From Octopus vulgaris (taxonomy: Eukaryota), in contig OX597836.1 in assembly GCA_951406725.2 (NCBI GenBank), forward strand, positions 24,676,001 to 24,740,000: a stretch of DNA of 64,000 bases. The letters run 5' to 3'. Positions 1-64,000 of the stretch are shown here, piece by piece. The notes below the pieces were generated by a model. The model did no database searches. It worked only from the letters and a program-made list of their open reading frames with translations, and had not been told where the DNA came from. Positions within the stretch are counted from its first letter, which is position 1, and every line of letters begins with the position of its first letter. The translations under genes were made by a program, and so were the position numbers.

Positions 1-897
1 TTCGGCAGAAAAACGTTCCCACAACTACTCTGTCATCTCCAGGAACATCACCCCACAAAAAACAAAAAAAAAAAAGCAAAAAAAAAAAAAAAAAGAGCAT
101 ATATGGGGAATTAAATAAAACCGTGATCGACCCTTAACAGGAAATGATTATATCAGACAAATTATTATGAACAAGTAGCAAATCCACGAGAATCCAAACA
201 GTCACTTTTATCCTTTTATTCTTTTACTCGTTTCAGCCATGCGGCTGCGGTCCTGCTGGAGCACCACTGTGGTTTTTTTTATTTCCTCAGTCTGGGGTAT
301 TTCACATCACCACTTCTGTATGTGCCTTTGTCCCAGCTGTTGGTTCATTTGGTGTATAAGGGAATTTGATTCCGCTGCCCTTGTCTGCACCTTATGTCGG
401 GTTGTTGGTTCATCCGGTATTGTCTAGTTCGATTTTTGCAGATTTCTTAATTTTTGTCGCAGTATTCGAGGTGTGTCCGTACAAAGAAGGAGAAAAGAGG
501 AATAATGACACCTTGTTCTCGGGACCCGAAGGTTCTTAGTATCTAGGAGCTCATCCTACGAACTATATCGACCTTATTGTTGATGGGGGCGCCCCAGCTG
601 AGTTTGTTATCAACAATGACTCCTATGTCTCTGACATTATTAGATGCTATGAGCGGTTCCCCTGAAGGAAGAGAGTATGGTTGTTTTAGCATAGACTTTC
701 TTCCAAAATGCATCAGCTCAAATTTTCCTTCGTAATGTAATTATAAAACCTGTAAATTACTAATGAGTTTGCTTAAATCAAAACATTTTAAACTAAAAAT
801 GAAGACATTTAATGATATGTAAGGTAAATAAACTGAAATTAAAAGAAAAAAAATTGTAAACTTTTTTACTGAAGGCGAATTTTTAATATATTTTCAG

Positions 898-1371
898 ATC
901 GTCAACACTCGGCCCAGTTGCCATTCGCTGAAGCCAGTCGTCGCTTTCTCAGCAACGTCATCAGGGGTGGATCCCTTGCTGGAGATGAAGCAACAAATTT
1001 GAATAGCTTCTCTCGTTCCAGGGACCACAGTAACAACAGTTATATTGTGAAGCACAAAGTATGGCCGGAACGCTTGCTGCTAACAGTCCTTGATGACAGC
1101 CTTTGCGTGATAAGCTCAACACTCGGCTTGAAGACCAAGTTCCTTGTTCTCAGTTTATTGGAATCCCTGTGTGGCAGTACCTTCGATAAGAATGCTCCGA
1201 CTGTAGGTCTTCAGACGTATTCTGTCAAAAGCCGGTTAGTCATGCCTCTGAAGAAGCCGGCAACGAAACACGAACTGCGACACGCTGTCTTATCTTACTA
1301 CACTCATTCTGTGAAACTTCTGCAGCTCGATCGTGCTTTGGACCGCACTGTGTCCATCTTAAATACAACCA
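898..1371 (+). CDS. Internal coding exon of a vWA-domain protein (N-terminal part of the domain); upstream exons not located in this window
   Basis: Acceptor ttttcAG (891-897) and donor GTAAGT (1372-1377) bound an open frame, phase 1 at both ends. The translation LLLTVLDDSLCV...KFLVLSLLESL...TVGLQTYS...MPLKKPATKHELRHAV...QLDRAL follows the vWA pattern (beta-A DxSxS, 'rVGvvqYS', 'fpL', 'l..Ai', 'AL'). Confidence 0.8.
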
Positions 1372-1423
1372 GTAAGTAAAACATTTGTTCATTGTTTTCC
1401 TTTTTACTTTTATCTTCATTTTA

Positions 1424-1580
1424 CGAGGGGGCGCTGAAAAGTTCCTGGATTTAAGGGTGTCGAGAAAGGCCTGGTTGGGGGCCCAACCTTCCGAGTTCTT
1501 ATATAGGGCTTAGAGAAAACTAAGGGACTGCTACAGTATTTTCTTTTAGCCAAAGCCAGAAACTTTCCAGCACCTCCTCA
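1424..1580. mobile_element. Non-autonomous mariner-like element
   Basis: Imperfect TIRs cgagggggcgctgaaaagttcctgg / ccagaaactttccagcacctcctca, with TA flanks. Confidence 0.75.
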
Positions 1581-2108
1581 TATCTTTTGACCTTTGATGC
1601 TGTCTCTTATTATTTATCAATTTAAAGAATGGACAAGATAAAACAGTCTAACATACCATACAATGGCATTGTGCAGGATAATATAAATTGAATACGGGGA
1701 GATAATATAAAGAAAATTGAATTGCAGAATTTTTAAGTAGAAATTTATATGTTTCGATACGAGACGATGTAAATGATGATTTCAGTGGAAAACCCATAAT
1801 ATTGAATCGATCCCAATAGATGGCTGGTGTTTACTTTTTCCGCCGCATTCTTGGCCACGAATTTCTCAGGTGGGTATTGTCAAATAAATAGTTCCAGTTA
1901 TATTATTTTATCGGCTACAGAGGAAAAAAAGACAAACCACCTTTGATGTGATTTGAACGAAGAAACCAAACGTGACGAAATTAAAGCCAAGAGATTATTC
2001 AGGATGCCGTACAAGTTCGGCCATTCAGCATGCTTAAGCTGGTTGCGCATTTGTTTCTATCATAAATCACACATTTTGAGGAGTGGAGAGTATAATCGAT
2101 CAACTACC

Positions 2109-2441
2109 GCATTTTAGGAGCACTCCGTCGGTTACGACGATGAGGGTCCCAGCTGATACGATCAATGGAACAGCTTGCTCGTGAAATTAACGTGTAAGTG
2201 ACTGAGCAATCCACAGACACGTGTACCCCTAACGTAGTTCTCAGGGAGATTCAGCGTGACACAGAGTGTGACAAGGCCGGCCCTTTGAAATACAGGTACA
2301 ACTCATTTTTGCCAGCTGAGTGGACTGGAGCAACGTGAAATAAAGTGTCTTGCTCAAGGACACAACGCATCGCCGGGAATCGAACTCACGACCTTACAAT
2401 CGTCAGTCGAATGCCCTAACCACTAAGCCACGCGCCTTCAC
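2109..2441 (-). mobile_element. tRNA-derived SINE family C with TSD caactacc. Other copies at 17580-17914 (-, TSD agttaacccct) and partial at 11216-11430 and 25670-25875 (+)
   Basis: Head ggcgcgtggcttagtggttagg...gagttcgattccc, followed by tgtgtccttgagcaagacac. Direct repeats at 2101-2108/2442-2449 and 17569-17579/17915-17925. Confidence 0.9.
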
Positions 2442-3626
2442 CAACTACCACATAATTGGTCCTTAAACGATGATAGCAGAAGGATAAAAGATAAAGTTAA
2501 CCACAGTGGAATTTTAACTCAAAACAATATGTTTTGTCCGTCACTCCATTGTGTTTGACTTTCTCCCCGTTTCATCGCTTGAAATATTGATTTCAAATTT
2601 TGGCACAAGGCCATCAAGTTCGAGAGAGGGGTAAATCGTTTCCATCAAACCCCAGTGTTCAACTGGTACTTATTTTATCGACCCCCGAATGAATGAAAGG
2701 CAAAGTCGATCTCGGCAGAATTTGAACTGAGAACGTAAACATGGACGAAATGCCGCTAAGCATTTCGTCTGGCACCGTAACCATTCTGCCAACTCGCCGC
2801 CTTTCATCGTTTAAAATATTGGTTTCAAATTTTGGCACAATGCCAGGAATTTCGGAGAAAGGGCTAAGTCGATAACATCTACCCCAGTACTCAACTGGTG
2901 CTTATTTTATTGATCCCGAAAGTATGAAAGACAAAGTCGACCTCAGTGGAATTTGAACTCAGAACGTGCAGGCAGACGAAATGTCGTCAAGCATTTTGTC
3001 CGGCATGCTAACGATTCCGCCAGCTCGTAGAAATATTAATAGTGAATTCCTACATGGGACACATGGCCTCAAGTTTGGGAGAAAGATATAGTTGATTAGA
3101 TCTACCTCATTACTCAACTCGTTCTTATTTTATCGATCTCAGGAGAACGAAAAGTGAAGTCGACCAGCTTAAGATTTGAACTCTGAACAACTGAATATCA
3201 CTTGCTATTTTCAACCTCATTCCATCCTTTCGGCCTTTCTTTATCTTTCTTGTCGCCCTAAATAAAAATGATTCCGTCTAAGTTAAGCACAAGCTTTGAG
3301 GAAGTGGGGTTAATCGCCTCTATCGATCTTCTGGAGTTGACTAGTACTTTATTTTATCGATCCTGGAGTAAGGAGAGGCTAAGCTGAGATCGGTAGGGGA
3401 ATGATCCGAGAGTGTAAAGTGATCTGAGAGCAAATACTGCAAGACATTTTGTTCGACGCTCTGTTGATTCTGCGAAACTTCTCAACTTTATATTAAAACC
3501 AGCATAAGGCACGGGACTGACCTAGATAAAAAAAAAGATAAAATAACTATTTCTTAGTTGTTTTCTCGAAAAAGGAAGATAACTTTTGATAATTTTACCG
3601 GTTACTATAATATATTGTGACTAATT

Positions 3627-3672
<46 letters not shown>

Positions 3673-4091
3673 GTAATAGTAATAATAATAATGATGATGA
3701 TGATGATGATGATGATGATTATTCAACCGGAAGAAATTGTAATCACAGCATCTGGTTATAGTTTCTCTTACACCCCACTCAGGAAACGAACCATATAAAA
3801 CGTTGTTTACTATCATTGCATAATTAAACACGACTCAATAAGTTTTTCATTTACAATAAAAGAAAAAAAAAAGTAAAAACAGCACGTCGACTGCTTTGTC
3901 CTCGCCATCCCGTGACGTTGGGTTTTACTACAAATGGTAGGGCTGAAACAACTCTGCACATTCCTTCGGATCATAAAATATAGCAAGGAGTGAGATATGG
4001 TCCTGTGTTGTATTTAACAGCAGAACTATCGTGTACTGTATTTGGTGGATATTCAGTGTATAGCCGCAAGCCCTTTACTGGTATAAACTTG

Positions 4092-4197
4092 ATAAGGCAC
4101 GTACCTTATAAATTATGTACCTCATAAAGGACGTACCTCATAAAGACAAACCTCATAAAGGACGTGCCTCATAAAGGACCTATCTCATAAAGCACGG
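4092..4197. repeat. 16-bp minisatellite (cctcataaaggacgta), about 6 units
   Basis: Direct tandem repetition visible in the sequence. Confidence 0.85.
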
Positions 4198-4931
4198 TCC
4201 TACACATAGATATTCCTCTATGTATGCGCTCGATCGGCTATAAATCGCAGCCAAATTTCCTTCGAACCACACTCTGCTACCTAAAATGGTTGGACACATT
4301 AGACACTGTAGTTCTAGATATATTATGGACAGAATGGTCATGGTTAGAATACTTTTGATTATGGCTCTACAGGATCAGAACTAACCTGTGCTTAAACAAC
4401 AAAAACAATACGAATGAGACGATGAAGTAACTGCCAGGCTTTGTTACAGCCTCTATGCAACTATTGTGGATCTGATTATATCACTCTGTGGTCAGTGGTT
4501 CATCTCTTGTCACTGATCTTTTAATCTATCCATGCCCAACACATTTAGTTCTTGTCTAGTTAGAAGTAGGTACGACGACATCGCATTAAACACGACATCA
4601 GATTTGTAAAATAGACATGTGTTTCATCCTGAACCTTCAGTATTGAATCCAATCCAGACAACAGTCGGATAGGCCACAGTCATATATTGAGGAAAGTTTG
4701 TTTCTCATTTGCTTAACACAACAGAAATGCCGACTTATTATTCCTGAGGCTGGAAATCGCTTTTGAACAAAACTGAGCAAAACAAAATAAAAAAATCTTT
4801 AATTTTACAAATTCATAGATTTAAAACTTATAAAAAAATTACTTTTAGGTTTTTTCTTTTTCCTTGATTTTAAGATTTTATCAGCGAGGCATTTCAAAGT
4901 TGACTGAAACTAATAAAAGATACATATAATA

Positions 4932-5343
4932 TACTCTTTTACTCTTTTACTCTCTTATTTGTTTCAGTCATTTGACTGCGGCCATGCTGGAGCACCGCCT
5001 TTAGTCGAGCAAATCGACCCCGGGACTTATTCTTTGTAAGCCCAGTACTTATTCTATCGGTCTCTTTTGCCGAACCGCTAAATAACGGAGACGTAAACAC
5101 ACCAGCATCGGTTGTCAAGCAATGCTAGGGGGACAAACACACAAACACATACACACATACACATATATATACATATATACGACAGGCTTCTTTCAGTTTC
5201 CGTCTACCAAATCCACTCACAAGGCATTGGTCGGCCCGGGGCTATAGCAGAAGACACTTGCCCAAGATGCCACGCAGTGGGACTGAACCCGGAACCATGT
5301 GGTTGGTTAGCAAGCTACTTACCACACAGCCACTCCTGCGCCT
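4932..5343 (-). mobile_element. tRNA-derived SINE family A. Other copies near 19137-19530, 38172-38590, 39100-39494 and 47052-47473 (-), 46263-46642 and 9363-9780 (+), and a diverged copy at 8968-9310 (-)
   Basis: Head with A box tggctgtgtgg and B box ggttcagtccc, an internal CA/TA microsatellite and an (agagtaaa)n tail. Several copies are near-identical and produce the recurrent 'MSSNARGTNT...' pseudo-ORFs. Confidence 0.9.
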
Positions 5344-6311
5344 ATATATGTACGTATAATTACAAATTAACGCAAAACATTTTGTCCGACGCACTAACGG
5401 TTCTGCTAATCCACAGCTCTAATCTAGTGATAATAAATAATGATTTCTGATTGAGACAGAAGACCGATAATTCTGAGGGAAGAGGATTAGTCGATGCCAT
5501 GAGCCATAATACTTGTCTAGTATTCCATTTAGTCCGTCTCAGAGAGAAGAAAGACGAAGTTGGTCACGGTGGAATTTGAACTCAGAATTTAAAGATCCAT
5601 CTAAAAATGCAGCAAGTCATTTAATCCGACTCTTTAGAGATTCAACTAATCCACCATACTATTAATAACAATAATCCTTTCACAAGACCAGCAATTCCGG
5701 GGCTGAGTGGGGTGGGGAATAAGTCGATTATATCGACCCCAGTACGTAACTGCTACTTATTTTATCGGCCCCGAAAGGATGACAGGCAAAGTCGACCTCG
5801 GCGGAATTTGAACTCGGAACGTAAGGAGCTAAGCATTTTATCTGACGTGCAAACGATTCAGCCAACTCACCACCTTCCGCCTTACTAATATTAATTAGAT
5901 GCAAAACGAACAAGAATAGTTAAATAAATAAAACAATAAAAAGCTAGGTGGCTACGAGCAGGAACCCAAATCTTGTTAGCAACCGCAACCCACATGATGC
6001 GTGGGTGGGTGGACCCTAATATTTATTCCTTGTTTCCTTCTCTAACCCGAGAAAGTGACCTTTTCAGCTTGTGTTCTCTCCTTATTTATAGTTTCCTTTT
6101 TATCTCGCTAACGGCTTGTTTATTGACCCTTTCGTAAGGAAGCGGGGAAAGGTCTGTGCGACACCCGTTTGTGTAACCTAACCTTACTCCTTTACGATAT
6201 ACTGTGTCAGTTATGAGTGAAGGAACGAGGAGGAAAGAGAAGAGAAGGATAGTAAGAAGCAAGGGAAATGGGTGATTTAGCATGCCTTCTTTATGCATGT
6301 TATATATAGAA

Positions 6312-6708
6312 CTAGCAGTATCGCCCGGCGTTGCTCGGGTTTGTAAGGGAAATAACTATATAAGCATTTTTAGAGAGTTATAGCAAAAAAATAGCAAAAA
6401 AATGCATTAAAAATGGAAAAAAAATTATGGTAAATTTTTTTTTTAATCGTTGACTCATCGTAGACATTTTTAGAGAGTTACTTCCCTTATATAATAGCGA
6501 AAAAATGCATTAAAATGGAAAAAAATGATGGTAATTTTTTTTTAAATCGTAGACTCATCGTAGACGCGCGCTAATACCCAGAAGGGCTCGATAGGAATCA
6601 CGACTATAAGATACCCGGTTTTGGTTAAACTGCACCGCAAAATGTGGGAGTAGTTAGGAATCTAAATCGTAGGAGACAGACACACAACTTGACTTTTATA
6701 TATAAAGA
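6312..6708 (-). mobile_element. Non-autonomous Helitron
   Basis: The minus strand begins TC after an A and ends with the hairpin cccgagcaacgccggg plus CTAG before a T. Contains an internal tandem duplication of about 100 bp. Confidence 0.8.
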
Positions 6709-9700
6709 TATTTCAGACATAGGCAACCTTTTACGAGAAGCAGGCTGGTTTACAACAAATGTTGCAAATGTTTGTATATTTACGGTAATGTAAGGGACCA
6801 CAACGAAACTTGTGAAAGCGTCAAACTGATAGGATCGTTACCGCACCGGACGAAATATTTGGCGGGCATTTCTCCAACGCTCTTCAATCTTTCATAAGTA
6901 CCAGTTGATCACCGGGGTCAATGAAATAGGCTGGATCTACCCCGTCCTCAAAATTTCGGGCCAAAAAGAATTATACAAAACTTGTAATTAATCCTTTTGC
7001 CGAACCGCTAAGATACAGGGGCATAATCACACCAATACCTATTTCTTTATTACTCAAAAGGGGCTAAACACAGAGGGGACAAACAAGGACAGACATAGGT
7101 ATTAAGTCGATTACATCGACCCCAGTGCGTAACTGGTACTTAATTTATCGATCCCGAAAGGATAAAAGGTAAAGTTAAGCAATGTTGGGACACACACACA
7201 TACACTAATATATATATATATATACAGGACGAATTTCTTTCAATTTCCGTCTGCTAAATCCACTCATAAGACTTTGGGTGACCCAAAATGCCACGCAGTG
7301 GAACTGAAACCGGAACGATGTTGTTGAGAAGCAAACTTCTAACACCTCCATCCTAGTGATGATGTTCATGTTGATGATAACGAAATCGAGACTAAATATA
7401 AAGAATTTGAGGTTGATGTTGATGAAATTTAGGTTGTCAATATCAAAGCTGAGGGGCAAACCGAGTATATCTATATATGTATCAAAAGTAATTGGGTCTC
7501 CGTCGGTTTCAACGATGAGTAATGAGTTGTTCGATCAACCGAACACTCAGTGAATTAATGTATGTGGTACTGAGTATTGCACAGACACGCGCTTCTCCTT
7601 AACGTAATTCTTAGTTAGAAACCGCCTAAGAGCGCACGTGACAAGGTCACCTCTGTGTATGATGTTCACCTGACGGGCTTTCCATCCACTCAGTTTCGCC
7701 CACAACGTATAAGGCTGGAAAAAGTTACAGCAAAACAAACTCGGAAATCAAGGATCGATCCGGGTCTTCCTGATTCAAAGCGAATTCACTATTGCAGGCA
7801 CGCACGTACACACACACACACACATACACACAAACACAAACACACACACACACACACTTATATTATTTCCTTTACATATTTATTTTTCCACAACTGCTCA
7901 CGCCTATTAGTTTGGGCTCCAGGGAGACATCTCAAATACCAGAGACCAAAGTGTTCACTGATATTCGTGAAACTCCGAGTCGTAAGAGATATTAATTTCA
8001 GCTCTACCATATATATTTACACACTGCATCTCTGTTGAGTACTTCTTTCTCTTGATTCTTAACTCACGCATATACACACATATATACACATACATATATG
8101 TGCGTGTGCGTTATCTGCAATGCCTCCCAGTAAGATAATGTCTACGAAAATAAAGATAGGTCATCGGTTGTGTCTGTTGAAAACAACAGTCATTCTATGA
8201 TTAATATAATTATCTCTTTAAATGTCTATTTTGGTCTCAAATAAAGTCTGCTTTAAGAGAGAAACAGCATTTACCAAAGTCATTAAGTATATTTCCATGA
8301 GCAGATATGCTTTACCAATATGGCTTCTAGGTTCAAATCACACTGCAAATTTAAAATAAAAAACATTTAAAAAAGTCAACCATGCCGCCGCTTTATCGTA
8401 TAACTTTGTTCATTTAGCTGGCCCCCAAATCTCTATCATAGAAATCCTTACCATAAATTCCACTAGGCCCCCTCCTCTCCTCAATAATGAGTAGCGTTGT
8501 TTTATGTTAGAGACTCCCCCCACCATTATCATTTTCTTATGGCAGTGACTGGTGGAATCTGTAGAGTATGGTACAAGTTGCGTCTCTTTAGATTCTGGGT
8601 TCAATTCTCACTGAGGTCAAATTTGAATTTCAGCTACCCTGTGTGTTAAAATAAGTCCCAGTGGTGTATTATGATATATTTCATGGACTATGTTCTCTCC
8701 TACAAATTCCTGCTTTATTCAAATTTATGAAATAATCGGAGTTTAACATGCCTTTCAAGTGAGTTTATCAGGGACCGCGTGTTAAACCTGAAGTAAATAC
8801 ATCGTGAAAGAACCGTTTAGTAATAAACAAAACTGTTAAATTCCCTTAAATACTTGGTGTATTATTAAATGGCTATTCCGCGATGCAGTTGCTTCAGATA
8901 TCTTCACCATTGTCATTTACTTTCCCTAACTTATACATATATTATATGTATCTTTTATCTATTATTAATTTCAGTCATCAGACTACGGCCATACTGGAGC
9001 GCCGCCTTGAAGAATTTTCTAGTCGAATAAATCGAGCCTCGTACTTTTTAAAGTACTTATTACCTTTTTTTTATTTATTCTATCGGTCACTTTTGTCGAG
9101 CCGCTAAGTGCGGTGATGGGGGACAAATACACACACAAAGACACGCATACACAAAGATACAAATATATACATCGGGCTTCTTTCAGTTTCTATCTATTAA
9201 ATTTGCACACAAAGGTTTGGTCGGTACGAAGCTTTAGTAGAATGCACCCGCCCAAAGTGTTACGCGGTGGGACTGAACCCTGTACCAAGCTCTTTACTAC
9301 ACAGCCACGCCAACATACGCTCACAGATGCTCGCACACCCATACATTGTCTTAAGCGTATTATGCGCGGGCGTGGCTCTTTGGTAAGAAGCTTGCTTCAC
9401 AAACCACATGGTTCCAGGCCGAGTTTCACTGCTCGGCACCTTGAACAAGAGTTTTCTACTATAGCCCCGGCCCGACCAAAGCCTTGTGAGAGGATTTAGT
9501 TGATGGAAACTAAAAGAATGCCATGATATATATATATATATTGAGAGAGTGAGTGAGAGAGAGAGATGTATGTATGTATGTATGTATGTATGTATGTATG
9601 TATGTATGTATGTATGTATGTATGTATGCCTTTGTGTCTGCCTCCATCCACAGCTTGACAGCCGGCGTTGGTGTAGTTACGTCCCCGTAAATTAACGGTT

Positions 9701-9934
9701 CGGCAAACGCGATCGATAGAATAATTACCAGGTTTAAAAGAGTACATGGCTGCAGTCCAATGATTGGAACAAGTAAACGACAAAAGATAAAAGCGCCTAG
9801 ATGCTGCACCAGAGAACACTAGGACACTTATCCAGTAGAAACACGTGTCGGATTGGAATTTAGTGGAATGTGCAAATTTTGAAAATGTATAATTCTTCAT
9901 TCTTCTTAATGAAGTTTTGATTTTGTGTATATAT

Positions 9935-10145
9935 GGAGGCGCAATGGCCTAGTGGTTAGGGCAGCGGACTCGCGGTCGCAGGATCGCGGTTTCGATTCTC
10001 AGACCGGGCGTTGTGTGTGTTTATTGAGCGAAAACACCTAAAAGCTCTACGAGGCTCCGGCAGGGGGTGGTGATCCCTGCTGTACTCTTTCACCACAATG
10101 GCGGTGCCCCAGCATGGCCACAGCTCAAGAGCTGAAACTGGAAAA
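9935..10145 (+). mobile_element. tRNA-derived SINE family D. Related copies at 33647-33764 (-) and 28570-28860 (+)
   Basis: ggcgcaatggcctagtggttagggc...ggtttcgattc with A and B boxes; shared gaccgggcgttg...tattgagc. Confidence 0.8.
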
Positions 10146-10160
10146 AACAAAAACAAAAAC

Positions 10161-10199
<39 letters not shown>

Positions 10200-10822
10200 T
10201 GCGTACAGGTCAATGTGCAGACATTGACCAGATAACGTTGAGCCTAAGGGTCTGTGAGTCATATCAACCTCTCTATTATGACACGGCCTACCATAGGTAT
10301 TGCCTCACCTCCTTTTGATTAACTTATATAAAAAAAAAATAATTAAACAATTCTTAGTCGGGAATTAATTTGACTCTGTCTCTGGCTCCTACCAGACGTT
10401 CTTCAGGCGATACATATAAAAATGAACAGTTGAAGAACTGTATACTAACAACAGAGAGAGAGAGAGAGAGAGTATCCCGACATGGCGACAGGAGGCCGAT
10501 TATAATGTTGATACAGCACGGAGTAACATCCGTCTATGTCACCGAGTGAAGTTTACTGGGTCGAACTGACACAAGGAAAGATAACGGGGGGAACTGTGTA
10601 ACTTTGTTTGTATTTCCTCGTGCCACAGACGATAAGTACAACTCCTCTAAACTGGATGTCCTTGGGGCAAAGCAAGACTATTTTCGAGTATCACTTTCGT
10701 CTTTTAACTCTTCACTCTCGCTATTATTGTTGTTGCTGCTTTTGTTGTTGTTCCTGCTGCTTTTGTTATTTTTAATCAATTAACACCTTACCCTTGAAAC
10801 TGTTGACCTCATTCTTGAATTA

Positions 10823-10963
10823 TAAGGTTGTCCCAAAAGTTCGTAGAAAGTCTTGGAAAATAATGGTCTTTATTTTGAGGAATAATTTTTGTTGTTTTTG
10901 TTAGTACTTGGCGAGTAAAAATTCAATTTTCGCAAGTGTTTACGAACTTTTGGGACAACCTAA
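10823..10963. mobile_element. 141-bp mariner-type MITE in the vWA gene intron
   Basis: Terminal inverted repeats taaggttgtcccaaaagttcgta / tacgaacttttgggacaacctaa, with TA on both flanks. Confidence 0.9.
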
Positions 10964-11480
10964 TATTATTATTGGTAAAATTTTACCAAAATTTTAAATT
11001 CCTCTGAATTTATTGTATTACAATTTATGTCCAACTCCCGTTTACGATATTTATGTACAGTCTCACATAATGTGTAAACCCTTTGAATGACACGTTTTGT
11101 ATTATGTTTATGAACATCTGTACGAATAAAGAAATGATTGAGTCTAATCTGTCGGTTTTAGCAAGGCGCAGGCAATTAGAGAAGTTTGCAGAGCGATTAG
11201 AATGTGTCCTTCAGCTAGACACTTTATATCACGTTGCTCCAGTCCACTCAGCTGGCAAAAATGAGTTGTACAGCCTGTATTTCAAGGGGACAGCCTTGTT
11301 ACATTCCGTGTCACACTGACTCTCCCTGAGAACTACATTAAGGGTACATGTGTCAGTGGAGTGCTCAGCCACATGCACGTTAATATCACGAACATGCCGT
11401 TCCGTTGATCGGATCAACTGGAATACTCGTGGCCAGCGCGTGCATGTATGCATGCATGCATGTATGTATGTATGTATATA

Positions 11481-11670
11481 AAGGGAAAGTTTACGAAAAT
11501 AAACAAAAAGACGAAGGCAGGTGGAGTACAAACAAATAAATGTATTAGTATAGCGCTCAGGAATAGAAAAAGTCTTTTACGTTTCGAGCCTACGCTCTTC
11601 GACAGAAAGATACACAGAAAAAAACAAGGAGAGAAAAAATGCGTGTAGGAGCTAACGATCTATCATGGCG
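11481..11670 (-). mobile_element. Short hammerhead-bearing element (family with 21841-22020 and 26980-27064)
   Basis: Shared aacaaa...tatta.t...cgctcaggaa block followed by the hammerhead-like motif; abuts a TATG/TA microsatellite. Confidence 0.55.
11573..11610 (-). ncRNA. Minimal hammerhead-like motif with variant core CUGUCGAA
   Basis: Minus strand: tcttt-CTGTCGAA-gagc(gtag)gctc-GAAAC-GTA-aaaga. Perfect 5-bp stem I and 4-bp stem II. Confidence 0.7.
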
Positions 11671-12194
11671 TCCTGACTCCATGCCTTTGTGTCTGCCTCC
11701 ATCCACAGTTTGACAACCGGCGGAAGGAAAAAAAGACACAGCGCTTAGGATTTGCTTGACTCTTAAACTTTGCGAGACACAAAGCACGTTATTCGTAATA
11801 GGAACGGAAGCTAGTTGTCAGGTACGGGTGGTAGAACTCCACACTTCGATATTTGGCGGACTGCAGAAGGTGCATGCTATTCTATTCCAAGATGAGTAGG
11901 CTCTTATCAGCGGTATTTTTGCCAAATCTTCTGCAAGCAGCGACGGACTAGAAATGGTGTATGCTAATATCTACCATAACGATCTACCCCGACTCTCAGT
12001 CGAAAACGCAGACTACAACTAAAAACATATTCCAGCACTGTAATCTTGAAAATTTGAATCAGCTGTGCCACGGACAAGAAGCCGGTACTGGTTCCACTGC
12101 GAATTATAGAGTTTCATGTTAAACTTGTACACTTCTGTCTTAATGGCCGTCCATAAATGATAATTGGCATTTAGACATGTCGTATTCTGCTGCT

Positions 12195-12920
12195 AGGACT
12201 GCATCCCAAGTTGTATGGCTCTAATAGTAATGTCACAGATGGAGAAGAATCCAAACGAGGAGGATATAATAAACAGGTTGAAGACCAAAACTCTACTTAA
12301 CACAGAGTTAAAGATTTTGGCAAAAGTGCTCGATAAGAGATTTGCGCTTGTCGGAGACAGTATAGTAGGATAAACACAAATCTGAGCGATTCCCCGCATG
12401 TCTATGTAGCTTTTGGGGGCCCTTATCAATCTCTGTCTGCTAAACCGCACAACAGGACGCCTATTACTAACTAGTAACTGTTCTAGACAAAGCACGTTTT
12501 TTTAGTCCCATCTTCTAACGTTGGATCACTACAATGTACAGCGGCATTTGTTTAATGGTTAAACTAAACGGCCTCCTATCAGAACCGTTTCGTATCGTGC
12601 GCTCGGTGCCCTAAAGATACCCCTAATTCACCTCTACAGTATGTAATAACGTTAGAGTCTTTTTGGTTGCTGGAAGCGAAGGGCTGTGTCGGCAAGCATA
12701 GAGAACATTATTGTCATGGTGTGTGACACATCGGATATCAAATTGGTTGGTACTATTTTAGAAAAGCACGAGGAAATATTAGGATTACATGTTAGTAGGG
12801 ATTATTCAACGGCTTATAACTCATCGTCAGCAGGGATAAAGTTACGTGGGATGGTGGTTTCTGTTACTGAACTTAGGGTCCAGTTAAGCTGCTTTGGATT
12901 TGTTTCGAGCCAAATCTTAC
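12195..12920 (+). mobile_element. Decayed L1/Tx1-clade LINE reverse transcriptase fragment
   Basis: TLLNTELKILAKVLDKRF...TQI*AIP and VKLNGLLSEPFRIVRSVP*RYP correspond to the RT motifs 'ITLLNxDYKILAK' and 'SVRQGCPLSP'. Contains stops and frameshifts. Confidence 0.8.
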
Positions 12921-13537
12921 GACTCTTTATGTACAGTGTTCAAATCCCGCCGAGATGAACCTTGCCTTTCATTCTTCTGGAGTCGATAAAATAAAGAATC
13001 ACTCAAGTACTGGGGTCGATATAATCGACTGATACCTTCCACCAAAATTTCTAGCCTTCCCCAAGAAACTGTTGTTGTTCTTGTTGTTGTCGGGATTGGC
13101 AGAATCGCTAGAACGTCGAACTTGCGGCATCCGTCCGTCGTCTCTTCAAGTTCTGAGTTTCAAATCCCACACAGGACAGCCTCTGCCTTTCATCCAGTCG
13201 AAGTCGACGTGAAAAAGTACCAGTCATACACTGGGGTTGGTATAATCAACTTACAACCCACCAAAATTTGTTTAACCTGTACATATGTTAGAAATTATTG
13301 TAGTAGTAGTAGTAGTAGTAGCAGCAGCAGCGGCAGCACCTACCAGCAGCTACAAAATCCCATCACTGTCACTATCAATGCAATATCATCATCATCATCA
13401 ACATTGCCATCATCACTTTTTTTTCTTGTATTGTTTCTCTTATTGTATTTTGTTGTATCATTTGTCTTGTTGCTTGCAGACAGAATTCTGTTCCTTTGTG
13501 ATTAAGAAATGGGTAATATAACTATATATATATATAT

Positions 13538-13915
13538 AAATGAAAGAAGGGAGTTGAACGACGATTTAACAAAATTCCTTTATTCTCGACATATGTTTCG
13601 AAGGCTGCATATTCCTAATTTCGAAGGAATAAGGAGTACATTATGCCACCTTCTCATCAGGAAAAACAAGGAACTTATGTCAACATCAAGATGAACAAAA
13701 ACTTTTAGATGACTGCCCACACGGAGCCCATAGGAATTTTGTTAAATAGTCGTTCAACTCCATTCTTTCATTTATTTGTATTGAAAAAACACACAAATTT
13801 CCACACGAAAGCACGTGATTTCTGCCCTTGGCATGTAGCTTCAACCGTGTTTTTCTGACGTGAATTTGCTACCCAGGTATCGGTTAACCGAATTATCCAT
13901 ACTAAGATAATTCAT
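13538..13915 (-). mobile_element. Penelope-like pLTR remnant with an internal inverted repeat enclosing the ribozyme, between TA microsatellites
   Basis: About 13538-13579 (aaatgaaagaagggagttgaacgacgatttaacaaaattcct) is the inverted repeat of about 13732-13773. About 13735-13910 is the reverse complement of about 20735-20910. Confidence 0.65.
13577..13671 (-). ncRNA. Type I hammerhead ribozyme, Penelope-type, canonical core
   Basis: Minus strand: ccttgtttttc-CTGATGA-gaaggtggcata...tatgcagccttc-GAAA-catatg-TC-gagaataaagg. Stem I, a long stem II and a palindromic minimal stem III are present. Predicted GUC cleavage between 13588 and 13587. Confidence 0.85.
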
Positions 13916-13922
13916 TCAACTA

Positions 13923-13968
<46 letters not shown>

Positions 13969-14789
13969 AATTTCCCCTGATAAGAATAGAACTTGTGATG
14001 TTGTTTCCGCGGTTTTCATAAATGAATAAATAACAGGCGTGGTTTGGGATTGAGAAGCACTTGGGTGTACAGCTATAGTTGCAGTCTTTACTGCAAGCAA
14101 AATACACTGCACATCTATTTTTATTTGTTGTATTACTCAGAGAGAGGAAGGGATGCGTGCCATGGTCGGTGGCGACCCCTATTGTGTAACTGTGGTGGAT
14201 GGTTGAGGGTATTAACGAGGATATTGTTTTTGTTGGGGCGGGTTGTCAGCGATGGCCGCTTGTTTGTTTGAAACATGTGCTGAGAGAATGTGCTATTACT
14301 GATTGCTAGGAATGATACAAAAATGCATGTTGTTTTTGTTCACATACACATGTACATATATGCATACGTGCATACATAGATATTGTTTGATGTGGGTTGC
14401 TTTTATGTGAGAAAAGCATTTTTCTATTAATAAATTTAACTATTTAATTTCCACTAATAATTGTCTCATATTTAGCTTCAGTTTCTGTCGGAAATATAAA
14501 CAAATTCGTTATAAATAGATTGCAGAGTAACCGCTGGAGATTTGCTTCTTTTTTCGTTTCAGTTGTTTTTCTTAAAAAAAAAAAAAAATGTGATTCACCC
14601 GAGTTAAAGGAAATAAGAGTGAAAGTCAAAAACTGCTTCGTTAATATTGTGTGAGTGGATGAGTGGATAATAAATAAATAAGTTAAGAAATATAGGAAAC
14701 TGTTGAATTTAGGGATGAGGCAAGGAAATGCGCACAATCAAATGTGTGGATAATTATTATAAAAAAAAATATTAAAACTGACTAATAGT

Positions 14790-15195
14790 TAGATTAGTGG
14801 GTCAAAGAGGAAATACGACCAGCTATGTTTGTGGGCTGACGAAGACATTCTGACGTTTTGGTGGCATGTAAATAGATAAGGAAATACCGATTCTTTGGTC
14901 TGTGGGAAGAAAAGGAAATACCTAGAGCTATGTCTGTTGGTAAACAGAGGATATAGTTAATAAGCAGACGTCTGTGTAAACATGGAGATTGGTATGGCCA
15001 ATGCTGTGGTCTGAGAAGAGAATAAATTCGGTTAAAGCCGCGGATAGACAAGGAAACAGTGTGGGTTAAGTACGTGGTTGAAAAATAAATGCTTTTATGA
15101 AAATCTGTGGGTAAACAAAGAAATATCTACAACTATATTTGTAAGTGGATAAAGTAATAAATATCACTGAATTTCTGAGTAGATAAGTGAAATCT
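14790..15195. repeat. Degenerate array with a period of about 34 bp (about 12 units)
   Basis: GGAAATA-like motifs start at about 14809, 14843, 14880, 14914, 14949, 14984, 15018, 15052, 15085, 15119, 15153 and 15187. Approximate consensus tctgtgggtagacaaggaaata plus about 12 variable nt. Confidence 0.7.
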
Positions 15196-16473
15196 TTGAG
15201 ACTGTTATGATTTGCCATAATTACACCGATTCATGAACTCTGATAAGGAATAGAAATGTGTATAAAATTTCCCACTCTCTTTGACTGGATGATAGACAAA
15301 AACCACTCGAGTGAATTTAATATGGCTAATGTTGAATTTGAAATCTTTCAGCTGTGGGAAAAAATTGAGCAAGGATGGATTGCCGGACCAGGGAATAAAC
15401 CCTGCTAAGTTATAAATGATGGAAGTTAATTAAGTCAGGGTTTACAGACTGAGAGATGATGAGTTTAGACTAATTGGATAAAATCAGACATAGTCAGCTG
15501 CAAGAGTAAAGAAGGAATTCTAACATCTCGATATTTGAATAAACCAGCTTGAAGTATATTAACGCTAAATGTCTTAATACTAACACGAAGCATGTTAGAA
15601 CAATGATTGGCAGTGTTTTGGGAACTCTTGGAAAAGTAGTGCCTCATCACTAGGTTTACCATTCTGTCAGTCTGCTGTAAAAGTGACAACATGCTAAGGG
15701 AACACTGTCTCAGACTGTCACTTTTATGTTGCATTAGACATGTACCGCAGTACAAGTCTATGGATCGATCTATATCACATTCTGCTGGCCACTTCATCTC
15801 GCGTCGGTCCCAGAAAACCACATGGACAACAACGTGTACCATGCTTCCCTCGATAAACAAGACCATGTCCCACTCCTTGATCAAAGCAGCCTTTGATTTG
15901 CCATTAAAGGACATGTGAAAAACCTCTTCTATTCGTGAAGCAGATACGTCAACTTCCTCCATGGCTGCTATTAGACAAATTTCTCGGGTAGAGAGACACA
16001 GTGAGTCATAGGTGCTTCTCAGACTGGACATTGAGAAATCTAAAATTTCTTGTGTGGACACGACCTTAGCAAAGCTGCGATGTTTTGTTGTTTGTTTAGC
16101 AGATCAAAATCACACTCATTCTTATCAAAATCCACAGAAATATAATTTTTGCTTCTTCATAATAATGTGTGCTCTGTTTTGCAATATTTTTGCCTTTTCC
16201 TTCCTTTTTTTTTTTTTGTTTCTTTTATGTACAGCAGGCAAAGGTTTTTACTTGGAGGCAACGTTAACGTTTCTCGTTAAGTTAAAATATCCCTTTTTCT
16301 TTTCCAGTCTAGTCGAAAAAAATTCAACAAATTGCTTGCCTTTTTTCAAACAGTTCAAATGACTCGACAGAGAAATGGGGATTCAGATCAGAAAAAAAAA
16401 ATCTACAAAAAATAAAAAGTTTTTAAACAAGTCTTGCTACAGTAAAATTCACAGATAATAATGATTTCTAATA

Positions 16474-16535
<62 letters not shown>

Positions 16536-16567
16536 TCAATATTTTTATTTTCTTTTTCTAATTTTAG

Positions 16568-16857
16568 TGAGAAAGAAGAAATACTGGCGCAGTGCAGTGT
16601 TGTTAGTGTTAAGTTCTTGGAATTACTGCGATGAAAATACTCTTGGAGAAGCGGTACTTATCAAAGAGCATTCTGACGTCTATGTTCTTCTCATCGGACC
16701 GGAACCGGATTCTACCCAAATAGTTTGCTTCTCGAGCCTGGCATCGCAACCTATTCAAGACCACTACATCAGGCTCCCGGATTCGGAGACTCTAAATAAG
16801 TTCATTGCAAAAGTTCTTGTAGCCCAGTTCAAAAACACGTTCTGTTACAATCAATGA
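16568..16857 (+). CDS. Terminal coding exon of the same vWA-domain protein
   Basis: Polypyrimidine tract plus tttTAG acceptor (16566-16567). A(1371)+TG(16568-16569) keeps the frame. RSAVLLVLSS...EAVLIKEHSDVYVLLIG...LASQPIQDHYIRLPDSETLNKFI...FC matches the vWA C-terminal half. Stop TGA at 16855-16857; ATTAAA at 16901. Confidence 0.78.
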
Positions 16858-18533
16858 AGATGGCGACATCATCTCCGGCCAAAACGCTTGAAATCATAAC
16901 ATTAAACAGAGGTTTCTAAACATTTTGTTATTCTTCAGTAAAAAAAAAACTAAAGCTTCTATAAACTGGATTCTGCCGAACTGAAATATATCAATGTACA
17001 GCTTAATGTGTATTTGATGTTCTGCTCTTTTCTGTAGGTGTTAGACATTTAAGCAATGGTGGGCAGTTCATGAACTTCCTAAGGATTTTGCTAAAGACGA
17101 GACCAATTTTCATACAGTGTTTTATCGACTTATTTGATTATGATCTCTGATTAAGTCTACTTCCAGATCACTATCGAAGCCTTTCTTCCCATATTGGTTT
17201 TATTTGCTCCTTTTACGAGAGTTTATATTAATTATTATATTTCTGCTTTTTGTGTGACAAACCAACGACCTTCTCATTCAAGTCCCCGGCTTGACAAGAT
17301 TACAAGGTTTCGATTCTTGGTCGTTGCTATTGTTTATCTCTGGAGATAACTTTGGAAATGGAGGAAGGCAACAGCCTCATATCCTTCAATGTTTGCTCTG
17401 TTATATGTGAAAATTGAGTTTATTCCACAAACTATTGTACAGTTTTCTTCAGATTGTAACATATTAGCTTCAGTAAAGTTTGAAATCAAGACCATATTGC
17501 CAGTCGTTCAGTTTCTTAACAGAACGTTCATTTATCAACAACTCGCATACATATTCATAGACAAACATAGTTAACCCCTTAAAAAAAAAAAAATACTCCG
17601 CCGGTTACGACGACGAGGATCCCAGCTGATACGATCAACGGAACAGCTTGCTCGTGAAATTAACGTGCAAATGGCTGAGCATTCCACAGACACGTGTACC
17701 CTTAACGTAGTTCTCGGGGATAATCAGCGTGACACAGAGAGTGACAAGGCTGACCCTTTGAAATACGAGTACAACTCATTTTTGCCAGCTGAGTGGACTG
17801 GAGCAACGTGAAATAAAGTGACTTGCTCAAGGACACAACGCGTCGCCGGGAATCGAACTCACAACCTTACGATCATGAGCCGAATGCCCTAACCACTAAG
17901 CCACGCGCCCTCACAGTTAACCCCTACACTTATACATACATACAATGCTTCTTTTAACAGGATATTTGTGTTAAATTACTGCTTATTACAAATGACACGC
18001 GATGGCGGAATCGTTAGCGCATCAAGTAATAAAATGCTACAGAGGCATTTCTTCCGGCTCTTTACGTTCTGGGTTCAAATTCCGCCGACGTTGACTTTGC
18101 CTTTCACCCTTTCGGCGTCGATAACGTATGACCTAATAGAACTCGGCTGTTATCTCTACCATATCAAGCGAGCACGTAGATTCCTCCTCTTTAGTCCTTT
18201 ATTGTTAGTTGTTGCTGATAGAACACAAATGATAACAAAGTCGCTCCAGATATGATCCTCACACACAGACCATCTCTATTTTCTAATGTGTCCTTATAAA
18301 ACTTTAAGGTGTGTTTTTATACCCTCCAGTCACAAAAGAGCTCTATTATTATTATATGTTTGGCTTTTGCTTTGTATTTGTACAAGTTGACTCCAAGTCT
18401 CACCCAGAGACCTCACGAGACATCAAATTAGAAGTTCGAGTTCGTGCTAGGCCTAGGGTGCCATATATTTGGTTTTGCACAAAGTATAGTTCTAGAGAAT
18501 GCCTGTAAAAAACATAAGTATATTAGATTATTA

Positions 18534-18599
<66 letters not shown>

Positions 18600-20081
18600 T
18601 TGTTCAATCACTGCACTGTTCCATAAAAGGAAGATTTGTATTTCAGGTGTTATTTGAAGAGAGTGAGACTCCGAAAATATACCAGACTGAGGGATTCTTC
18701 TGTGAGAGGACTGTTAAATGTTTTCGAGTTGTTTTCTAAATATATTGCTGTATCCGGAATTTCCTAGAGTCGTTTTCTCTAGCATTTCTCTTGTGTTATT
18801 AAACTACTCGAAGGCAGCAATTCGGTTGAATCGTTTACGCACCAGACAAAACGCTTAGCGGCATTTCTTCCCGCTTTGCATTCTGAGTTCAAATACCGTG
18901 GTCTCCACCCTACCTCTCCTAGTTTCGGGGTCAATGAAATAAGTGCCAGTTGAGCCTCACCTATAAAATTTCAGGCCTTGTGCCTATAATAGAAAGGATT
19001 ATTAAACTACTCGACTTTAGAATCCATGCATTTAACACACTGTCACATTCACTTAAACTCCCTACAAAAATTGTTCCTTTACATAGATACATATACGCAC
19101 AAATACACACGCACACATATTTATGAATGTATGTATACTCTTTACTCTTTTACATGTTTTAGTCATTTGACTGCGGCTATGCTGGAGCACCGCCTTTAGT
19201 CGAGCAAATCGACCCCAGGACTTATTCTTTGTAAGCCCAGTACTTATTCTATCGGTCGCTTTTGCCGAACCGCTAAGTGACGGGGACGTAAACACACCAG
19301 CATCGGTTGTCAAGCAATGCTAGGGGGACAAACACATATACATACATACAAATACATATATATACATATATACGACAGGCTTCTTTCAGTTTCCGTCTAC
19401 CAAATCCACTCACAAGGCATTGGTCGGCCCGGGGCTATAGCAGAAGACACTTGCCCAAGATGCCACGCAGTGGGACTGAACCCGGAACCATGTGGTTGAT
19501 TAGCAAGCTACTTACCACACAGCCACTCCTATAAATGTGTATATATGTGTATATACGCATATGCATATAGCTAATATTTTTGGTTGCCATGAATCGGAAT
19601 AATATCTAGAAATATTTGAAAGCCTGTAATGGTCGAATAACCGATCGATTCATGCAATAGCTTTAAAAATAAAACCTAAAATGTTATTTTCTAAAACTGA
19701 ATCTCACAATCGATGTTATTTGTGGTCACAAGTTGGAATTTTCTATTAAGGAATTTCAAGATACCTAGCTGGTGGACATCGGACAACCTTGAATGATATT
19801 GTTAATAAGAAACAGAAAGAGTTATGGAGTTGCTAGTTAAGAAAACAATTATATTTCATGGGATACAACTAGGACTTATGCTAGGAGGTGCAATAAGCAA
19901 GAGTGCATTAGCCATGCACTCTTCCTTATTAAACAACTATTAGTGAGTTTCTGAGTAAAGATCAAACTATCAAACAGGTATCCGTTCATCTGGAGAAGGC
20001 CTTTAACAGGGTATTTTATTCTGTGGTCTGCTGATGATCGCTAAGTAAACTAGACGTGCATAGACAGACAGACAGACAGAC

Positions 20082-20152
<71 letters not shown>

Positions 20153-20250
20153 CAGATGAAGACAAGTGAGTTGACAAACGAAAGAAAGTGTTCCTCAACA
20201 CATTTGATTGGAGTTACATATATTGTTTAGTAACAGTTTCACCTCGCGCC

Positions 20251-20302
20251 ATATGGCTTAAAGTTTCACGGGCTCGTAAGATAAACCCATCTCATCAGAT
20301 AT
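20251..20302 (-). ncRNA. Degenerate hammerhead motif (GCC instead of GUC at the cleavage triplet)
   Basis: Minus strand: atat-CTGATGAG-atggg...cccgt-GAAAC-tttaa-GCC-atat. It overlaps a 28-bp perfect palindrome. Confidence 0.5.
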
Positions 20303-20674
20303 CTGATGAGATGGATTGTTTACTTTGATGTTGTTACTTGTAGTAATAAACTGACGGATTCCCAGGCAACATCTATATATTTAACGCTGTTGACACCACC
20401 GGATTGAATGGTACTGCCCAGGTGTCGAAACCATAGTGCTATCTGTTTGGCAGCGGATGATGAGGATACACATTTGTATTTGCTTGACTGTGAATTTCTT
20501 ATATCTTAGTCTCCATATTCTGAGTTGTCCTTCATTCTTGTAAAATGGAAAGTGTTTGTGGATTCATAGTCTTTGGGAATCACTTACATTGGTATTGGTT
20601 GGCTTTCTTCAAAGGGAATCTTATTAGGATTAGACAATGCTTATTGATGTCTAGTCTTGGGAAGTTTCTGTGAC

Positions 20675-20710
<36 letters not shown>

Positions 20711-20729
20711 AATAGGTGAATGTATTATC

Positions 20730-20966
20730 CTATGTTTATCGTCAGCATGGAAAATTCGTTTAACCGAAACCTCGGTAGCAAATTCACGTCAGAAACACGG
20801 TTGAAGCGACCTGTCCAAGAGTAGAAACTCCGGGTTCACGTGCAGAAATTTGTGTGTTGTATATGAATAAATGAAAGAATGGAGTCGAACGAAGATGTTA
20901 ACAAAATTCCTTTACTCTCGACATATGTTTCGAAGACAACATGTTTTCATTCCAAAGGAATAAAGG

Positions 20967-20970
<4 letters not shown>
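20730..20970 (-). mobile_element. Second, truncated copy of the same Penelope-like element
   Basis: Contains atgaaagaatggagtcgaacga...ctcgacatatgtttcgaag, the GAAAcatatGTC half of the ribozyme, and is cut by (TA)n at 20971. Confidence 0.6.
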
Positions 20971-21017
<47 letters not shown>

Positions 21018-21279
21018 GCAAATAATCAGAAAATGAAGGAAATCTCAGATTAACAATCACATCGATTGGACCACATTTAAAGCTTATTTTTTAATGTGTT
21101 TTCTCCATTTTCTGATTATTTGCATTGGTTCCTGATCAACTCTTGTTTATCCTGTTGTTACCTGCACTCTTCATGTATGGTGTGCCTGCACATCAATGCC
21201 CGGAGATAATACGGATAACTGATAGTATATACGGATAATTTATCCCTTTGTCGGTTATTTTAACCGCTAACTCTGTTGA

Positions 21280-21389
<110 letters not shown>

Positions 21390-21546
21390 ATACGTGTTTT
21401 CATGTGCTACTAACTGCTTCATATGTTTGAGATATTTCTCAACATCTGAAACTATTAGTAGCACATAAAAACATGCATTGTGTCTATTAAATAACATTTA
21501 TCTCTCACCAGATGGAGTACTTTTTGTTGTTGATCTTTATATATAG

Positions 21547-21588
<42 letters not shown>

Positions 21589-21753
21589 ATATATATATGT
21601 ATGTATATATATATGTATATATATATATACATATGCATATATATATATATATGTGTGTGTGTATGTATATATATATGTATATATATATATGTATGTATAT
21701 ATATATACATATATATATGTATATATATATACATATATATGTATATGTATATG

Positions 21754-21839
<86 letters not shown>

Positions 21840-21840
21840 T

Positions 21841-22020
21841 AAAGTTAATCCAAACAAGAAAACAAAAAGACAACAACGCAAGGATGTGGAACAAATAAAG
21901 TATTATTGGACGCTCAGGAAAGAAGGGAAGAAGGAGGGTTTGACGGTTCGGGCGGAGCTCTTCGTCGGAAACATAGGAGAAAGAAAGATCCCGAGACGGG
22001 AGGACAGAGGGAAAAAAATC
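21841..22020 (-). mobile_element. Short hammerhead-bearing element copy
   Basis: acaacaacgcaaggatgtggaacaaataaagtattattggacgctcaggaa is near-identical to the 27000-27050 region; follows a long (TA)n tract. Confidence 0.55.
21938..21972 (-). ncRNA. Degenerate minimal hammerhead motif
   Basis: Minus strand: gttt-CCGACGAA-gagc(tcc)gccc-GAACC-GTC-aaac. Stem I is intact and the core has substitutions; it occupies the same position in its element as the 11573 motif. Confidence 0.55.
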
Positions 22021-22787
22021 CTATCAGTGACTAATTTTCAGAGTTAATCTTATTTAAACCAACCCAAGTTGATCTTCTTCCCCAATTAGTGACAATGTTC
22101 AATTTTAATGCTGAAAATATGTCTGTGAGATTGACTGAGAGGACCTAGTATAAAAAAAATTAAACTGTGGACAGAAAATTCCTTAAAACTTGTTTTAACA
22201 CGTAATGTATGTTGGAGGAAGTTCTAACCTTGACAAATCTTTACTTTGTGTCCTTGACATTGCAGTCAAAACATCTCAAACGGCCATAATTCACTGCACA
22301 AAATAATTGCCACATCTACAAACACAAAACTTTAGTAGTACAGACACACAAAACTTTACGCAAACACACATATTCAAACTTAGAGAGCGCTTTCTAAATA
22401 TATATTCCTAGATAAACAGAGTCACTGGACTGTATGCAGACACGTACAAACAAAAGTCACTTTACACCCACATGCACGTGTAAATACATATACTAACAAA
22501 CGTATAGTTACACAAACAGCTGGATTCGTAATAGCAATAGTGATGGTAGTAGTAGTAGTAGTAGTAGTAGTAGGTCTTTCTACTAAAAGTACAATGTTGG
22601 GGAAGCGGTAAATTGATCACATCGACCCCACCCCAGTACTCAACTGGTACTTAATTTATCAACTCTGAAAGGATGGAAGGCGAAGTCGACCTCGGCGGAA
22701 TTTGAACTCAGAACGTAAAGACGAGTGAAATGCCGTTAAGTTTTTTCCTCGGTGTGCTAACGATTCTGCCAGCTCGCCGCCTTAATG

Positions 22788-22851
<64 letters not shown>

Positions 22852-23111
22852 TGATGATGATGATGATGATGATGATAACATTAATCCTTTCCACTAAAGG
22901 TACAAGGCCAGAAATTTGGCGGAGGGGACTAGGCGATTACATCGACCCCCAATGTTTCACTGGTACTCAATTTAACGACCACGAAATAATGAAAGGCAAA
23001 ATCGACCTCGGCGAAATTTGAACTCAGAACGTAGCGACGGGCGAAATACCACTAAGTATTTCGTCCAGCGTACTAACGATTCTACCAGCTCATCAATAAC
23101 AATAATACAAG

Positions 23112-23556
23112 CATACATACATGCATGCATACATACATACATACATACATACATACATACATACATGCATGCATACATACATACATACATACATGCATGC
23201 ATACATACATTCATACATACATACATACATATATACATACATGCATACATGCATGCATACATACATACATGCATACATGCATACATACATACATACATAC
23301 ATACATACATGCATACATGCATACATACATACATACATACATACATACATGCATACATGCATACATACATGCATACATACATGCATACATGCATACATAC
23401 ATACATACATGCATACATACATACATACATACATACATACATACATACATACATACATACATACATGCATACATGCATACAAGCATGCATGCATGCATGC
23501 ATACATACATACATACATACATACATACATACATACATACATACATACATACATGC
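23112..23556. repeat. Long (CATA/CATG)n microsatellite, representative of dozens of TA, CA, GATA, TAA, CATA, GAG, GGT and CTA tracts (e.g. 21540-21840, 32270-32610, 34464-34760, 58170-58645, 59117-59320, 61590-61998, 63360-63905)
   Basis: Seen directly; these tracts explain the low-complexity IYIY/HTHT/CVCV/YLSI ORFs. Confidence 0.97.
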
Positions 23557-24172
23557 ACTCACAGGTACACGAATACAAACTCATATATACACATATTTGC
23601 AGATGTATAGAGATGATGGAAGGTCAATGGATGGAATTGAATGACAGAGGGTGGGGCTGAGGGAGAGGAAAGGGAAGGAAGAGACAGAGTTAATAGAAAA
23701 TATCACCAAATCCCGAAAATTGGCTAAAATATATCAATTCATTCAAATCCATAAAGAAAAAGAGCACCGCTTTACTCTCATGATATATGTGGAATCTGAA
23801 AGAAGGATGAGTAAACCTTATCAGAATAAAATGTCTAGAATAGGAGAAGCAAAATGTACACGTGTTCACATGGGAGAAAATCTTGTCTTTATTTTCAAAA
23901 GCACATTTTCTCGGATATTTTTGGAATTACCAACAGTAGAGCAAGTGCAGGGTTCTTCCTTATTAACATGAGAAAAATGTCTAAGAAAGATTGCACCTGA
24001 AAACCAAACACACTCCCTCTAATACATGCACACACATACGTACACAAATACGTTACACATATATAAGGAATTATCTTTAAAACGATGACATATTCCATCA
24101 AACCGGAAGTACATATCCTGTGATATCCACAGCAATAAGTAAATAGTCGCATCATCTTCCAAATGATAATCT

Positions 24173-24230
<58 letters not shown>

Positions 24231-24511
24231 TTCCTTTATTTCTATTAATAATAATAATAATAATAATGCCTGACTTATTACACAGAGATTCACGTCTTGT
24301 ATATATAGTCACAAGAAACAGCAGCTGCGTACAATAAATATTTATACGCGCCATTGTACCTCTGGAATTTCTTTTGTTTGTGAAAGGTAAGTCAAATGCA
24401 TGTGTGCGCTTCTGCGTGCATGCATACACACACGCACACACACACACACACATACACATATATATATGTATGTATATATGTGTGAGTGTGTGTATATATG
24501 TGTATGTATGC

Positions 24512-24571
<60 letters not shown>

Positions 24572-26857
24572 ATGTATACATATCCATGTATATATATATA
24601 AATATATATATATATACATAATGCGTGATAAAGTGCCAGTACAATGGAGGAGTCACTGAGTAATTCCCAGAGATCCAATTACTTCATCGGGATAAGGGGT
24701 AGTCCAGAGGTAGAAAAGCCATCTAGAAAGACGATCGAAATGGAGCGTGTATCGAAGAATGACGGAAAGGCAATAACAGGAGTAAAGAATATATTGATAT
24801 GAAAACATGCACATACAATTTACTTGATGTAAGCAGTTCTTGTCTTTACAGCTGTTTCAAACAATCCGCGAACGGTTAATATTACAATGCATATTATGCA
24901 AACAGGTGCAATACTGACGCAATAAACATAAAATCAAAAATAACATCAACTATTTTGATGACTGAGCATCTCCGTGCGACAAAGTGCAATATTTTAACTT
25001 AGAATCATTATCGTAAACTCAATCTGAATATTTAAGTTTCATTCCACGAAGAAGGTTTTTGTAGTTGTTCTCATCATGTGGACAACCAGAGAAGGATTTA
25101 GCAAATAGAGAGAAACAGAAATGTCATCTTGAAAGTTTTAACGTTAATCTTTTTTTTTTCTTTATTGCCCACAAGGGGCTAAACATAGAGGACAAACTAG
25201 GGCAGACAAAGGGATTAAGTCGATTACATCGATCCCAGTGCGAAACTGGTACTATTAATCTATTATTTTAGCTCAGTTGCTTCCCTTGGATTAGTCAAAC
25301 TTGAAATTATATGAAAATGGGAACAACTAACAGTCTCTGCATCGCTTGTATTGCTTTTCAACTCCCGATAAACTTGAAGAAGACATAAGATGAGTGTTGT
25401 TTAAATTCGTTCCTGGTCAGCCGTGTATGGAATTAAATATATTTATTCTAGGGATCAGACTTAATGGAGTAGATTCTTTCGGCTCATGATCATAAAGTCT
25501 CAAGTTCAATTCCCTGCGGTGTGTTGTGTCCTTGAGCAAGACAAGAGGCTAAACATAGAGAGGACAAACAAGGACAGACAAAAGAATTAAGTCGATTACA
25601 TCGACCCCAGTGCGAAACTGGTACTATTAATCTATTATTTTAGCTCAGTTGCTTCCCTTAGATTAGTGGACTCCAGTCCACTCAGCTGGCAAAAATGAGT
25701 TGTACCTGTAAAGGATTAGCTTTGTCACATTCTGTGTCACACTGAATCTGCTTGAGAACTACATTAAGGATACATGTGTCAGTGGAGTACTCAGCCACTT
25801 GGATGTTAATTCCACGAGCCGGTCGTTCCGTTGATCGGAATAACTGGAATCCTCGTCGTCGGAAACGACAGTGCCATAGCTCTGTCAACAAGGACCAAGG
25901 ATGGATCCCAAGATAATCTGAGGATTGAGAAGGTTTCAGTAGCGTTTAGAACTTTTAAGATAAATATCTTGTGAGAGAGCAACTTGAAACGAAGCTTGCA
26001 TCATTACGTTCCTGTCATACGCTTTTGAGAGATAAACCCCACACCGATTGCTCAATAAAATATCCGAAAGGTTTCACCTGGAAATTAAAAAAGGGGGGAA
26101 CATTTGGCAGCGTTTGTTCATAAGTTTAATCGATCGATTAGATTATACCTCAAAATTTCTGGGTGTATTCCTACTCTGAGGAACGTCAGATGTGTTTGTG
26201 TGTTATAGTTTGTTTCTAAAATCACTGTTACAGACAACCTCACTTTAATAATAAGAAGCACTAATTAAATTATTCTCATCTAAAGACTATGACTTATGTT
26301 AAGGTTCAAATTTCCTAAAATATTCAGTGAGCGACTGAAATTTTTAATTATATAAAATAGTCATTCCTTGTGTTTTATGTAGGACTAAATTTTATTCGAA
26401 TCAAAGTTCTAAGAATTGTCCAAAACTTCATTTTCGTCAGATTAACGCCAGCTGTAATTCATAAACTTATTCTAGTAATTAATGCTGAAAGGTCTTCCCT
26501 AATGAGCGAGGTCACAAATTCCCTGTGTCTATGGAATGTATGATTGCATACATTGTCCAAGTGTCCAGCATCGGTGTAAATCTCTTGAAATAAAACAACG
26601 CTCCCTAGAGTACCTCATTACAGCGAGGAAGCATTCTATAGCAGTGGAATGCCAGGCTGTGGCAGCATGCTTTGAAATTCTTGAACCAGCAGACAGAAGA
26701 CTTCGGGAATATAAAAGACAATGAACGGCTTATCCTCTTTATTCTTGGAAATTCATGTTTTTAAAAAAAAAAAATAGTTATTTGCATTGCAGACTGAGAC
26801 AATCACGCAATTAGATATATATGCACATGCATAAAATTAAACACTTTGGCATATACC

Positions 26858-26892
<35 letters not shown>

Positions 26893-26932
26893 TGTATGTA
26901 TGTATGTATGTATGTATATATGTATGTATATA

Positions 26933-26979
<47 letters not shown>

Positions 26980-26983
<4 letters not shown>

Positions 26984-27063
26984 ACACAAAGAGAAAACAC
27001 AACAACGCGAGGACGTGGAACAAGTATAGTGTTATTGGACGCTCAGGAAAGGAAAGAAAGAAG

Positions 27064-27064
<1 letters not shown>
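26980..27064 (-). mobile_element. Truncated copy of the same short element, lacking the ribozyme
   Basis: acaacaacgcgaggacgtggaacaagtatagtgttattggacgctcaggaa, flanked on both sides by (TA)n. Confidence 0.55.
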
Positions 27065-27116
<52 letters not shown>

Positions 27117-27151
27117 TGTATGTATGTATGTATGTATGTATATATATATAT

Positions 27152-27210
<59 letters not shown>

Positions 27211-28250
27211 CATATGTGTCTATATATGCGTGTGTGTGTATACAGTGAGAGAGAGAGAGAGAGAGAGTGAAAGAGAGAGAAATACATATTTATGCGTATG
27301 TAAGTGTATGTGTGTGTATAATACGTATATATATGTGTGTGTGTGTGTGTGACACGTGTGCCGTTATGCCCAAGTGTTTACTTCTATGCATGTGCATGTA
27401 TATGTCTGTGCGTATCTGTGTATTTATGCATGTACATATTCATACATGATAACTATATGCATATATTCGTGTGTTGTATATTTTGTGTGTGTGTGTGTGT
27501 GTGTAACCTAAGACGTGTCAGGACACACAAAAAATGTATTGAAACCTCATTTAAAGACTTAATCTATACACAGCATTCTTTGTCTCAATGTTTACAAAAT
27601 ATATACAAACTATTCTTTTTCTCTTTCTTTTCCTCCTTCAGCCTGTTTTTCGTTGTCCTTTTCTTTTCTTTTTTTTGTCATCCGTTTCTCATGATAACCC
27701 TACCACCACCACCACCACCACCACCGCTACCAACCTATTTTGTTTTAGACGCTTACTAAAGGACTTTCCATCCTGACCTCAATGTAGCAATCTCTCTGCA
27801 TCACAGGGTGTATTTCTATCGCTAGTTTCCTTCTGGTGTAGGTAGGTAAGGGATGGCTGCAGTTCTCATTTTGGAGTTTAGCCATTAGTTAGGTCAAAAT
27901 TGACGGAGTGGACGTCTGGTTAAAAACATTCCAGCATTGACAAATTTTCTCTGTTTAGCATTATCTAAGACTACATCATCAAAGATGTGTGTGTGTGCTT
28001 GTGAAAATGTGTGTGTGCGTGTGTTTGTATGCAAGTGAATGTGGTGGGTAGATTTCAAATGCATTTGATACGTTGACAACATTTAAAGAAAAATTTAGTT
28101 GCCAAATTAGTAACTATGTTTAAAAAATTAGAAAATACAGAATGCCAGGAATCTTTGGGAAACGTTTTTTTATTGTGTGCACACCAGTGTGTGTGTGTGA
28201 GAGAGAGTGTGTGCATGTGTGTGTGTGCGTGTATATAAATATATTTATAT

Positions 28251-28522
28251 GTCATCGCAGAGTATACACGCAGCAAGTATAGATGGGCTGGACATGTCGC
28301 CCGGCTCACCGATAATCGGTGGACGCACGCAGTTGTCGAGTGGTACCCGCGTGAGCGGAAAAGACCACCCGGAAGACCTCCACGACGGTGGAGTTACGAT
28401 TTCAGGAGGACGATTGGGATCACGTGGATGAGAAAGGCGCGATCCAGAGAGGAGTGGACAGCGTGCTGTGACCAGCGGTGTCAAATGGACGCCTGACGGA
28501 CTGGTCGGTCAAAGTGATCAAA

Positions 28523-28527
<5 letters not shown>
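28251..28527 (+). mobile_element. 5'-truncated RTE-clade LINE 3' end
   Basis: Uninterrupted 81 codons ...KYRWAGHVARLTDNRWTHAVVEWYPRERKRPPGRPPRRWSYDF...* (stop 28494-28496), then a (caaagtgat)2 tail, within a TA tract. Confidence 0.85.
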
Positions 28528-28571
<44 letters not shown>

Positions 28572-28858
28572 TCAGTGGTTAAGGTGTTTCACTCACGATT
28601 GGGAGATCATGGGTTCGATTCCCAGACCGGGCGTTGCGTTGTGTTATTGAGCAAAGCACTTCATTTCACGTTGCTCTGCGATCATTTCGACATCTGACAT
28701 GTGACACCCGTTGCACCCGTACAAGTAATGTGTGCCTGATGGAGGGAGTGAGCTTACGTGTATACAAACATTTCATCACTATAAACAAATCATTTGTGTG
28801 GTCCTTCGGTAAGAAATTGTCGAGCCCTCGTATGTCGTGTAGCGACGGGAGAATCCAT

Positions 28859-28903
<45 letters not shown>

Positions 28904-29054
28904 TGTCAATATATCATATATCCTAATAAGAATAAGGCAGTAAAGCATTAAAGTAATATAGTTAATGTCTGGTCAAAGAGTGACCAATGGCTGTTCGCAT
29001 CCACGAAAACCGCAGCTTTGTGGACAGCTCTCCAGACTATAAAATTCTTTTATT

Positions 29055-29154
<100 letters not shown>

Positions 29155-30721
29155 TTCTAATGTACAAAAGACAGAAACAGAGTGAGGGAACAATAAAGTT
29201 GTATCAAAGGCGGCGAGCTGGCAGAAACGTTAGCACACCGGGCGAAATTCGTAGCCGTATTTCGTCTGCCGTTACGTTCTGAGTTCAAATTCCGTCGAGG
29301 TCGACTTTGCCTTTCGTCCTTTCGGGGTCGATTAAATAAGCACAAGTCGACTTACCCCCTCCACCGAACTTGCTAGACTTGTCACTAAAAGTTGAAACCA
29401 ATATACAAGGGATTAAATATGAACTCCCATTAGTTTCACGCCTCCGATAATACAGCGATCGGACGAGCTTGTATAGCATGCTGAGTATTAATTGTGTATT
29501 ATCGTGCAATCATTTACGCCCAAATAAATGAATGATTGCCCGATAATATATGCTAATTGTTCAAAATCTTCCGACTATTGTATTATCAGTGACGGTGAGA
29601 GCAACGGTAGCGAACACCAACAGAGAGGTCAGCGGTTCGCATCTCATCCACAAGTTATGGAGATTCACGTATGACCTCGACCTCTCGCACAAATTGGAAC
29701 TGTGGTAATTAAATCTTTTTAATTAATGTTAGTAATCATTAGATGCAAACAATGCTAGAACTTTAATCGGTTTTGCGATGAAACTTTTGATGCCGCATTA
29801 AAAATGAATGTTTTACTGAAGTTGATAGTCTTTGTGTGTTTCTGAATGGTTGACTTATGTCTTCCAATCATAGTCGCTATTTCTAGCATATCGAGCGACC
29901 GCCGAGTGGTTCTTTCGTCGACTGTAAACCGCTGTGAATGGCTAACATAATCTGTTGAGCGTTGGTTTAAAGCTGAGCCCAATGCGGCAAATTTGATGGT
30001 GATGGTGGAAGTGGTTGTGGTGGTGCTGTTGTAGTCGCTGCTGCTGCTGCTGCTGCTGGTGTTGTTGGGGATATTTCTTGTATGGTGATAGTGAAGGTCC
30101 TTTTGAATGTGATGGACATGGTGCTAGCGAGTCTGCCAGCTCGTCGCTTTCCCAACGCTACCATTAATAACAATAACAACACCATTAGCATCTAAGCAAA
30201 ATAGAGTGTCTCTATGTGGTCGCACAATCTATTAAAAATTACAGCCAAAACTTCTTACAGACATTTTTCAAAAAAATGTAAGACAAGAGAAATTGCTTGA
30301 TAAAGTTTTAGTTACGTTTTGCGAATAATGATGGGATGGTCATAAATGGACTCTTTATGGCTACAGACCTACTTGATCATTACTGACCTAGGGCTGAACA
30401 ACACCACTAACACCACCGCCACCACCACCACCATCATCCTCGCTAACACCCGCATCGCTACCACCTTCAACAACATCCAACAGATGTGTTTACTTTTTAA
30501 AGCCAAACCAAAACAGTGTGGTTTGGGCCATGCTAAGCAACCGCCTCCTCACGACATTCTTTCCCGACAATTAAGATGTTTGTGTAAGACAGATATTTCT
30601 GCCTACATTTTCAGTTTGTTTGTTGCTGGTGTAGTGCCGAAAACTACAGATTAACATGGTTTGTACCATAGGGTAAAATGAAAATTACATCAGTTGCCTA
30701 TATGTGTGTGTACGTTTAAAT

Positions 30722-30840
<119 letters not shown>

Positions 30841-30841
30841 T

Positions 30842-31255
30842 GTTTCTTTATTAGCCACACAGAGCTGAACACAGACGGGACAAATTACAAGGTAGAACTT
30901 TGGGGGGGGAGTGGAGAGGGGGAGGGGGAGGTTTTCGATCAAAAGGGATCGTAAAAAAGAAAGAAAAGAAAAAAAAAGATCAATAGGCATCGTGTATCAC
31001 AGAAATGCCATGATATAGAGTGTAAAGGGGGAAACAGATAAGGTTTATCCGTGGAAAGAAAAGCCTACGGAAAAGACCACGGTAACCTCGGTCAATAATG
31101 TCACATGTTAACACATTTATTTGCAAGTAAGTAACTCTCTGTTTTAAATTTTTTCGGGTTCATAGGTTCATGCTCAAGGTGGCTTCGTCATTCATACTTG
31201 CCATCCTTGCTACATTCACCCATCTTTTTTTTTAAACATTCGCTAGAACAGTTTT
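30842..31255 (-). mobile_element. 3' end (ORF2 tail plus 3' UTR) of a probable L1/Tx1-like LINE abutting (GATA)n
   Basis: The minus strand reads ...RWVNVARMASMNDEATLSMNL* followed by a UTR ending aataaagaaac at the microsatellite. The tail matches the SINE-B tail. Confidence 0.5.
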
Positions 31256-32402
31256 GAAATGTACTTAATGAAATATACTTAATGGCTGATATGCAAGACA
31301 AATACAAGATAGATATATAAGTGTGTATGTAGGTATGTATAATAAACTGCGACACGCACACATACGTATATACACACACATACAGTAAGTGAGATATTGC
31401 AGTTTATACAAGTCTAAATCATTTGGCGGTGGTGGTGGTGGTGGTGGTGGCGGTGGTGGTGGTGGTGGCGGTGGCGGTAGTGGTGGTGGTGGCGGCGGCG
31501 GTGGCGGCGGCGGCTCGGCGGCGGCGGCGGCGACTGGCGACTGGCGATCTTCCGATCAACTTTGCTTTTCATCCTTCTGAGGATGTGATCAATAACTTCG
31601 GTTCAACCACTACTACTACTTCTACCACCACCACCACCACCACCACCGAAAGGATGAAAAGCAAAGTCGACCTCGGTAGAATTTGAACTCAGAACGTAAC
31701 GGCAGACGAAATACCTATTTCTTTACTACCCACAAGGCACTAAACATAGAGTGGACAAACAAGGATAGACAAACGGATTAAGTCGATTATATCGACTCCA
31801 GTGCGTAACTGGTACTTATTTAATCGACTCCCGAAAGGATGAAAGGCAAAGTCGACCTCGGCAGAATTTGAACTCAGAACGTAACGGCAGACGAAATACG
31901 GCTACGCATTTCGTCCGGCGTGCTAACGTTTCTGCTAGCTCGCCGCCCTCACCATAATCAATATTAGATTGGAAACGCCTACCGAAATTATTGGAATATA
32001 AATAAATTCTGATGCAGACTGAAGACTGAAACCTGAAGGGTAATGTCATTAGAAGAGTTACCAAAACACACTTTGGTATTGATATAAATATCATCTCATT
32101 TATCCCGGACGGCTTAATGAAGATAAAGACAGTAATTTTTGGTCGGAGGAAGAAGTGTCTGCCAAAAATGAACTCTTGCCATTTGCACACATGTATAAAC
32201 ACTCACAAACACATGCACGAGTAAACATTCATGTATACACATGCACCAAACACACATACACGTGCGCACACACACACACATACGCAAACATATATATATA
32301 TGTGTGTGTGTGTGTGTGCGTGTGTGTGCGTGTGTGTGTGTGTGTACTTGCAGGCACACAAGCGCACGTGCTCAAAAATATAAATGTATTTGTATACATG
32401 AA

Positions 32403-32436
<34 letters not shown>

Positions 32437-32445
32437 CATTTGTAC

Positions 32446-32566
<121 letters not shown>

Positions 32567-33424
32567 CACACATATATATGTGTATGCATATGTGTGTGTG
32601 TGTGTGTGTGCACGCGCCCTTCTGTGTGTTTGGATAAGCAAACGCAAGAACAGCACTCAGTACTTAACAGCGGTAAATAATCCTTTCTACTAAAGACACA
32701 AGGCCTGTAAATAATAACAGCAAATAAAAATGAGACTCTAGTGTCTCTACTCTGAGTTTTCTGACGCGACTTACCGACGGCAGTGAGTGTGAGTTGCATA
32801 TGGAGAGAGAAAGAGGGAGGCGAGGAGGAGGAGGAGGAGGAGGAAGAGGACGAGGACGAGGGGGAGGAGGACGACGAGGACGAGGACGAGGAGGGGGACG
32901 AGGAGGAGGAGGACGAAGAGGAGGAGGAGGAGGAAGTCAGAGATACGGATATACAAGGAAGTATTTCAAATCTTACACCAAGTACAGTTTTGTGTTAGAG
33001 TCCCGAGAGAAAACATGAGAGTTCAAAGGCCCGGGAATCCAAAGAATCGCTGCCCTTTTTATCAGCTTCTCGGGGCTGTTGGAAGCAAGAATGGTCTCTT
33101 AGAACATTAAATATCAAACCTAAGCTATCGCTGCAGACATATTTTGCTAATAAAGATACAGGGTATGCAGAAGTAACTAATAAATGAATTACCAATCATA
33201 AATGTTTCTCAGTATGCGACAGTGTGGAAATATATATATATATGTAAGCGCGTAAATAATATATACATACATTGATTTATTAATATATAAGTATTTATAC
33301 ATGCATGCATGTATAAAATGTATATACAAACACACATTCTTATATAAACACGTTCTTATCTAACTCACAGTGGAGTTTTGTAATTTATAATTATATTTCA
33401 AGGTCTGAGTTGCGCTGTTATGCA

Positions 33425-33520
<96 letters not shown>

Positions 33521-33762
33521 GTATATATATATAATGTATGTATGCATGCATGTATGTATGTATGTATGTATGTATGTATATACTTGTTTCATATTTGACT
33601 ATAGCACCGCCTTTATAGTGGTGATAGATACATATATCACCACCATAGCCTCGTGGAGCTTTTAGGTGTTTTCGCTCAATAAACACACACAACGCCCGGT
33701 CTGGGAATCGAAACCGCGATCCTCCGACCGCAAGTCCGCGCCCTAACCACTTGGCCATTGCG

Positions 33763-33813
<51 letters not shown>

Positions 33814-34463
33814 GCATACATATATATATATGTATTGAATAACTGGACGGAAGCCGTGGGGAGTTGCCACATTTTCGGAAATTTTACTTCAAAACTGGAA
33901 AAATCTAGCTATCATGCGAAGGAAGACAACATATATTTGTATGTGTAACGTAACAGTTTAGAAAAAGAACATTGGTTTCATATCTAGCGTGAATTAGGCA
34001 TCTCTTCAGTTTCTCTAAACGATAACTGTTCTCTGCAAAGAATGTTTTTTTTTTTAAAAAAACACACAAGAACGCCGGTGATAGTTCAAGAAATATTCCC
34101 GGCCTGCCACCTAAAACCAATCCCACTAGAAACACCCTACTTTCTTTCTCCTCACCTCTCTCTCTCTCTAAGCACTGCTCAGTTTTCCTGCACGTATTCT
34201 ATATAAACCGCATCAATCATATTCGTCTCGGAGGGCCTCCAAAGGTCAATCTTTCACCTGATTATTAAACCAAACAGAAACGAATATAACATTATGTATG
34301 GGTTTTAAATGAATATCGTGCTTCCGAGACGATGTAATTGCGACAGTTTCTACACAAAATCGCAAGGAAATTCACTTGTCAAACAAGTTCGAGATGCAAT
34401 ATGTGTGCGTGTATGTGTGTATGTATATACGTGCGTGCGTCTGTGCGCGCGCACAAGAAGAGG

Positions 34464-34529
<66 letters not shown>

Positions 34530-34576
34530 TATATATAGATAGATTTATAGATAGATAGATATACAGATAGATAGAC

Positions 34577-34659
<83 letters not shown>

Positions 34660-34694
34660 CAGGCAGACAGACAGACAGACAGACAGACAGACAT

Positions 34695-34761
<67 letters not shown>

Positions 34762-35836
34762 TAATGGCTATATGTATCTTTTCCTTCTTTTCTGCCTGCC
34801 CTTCAATGTGTTACTCTATCATTACTTCATTATTCTCTTCACTCTTTCTCTCTCTCTTCTGTCTCTCTCTTTCTCTCTCTTTCTCTCTCCCTCTTTCATT
34901 CACTTATTTTATAGGAAAGTGAAAAGAAAGAAGGAAAACAAAAAGCATTCCGTGACATACAAGATACGTGGGTTTGCTTCATTGTCGTCTGCTCGTTATA
35001 TTATTTGTACAGCAGCACAACAAACAAATGTCAACAGCCTATAATAATGATTTTATCTATTTGCCACTAACATGGCTGCACACTTTGCAGAAGGTTTGGA
35101 TTTCGATTCCAGTAGGCGATGGAAAACATTTTTTAAGGATGGAAAACACAAGGGTAGCAAGCTAGCAAAATCGATAGAGCATCGGGAAAACTGCTTAGTA
35201 ACATTTCTTCCGACATTACGTTCTGAGTTCAAATTCGACCGAAGTCGATTTTGCCTTTTATCCTTTCAGGGTCGATAAAAATATGTACCAGTCAAAACTA
35301 GAGTCGGTGTAAGAGACTCTAGTTCATCAGTTGTCGGCTGTTTTTCTACTCTATATTTCGAGCAATATACGACAAGATACGCCTTCGACAAAACAGTTGC
35401 TCCCATAAAGCAAATTAAATAAAATTTGATATTTTGCGGAGAGTCAAAGTTTGTGACAAACAAACAGAAAGGGCTGCTAAGCCAAAACGAGGTGAGGTGG
35501 CGAACGCCGGAGGAACAAGCTTTGAAGGAGACAGACAAGAATGCGTCTGATCCCTGCAGCTGATGAGAAGGAAAGAAAGAAACTCAAGTTAAGAAAAGAA
35601 AGATCGCCGATGGTCACGTGCGAGCAACGAAAGAGCAAAGGAGGAAGAGTGAGGGAGAGAGAGGGACAGACAGAGAATGGCGAAGGAGAGAGGAAAAGAA
35701 TTAGAGAAAGGATGAGAGAGGAATCGAAAAGGAAGCGGGAAGGAGAAATAGAAACAGATAGAACTAGAGCATTAAAATTGTTAAGATAAAACTAACTTGG
35801 AAATGGACGCGTGGAGTTTAATCATATAATGATATA

Positions 35837-35891
<55 letters not shown>

Positions 35892-35904
35892 TGTATATAT
35901 ATGG

Positions 35905-36330
35905 ATAAAAATCAAATATGCAGTCAACATCATGGCGTTTGGTCTGATCACAGGTAATGGCGACGTTATGCCCCATTCATCTTCCTATACGGTCTTATAC
36001 TCAACACGGAGGCCTACATCAAGTACTTGGAGGAGTTAATGCTGTCCTGCGTCAAGAGGATGGCTACAGGAAGACCCTATGTCTGGCAACAGGATTTTGC
36101 ACCATGCCACACAAACAAGAGAACCCAGTCATGGATGTCAGACAATTTCTGCGACCACATCACCCCTAATACCTGGCCACCTAACTCCTCAGACTGCAAC
36201 CCCCTTGATTGTTGTGTGGGATGCAGTTGAGTGAGAGGCCAACAAAACTCCTTGTGACACCAATGATGAACTGACGGCAAGGATTAGAGCAGCATTCACC
36301 AACTTTAACAAGGAGACCGTCCAGAAGCGT
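35905..36330 (+). mobile_element. Second fragment of the same Tc1/mariner family
   Basis: YVWQQDFAPCHT...WPPNSSDCNPLD; colinear with 47770-48180. Confidence 0.85.
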
Positions 36331-36585
36331 CCCCGCCCCCACAAAAAATTATATACATATATATATAGGTTCTGGAAGGGTTGAAAGATAGGTAAGAGCG
36401 AACCTTTTGATACATACCTAAGGCAGTGTCACTCTAGTGCTTAAGATCTCGAGTACTACTTCTTCTATAGAACTTTTACGTGAATTGGTGTTAAAACGGA
36501 GTTGAGACCCAAACGATTACAGACCAAGCCTCTCCCATCCACAGCACTGGCGTTGCATTTTCTAGCAACTCGCTTCAATTTTGTG

Positions 36586-36648
<63 letters not shown>

Positions 36649-37105
36649 CAAATATTCATATATAAATAGAAAGAGAGAAGGAGAGAGAGTTAACAGATGA
36701 GCTCTAAAGAATCTTTATAGCATTTAGAAGCGCTCCAAACTATGTATATGTGTGCTCGGGCGTGCGTGCGTGTGTGTGTAAATGTATATATATATGTGCT
36801 TGTGTTTATATATATGTGTATACACACACAAGCTGCACTCTCGACATTCTGTCTTCCCTGGCTGCCATGAAATAAAGTTTGTATTTTACCATTCCCACAA
36901 TTATAAAATTTAAAGAAATAACATCGTTTTAATTTATTTTTTCTTTTTACTTTTATTTTCATAATATTTATTTATATTTTTTCAGTCTTTCTCGAAGAAT
37001 TCTCTTTTTGTACCCGGAAATCCCACCAAGGGCCAAACATAGATAAAACACATATATATTACACCATCTTTATATACGCTACATTTAGCATTACGACCAG
37101 CAGCT

Positions 37106-37139
<34 letters not shown>

Positions 37140-37213
37140 TGTATGTATGTATGTATGTATATGTATATATATATATGTGTGTGCGTGTGTTCGTGTATAT
37201 CCATGTGTGTGTT

Positions 37214-37277
<64 letters not shown>

Positions 37278-37371
37278 GTCTCTATCTTTTATTTCGGCTG
37301 ACATAGATATGTGGTTCACTCCGTGACTTTGTGTCTGTGCGTGTATGTGTTTCAGTCTATATGTGTGTATA

Positions 37372-37463
<92 letters not shown>

Positions 37464-37710
37464 CTCTGTATGTTGATGTTTGTATATTTTCGTGTTTTTA
37501 TTTCCCTGGTATGTTTTTTCTTGTATACTTGTTTTGGGTATTTATTTACGTGTTTGTACAATTGTGTGAGTGTGTATTTCTTTGTACGTTTACATGTGTG
37601 AATTACGCTGTGTGTGGTGTGCGATCGTTTGCGTATCACTACCAGTGTAAGCATATGTTTATCTCTCTCTCTCTTTTCCTCTCGCTTTCTCAACGTGTGT
37701 GCGTGAGAAG

Positions 37711-38040
<330 letters not shown>

Positions 38041-38041
38041 C

Positions 38042-38117
<76 letters not shown>

Positions 38118-38390
38118 TGATAGCTATGTCTACGTACATCTTTTCCTTCTTTTCTTCTTGTCTTTTGTATTACTCTTTTACTCTTTTTACTCTTTTACTT
38201 GTTTCAATCATTTGACTGCGGCCATGCTGGAGCACCGCCTTTAGTCGAGCAAATCGACCCCGGGACTTATTCTTTGTAAGCCCAGTACTTATTCTATCGG
38301 TCTCTTTTGCCGAACCGCTAAGTGACGCGGACGTAAACACACCAGCATCGGTTGTCAAGCAATGCTAGGGAGACAAACACAGACACACAA

Positions 38391-38423
<33 letters not shown>

Positions 38424-38959
38424 CATATATACGACAGGTTTCTTTCAGTTTCCGTCTACCAAATCCACTCACAATGCATTGGTCGGCCTGGGGCTATAGC
38501 AGAAGACACTTGCCCAAGATGCCACGCAGTGGGACTGAACCCGGAACCATGTGGTTGGTTAGCAAGCTACTTACCACACAGCCACTCCTGCCTGCGCCCA
38601 TTATTCATTTTTCTCATCATTCCCCTCACCATTCATTCTCTCTTGGTTCTTCTCTCTCTCTCTCTCTCTCTCTCTCCCTCTCTCTCTCTGAGTGTTAATC
38701 CATTTCATCCAATGCCATCACCAAGTCAATTTGGTGAATCAGTTTCAAATCCGCACCCTACCCTCAACCCTACCCCCACCCCACCCTTGTCGTACTTCCT
38801 ACTCTCTTATAAAAGTTTTTCTATAAACAAATATTTATTGTTATCGATTGGAAAGCTGGAAGGACAAACTAACCAAAGGTATTTAGTGACAATCTTTTAT
38901 GTTCTCCGTTCAATTCTGTATCGAGATCGAATTTCACCGTATTCTTCAAAAACGTTACA

Positions 38960-39572
38960 CAAGGGTGGTCTGAAAAGTTCCTGGTTTTAAGGGTGTCGCG
39001 AAAGGTCTGGCTGGAGACCCAACCTTCCAAGTTTTTTTATAGGGAATAGCAAAACTGAAGGACCGCTAGAATAAGTATGTGAATCTGAGAGGGGAATATA
39101 CTCTTACTCTTTTACCTGTATCAGTCATTTGACTGCGGCCATGCTGGAGCACCGCCTTTAGTCGAGCAAATCGGCCCCGGGACTTATTCTTTGTAAGCCC
39201 AGTACTTATTCTATCGGTCTCTTTTGCCGAACCGCTAAGTAACGGGGGCGTAAACACACCAGCATCGGTTGTCAAGCAATGCTAGGGGGACAAACACAGA
39301 CACACAAACACACACACATACATATATATATATATACGACAGGCTTCTTTCAGTTTCCGTCTACCAAATCCACTCACAAGGCATTGGTCGGCCCGGGGCT
39401 ATAGCAGAAGACACTTGCCCAAGATGCCACGCAGTGGGACTGAACCCGGAACCATGTGGTTGGTTAGCAAGCTACTTACCACACAGCCACTCCTGTTCAA
39501 TAAAATCAGAATTAACTGATCCTCTTGTATTTTCTTTTACCCAAAGCCAGGACATTTTCAGCATCCCCCTCG
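38960..39572. mobile_element. Related mariner-like element interrupted by a SINE-A insertion (39100-39494)
   Basis: Both ends match 1424-1580 (ctgaaaagttcctgg...ccaggacattttcagcatccccctcg-TA). Confidence 0.75.
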
Positions 39573-39943
39573 TAATTTATTCAAATTCTAAAGATAAACC
39601 TAATAATTAGTTCTAATTAAGAAATACACTCGAATTCCAGTAATTCTAAGTCTTGGCTTTCGAAAAGATAACAATATTAGATTTATGTTGTAAACTTAAG
39701 TAGTTTTAGGAAGCCATAGAATTAACAACAACTGACCATTGGCTTGTGTTGTTCTCTTCAGTTTAAAGGGAAGCTTGTGACGTGACTCGTCTAAGGTAAT
39801 TTATTGTTAATACGGTTATATAAGGCACAATTAACACATATTTTAGACTACAATTATTTTATTGACCATGGAAAAATAAAACGCAAAGACCTCCTTGTCA
39901 GATTTGAACTCAGGACGTCAAGATACCCAACTAAATAAGCTGA

Positions 39944-39977
<34 letters not shown>

Positions 39978-42127
39978 CTTCTAACAATGCTTTGTATTCA
40001 TTCACTTGGTGTAAGGCGGCGAGCTGGCAGAATCGTTAGCACGTCTGCCAAAATGTTTTGAAGAATTTCGTTTGACTTTACGTTCTGAGTTCAAATGCCA
40101 CCGAGGACGACTTTGCTTTTCATCTGTTCGGGGTCGATAAAATAAGTACCAATTGTAACCTATACTGAATTTATGTTACATAGATATCTTCATGTTTGAT
40201 TTCTGTTTTACTCTGTGAAAATACATACCAATTCTTTCAGCCACTGGTTTGTACCGGAGTTTCCTATTCCTATAAATTGTAATTCATGGCATTACTACAT
40301 TGAATACCAGCCTTAATGTGTAGATAGCTGGGAATTCATAAGGAGTGCTGTATTAGGAATACGCCAACACTTTACTACATTCATATATAGGAAGGAAGCG
40401 AGAGCAGGTGAGAAATATTTGATAGAGATATGAAGATAAATAGAATTGGAAAAGATTCTTGGTTATATCTGCTAACATGTAATATTCTAAATAAATGAGG
40501 TTTATTTATTTATTCAACGTAATTAACAAAGACTAAACTGTTTCCGGCAGACGATCCGTACAACGTGGAAGACTCGAGAACTACTTCGTTTAAACATTAC
40601 TACACTTTAAACAAAACCAACTCATAGTTGGTCTATCTGTTTATTTAATTTCATCATTTTGTTTTCCGAAGCAGCCTGCGTTTTTATTCTATTTTACATT
40701 ACATTTGTTTTTTCAAGAGCTTGCCCTCATTTAATATGCAATCGTAAAATCTGATAGAAACTGATACAACAAATCTGATATTGTCATCAATCACATCATC
40801 ATCCTCCTCATCATCATCATCATCGTTGCCATCAGTCTCATTGCTGTTGTAATCATAGGAAAGGTCGGTTAGCGTTTTTATTCTCATAAAGCAATTCTCC
40901 ATATCGGCCGTGATTGTCATGAGAACCCTTGAACCAGAGAGGGAATTTCTCAGCGTTCTTGCGATCCGCTACAAATGGCAGCCAAATGACCTCTGAATTT
41001 GACCCTACCACCTTCAGAAATATTATAACACATTTAGTCCTCAATACACTCTTCCAGGAAAGAAGTTAGAGCCGTCACAATGGGAAAACTTACATCGCGA
41101 GTTTGTTCATTTAAGGGTTATCCCGGTTTTAAACAGCAGCATTAATAATCCTTTCTCCTATAGGCACAAGGCTTGAAATTTGTGGGGAGGGGGTTAGTCG
41201 ATTGAATCGACCTCAGTACTCAACTGGTACTCCGAAAGGATGAAAGGCAAAGTCGACCTCGGCGGAATTTGAACTCAGAACGTAAAGACTTACGAAATAC
41301 CTATTTCTTTACTACCTACAAGGGGCTAAACACAGAGGAGACCCCAGTGCGTAACTGGTACTTAATTTATCGACCCCAGTGCGTAACTGGTACTTAATTT
41401 ATCGACCCCGAAATGATGAAAGGCAAAGTCGACCTCGGCGGAATTTGAACTCAGAACGTAGCGGCAGACGAAATACTGCTAAGCATTTCGCCCGGCGTGC
41501 TAACGTTTCTGCCAACTCGCCGCCTTCCAATTAGTATTTATCGATGAACTGCAAGTTGAAGCACCAATATCAGGTGCCTCTGGGGAATAGAACTTTTGCC
41601 AAAAACCATTTTGGGGATCTCTAGAAACATATACCAGAACAATAAACTATTCTGTGGGTAATTTTGGATGTAGGAAGTCCGAGTAGAAGTATCGAAAGAT
41701 GTTCGGTAATATGACCCAATCAAAGTGGTGGCCCCGCAGATGTGTGATGAAGGATTGCTCTAATTGCCTTTTATGCTCCTTAAATTATATTTTCTTAATT
41801 GCTGGCGGTTTATAATATTCTTTTAAAACTTTGTATAATAAAAAAATTTGTTAACATATCTCAAAAGATCGTCGAACGTCCTTGATCTTCTCGTTGCTAT
41901 AAAGCTGTCTTTGCACACACCCACGCGACCTTTAGTTTCTTTTACGTAATAGTCAGATTATAATGTTTTATTTTACCGTCCAAGAACAGGAGACAAATTA
42001 CAAATTAGAAATTACCAAGCAAAGGAAACAGTAAAACGCTTAAATTCCCAAGATGCAATTCTCGTCTGTGTATGTGTGTATGCATGCGTGTGTGTGTAAT
42101 AAATTGAGAGATAGACAGACATAGAAC

Positions 42128-42193
<66 letters not shown>

Positions 42194-42217
42194 CAAACAG
42201 ATGGACAGATGGACAGC

Positions 42218-42298
<81 letters not shown>

Positions 42299-43212
42299 TA
42301 AAAATTAACTTTTGGAAGATAATTTTTCCAAACTTCCGATATTTTTCTTGTAAACAGCAGCAGATAGTAGCTTAATAAAAGAGTAAACTATATTTGAAAT
42401 GCTAAAGGTTAGCGTTAGGTGATGCTATCAGAGAAAGCAGACAGAGATAAACGGAGGAAGTAGTAAATCAAACAAATATACCACTACGTACCGTATATTT
42501 AGTAAGTTTGAGGTGAATAAAAAAGAACGGGAACGTCACGTGAGGTCGACTTTGCCTTTCATCCTTTCGGGATCGATAAATTAAGTACCAGTTACGCACT
42601 GGGGTCGATGTAATCGACTTAATCCGTGTGTCTATCCTTGTTTGTCCTCTCTGTGTTTAGCACCTTGTGGGTAGTAAAGAAATCGGTATTTCGTCTGCCG
42701 TTACGTTCTGAGTTCAAATTCCGCCGAGGCCGACTTTGCCTTTAAAAGGCGGCGAGCTGGCAGAATCGTTAGCACGCTAGGCGAAATGCTTAGCGTCATT
42801 TATTATTCTATTTTAGTAGTTTGTTGTTAAAGTTTATCCCTAGGTTAACTCTTACAAAGCCCTCAATTAAAGTCAAAGACGTTCCAGTTATGGCCATCTC
42901 TCAACAATTGTGCATCTGTCTGTAAGACTCCAGTATTCAATGTGTCATCTTTTCAAGAAGACAATAAGTTGCCATTAAGGGAGATTTGGTCGCTATTTGT
43001 AACTGGGTGAACAACTGTGTAGAGGTGGTGTTCTTGTTGGTTCATTATGACATCTTGTCGCATGAAGTATATAATGCGACTTAGATCCTTCTTTTCAAAT
43101 AAAATTTCAACGAAACCCGGTCATGCTCACGCATCTAACCTCAGACACAATTTCAGAGAATGTATACAGGGTATTTTCTGGGTCGATTACAGTTTTTATT
43201 GACTTTAGACAT

Positions 43213-43551
43213 CTATCTATCTATCCGCTCAGTCGAAGTCGACTCTCGGTTACTCGTTGGATCAGTGTCCTTCAGTCAGTTCTATCTTGGGCCGCTTCTT
43301 TCAGACTGGCTATGTCCATTCCGGTATCACTCTTGATGGTGTCCAGCCAGCGGGTTCTTGGTCGGCCTCTTCCTCTCTTGCCACTGACCATTCCGAGCAT
43401 GATATCCTTCTCCAGGGATTTTCTCCGCATAACATGACCGAAATATGCCAATCTATGCTTGGTGATCCTAGCTTCTAGCGACATTTTCGGCCTGATCTGC
43501 CTAAGAACTTCTCCATTGGTGAGCTTTGCTGTCCATGGAATCCGTAAATGT
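43213..43551 (-). mobile_element. 5'-truncated RTE/BovB-like LINE with a 10-bp target-site duplication
   Basis: LRIPWTAKLTN...RLAYFGHVMRR..LEKDIMLG...GKRGRGRPRTRWLD, with a (ATAG)n tail. TSD ctttagacat at 43203-43212 and 43552-43561. Confidence 0.9.
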
Positions 43552-44993
43552 CTTTAGACATATTGCAATGATAATCTATCTGTTGTCGTTTAGTCATTTT
43601 ATAATTTGTTTTTAAGACTACACTGTTTAATGTGAGGAAGATTTTGTTGTTATTTCTAACAGATCAAGCCATTTGGTAGAGGCTCCTTCATTTGTTCGTG
43701 CAATCTCTGTATCAAAATGTAAAACTAACTTCTATCAGCCCAAGGAGGATCAATTATTTTATAGAAATTCCCTTTTTTAATCTGCGCAGTTGATCGATCG
43801 TCTCTTCCCTTCTAATCGATGATATCAAAGTTGAATACTGATATGGGCACCGGAAGATTATTGATTTGGATAGTGTAGCTGGCGTAGTTGAGTGTTAGGT
43901 GAGTTCATCGTGAGTATTTGAGGAATGTTCTCATTCAGCATTCATTAACAGATACTTTTGCTCATATGACTGCGCAGTTATTTATCAAAGTCCTGTAGGA
44001 CGGTCCTTTCGTCCGTCCGAACACGAGATGAGGTTCAGACTAGACAAGCTAACCTGTTTTAAACAACAACGACAAGTACACGTATTTATTTTGATGCGAG
44101 CTGGCAGAGACGTTAGCACACCGGGCGAAATGCTTAGCGGTATTTCGTCTGTCTTTAGGTTCTGAGTTCAAATTCCGCCAAGGTAAACTTTGCCTTTCAT
44201 CCTTTCGGGGACTATAATTTAAGTACCAGTTGCGTACTGGGGTCGATCTAATCGACTGGCCCCCTCCCCAAAAATTTCGGGCCTTGTACCTAGAGTAGAA
44301 AAGTATATTATCTTCAAGTGGCAACCATCTTCAGACCAGAACTGTCATCTGCATACAGATGACCTCAGAATGTTTTGTATTCATGGGCAGTTTAGTGTTA
44401 CTCAAGTCTTGCATAATTCCTTTAATCTTACTCAAGTGAAAATCCAAATTACTCGGCAATTCATTTTGTTGCTCAGCGATGATACGAACGATAAAAAGCT
44501 AGCGGGAACAGAAAATTTTTTAAAAAAACTGAGGTAAAGCGATCAATCACGCAAAGATGAGAAAAATGCAACAACAGTGTTTCGTTTCTGTTTCTTTATA
44601 TTCTGAATTCAAATCCTCTGAGGGTTTAACTTTGCCTTTCATCCTTACTGTGTCGGTAAACTAAACCCCAGATGAGTAAGTAGGGTCGAAGTAGTCGACT
44701 AAGCTCTATTTCCACAAACTGTACAGTTTTATTGGCAGGGGCCTATAAACAGTGAAGAGGAGCTGGAGAGGCGCGATAGACATCGGCACCAGTTAAAGTG
44801 CTTTTACTATTTCTTTTGTCACATGACGTGACTCTTTCTGAATCTAACTTACTAATCTGTCTTGCATCTGGTCCTTTACAAGTTACACAGTTTAAAGGAA
44901 CATATGATGCTCCTTATCGATAAATATTATGTTCAGTAAGATATCTGTTGATGGGGTATTTTAGTATGATACAAATAGTTCAAAAAAAGGTCT

Positions 44994-45021
44994 AACGTTT
45001 CGATCAGAGTTACTTCATCAG
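44994..45021 (-). ncRNA. Degenerate hammerhead motif
   Basis: Minus strand: CTGATGAAG-taactctgat-CGAAACGTT. Core boxes have the right spacing but the helices are poor. Confidence 0.3.
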
Positions 45022-47569
45022 TTTGAAAACTAAATGTTAACTGACATTTCACATTTCAACTAAACATCAACATTTCTTTCCAACAGGTTTGTTCGGCCTC
45101 AAACCTTAAGACTCATTTGTATCCTCGCCACATAAATCACGTTCCCGTTTCAATAATGTGTATTTCCTTTGCCCAACACCTAACTTCGTTAGTACCTGTG
45201 TCTTCTACTGCTTACACTTATATCATTATTTTAAGTATGATGAGTCAGGAAGAAACAACTAACGCTTAATTATCTGCTTTTTGTATCCGAGAATAAAAGA
45301 AATCAAACAATTACCTGACACTCGATTTTATTTCCTGTCTGTCTCTAATAAGCTTTTTTAAGAAGGCAATCCTAATATGCCGCCATGTTTAACACCACCT
45401 TCACCTATTCGCGGGCCTCTTGTGGACTTCATTTCTTGTAAGTCTCCGGAGCAGATCTCCAGTTCTTTCCCCACCAACGTTTTCTCTTCTTTTTTTTCTA
45501 TTTAATACGTTACATGGTTAGGTGAGAAGGCATTTCCCTTTTTGGTTTATTAGAAACACCTCTGTGGATACTACGTTTTTGTATGTTAACTATAGACTGA
45601 GGGACCGATTCATAAGTGGTATCATGTGACATCAAGTGGTGTCACGTGACACCAAGTAGACAGTCTGAATTGAACATCGCTGCCTAATGAAAATTTTGTA
45701 TATTTTCCAGTGTCCTATCACTTCCTAGGGAACCCATTAACAACCGTGAGGAATCTTCAGTTTTTATTTAATCTTTCAAGCAGGACTTCACGCGATTTCC
45801 AAGACTAGTGCGAAAGAGGGAAGGTATTTGCAAAGCGGGGACCTCACCCGAATGCTTAAATCAGACTGAACTCACTCAGCTAAAGCTACCCAAGGTCGGG
45901 TCGTTTGTGTTAAGCTAAGCAATGGATTAAGGCTGTCTCATAAGTAGGTCGTGATGAAATTTGAATTCAGAACGCAAAGAGCCAGGAAAAAATACTGATC
46001 CGACATTTTTGCAGCCCCACTTAGCCACCGACTTAAACTGGTTCTTTTTTATCAATCCCCGAAAGGATTAAAACGAACGTTTACTTCAGCGATATTAGAA
46101 CTCAGAACCTAGCGAGTCAGAAATACCGCTAAACGCTCTAATGACTCTTCCATTTCGCTATCTTGACTGAGTTAAACGCCATGACAAGAGACAACACATA
46201 CTACCTGTAAACGGCGTAACAACTTTACATTATTCAACCAAAAGATTCTCTATTTATTCAATAGGAATGGCTGTGTTGTAAGTAGCTTGTTTACCAACTA
46301 CGTGGCACCTTGGGCAAGTGTCTTCTACTATAGCCTCGGGCCGACCAAAGCTTGTGAGTGGATTTGGTAGACGGAAACTGAAAGCCCGTCGTACATATGT
46401 ATATATATATATATGTGTGTGTGTGTGTGCGTGTATGTTTGTGTTTCTGTGTTTGTCCCCCTAGCATTGCTTGACAACCGATGCTGGTGTGTTTATGTCC
46501 CCGTCACTTAGCGGTTCGGCAAAAGAGACCGATAGAATAAGTACTGGGCTTACAAAAGAATAAGTCCCGGGGTCGAGTTGCTCGATTAAAGGCGATCGAT
46601 GCTCCAGCATGGTCACAGTCAAATGACTGAAACAAGTAGAAGAGTAATTCGTCAGAAACTATACCGTTTCTATTTGCATCGTCAAAGGCCTGATTCCTAG
46701 CTTCTCGCCTATTTGTGTTCATAATCTTCTTCTTCCTTGTGTCAATTCAGTAACAGATGGTGTATATATGGAAAACTATAAATACGAGTGTATGTCGGCA
46801 TGTGTTCGTGGTGCGTATAATATTGTTGAACGTCTCCTCCGGTTACGTAACTATTACTGGAAAGCTCTCTTGCCCTCGATAACTCCCGCTGTCTCCTGTC
46901 CTTCATTGCGCATCTCTCTTATTTCTCTTTCTCTCTTTCTCTCTCATTGTATCTTCTTACTCTATCATTATTATTCTTTCTTTCATACATAATATGTGTG
47001 TGTATGTGTATGTATATGTGTGTAGGGGGGGGGTGTATGCGTTCGCGTCATTTTATTCTTTTATTTGTTTTACCCATTTGACTGCGGCCATGTTGGAGCA
47101 CCGCCTTTAGTCGAACAAATCGACCCGGGGACTTATTCTTTATAAGCCTAGTACTTATTCTGTAGGTCTCTTTTACCAAACCGCTAAGTTACGGGAACAT
47201 AAACACACCAACATCGGTTGTCAAGCGACGGTGAGGGGACAAATTCAGACACACAAGCATATACATATACGTATATATATATATCTATATATATATATAT
47301 ATATATATATGACGGGCTTCTTTCAGTTTCCGTCTACCAAATCCATCCACAAGGCTTTGGTCGGTCCGAGGATATAGTAGAAGATACTTGCCCAAGGTGC
47401 CACACAGTGGGACTGAACACAGAACCATGTGGTTGGGAAGCAAGCTTCTTCCCAAACAGGCTTGCCGGCGCCTGTTATATATGCAAATTAAAGAAATCTC
47501 GATCCTAAACTACAAATTTGACGGATAAATTGTCGCTATTTTATATATTTAATTTCGCGCATGCGCATT

Positions 47570-48362
47570 GTTTTTTATTTTGTCGACTACACAGTAGAGT
47601 AGTGTCAGTTGGGCATCGTCTGCGAGGGAAAACGCCACAACGACGCAATTCGCTCTGCCAGAAACTTGGAAAAGACATGCTGTACTGCTTGGTGTTTGCG
47701 ACAGAAGCTGCAATACGAACATTTCAGCTTGTTTGGGTGTCAATCTGAGGACATGTACCGAGAGTGAAAAAAATCAAACATCCAATCAACATCATGATGT
47801 TTGGAGTAATCACTAGTGATGACAATGTTATGCCTCCATTCATCATACCATACGGCCTTACACTCAACATCAAGTGCCTGGAGGAGCTAGTGCTGCCCTG
47901 GGTCAAGAGGGTGGCTGCTGAAAGACACCATGTCTAGCAACAGGACAGTGCCCCATGCCACACAAACAGGAGAACCCAGTCATGGCTGTCAGACATTTTC
48001 TGCGACCACATCACCCTTAACATCTAGCCACCTAACTCCTCAGATTGCAACCCACTTGGTTATTATATGTGGGGCGCAGTTGAGCGAGAGACCAACAAAA
48101 CTCCTTGCAAGAGCAAAGATGAGCTAAAGACAAGGATTATAGCAGCATTCACCAACTTAAACAGGAAGACAATCCAGAAGAGTTGCAGGAGATTCCGAAG
48201 TCGTCTGGAGACCGTGGTTGAAGCCAATGGAGATTTTATTGAATAAATTTACTCTTTAGTATTTCAAGATATTTCTATGTAATTTTGGTAAATATATCAG
48301 TTAAAATAAGTTGTCAGTGTTATTTTCCTTTTTGCATAACATAGACGATAGTTTATTCACCG

Positions 48363-48368
<6 letters not shown>
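47570..48368 (+). mobile_element. Decayed Tc1/mariner (maT/DD37D-like) transposase relic
   Basis: IMMFGVITSD..VMPP, QQDSAPCHT, *PPNSSDCNPLGYYMWG and RFRSRLETVVEANGDFIE* (stop 48244-48246). The 5' boundary is approximate. Confidence 0.85.
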
Positions 48369-48435
<67 letters not shown>

Positions 48436-49140
48436 GTTTTTATATTATAGTAAAAACGATTTCACATTAAATTGAAAGATTACTCAATACATGTGGCAGA
48501 GGAGGTCAAATTTACTATACTTTGACAAAAATAGTATTGATAGTGACTTCGAAGTTGCAGCCAGCTAATCCATCCGCGGAGTGTCTCGACAAGATTTTCT
48601 AATTTCTACATAACAGACACACACACATATCTGACAATCTGTCGATTCTATTCTCATTAAAGGTGAATGTGTGTATGCATGTCTGTATATATGCATGTAC
48701 GTATATACATATGTATATATGTTTGTATGTATGTATGTATGTATGTCATTTTCTAAAAATTGTTAATACAGTTATTGTTCGATATTTTCTTATTCAGATA
48801 TTCTTCCATTTTGTTTTATTTGAGACGAAATGCTGCGTCCGTTATGGCGATGGATTGCCGAAAAAGTTCATGGAAAATTTTGAATTTTATTAAATACTTC
48901 TAAACGAAGAAGAATTGTCTTCCCAGGTTCTTTTAGAGTTATGGTGGGATCCTTAAACTGGGAACCGCAGATTTTGCAGACAATGCCTAACGAATCTGGC
49001 GAGCTTACTTAGATGTCTGTCTTGGGTACGAAAAGAAAAACCGAAACAAACCGAATATGCACACGCCACACACACGCACACACGTACACACACACACGCA
49101 CGTACACACACACACGCACACACACACGTACACACATACA

Positions 49141-49264
<124 letters not shown>

Positions 49265-50178
49265 TCTATCAATAATAGCAAGAAAAAAATAAGAAAGTCA
49301 GGCAACAACGAAATGAAATAAAATATTAAGAGTCCATCGTATTTGTGCTGTAAAAATGTATTTCAAGAAATTTGCAAATGTAATACAGCGTTTATAACGA
49401 AAGTGGGAAAACAATTCCCAAAAAATATATTTAGAATTCCCTAATTATTTCATTCCTCAGATCTCATCAAGGAGTACATATATAAATATATATATATATA
49501 CATACATATATATATATATATGTAAGTAATTGTAAACAGGCGGTTTTTTTTTTTTTTTTTTACTTTATGTTGTTCAAATCTTTATAACACACTTTCTTTC
49601 TTTTATACATGTTGCGACGATTTTAAAATACCTCTTATTAATTTTATTTCTCGTATTTATTTCGACTTTTTAACCATTCTGGTCTTCCATGGAAATCTCG
49701 CTTTATTTCTCTGAAACCGTCGTACCTAATATTTTTAACAGATTAAATTCTATTTCTTTTTTTTCTGTTATTTTTTCTTTTCCTTTTTGTAAAGATACAT
49801 TTTACAATTTTTATGCCGCTTTCAACTATTAGCATTTTATTTTTAACTCATCTTCATTCAATATTAATTTATGTCTCATACATTATCTATTCTCTAAGCG
49901 GCCATATTTAACCGGACGTTTTGATTATAACCAGAAACTTTAACTTACAAGAAACAAAATTGATTCTAATCTCGTTTTCTTCCTGTGTTACTGTTTGTTA
50001 TTATATTTAGATCCATTTTTATTAAATCAAATAATTATAATTTACTATTTTAAATATCAATTATATTCATTTGTACTGTTTGTATATTCGTTTTTGCTCA
50101 GATTTTAAAACAAAACTTAAGTATAACATAAGTTTCTGTTTGACGCCTGCGTAAAGTCCCAAATCAAACAACGACTAT

Positions 50179-50262
<84 letters not shown>

Positions 50263-50473
50263 ATGACGCCGTATTTATATTTACAGAAAATTGTCTATTC
50301 GAAATATTTGTACAAATAAACATTGCAAATTTAAATATGGATATATGTATATATACACTCCACTGTGCAACATCACGCTCCCATATTTCTACTTGTGTGC
50401 ATAAATGCATATATATAATTGTATATATATGTGTATATATATATATTTATATATGTATATATATACATATATA

Positions 50474-50509
<36 letters not shown>

Positions 50510-50789
50510 CATATGTATACATATATATATATATAAGTATATGTATATATATGCATATATATATGTATAAATATATATATGTATATGCACAAACACACAC
50601 ACCCGCACACTCACACAGGCACACATACATATGCCAAGAGGCAACACACATTATTTACTAATTTTTCTTTAAGTTCACATTGAAATATTTAAAATCAAAA
50701 TTGCAAAGCAAAAAAAGAAGAGAAAAAAATCTAAATGATAGAATGGAAAAAGAAAGAAAGGAAAAAGAAATGAAAACAAAAAGGAAAAA

Positions 50790-50871
<82 letters not shown>

Positions 50872-51238
50872 GTGATTGTGAAGATAATCAAAGAAATAAA
50901 CAAAAAAGCAAGAAGATATATGTAAAGAAAAAGAAATTGAAAGAATTTGAATTAGAAAGAGAAAGAGGGGAATAGGAATAAAATCATATAACATATGAAC
51001 GATGACGTCACATACGTCAGTAGCTTTTTTATTGTTTTTTTTTCTTAGTTAATTTAGGAAGTGATTGTCATCACCATTATATATATTTTTTTCTTTGCTT
51101 TTCTTCCATTATATTCGTTATTAACTTTGAGGAACCATTATAGGTTTTTGGTTTAGAGACGAAAAAAAATTTCTTCCATTATTTTCGAATAAAAGAGTAT
51201 TAGCTGCTAGGGAAATCTTTTGTAAAGTAATAACCTAA

Positions 51239-51286
<48 letters not shown>

Positions 51287-51851
51287 AAGGAAGAAAAGAG
51301 AGACAACTTAATTTTTTTAATTCAGTAATTGGTTATTTTATTTTAAAATAATGGAGGTGTACTTCCAAAGGCTGAGATTTTTTTTTTTTTTCGGGGAAGA
51401 CAAATTTTGAAAAAAAAGGTGGGAGATATATGAGTACAATGGGGGTGGGGTAAAAGGGTCGTTATATATTTTTGACTAATAATTCCAAATTAAAAGACAG
51501 AAAAAATACTAAAATTGATTTATTTATTGAAATATTAAAATCGAAATCGATATTTTATTTATTATTTTTTCAATTATTCATTACTAAAATTGAATTTGAA
51601 ATTAAAAATAGAAATAGACAGACTGAATAAAAAAATTTTTTATTTCGTTTATTAGTTGGAATGTATCGTTTAATTATTCTATCTATTCTATAAACCATTT
51701 TGCAAGGAACAAAGAAACAATTGGATAATTGCCTTATTGAAAAAATGTTAAATATGAAAGAAAAAATAAATCGAAATTAAAAATATTTAACAAATTTCGA
51801 ATTTCGAAAAAAAGAAAACATACGAAAAACACAAAAAAAGGTAAGTAAACT

Positions 51852-51904
<53 letters not shown>

Positions 51905-52040
51905 ACTTTGCTAATAAAACGTTGCATAAGATATAATCATATTCATTAAGTTATTTTATTAATAATCAGTGAGGGAGAGAGGGAAAGGATGAGGCTGGGA
52001 ACGGGGAGCGCTAGAATTGAATCTGCACAAAGCCGTAACC

Positions 52041-52046
52041 TTTATT
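52041..52046 (-). terminator. Candidate polyadenylation signal (AATAAA) of rhodopsin
   Basis: First minus-strand AATAAA noticed, about 450 nt after the stop. Further candidates lie near 51955 and 51520-51650. Confidence 0.3.
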
Positions 52047-52497
52047 ATTTAGACAATATTTACATGCAACTCTTTGGAAGAGAAACCAAACTTTAATTAG
52101 AAATATCGTTAATTATCTACCAGGTGATATTGACATCATCCGTGCAGGGCCAGAGGTCAATGAAAGGAGCTCATCGTTCTGCCGTTTACACCAAGTGCAA
52201 ATCATTGGTTTCCCTTTTTTTTTTTCTTCTTGGGAGAGAAAAATATGAAACAAAACCCTTTTCTTCATCTCTTTCGAAATAATCACCAAATAGAAAAGAT
52301 TTTTAATCTATTTCGCCAAACCATTTTGCTTCAATATTTAAAATAAAAATTTGAAAAAAAAATTTCATAAAAGAGCACAAAAAAAATTTGAACAGGTTTT
52401 TTTTTATGTTTTTCCTTGTTCAAGAGTCTTTCCAGTGACAAGACCTTCTTGTAGTTTCTACAACAGAATTCTAAGTAATTCTTTAAAGTCCTGTCCC

Positions 52498-53543
52498 TCA
52501 AGCTTGATAAGCCTGATTGTCGACTCCTTGGGGTGGTGCTCCTTGGGTTGCATCTCCTTGGGGTGGTGCTCCCTGGGGTGGGTAACCTTGAGGTGGGTAG
52601 CCTTGAGGTGGGTAGGCGCCTTGGGGTGGGTAGCCTTGTGGTGGGTAGCCTTGTGGTGGGTAGCCTTGTGGTGGGTAGCCTTGAGGGGGTGGCTGTGGGT
52701 AGGCAGCCTGTTGTGCTTGCATTTTCTGCATCATTGCCATCATTTCTTTCATTTGTGCAGCATCAACGGATTCACCGCCGCCGCCGCCTTCGGATGGTGC
52801 AACTTCTGCTTCGGCATCGTTAGCATCTTCGCATTCTTTCTCATTGAACTGACAACATGTCAACAACCATGGGAATGTGTTTTGGATGGCCTCTCTGAAC
52901 TTTGGATGGGAAACAGAGTAGACAATTGGGTTGTGGATAGCTGAAGCTTTAGCAAACAGGACAGGCAATTCAGCTGCATAAGGAGTAACCCATTCAGCTG
53001 GCCCAAACTGTGCAAGAAGAGCGATGACGGCGTATGGAGACCAGGAGAGCATGAATTGGGTAATAATTACCATTGAAATTTTGGCAAGTTTCATTTCAGC
53101 GCTCTGGCCAGCCTGTGCCTTACGCAATTCTTTGGCATTCAACCTCTTAGCCATGGCAGCCATTTCCTTTTCGTGGTTGGATACAGACATGACAATGTTG
53201 AAGTAACAGAAAGCGATGATAACTACGGGCAGCATGAAACCCATGAAGTACATGCACAAGATAAAAGATCTGGTATTAGAATCAGTAGACAGGTAATCAA
53301 AAGAGCAAGATGTAAGAATACCTTCAGGGACGTATGCTCCCCAGTTGAAGACGGGGCCGACAGCCCAAACAATGGACCATATCCACACAAAGATAATCAT
53401 GAGGAAAGCTCTTCTATGGGACATTTTCTTGGATGCCGCCATAGGTCTACCGATGACATTGTAACGATCGATGGAGATCATGGCCATGGTATTAATTGAC
53501 ATGAATCCGAAGATACCGCCCAGCAAACCATAAAGTTGACAAG
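52498..53543 (-). CDS. RHO: Rhodopsin, last coding exon (TM3-TM7 plus PPQGY-repeat tail)
   Basis: Acceptor ttctAG (53545-53544). Contains C109/C187, DRY(133-135), E181, Schiff-base K306 (LFAKASA), NPIVY, HPK, a CC palmitoylation pair and the cephalopod (PPQGY)n tail. Spliced CDS is 185+137+1046 = 1368 nt = 455 aa plus stop. Confidence 0.99.
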
Positions 53544-54403
53544 CTAGAAAGAGAGGAAAGAGAGAAAAAACAGTGAAAACAAGAAATACAAATAGACATG
53601 GTGAGGTAGAGATAAGGAGGAAAGATGAAGATAATTAAAGTAGGTGGGGACTAAATAATTGGTAAAAACATTGTTTAGACATCAATCATTTTGAAGGTGC
53701 AGATCGATGAGGATGCAGCTACAAATAGTAGATGTAATATATTGGGTTTTAAAAAATTCCTTTGAATAGAAAAAAAGGCTGAAGATTATCTGCGAGCTCG
53801 ACACTTCATCTTCTATATGGAGACGACAATGAAGCCTCTTATGTGATAGTTCTACGGAAGATACATGGTTGAAGCCCGGCAATAACTTTCAGACTTTGTT
53901 TTCATTCGAGGGTTATTTAATCCAATATATTACATATGCTTCATAGTTGTGTTCATTGTGAAAATCATTTCAATTACGTTTTCTCAATGTAAATGTATTA
54001 ATTAGTGTAAGGATATTAATTACACTAAAAATATTATTCAAAACATTAAAACTTGTTTCGTACATAAGTTATATTTAATGAACTAATATTTTAGCCAACA
54101 TGAATCGCCGTAAAACTGTTGTGTGTTTAAACAGCTAAATACTGTAAGCATTATAATAGTCTATTGTTAACATTATAATGCAATACACTATCAGCTTCAC
54201 TAGATACAATAAATCATCGATTATATTTCGATACAAATAAAAGCAAAACGAATTATTAAACACTCGATATTCTGTGATTTGATTTTAACTTTACGACAGG
54301 TATTTTACTGTATTTCTGTCACAGAGCCCTTGACCAGACGTGCTGTTGTTTCATTTATAAATAACACCGGGTCTACTGGAGATAAGGGAGCCTCTGTGTG
54401 ATA

Positions 54404-54544
54404 TAAGGTTGTCCCAAAAGTTCGTAGAAAGTCTTGGAAAATAATGGTCTTTATTTTGAGGAATAATTTTTGTTGCTTTTGTTAGTACTTGGCGAGTAAA
54501 AATTCAATTTTCGCAAGTGTTTACGAACTTTTGGGACAACCTAA
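54404..54544. mobile_element. 141-bp mariner-type MITE in a rhodopsin intron
   Basis: Same TIRs and TA flanks; one substitution seen relative to 10823-10963. Confidence 0.9.
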
Positions 54545-55268
54545 TAGCTTGATCTTTTAAAAATAATACCTAAATTATTCTGAAATTACTCCTTTGTTTT
54601 AGAAAAGGACATATTGAATAATGTGATTTTGGATATCCTTCAAATAGAAAAATGACGAGATAATCACAGCCGGAATGCCTTTTAATGTAAGTGTACTCGA
54701 CTAAGGCTGACTTGGAACAAAACAATATCAGTAACCAGGTTTTCTTGAACCAAGCCTGTTTGTGATTGCTTGACTTAAAAGCAGCAGTCGATTCTCCCTT
54801 AAAGCGTACACTACCATCCAAGATTAGATTGTATTAGATCGGATGGCTTTAGATGCAGTGTTTTTCATCAAAGGTGTGCTCCATTCAGAGCTAAGTAACA
54901 GGCAGGTGTTCTGATATAGTCGCTCTACTTGCACCCAAACACGCTGGAGATCTTATACTGCCGGTTTAAGAAGGAACAATGGATAATCGAATTCATGCCA
55001 TCTTATTTTCAGGTACATGAACTCGATTAGAATGATTTCGCTCATCGAATTGTTGGATTAGGTCTGACCAAAGAGCCTTAACAATAGTAATCATATCTCT
55101 GTCACCAACATCAGCATGTCTTTCCGTCATATAGGAACAACATCTCAGCCTCCTTCAAAGGCCTTGTGCCAAAATTTGAGACCAATATTTCCCAGATTTC
55201 TAGATCGTTAAGGGTAGCTAATGCAATGAAGCCCAGTATGAAGTGGAAAAAGGAAAATAAATACTTAC

Positions 55269-55405
55269 CAACTTTACCGAAAATCCACTTTTTCATAAAC
55301 GCCGATATCGTTTTAAGCGGAAATCCATTAATAGCTGAGAAAGACAAATCAGACATAGCGAGATTGATGATAAACATGTTAGCCGGGGTCTGAAGAGATT
55401 TCGTC
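55269..55405 (-). CDS. RHO: Rhodopsin, second coding exon
   Basis: Acceptor ttccAG (55407-55406) and donor GTAAGT (55268). The 137 nt encode TKSLQTPANMFIINLAMSDLSFSAINGFPLKTISAFMKKWIFGKV (TM2); phases 2 and 1 match the neighbouring exons. Confidence 0.99.
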
Positions 55406-56615
55406 CTGGAAAAAAAGAAGGAAGAAAAGAAAAAAAAATGATTAGTGGAAATTAGATGTCCGTTACGTCACATTCATAATTACTGCTGGCTTTTTTATTC
55501 AAAAATTTGCTTTAGGTAAACAAAGAAGAAATTAATTATTTGATAAATGTTATAGGATTTCCTACAATATATTTCATTATGTATAAGTTTATATTTTACA
55601 TTGACCACAACGGTAAATGATAAAATGAAAGTCTTGCAAATATTTATTATTAGTGTTGATGTAACCATACGAATAAAAGTAAGATGAACTCGCTCACAGG
55701 GGGTTAGAGCCCAGTTCTTTGGGTAACGATGATGAAGGTCCTGCTTACAGCTTGGTCAACTGGGTAAAAATGTTCGTATCAATCTATAACCGATTAAATC
55801 AATCAGGTATGATGGTAATTGAATATACCTGGTTGCATAAATTTATGACCTTCAACCAACATGAGCAATCATTTTGTTACTCATTGCTAGCTAAAGCATG
55901 ATTAAGCTGTACTTGAAAGCTGTACTTCACGACTGCACTTGAAGTGAACGTGCGATAAATCCTGCTGAGAAAGCTTTGACCCTGATAACATTCTAAGAAA
56001 CATCATGGCGTCTAATGACTTCACTCGAGGATACGAGGAAACTTCTATGAGATCACTTAAATCGACAGAAATCGCACCCTATTACCTCATAAAAAAAAGT
56101 CATGGTGGATTACATTATCGTACGTTCGCTGCACATAAGGAAAAGGGAGGATGGTCATGGCTGACATCTCGTTGTTAGTATGTCTCCTCAGTCAAGCTGA
56201 CCTGAGATTAAACAACAGCACAACAACAACATCAACAACAACCACAGATGGTTGCACTGGGCCAGCTTTCTATTCAAATACACTATGAACTTTTTATTTT
56301 AATTTCACTTAGTTGATTTTTCAAACGTGAGACAAGCCAACGAGAACGCCTCAACGTGGTCACACTCACTCTACCAGCTAAAAATAGTAGCCAAATATCT
56401 CTCAAATCACATCATACCGACTTAAAAAGGGAAATGCAGTTTCAATAATGTGATGCTACATATATTGTGATTGAAACCGTGTGATCCTAGTTATAATGTA
56501 ATGACGAATTAAAAGTGAGACTTAAACAACAACAACAACAACAACCATTTATCAAGATGACTTCTGTTTTGTTTTTTTTTTGTTCTTTTTTTTGTTTTGT
56601 TTTTTTCATACTTAC

Positions 56616-56800
56616 TTGGAGAAGAGATAGATTACAACGCCATTACCGAAGATTCCAATGATGCCAACGACACCAATGAAAATACCAACGGAATAGTAGA
56701 CGGCATCTGGGATCGGATCGAACTTGGCCCAATGAGGATGGATGTCAACGGTTGGATTATACCACCATGTCTGGTTCACTAACGTGCTTGATTCGACCAT
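56616..56800 (-). CDS. RHO: Rhodopsin (visual r-opsin), first coding exon
   Basis: ATG at 56800. MVESSTLVNQTWWYNPTVDIHPHWAKFDPIPDAVYYSVGIFIGVVGIIGIFGNGVVIYLFSK is the octopus rhodopsin N-terminus and TM1, with an N-glycosylation sequon NQT. Donor GTAAGT at 56615-56610, phase 2. Confidence 0.99.
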
Positions 56801-56849
56801 TTTCGGTGTTTGGGTGACAACGTTTGTGCTGGAGTACTAGGGAATCTAC
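56801..56849 (-). other. RHO: Rhodopsin 5' UTR segment preceded by a splice acceptor
   Basis: The minus strand reads ttttcttttggttttgattgcAG|G, 49 nt upstream of the ATG. Confidence 0.65.
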
Positions 56850-57493
56850 CTGCAATCAAAACCAAAAGAAAACATATGTCGTTAAAGATATTGCAACAAA
56901 TAAGAACAGATTTGTCATCATTATCATCATCATCATTATTATTACAATTCAGTTTTTATTACCAGTGTGCTTTCACCGCGCTATCAAGCATAGTTCTGCG
57001 CACCTTATGGATGATTTACCTTCTATTTTAGCTTTGTATTTCAAGTTGTGTTAAAAGTACTACTCTCCATTTTCATAAATATGGCCACGTGTGTGCATAT
57101 ATCTGCATTAACAAAATGCCTCAGAATTGCATTGCCTAAAATCTCACAGACGTGCATTTTTTGTGTCAGTGAAACTTTAAGTAATGTAGTTCCTAATAGA
57201 ACAATTAATACAAGTATGTAACCTCCAGGATATGTGTTGAGTGCTGCTTTCTGTCGTCTGCTTTCTGTCGTCTGCACAACTATCTGTGTGCAACGCGCGT
57301 GGGGATGTGTGTGCGTTTGTGTAGCTGGTAAACATTGGGAAATGCGAGTAGTCAATATACCACCTTCTCTCTCTCTCTCCTCAAAACTAAACTAGCTTCC
57401 ATCCCATAATTAAAACTGTGATGCAGTAATGAGCTTTACCAGTTCGTAGCAGACTCAAAGACAGAGATTAATAATTCTTGCAGTAATACGTCT

Positions 57494-57647
<154 letters not shown>

Positions 57648-58203
57648 GTGTGTGTGTATATATATATATATGAGTGCCTGTATGTGTATATGTGTACTTA
57701 TATGTTCGTATATGTTGTAGCTAAGACGATGAAGGAACATGTAATAAGTATACCTGTTATTATGTAGACATCTATGTATATTGTAAGCATATCAGAGTTT
57801 ATATACGAATACGTCTATATGTGAGTGTGTACGTGTGTGTTCGGGGGTTGGGGCGAGGTTTAGCCTGACTTTATTGATGTTGGTGAGCGCTTACTTAACT
57901 AACGCATCTACACTTTATGTATACGCGCATGCGTGTGTGCTTATGAATCTGCAAGATGGCGTGCACGCGTTATAAATGCTTGTACACGAGTGGACAGTGT
58001 TTAGCTGAGAGACAGAGAGAGAAAGAGAGAAGAGCAAAGAAAAGAAAAAAGAGAGAAAGAAAGAAAGAAGAGATGGAAAGAATAAGAAAAAATAAGAAAG
58101 AGATGTTATTCTACTTCAATTTCTTAAATATTCTATTTAACTCCAGAACTGGTGGGTATGTATATGCATGTATGTAAGTATGCATGTATGCATATACATA
58201 TAC

Positions 58204-58248
<45 letters not shown>

Positions 58249-58306
58249 AGCACACACATATTTATATATAAACACATATATATACATCAATATATATATA
58301 TATATC

Positions 58307-58360
<54 letters not shown>

Positions 58361-58393
58361 TATAATATAGATATATATATATATATATATATA

Positions 58394-58435
<42 letters not shown>

Positions 58436-58611
58436 CATACATATATATGTATATGTATATATATATATCTATATATACATATATTTTATATATTATATAT
58501 AGACATATATATATTACATATAAAATGACGTATATACACATATAACATCTATAGAGACAAATATATATATGTATGTATATACACATATTACATATGCATG
58601 TATACTCATAC

Positions 58612-58651
<40 letters not shown>

Positions 58652-59129
58652 ATAAGCGTCAGTGTGTGTACGTGCCTGCGAAGTCTCTTTGGTCATATTC
58701 ATGTGTTTAGTCGTTCCTTGAGAGGATTAACTGATTCTGTTCTACGTTACAGACTAAAATTAGACTTGTTCTTCATCGTCCTTCCCCATCACCACCGCCA
58801 CCACCGCCACCACCACCACCACCACCACCACTACTACCACCACTACAACCACGACTACTACTATCACTACTACTACTGCTACTACTACTACAACCACTAC
58901 CACTACTACTACTACAACCACTACCACTACTACTATCACTACTACTACTACTACTACTAATAGCACACTGCTTCCCTCATCATCACCACTACCACTATTA
59001 CACTTATGTAATGAGAGCAACGACGCTAGCAAACATAGTCATTATTGTCATGTGACTGAGCGGTCAGCAAGTGTGCAAATGTCATTGACGCCGCCTTATT
59101 TCCTGATATCAAGCGTAATAATAATAATG

Positions 59130-59225
<96 letters not shown>

Positions 59226-59233
59226 TGATGATG

Positions 59234-59317
<84 letters not shown>

Positions 59318-59526
59318 TAATCCTTTCTACTCTAGGCACAAGGCCTGAAATTTTGGGGAGGAGAAGAATCGGTTACGTTGACCCCAGTACTCAACTGGTA
59401 CTTAATTTATCAACTCCGAAAGGATGAAAGGCAAAGTCGACCTCGACGGAATAATTTTACAATATTGCCCCAGCATGGCCACAGCTCGTAAGCTGAAACT
59501 GGAAAAATGAAATGAAATGAAATGAA

Positions 59527-59557
<31 letters not shown>

Positions 59558-59639
59558 TAGAGAGGGGGCGAAAGGAGAGAGAGACAGGCAGACAGACAGA
59601 TGCAGAGATAGAGACAGACACAAGAACACACAGAGGTAG

Positions 59640-59707
<68 letters not shown>

Positions 59708-60083
59708 TAATTGATTGATTGATTGGTTGAGTGATAAGAAACCGTAATTCAGTGAGGCCAGGACTGCATTTATTTCGAGAATCACAATTAAATTTGTTTA
59801 TTTCTTGGTTTCTTGACGTAAACCTCAGAGAATTAAGACAGCGGCTTTCAATGCACAATGAGGCGCTATTAAACGTCATAAAGAATTCAACTTGCAAATA
59901 ATTTTTTCTCCTAAGATTGCACCTTAAATATTACGCATGTGGAACTTGCAAGAGTTTCACGAATCGAATACTAAACAAAAAGATACAATTTTAAAATAAA
60001 TTACGTATTTCGAGGTTCTGTAATGTCCACAGGTACATCTAGTGGCTGTTATTATTATTACTTGTTTTATTTTTATTATAATA

Positions 60084-60462
60084 CTAGCATTATCGCCCGG
60101 CGTTGCTCGGGTTTGTTTCGACCCTTTTGAATTGGAATTTTTGAAGAGTAAAAATTTTGCATTATGTAGCTTGTTATTCTCTTTAAGTGAACATTTTTTT
60201 GGTTGAAATACACTGAAAAATGGCGACACAGCAGTCAAAAAATCGAAAAAATAGGGATTTTCATAGAAAGAAAGCACCTTTTTGATTTAAATAATTTTTG
60301 GTGTTAACATGGTCCGATTTGAATTGTTTCTTCTACAGAAGGAAGAGCAAGCCTTCTTCTATTATACTCTCAATTTTGGTCAACTTTCGCCGCAAGGTCT
60401 CGGAGGAGATAGTGTTACTTGAAGGCTACCAAACCTGCCATACACAGACAACTTCAGCTTTG
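60084..60462 (-). mobile_element. Helitron-like element with the same 3' end
   Basis: ctagcattatcgcccggcgttgctcgggtttgt matches 6312-6344; the interior differs and the 5' end is approximate. Confidence 0.7.
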
Positions 60463-60803
60463 CTAATGACGACGGTGAGGATGATTATGATGGCAGTGGT
60501 GGTGATGAAGAAGAGGAAGAGGATAACCAACTTTGTTTTGAGACTATATCTCTTCATAGAGAATGGATGTAATTAATGTAATCGGCTCTCACAACCATAG
60601 TTACATGTTTTATTCACTATATATATGTGTGTGTGTGTATATATATATATAATATACATGCGTGTGAGTGTGTGTGTGTGTATGCATACATGCATGCAGG
60701 CATGCATGCGTTTATGTGTGCATACACGTGTGTGTGCATACACATGTGTGTGTGTGTGTACGGATCACTTCTAAGTCTTGCCAAAGGAGTGCACTATGCT
60801 TCA

Positions 60804-60835
60804 CTGATGAGGTCTAAAAAGAACGAAACATTGCC
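60804..60835 (+). ncRNA. Degenerate hammerhead motif
   Basis: CTGATGA-ggtc(taaaaa)gaac-GAAAC-att-GCC. One stem II mismatch, a mutated cleavage triplet, and no clear stem I. Confidence 0.4.
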
Positions 60836-61220
60836 CGTTTCTTTCATCGGTTGAAATCATCGCCCATCTAAGTGATTTTTAGTTTTCCCCAAATTCCATT
60901 TGTCGCATTTTACTGAAGCTATCCTGCTTGACATATTTTCATATTTTAAAACCTCCTGAGAGAGTTTTTTTTTCTCAAATAACTGCAAAAATATTGTCAT
61001 TTGTTCGACGCACCAATATTACATATGTAAAATACTAATTGTAAATTCGTTTACCATGCAGGACGCTCTTCTGAGCTGTTTTCTCTCATTCTCTATTGTT
61101 TACGTATATATAATACGCATAAATATATGCACACACACGTGCACACACACTCACACAAACACACACATGCATACATACATACATACATACATACATACAT
61201 ACATACATACATACATACAT

Positions 61221-61262
<42 letters not shown>

Positions 61263-62654
61263 TACAGTCTATCTATCAATATAGTGTTAATAAGATAAAC
61301 ACCGGTATAGTTCCTACGTACGTTTCACCATTGTGATTAGTTGGAACTCAATACTGGGTGTTCCAAGCGCATTTGGATGCGAAACTGCAATGGATCATCA
61401 GAGGAACAGTTTATTTAGATAGATGTTTATCTTAATTTCTCCCTACAGATATGCTCTGTATATCACAACTAGTAGACTAACCACAATACTGGAAGCTGAT
61501 TGGATTATGATAATCTACGTGGAGCTCTGACTCATACAGTAGTAGTCGGGCGTCGAACTATACGTACAAGATATCTTTATCTGTGATCACATATACATGC
61601 ATACATACATACACACACATAGATACATACATGCATACATACACACATACATACAAGTATACATACATACAAGTAGACATACATACAAGTATACATACAT
61701 ACAAGTATACATACATACATACATACATACATAAATACACACATACACACATACCTACATACACACACATACATACGCACATACATGCATGCATACATAC
61801 ATACATACATACATACATACTTACACTCATACGCACACATACATGCATACATACACACATACATATACAAATACATGCATACATAAATACACACATACAG
61901 ACGCACACTTACCTACATACACACACATACCTACATACACACACATACATACATTCATACATACATACATACATACATACATACATACATACATACATAA
62001 AGCTGCCTGCATCTATGTTTCTTTTCTTTTTACCTGCTTCCATCGCAACTCGTTAACCTGTCTGCGCCATTTTCCTCAATCACTGGCTTTTCACTCTCTC
62101 TGTCTATCTCCGTTTCAATTTACTCCCTCTCTCTTACCCCCCCTCTCTCTCACCCCCTATCTCTTCTTATTCTTTCAAAGTCACTGTCCCCACCTCTCCA
62201 CCTCTTAATAATACATTATTCCTCCACCACCTCCGACATCACCACCAACAACAACAAATCGTTGTCCATTGTTGTTGTTATTATTATTTAGCCCCAGGCC
62301 GACTTTGATCCATCAAACCTATGATCAAAGGTATTTTAGCTGTGATCTAGGCATCCTTCTCTTTCCGTTTTTTCTTTCTTCTTTTTTCTTTGTATCTAGG
62401 ACAACATTGCTTAACTTCTTCCATTTTTGAATATAAATCTGCGATTTGTTGTAGATTTGACTACCATTTCTTGCAGGTCAAACGGTCACATAGCTCGATT
62501 TCGCTTATAGATTAATCCTTTGCCTTCGGCTGTAGTAGACAGAATGCTATTAACGACACCTAAATCCGCTAACTACGGATTAACAAGCCACCAATGACAG
62601 ATATGGCTTTAATTGGGGAAACATATGCTTATCTCATCTCACAAGTCATCTCTC

Positions 62655-62692
<38 letters not shown>

Positions 62693-62860
62693 GCTTCATG
62701 TAGATATATGTGTGCGTATGTATATGTGTATGCGTATATATAGCCATGTATGTATGTATGTATGTATGTGTATACATATGTATATGTATGTGTGCGTGTG
62801 TGTATGTGTATAGATATATATGTATACGTATATATATACATCCATATATATATACATATA

Positions 62861-62955
<95 letters not shown>

Positions 62956-63206
62956 TTTGATTCTTTGTACGTATTCCCTCTCCATCGATTTATTTGCCTC
63001 ACCGTTCGTCTTTCTCTTCGCTATTATCTCTTTTTCTCTCTCTTTCTTTCTCTCTTTCTCTCTCTTTCTCTCTCTTATATATATTACCTCTCAAATCTCT
63101 TTCTCTTTCTCCTTTTATTGCTTTCCTTTCTCTCCTATTCTGTTTCTTTCCCCGTCCAACTTCTCTCCTTCTCTTGCTCCCTTCCTCCCCCTCTTGCTCC
63201 CTTCAT

Positions 63207-63245
<39 letters not shown>

Positions 63246-63361
63246 GCTATCCTTTCCATCTTTCCATAGGGGCTGGTCCATAGTTATGTATTACTTATGA
63301 GTTTGATAAAATTGTCGACAGGATTCAGGTTAACCTGTATATGCATGTGCGTGTGTTTATA

Positions 63362-63451
<90 letters not shown>

Positions 63452-63690
63452 CTGCGTGTGTAAAGCCATTTGTAAAAAAATATCAAATGCAATAAAAAAG
63501 GTCCTCTTTACTTTCCCTTCTTGATTTCATTTTACAAAATGCTGAAATAATATAGGAAAGGTGAGCGTAGATGTCTGTGTGGATGAACGGACTATATATA
63601 CATACATGCACACATACACACATACACGCATGCATGCATACATACATACACACATACATACATACACACATACATACATTCATACATACA

Positions 63691-63724
<34 letters not shown>

Positions 63725-63734
63725 CATATATACA

Positions 63735-63768
<34 letters not shown>

Positions 63769-63796
63769 CATATATACATACATATATACATATATG

Positions 63797-63850
<54 letters not shown>

Positions 63851-63860
63851 TATATATATA

Positions 63861-63908
<48 letters not shown>

Positions 63909-64000
63909 TTATGTTTCACTCCTTAGCCAAGTTCTAAAAGACCGCGTGTTTTGAAATTCTTGTGAGTGAAACATAACGTACTTGTGTTTATTCTAAGACC

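What the first reader, a model, noticed from the sequence alone, without database searches (positions are those of the whole stretch)
11481..11670. Short microsatellite-associated element family with a non-canonical hammerhead core (CUGUCGAA)
Seen: tcttt-CTGTCGAA-gagc(gtag)gctc-GAAAC-GTA-aaaga has perfect stems, but U replaces the normally invariant A6 and there is an extra A before stem II. The relative at 21938-21972 has a different yet still complementary stem I (gttt/aaac), a covariation that supports the fold. A third copy (26980-27064) is truncated before the motif. All three abut TA-rich microsatellites in the same orientation. Inference: an abundant non-coding ribozyme-bearing retroelement family of about 190 bp. 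If U6 is the family consensus, it would be a natural hammerhead core variant that standard searches miss.
Basis: partly seen in the sequence, partly recalled or inferred. Interest (0 to 1): 0.72.

Follow-up and report, generated by a model that had tools for sequence, protein, structure and literature searches.

The report
U6 hammerhead in cephalopod repeat family
An abundant ~195-base repeat in a cephalopod genome carries a hammerhead-ribozyme-shaped motif in which a normally invariant core base (A6) is U across the family, so it is likely a natural ribozyme variant of Penelope-type mobile elements, though whether it still cuts RNA is untested.

Summary
The motif is real (minus strand, 11573-11610). 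Its stems are intact, and a relaxed descriptor hit only 1 of 300 resampled windows. Contigs of four DNA runs laid on the element at 80% likeness or more (7,554-19,353 contigs per run) show no alternative letter at position 6 reaching 5%, while neighbouring N7 takes all four letters. U6 is therefore the family consensus, not a copy mutation. The same architecture in 118 metagenome loci has A6 in 118 of 119 matches, three of them just downstream of Penelope-like ORF pieces. The extra A is not new: it is the published 9/10.1 nucleotide of Penelope-like minimal hammerheads. The copy at 21938-21972 has A6 but three other defects. Best reading: a non-autonomous Penelope-like (probably Neptune-mobilised) element with a U6 minimal hammerhead that likely cleaves weakly, as a dimer or with protein help. 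Activity, expression and an autonomous partner are untested, and published mutagenesis predicts low activity at position 6. No natural U6 variant was found in the papers searched, but a key 2017 paper was unavailable.

The parts
11481..11677 (-). Copy 1 of a ~195-bp non-coding repeat; inferred RNA sense is the minus strand, 3' end at the microsatellite
   Evidence: depth profile, many contigs ending at 11669-11670, 7,554-19,353 contigs laid per run
11606..11610 (-). Hammerhead stem I, 5' arm
   Evidence: the outermost position 11610 varies in 19-24% of depth
11598..11605 (-). Core C3 U4 G5 U6 N7 G8 A9 plus the extra nucleotide before stem II
   Evidence: only N7 has rows at the 5% cut-off
11602..11602 (-). 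U6, replacing the canonical A6; family consensus
   Evidence: no row at 11602 in any of 4 runs at the 5% cut-off
11601..11601 (-). N7, all four letters present in the family
   Evidence: non-reference share 57-79%; only position of 210 with three alternative letters
11586..11597 (-). Stem II (4 bp, G10.1-C11.1 closing pair) and 4-nt loop
   Evidence: predicted P(10.1:11.1) = 0.96; fold
11578..11585 (-). G12 A13 A14 A15.1, palindrome ACGU (11582-11579) in place of helix III, H17 at 11578; predicted cut between 11578 and 11577
   Evidence: H17 is A or U (U in 2-22% of depth), no G row
11573..11577 (-). Hammerhead stem I, 3' arm
11542..11563 (-). Motif downstream of the ribozyme shared by copies 1-3 and resembled by loose ends of a second subfamily
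   Evidence: table 7
11441..11480 (.). Microsatellite abutting the element's 3' end (inferred insertion target)
11681..11722 (.). Piece of another repeat. At 9626-9667 the same piece follows an (ATGT)n array directly, so copy 1 likely interrupts that repeat's microsatellite
   Evidence: 95% over 42 nt; array 9566-9628
21842..21975 (-). Copy 2, diverged sister lineage; degenerate hammerhead 21938-21972 with A6 at 21965
26981..27064 (-). Copy 3, 5'-truncated about 6 nt downstream of the predicted cut site, between two TA arrays

Best explanation
This is one copy of an abundant ~195-bp repeat whose hammerhead-shaped motif has U instead of A at core position 6 across the family; it is likely a non-autonomous Penelope-like element whose RNA is predicted to self-cleave weakly after GUA. 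Shown: the motif, U6 as consensus, free variation at N7 and A/U at H17, and microsatellite-abutting ends. Inferred: (1) The minus strand is transcribed. (2) With no helix III, two copies pair through the ACGU palindrome, or the element's protein assists, and cut between 11578 and 11577. (3) U6 lowers the rate and is predicted to favour a closed monomer (U6:A15.1, G5:C15.2), so much RNA stays uncut. (4) A Neptune-type reverse transcriptase/GIY-YIG protein acting in trans copies mostly uncut RNA into TA/ATGT microsatellites, sometimes 5'-truncated as in copy 3.
For: U6 fixed: no letter reaches 5% at 11602 in 4 of 4 runs from 4 studies and 4 organism labels, while N7 beside it shows three alternatives. 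Two of those (G>T 16-25%, G>C 7-8%) cannot be CpG decay. Loose ends (the listed rows at 11568/11569 and 11608/11609 hold 85-334 contigs each) show a subfamily that shares only about 11569-11609 and has other flanks. Its marker letter at 11610 makes up 19-24% of depth, so it too is likely U6 (inference). All other features match the published consensus of Penelope-like minimal hammerheads (PMC4209133 text and supplement part 2). The same architecture with A6 lies 101-677 nt downstream, same strand, of Penelope-like ORF pieces in L143, L184 and L197: RVT_1 E=5e-8 in L143; a GIY-YIG hit below cut-off in L184 (E=0.0018); CxxC linker and GIY-YIG-like motifs seen in the L143/L197 alignment. Microsatellite bias is reported for Neptune and Naiad PLEs (PMC8557442). 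A natural A6C hammerhead keeps low activity (PMC3088659; PMC7151607). A PLE hammerhead was protein-assisted and uncut RNA was the main insertion substrate (PMC11167929). Predicted U6:A15.1 pairing P = 0.39 and G5:C15.2 P = 0.41, against a mean of 0.002 for G5:C15.2 in 100 distinct A6 motifs.
Against: No cleavage or transcript shown. In a full mutational scan, CUGA-turn mutants other than the C3/G8 swap had low activity and were not rescued (PMC9901934 passages). Core constancy alone is weak evidence: 1 of 12 core positions has a row against 23 of 210 overall. Copies keep about 100 nt upstream of the cut site, so cleavage is not needed to make them. No ORF is linked to this family; the ORF links are for other animals' A6 motifs, and Pfam found nothing on 2 of the 3 endonuclease pieces. 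Copy 2 has A6, and lineages under 80% likeness were not sampled. Head-to-tail joints were seen in only single contigs (tables 5 and 5c). The motif does not fold better than shuffles (z = 0.61), and the unconstrained two-copy fold did not give the textbook dimer. Contig depth is not copy number.
Confidence: 0.58

Rival explanations
1. U6 killed or nearly killed catalysis in the founder of a non-autonomous PLE lineage. The fold is kept only as a signal for the PLE protein, or simply hitchhiked through amplification.
For: Position-6 changes give low activity. Ribozyme-dead mutants of a PLE still inserted in vitro (PMC11167929). Copies include sequence upstream of the cut site. U6 is predicted to favour a closed, inactive pairing.
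Against: Variation in the family falls on the positions that catalysis leaves free (N7 four letters, H17 A/U with no G row), and apart from CpG-type changes no core row appears. A second subfamily keeps the ribozyme while its flanks diverged.
Confidence: 0.3
2. The element is a tandem non-LTR retrozyme or a SINE-like element with its own circular RNA cycle, not a pLTR-derived PLE dependant.
For: Short and non-coding; monomer of about 195 bp; rare joints that go back 175 nt (11668 to 11494) in single contigs of runs X4 and X7.
Against: The hammerhead is the minimal PLE type, not the canonical type I of retrozymes (PMC7229834 passages). The three window copies are dispersed monomers or 5'-truncated. 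A 2026 preprint derives such retrozymes from PLE pLTRs anyway (abstract).
Confidence: 0.08
3. U6 is a private mutation of this copy and the family has A6.
For: Copy 2 has A6. One sporadic U6 was seen among 119 metagenome matches (L192).
Against: No alternative letter reaches 5% at 11602 in 4 of 4 runs, although 11601 and copy-private 11537 (98-99.6% other letter) are readily detected.
Confidence: 0.03

Closest known systems
Minimal type I hammerheads (min-HHR) of metazoan Penelope-like elements (Cervera and De la Pena 2014, PMC4209133)
   Same: Short helix I, no helix III, palindromic 15.2-16.2, extra nucleotide between 9 and 10.1, G10.1-C11.1, U-rich upstream flank, mostly dispersed single copies
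   Different: U at position 6; all 44 alignment rows in supplement part 2 (Fig. S3; part 1 not read) have A6, and the consensus is CUGANGAH. The only core variant described in the text read is U3-A8.
Natural A6C hammerhead of phage Bcep176, and the A6a insertion variant (PMC3088659; PMC7151607)
   Same: Natural change at core position 6 with the rest of the core intact; low but detectable activity, Mn2+-favoured for A6C
   Different: C rather than U; a single phage locus rather than a family-wide state of a high-copy animal repeat; not the PLE minimal dimer type
Neptune-clade PLEs and non-autonomous pLTR derivatives (PMC8557442)
   Same: Microsatellite-biased insertion with no discernible target-site duplication, hammerhead near the 3' end, 5'-truncated copies
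   Different: No ORF linked to this family here; clade assignment inferred from other animals' loci L143 and L197
Metazoan non-LTR retrozymes (PMC7229834; bioRxiv 10.64898/2026.07.22.740005)
   Same: Short non-coding hammerhead-bearing repeats of similar size
   Different: Retrozymes are tandem with canonical type I hammerheads; this family appears mostly monomeric with a minimal U6 motif

Membership tests
PLE minimal type I hammerhead | Core C3 U4 G5, G8 A9, G12 A13 A14, A15.1, U16.1, H17 | tested here: met
   the only family-level row among these is CpG-type at G12 (2-5%), and H17 is A/U
PLE minimal type I hammerhead | A at core position 6 (CUGANGAH) | tested here: not met
   U6 in copy 1 and across the family; hence filed as a variant, not a plain member
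PLE minimal type I hammerhead | Extra nucleotide between 9 and 10.1; G10.1-C11.1; palindromic 15.2-16.2; short helix I | tested here: met
PLE minimal type I hammerhead | Compensatory changes in the stems across the family | tested here: inconclusive
   one both-sided change in stem I between copies 1 and 2; one search gives unphased letters only
PLE minimal type I hammerhead | Self-cleavage as a dimer or with protein | not testable with these tools
   needs an assay
Penelope-like element (Neptune type) | Linked RT plus GIY-YIG ORF flanked by pLTRs | tested here: inconclusive
   no such ORF recognised by eye in the ORF list near any copy (not scanned with profiles); no genome held; link seen only for A6 motifs in L143, L184, L197
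Penelope-like element (Neptune type) | Insertion at microsatellites, 5' truncation | tested here: met
   3 of 3 copies; interrupted (ATGT)n of another repeat; copy 3 truncated
Non-LTR retrozyme | Tandem arrays with canonical type I hammerhead | tested here: not met
   copies dispersed, minimal motif, back-joints only in single contigs; contigs collapse tandems, so the tandem part of the test is weak
Non-LTR retrozyme | Circular RNA expression | not tested
Rfam hammerhead families | Score at the gathering threshold | tested here: not met
   no hit; A6 controls also 0 of 14, so not informative about U6

The most novel reading that the evidence does not exclude
A catalytically active natural hammerhead with a CUGU core, kept under selection through several subfamilies of a very high-copy cephalopod retroelement. 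U6 would act as a built-in latch (pairing with A15.1) that keeps the monomer uncut until dimerisation, the element's protein or a metal such as Mn2+ opens it. That would relax a position treated as invariant and imply that CUGA-based surveys have missed a whole layer of animal ribozymes.
Probability: 0.3. Interest if true: 0.78.

Novelty: new variant of a known kind. Interest (0 to 1): 0.58.

Why it matters
A6 is treated as part of the invariant hammerhead core; the one natural substitution found in the papers read is a single phage A6C. A family-wide U6, with N7 and H17 varying as a working hammerhead allows, gives a natural test of an open question: whether Penelope-like elements need their hammerheads to cut, or only to fold. 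Either result is informative. It also shows that descriptor searches fixed on CUGANGA overlook an abundant motif in this animal lineage.

Tried and rejected
No genome held for this window, so no assembly-based count or ORF linkage. Rfam: nothing at gathering over the window, no hammerhead at E<=10 locally or in 14 A6 controls. Metagenome scan: none of the 118 loci was recognised as this family; its pattern allowed only A or T at position 6, and many hits are the same host sequence in several assemblies (100 distinct A6 contexts). A wider descriptor on those 349,611 bases gave 76 A6 and 1 U6, but the loci were selected for the motif. No RNA holder was listed for the stretch; no evidence on expression either way. 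Folding z-scores were uninformative. Only 4 of 24 listed runs were laid. Literature: searches ('hammerhead'+'A6U': 2 listed; one read and it concerns twister, the other seen only as a listing) found no natural U6 hammerhead and no cephalopod hammerhead study. An octopus repeat annotation has 0 occurrences of 'ribozyme' or 'hammerhead' in its main text (PMC13282606; supplement not read). Lunse, Weinberg and Breaker (RNA Biol 14:1499, PLE hammerhead variants) is not held and its text or supplements may already contain U6 examples. Repbase/Dfam were not available. The scan's earlier notes held nothing on this sequence.

Full report
Observation. On the minus strand, 11610-11573 forms a type I hammerhead layout: stem I of 5 bp, core C3-U4-G5-U6-C7-G8-A9, one extra A, a 4-bp stem II closed by G10.1-C11.1, GAAA, the palindrome ACGU in place of helix III, and a GUA site. 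A descriptor that allows any letter at position 6 finds only this site in the window, and 1 of 300 Markov resamples of the window gave a hit. Copy 2 (hammerhead 21938-21972) is 68.6% identical over 121 columns. Its stem I has one compensatory change, but it carries A6 and three defects: C4, C15.1 and a stem II mismatch. Copy 3 is 87% identical to copy 2 and begins about 6 nt downstream of the predicted cut site. All three start within 4 nt of a microsatellite edge, against 0.8% of non-array positions within 6 nt of one. Copy 1 appears to interrupt the (ATGT)n tract of another repeat, whose uninterrupted form is at 9566-9667. The window encodes a rhodopsin with XYPPX repeats (52498-53634 minus). 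From recall this marks a cephalopod, probably an octopus; this was not tested further.

Is U6 the family state? No genome was held, so I laid assembled contigs of 4 of the 24 listed runs (X2, X4, X7, X8; four organism labels, four studies) on 11481-11690 at 80% likeness, listing letters from 5%. 19,353, 16,666, 11,439 and 7,554 contigs were laid. Rows appear at 23 of 210 positions. Position 6 (11602) has no row in any run. N7 (11601) is the only position with three alternative letters; its non-reference share is 57-79%, and two of the three changes are not CpG-type. H17 shows A or U (U 2-22%) with no G row. The method does detect copy-private letters: 11537 reads another letter in 98-99.6% of depth. 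Depth peaks over the ribozyme, and loose ends at 11568/11569 and 11608/11609 reveal a subfamily with different flanks that shares about 11569-11609. Its marker letter at 11610 is 19-24% of depth, so it is likely U6 as well (inference from unphased data). Limits: each other letter is bounded only at under 5%; lineages under 80% likeness, such as copies 2 and 3, are not covered; contig depth is not copy number; and constancy of the 12 core positions (1 row, CpG-type at G12) is not by itself beyond the background of 23 in 210. The signal of selection is where variation falls, not its absence.

Control in other animals. A metagenome scan for the same architecture with A or T at position 6 returned 118 loci and 119 matches: 118 A6 and 1 U6 (L192, whose apparent relatives L140 and L147 have A6). 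Many are repeats of the same host DNA. In L143, L184 and L197 the motif lies 677, 101 and 191 nt downstream of ORF pieces on the same strand. L143 has an RVT_1 hit (E=5e-8). L184 has a sub-threshold GIY-YIG hit (E=0.0018). The L143 and L197 pieces are 58% identical and show a CxxC linker and GIY-YIG-like motifs by eye, though Pfam found nothing on them. This ties the architecture to Neptune-like PLEs, but not this family directly.

What is known. Cervera and De la Pena 2014 (PMC4209133; parts 1-2 of 4 of the text, and supplement part 2 of 3 plus term search) define the PLE minimal hammerhead, with a conserved nucleotide between 9 and 10.1, a palindromic 15.2-16.2 and low dimer activity. All 44 alignment rows seen have A6. 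So the extra A is ordinary. Perreault 2011 (PMC3088659; section 8 and passages) and PMC7151607 (passages) describe a natural A6C with k under 0.1 per min and a Mn2+ preference. PMC9901934 (passages) reports low activity for CUGA-turn mutants other than the C3/G8 swap. PMC11167929 (passages) shows a PLE hammerhead that cuts only with the element's protein and is dispensable for insertion in vitro. PMC8557442 (passages) reports microsatellite bias for Naiad and Neptune PLEs and used a 'cuganga' string descriptor. Also seen: PMC7229834, PMC6765202, PMC6155905, PMC8967140, PMC11014351 and PMC11662667 (passages), bioRxiv 10.64898/2026.07.22.740005 (parts 1-2 of 5), and PMC13282606 (part 1 of 3 and term search). 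None of what I read mentions a natural U6 hammerhead. The Lunse et al. paper on PLE hammerhead variants could not be read. Rfam misses the motif but also misses 14 of 14 A6 controls.

Mechanism. Most likely the repeat is a non-autonomous derivative of a PLE terminal repeat, mobilised in trans by a Neptune-type protein that inserts at TA/ATGT microsatellites (inferred). Its RNA would cut after GUA only as a dimer through ACGU or with protein help, and slowly (inferred; untested). Copies keep about 100 nt upstream of the cut site, so the template was mostly uncut RNA, which fits a weak ribozyme. U6 also makes U4-G5-U6 complementary to A15.1-C-G: predicted pair probabilities are 0.39 (U6:A15.1) and 0.41 (G5:C15.2), against a mean of 0.002 (maximum 0.038) for G5:C15.2 in 100 distinct A6 motifs. 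This could be a latch or simply a misfold; the energy gap is about 0.2 kcal/mol, and the free two-copy fold did not return the textbook dimer. The main rival is a dead ribozyme kept as a protein-binding fold or by hitchhiking (0.30). A retrozyme-type element (0.08) and a copy-private mutation (0.03) are less likely.

Verdict. Observation confirmed. New variant of a known kind, interest 0.58. If a cleavage assay shows regulated activity of the CUGU core, 0.78.

Noticed in passing
window 52498-55467 (minus): Rhodopsin gene: long ORF 52498-53634 with 7tm_1 and XYPPX hits and an apparent upstream exon near 55111-55467; points to a cephalopod host.
   Followed up: partly
window 45021-44994 (minus) and 60804-60831 (plus): Two further hammerhead-like strings with canonical A6 but broken stems, possibly decayed motifs of other Penelope-like families.
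   Followed up: partly
window 27064: Copy 3's 5' truncation falls about 6 nt downstream of the predicted cut site; could reflect a cleaved template, or chance in low-complexity sequence.
   Followed up: no
window 11203-11430: Another dispersed repeat of about 220 bp just left of the microsatellite, with copies at 2149-2364, 17613-17837 and 25671-25856 (84-87% identity).
   Followed up: no
window 11494-11668: Rare head-to-tail joints (11668 to 11494 in runs X4 and X7; 11670 to 11501 in X4; 11636 to 11567 in X2), each at single-contig depth: a few tandem copies probably exist.
   Followed up: no
L192:2466-2494: One sporadic U6 minimal hammerhead in a non-cephalopod-like family whose apparent relatives (L140, L147) have A6.
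   Followed up: partly
L143, L184, L197: Penelope-like ORF pieces (RT and GIY-YIG-like, Neptune-type CxxC linker) with an A6 minimal hammerhead 101-677 nt downstream.
   Followed up: partly

Follow-up and report, generated by a model that had tools for sequence, protein, structure and literature searches.

The window analysed here is a stretch of 64,000 nucleotides of Octopus vulgaris (contig OX597836.1), and the features discussed below are collected in Table 1. The last coding exon of a vWA-domain gene was overlooked by the Pfam scan and then identified by protein search, where it shows 100% identity to vWA-domain proteins of Octopus sinensis and O. vulgaris. The previous exon was placed using tblastn with octopod vWA proteins, and the splice signals (GT at 1372 and AG at 16566-16567) delimit a last intron of 15.2 kb (1372-16567) which contains an insert carrying a hammerhead ribozyme motif. 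Since the vWA gene lies on the plus strand, with exons on both sides of the insert, and the motif on the minus strand, the hammerhead is intronic and antisense to its host, as an earlier note on this DNA had held. The host protein is divergent, with just 5 relatives in the protein search, all named ones being octopod. Elsewhere the window includes the octopus visual rhodopsin gene and, at 35904-36330 and 47766-48183, a fragment of a DDE (Tc1-like) transposase in two decayed copies that are 80% identical.

Table 1. Positions of the hammerhead, the insert that carries it, a second family copy and the genes of the window
Feature	Position	Strand	Basis or remark
Host vWA-domain gene, upstream coding exon	894-1371	+	tblastn; 5' edge approximate
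Left (TA)n tract, part of presumed insertion target	13523-13537		sequence
Left arm: 5'-truncated repeat piece with whole hammerhead	13538-13733	-	self-BLAST and contigs
Inverted-repeat arm 1, overlapping distal stem I 3' arm	13538-13579		self-comparison
Type I hammerhead including 16-position stem I	13572-13676	-	sequence and fold
GAAA, palindromic stem III and GUC triplet	13588-13599	-	sequence and fold
Stem II, 54 nt	13600-13653	-	fold prediction
Core box CUGAUGA (C3-A9)	13654-13660	-	sequence; strict motif scan
Inverted-repeat arm 2, same family segment again	13732-13773		self-comparison and loose ends
Right arm: 5'-truncated piece, no hammerhead core	13732-13925	+	self-BLAST
Right (TA)21 tract	13925-13966		sequence
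Host vWA-domain gene, last coding exon	16568-16857	+	protein search and splice sites
Second family copy	20708-20972	-	self-BLAST; 81-84% identical, truncated inside stem II
Octopus visual rhodopsin gene	52498-56836	-	three coding exons, proline-rich XYPPX tail

Read along the minus strand, the motif consists of the stem I 5' arm, CUGAUGA, stem II, GAAA (13599-13596), CAUAUG (13595-13590), UC (13589-13588) and the stem I 3' arm, and the CUGANGA, GAAA and NUH boxes stand in type I order. The stem III palindrome ACAUAUGU spans 13596-13589, and the predicted cut, after GUC, falls between 13588 and 13587, the same site that the earlier note had given. Its description of the motif is borne out in the other respects as well: the full core (CUGAUGA, GAAA and GUC) is present on the minus strand; stem I, said to be complementary at about 12 of 16 positions, has 12 Watson-Crick and 2 G.U pairs, that is 14 of 16 positions paired, with a 2x2 internal loop; and sequence and predicted fold agree on a palindromic stem III (CAUAUG) and a 54-nt stem II with an internal hairpin. 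In the predicted fold, stem II has 6 bp and, past a G.A mismatch, another 5 bp; a 12-nt bulge then leads to an apical hairpin of 5 bp with an 8-nt loop.

The motif is real, as confirmed by a structure-aware scan of the window, where there were 2 loose matches and the sole strict match was this hammerhead. No strict match occurred in 200 block-shuffled windows and the motif was found in none of 20,000 Markov-simulated 1-kb stretches, while its fold stability has a z-score of -3.4, with 1 of 200 shuffles equally good. An Rfam scan of the window gave no match at the gathering threshold, and at E-values up to 10 no hammerhead family was among the 9 matches. A second CUUCGAAA within stem II was considered as part of a shorter hammerhead and rejected, given an unpaired stem III and variation of its site 13621 within the family.

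Folding figures are equilibrium predictions and not measures of activity. In the monomer, stems I and II form with pair probabilities mostly of 0.8-1.0, stem III has a pair probability of 0.01-0.02 and the active fold a probability of 0.008. The minimum free energy structure of the two-copy co-fold is exactly the double hammerhead (-65.2 kcal/mol, versus -57.8 kcal/mol for two monomers), with stem III pair probabilities of 0.79-0.94. Stem III is thus predicted to form only between two copies and the hammerhead is likely to be dimer-dependent, in line with the suggestion in the earlier note that motifs of this type work as dimers.

A second copy of the same repeat, located 7 kb away between TA tracts at 20677-20707 and 20971-21017, clarifies the architecture of the insert. 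It begins in the interior of stem II and continues unbroken past GAAA, the palindrome, the cut site and a 42-bp segment up to the 3' end, and this unbroken order indicates that the 388-bp insert is made of two pieces of one repeat, each truncated at its 5' end, which meet by these ends at a head-to-head junction (13732-13733) with a 2-nt AG overlap. The left arm ends about 50 nt past the cut site, where it merges with the (TA)n tract; the right arm starts 8 nt after the cut site and reaches the family 3' end, which is also the 3' end of the second copy, and comparison of both window copies places the cut site about 210 nt before this shared end. The 3' ends of the two arms therefore differ by about 150 nt, which exceeds the 30-40-bp PLE (Penelope-like element) tail and speaks against membership in that group. 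As the 42-bp segment is present in both arms, it appears as an inverted repeat (40 of 42 positions identical), whereas the second copy has none.

The inverted repeat is therefore a by-product of insertion and not an enclosure. The repeats of about 42 bp within which the hammerhead was said to lie do exist, however stem I overlaps one of them, its distal eight 3'-arm nucleotides (13579-13572) being inside that arm, and the idea of an enclosing design has to be given up, as the repeat represents the overlap of two truncated copies and competes with stem I. Likewise, the element of about 380 bp between TA tracts does have TA on both sides, but it ends at about 13925 and not at 13915. Stem I pair probabilities are 0.77-1.0 without the upstream repeat arm and 0.00 for every pair when the arm is included. 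Since stem I is lost to the overlapping inverted repeat when the fold is at equilibrium, the ribozyme copy at 13538-13925 is probably an inert relic; the repeat would hinder this copy, and stem I may have a brief co-transcriptional window in which to fold.

Contigs from four of 24 listed public runs were compared with positions 13300-14200 of the window. Two runs that may be RNA also contain contigs of the family; as contigs reveal neither strand nor transcript ends, they are not taken as evidence of expression. Loose contig ends before 13732 run into the 3' half of the hammerhead, and those behind 13733 run into new upstream sequence, indicating that on either side of the junction the sequence extends further in other copies. 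Joints from left to right arm at other breakpoints account for 12 among the 15 listed of 31 (depth 30-116; the sides of the joints are short, 20-30 nt), so that joins of this head-to-head kind are recurrent in the family. Two DNA runs (X1 and X2) that carry different species labels give a summed contig depth of 2x10^5 to 1.3x10^6 across the element and of 30-35 on the flank; the ratio of element to flank is 6,100-29,600 in X1 and 6,500-41,700 in X2, with medians of 10,800 and 12,900, which should be taken as a rough order of magnitude (about 10,000) and not as true copy number. The deepest-covered part of the family 3' region, 13858-13888, is well conserved in the second copy and carries a CACGTC/TGACGTG motif and a possible splice donor (AG/GT); this segment could be a promoter or a protein-binding site.

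Variation among family copies bears on whether the fold is maintained. None of the 15 variable positions listed for the 105-nt motif, from a table with 19 more rows, falls in its 19 core and stem III bases (P = 0.04); 5 lie in loops or the bulge, and the change at 13647 creates a pair. Among the listed positions, single changes at 13585, 13604, 13612 and 13648 keep the pair, and 13649 together with 13604 turns G-C into A-U, probably a compensated change, the U being present in the second copy. Those at 13615, 13650, 13665 and 13673 break a pair or have no partner change, and two of them are common, with the variant at 13650 making up 5-44% of depth depending on the run and that at 13665 39-69%; for 13665 the second copy carries the matching partner change, which is absent from the listed positions. 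The earlier note had looked to covariation of the stems for a verdict on the ribozyme, and the outcome is mixed: of the 9 listed changes at paired positions, for which linkage between changes is not given, 4 keep pairing and 1 probably restores it (5 of 9), and 4 break it or lack a partner. The window copy has minority alleles at several positions, and at 13648 most of the family has a C-G pair. Taken together, the pattern of variation is suggestive of selection on the hammerhead fold.

The sequence, predicted fold, family structure and abundance of the insert are shown by the analysis, and its relationship to known elements is drawn from its architecture, since no RT or GIY-YIG open reading frame is linked to it. 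On this basis, membership in the Penelope-like elements is likely, and the insert can with reasonable confidence be viewed as a dead, doubly truncated insertion of the 3' end (pLTR) of an octopus Penelope-like retrotransposon with a very high copy number. Three traits of this group are found: close to the 3' end there is a hammerhead whose stem III is palindromic; truncation at the 5' end is combined with an inverted copy that is itself 5'-truncated, both at this locus and at the recurrent joints; and insertion is into (TA)n, a bias of the Hydra, Naiad and Neptune type, which is observed for 2 of 2 window copies and matched by loose contig ends that also finish in TA. No RT or GIY-YIG domain was detected by Pfam in 279 window ORFs of at least 48 amino acids chosen by complexity and 17 picked by hand, where the only clear matches were for rhodopsin; this is expected, as both window copies are truncated. 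No full-length copy that would display the partial tandem pLTR-ORF-pLTR arrangement of PLEs was seen. About 30 nt of the family sequence further upstream was recovered from contigs, and one upstream frame contains a short K-E-x-L-I-I stretch which may resemble endonuclease C-termini. Searches for long family copies gave none in metagenome contigs (two patterns) and none in viral contigs, and 4 matches in prokaryote genomes, one of them inside a transposase-like gene, were discarded as chance matches of 19-21 nt.

PLEs are reported to make up 6.83% of the O. vulgaris genome in 190 families, with ribozymes unmentioned in the accessible portion of the report (PMC13282606), and the repeat family at 13538-13925 may well be one of these. 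Six short motifs of the element have no occurrence in the accessible part of the supplement of PMC8557442, where line breaks could hide a single motif; this absence from the published consensus set speaks against the PLE reading. Identity with the published Naiad_Ovul, Naiad_Obim, Naiad_Omin and Hydra-1_Obim was rejected, as the motifs are absent there and the 3' ends differ by eye. Also rejected was the possibility that the cephalopod Naiad "half cores" represent this motif: in the published 3' ends of Naiad_Ovul, Naiad_Obim and Naiad_Esco, GAAAC precedes CUGAUGA.

Comparison with known systems, within the portions of the cited papers that were accessible, places the hammerhead close to those of PLEs. 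PLE hammerheads have been described with palindromic helix III and weak dimer cleavage, mostly in single truncated copies (PMC4209133). Those in the pLTRs of C-terminal EN+ PLEs (Penelope/Poseidon and Neptune) have in common with the present motif the full core, G10.1-C11.1, the palindromic helix III, predicted dimer dependence and dispersed single truncated copies; however, their helix II is 6-8 bp with a small loop, as against 54 nt with a bulge and hairpin here, their helix I is 2-5 bp, as against 14 pairs in stem I, and the extra base between positions 9 and 10.1 is missing here (PMC4209133). Reported traits of PLEs also include truncation at the 5' end, an inverted and likewise 5'-truncated copy attached there, a bias towards (TA)n and a hammerhead near the 3' end (PMC8557442). 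Hydra-clade hammerheads, including that of Octopus bimaculoides Hydra-1_Obim, resemble the present one in octopus host, (TA)n, palindromic stem III and a location 100-200 nt before the 3' end, but there is no sequence match and their stem II plus loop measures at most about 24 nt by eye (PMC8557442). Long spacings similar to ours, about 48-53 nt between core boxes, occur in the spike-moss elements PLE-X1_sMoe and PLE-X1_sTam, which differ in being plant, EN-minus, 28S rDNA-targeted and of unrelated sequence; in the table of that paper, 2 of 34 hammerhead rows have a long stem II region and are flagged as non-canonical, the others being short (PMC8557442). A search of the open-access literature for hammerheads in octopus or cephalopods returned PMC8557442 and a twister paper only. 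A further search for a long or extended stem II variant found none described in the open-access literature among the best 20 of 165 matches. Dimeric PLE hammerheads were reportedly treated by Lunse et al., who may list long-stem variants.

If the Penelope-like assignment is correct, the parent would be an autonomous PLE that carries the hammerhead in its pLTR, about 210 nt away from the 3' end of the element. In a tandem transcript, two palindromes would come together as an 8-bp stem III, with the stems I exchanged, and such a dimer may cut after GUC, probably slowly or with the help of protein. The element endonuclease would nick DNA within a (TA)n tract. Priming of reverse transcription on both strands would yield a pair of short cDNAs, begun at the normal 3' end and at an internal AU-rich site, respectively, and their joining head to head at the 2-nt overlap would turn the segment copied twice into the 42-bp repeat. 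In a lizard PLE, the RNA is reverse-transcribed from an internal start and both DNA strands are cut and extended, a mode of priming that fits two arms with different 3' ends; in the same system in vitro, hammerhead cleavage is assisted by protein and dispensable for insertion (PMC11167929). In this insert the ribozyme would be a passenger: it is present singly, it lies antisense to the pre-mRNA of the host gene, and any transcript of it would be misfolded by the repeat.

The family had also been proposed to be either Penelope-derived or retrozyme-like, and of these the PLE-type hammerhead in an octopus repeat favours the former, whereas the latter is weaker, neither of the two window copies being tandem. 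Under the retrozyme reading, a non-autonomous unit of about 400-500 nt would be transcribed in tandem, cut by the hammerhead, circularised and re-inserted into (TA)n by a PLE protein acting in trans. We consider this improbable, even though several points speak for it. No ORF was found in the window; the right arm begins 8 nt past the cut, near the 5' end that a cleaved RNA would have; and the known unit of at least about 390 nt is within the 150-450 bp of animal retrozymes, which are tandem repeats (PMC7229834). Moreover, the non-LTR retrozymes of coral, mussel and salamander are likewise small non-coding repeats with a type I hammerhead, thousands of copies and a 2-bp stem III with tetraloop, however they form head-to-tail tandems giving circular RNAs, while here we see single or inverted copies in (TA)n (PMC7229834). 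Against it, the family shows PLE traits in its fixed 3' end, its head-to-head joins and the varying extent of its 5' truncation into TA; in addition, the upstream loose end is unlike the 3' end, and stems I and II do not have the canonical 6-bp/4-bp geometry.

The remaining alternatives concern the inverted repeat and the host gene. In a MITE-like or hairpin RNA element, terminal inverted repeats would enclose the ribozyme and present it on a long stem; the very stable 261-nt fold (z = -10.3) would agree with this, and TA flanks would suit a Tc1/mariner-type target. Yet the repeat is confined to the left part of the element and missing from the second copy, the junction points differ between copies, and the long stem is predicted to destroy stem I, so that this reading is largely refuted and extremely unlikely. 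Co-option of this copy as a regulator of the vWA gene, by way of an antisense RNA that cleaves itself or of a double-stranded pre-mRNA hairpin (e.g. as an A-to-I editing substrate), also appears very unlikely to us: the insert does lie in the vWA intron and the 42-bp repeat can presumably pair in the sense pre-mRNA too, but this is one of roughly 10,000 copies, it holds minority alleles (13648 included) and nothing shows the insertion to be conserved at the vWA locus.

With the insert read as a PLE remnant, the basic finding is an expected one, since hammerheads in PLEs are already established, one octopus family included; the novelty is the long bulged stem II, which has plant precedents. This stem II escapes Rfam here and probably short-loop descriptors too, and hence PLE hammerheads may be undercounted, and some PLEs said to have none may in fact carry one. 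Being young, abundant and rich in variants, such a family would also be a good system for asking what PLE hammerheads do. A bolder proposal, which we hold to be doubtful, is that octopus retroelements harbour an overlooked subclass of long-stem-II hammerheads, comprising the roughly 10,000 copies of this family and, by one decayed example at 61408-61305, a second, unrelated family. Their stem II insert, bulged or branched, would then have a function of its own and gate cleavage, as a protein-binding site or a substitute tertiary contact, and Rfam models and the usual descriptors would miss the subclass. In its strongest form, the family would be a PLE-mobilised, circle-forming retrozyme active in octopus tissues.

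Altogether the 64-kb window contains three or four PLE hammerhead remnants. On the minus strand at 33830-34095, the 3' end of Hydra-1_Obim with its hammerhead (CUGAAGA at 34009) was recognised by eye against the accessible text of PMC8557442, with an inverted fragment of that element and (TA)n after it. An unrelated hammerhead-like motif at 61295-61415, also on the minus strand, has CUGAUGA and the palindrome ACGUACGU, its stem II measures about 63 nt and includes two inner hairpins, and it shows U.U at 10.1-11.1, as in many Hydra-clade motifs. Its fold has a z-score of -1.6, with 14 of 200 shuffles equally good, and it looks decayed, as the register of stem I is shifted by one base and the surrounding region prefers a different fold. 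The boxes CUGAUGA and GAAAC also occur on the plus strand at 60804-60840, where stem II is short and stem I absent; this could be another decayed hammerhead. About 240 bp from the second family copy, a plus-strand segment (20385-20470) matches by eye the consensus 3' end of Naiad_Ovul/Naiad_Obim in the accessible published sequences, and just upstream of it lies a short perfect palindrome (20287-20314) with CTGATGA on both strands.
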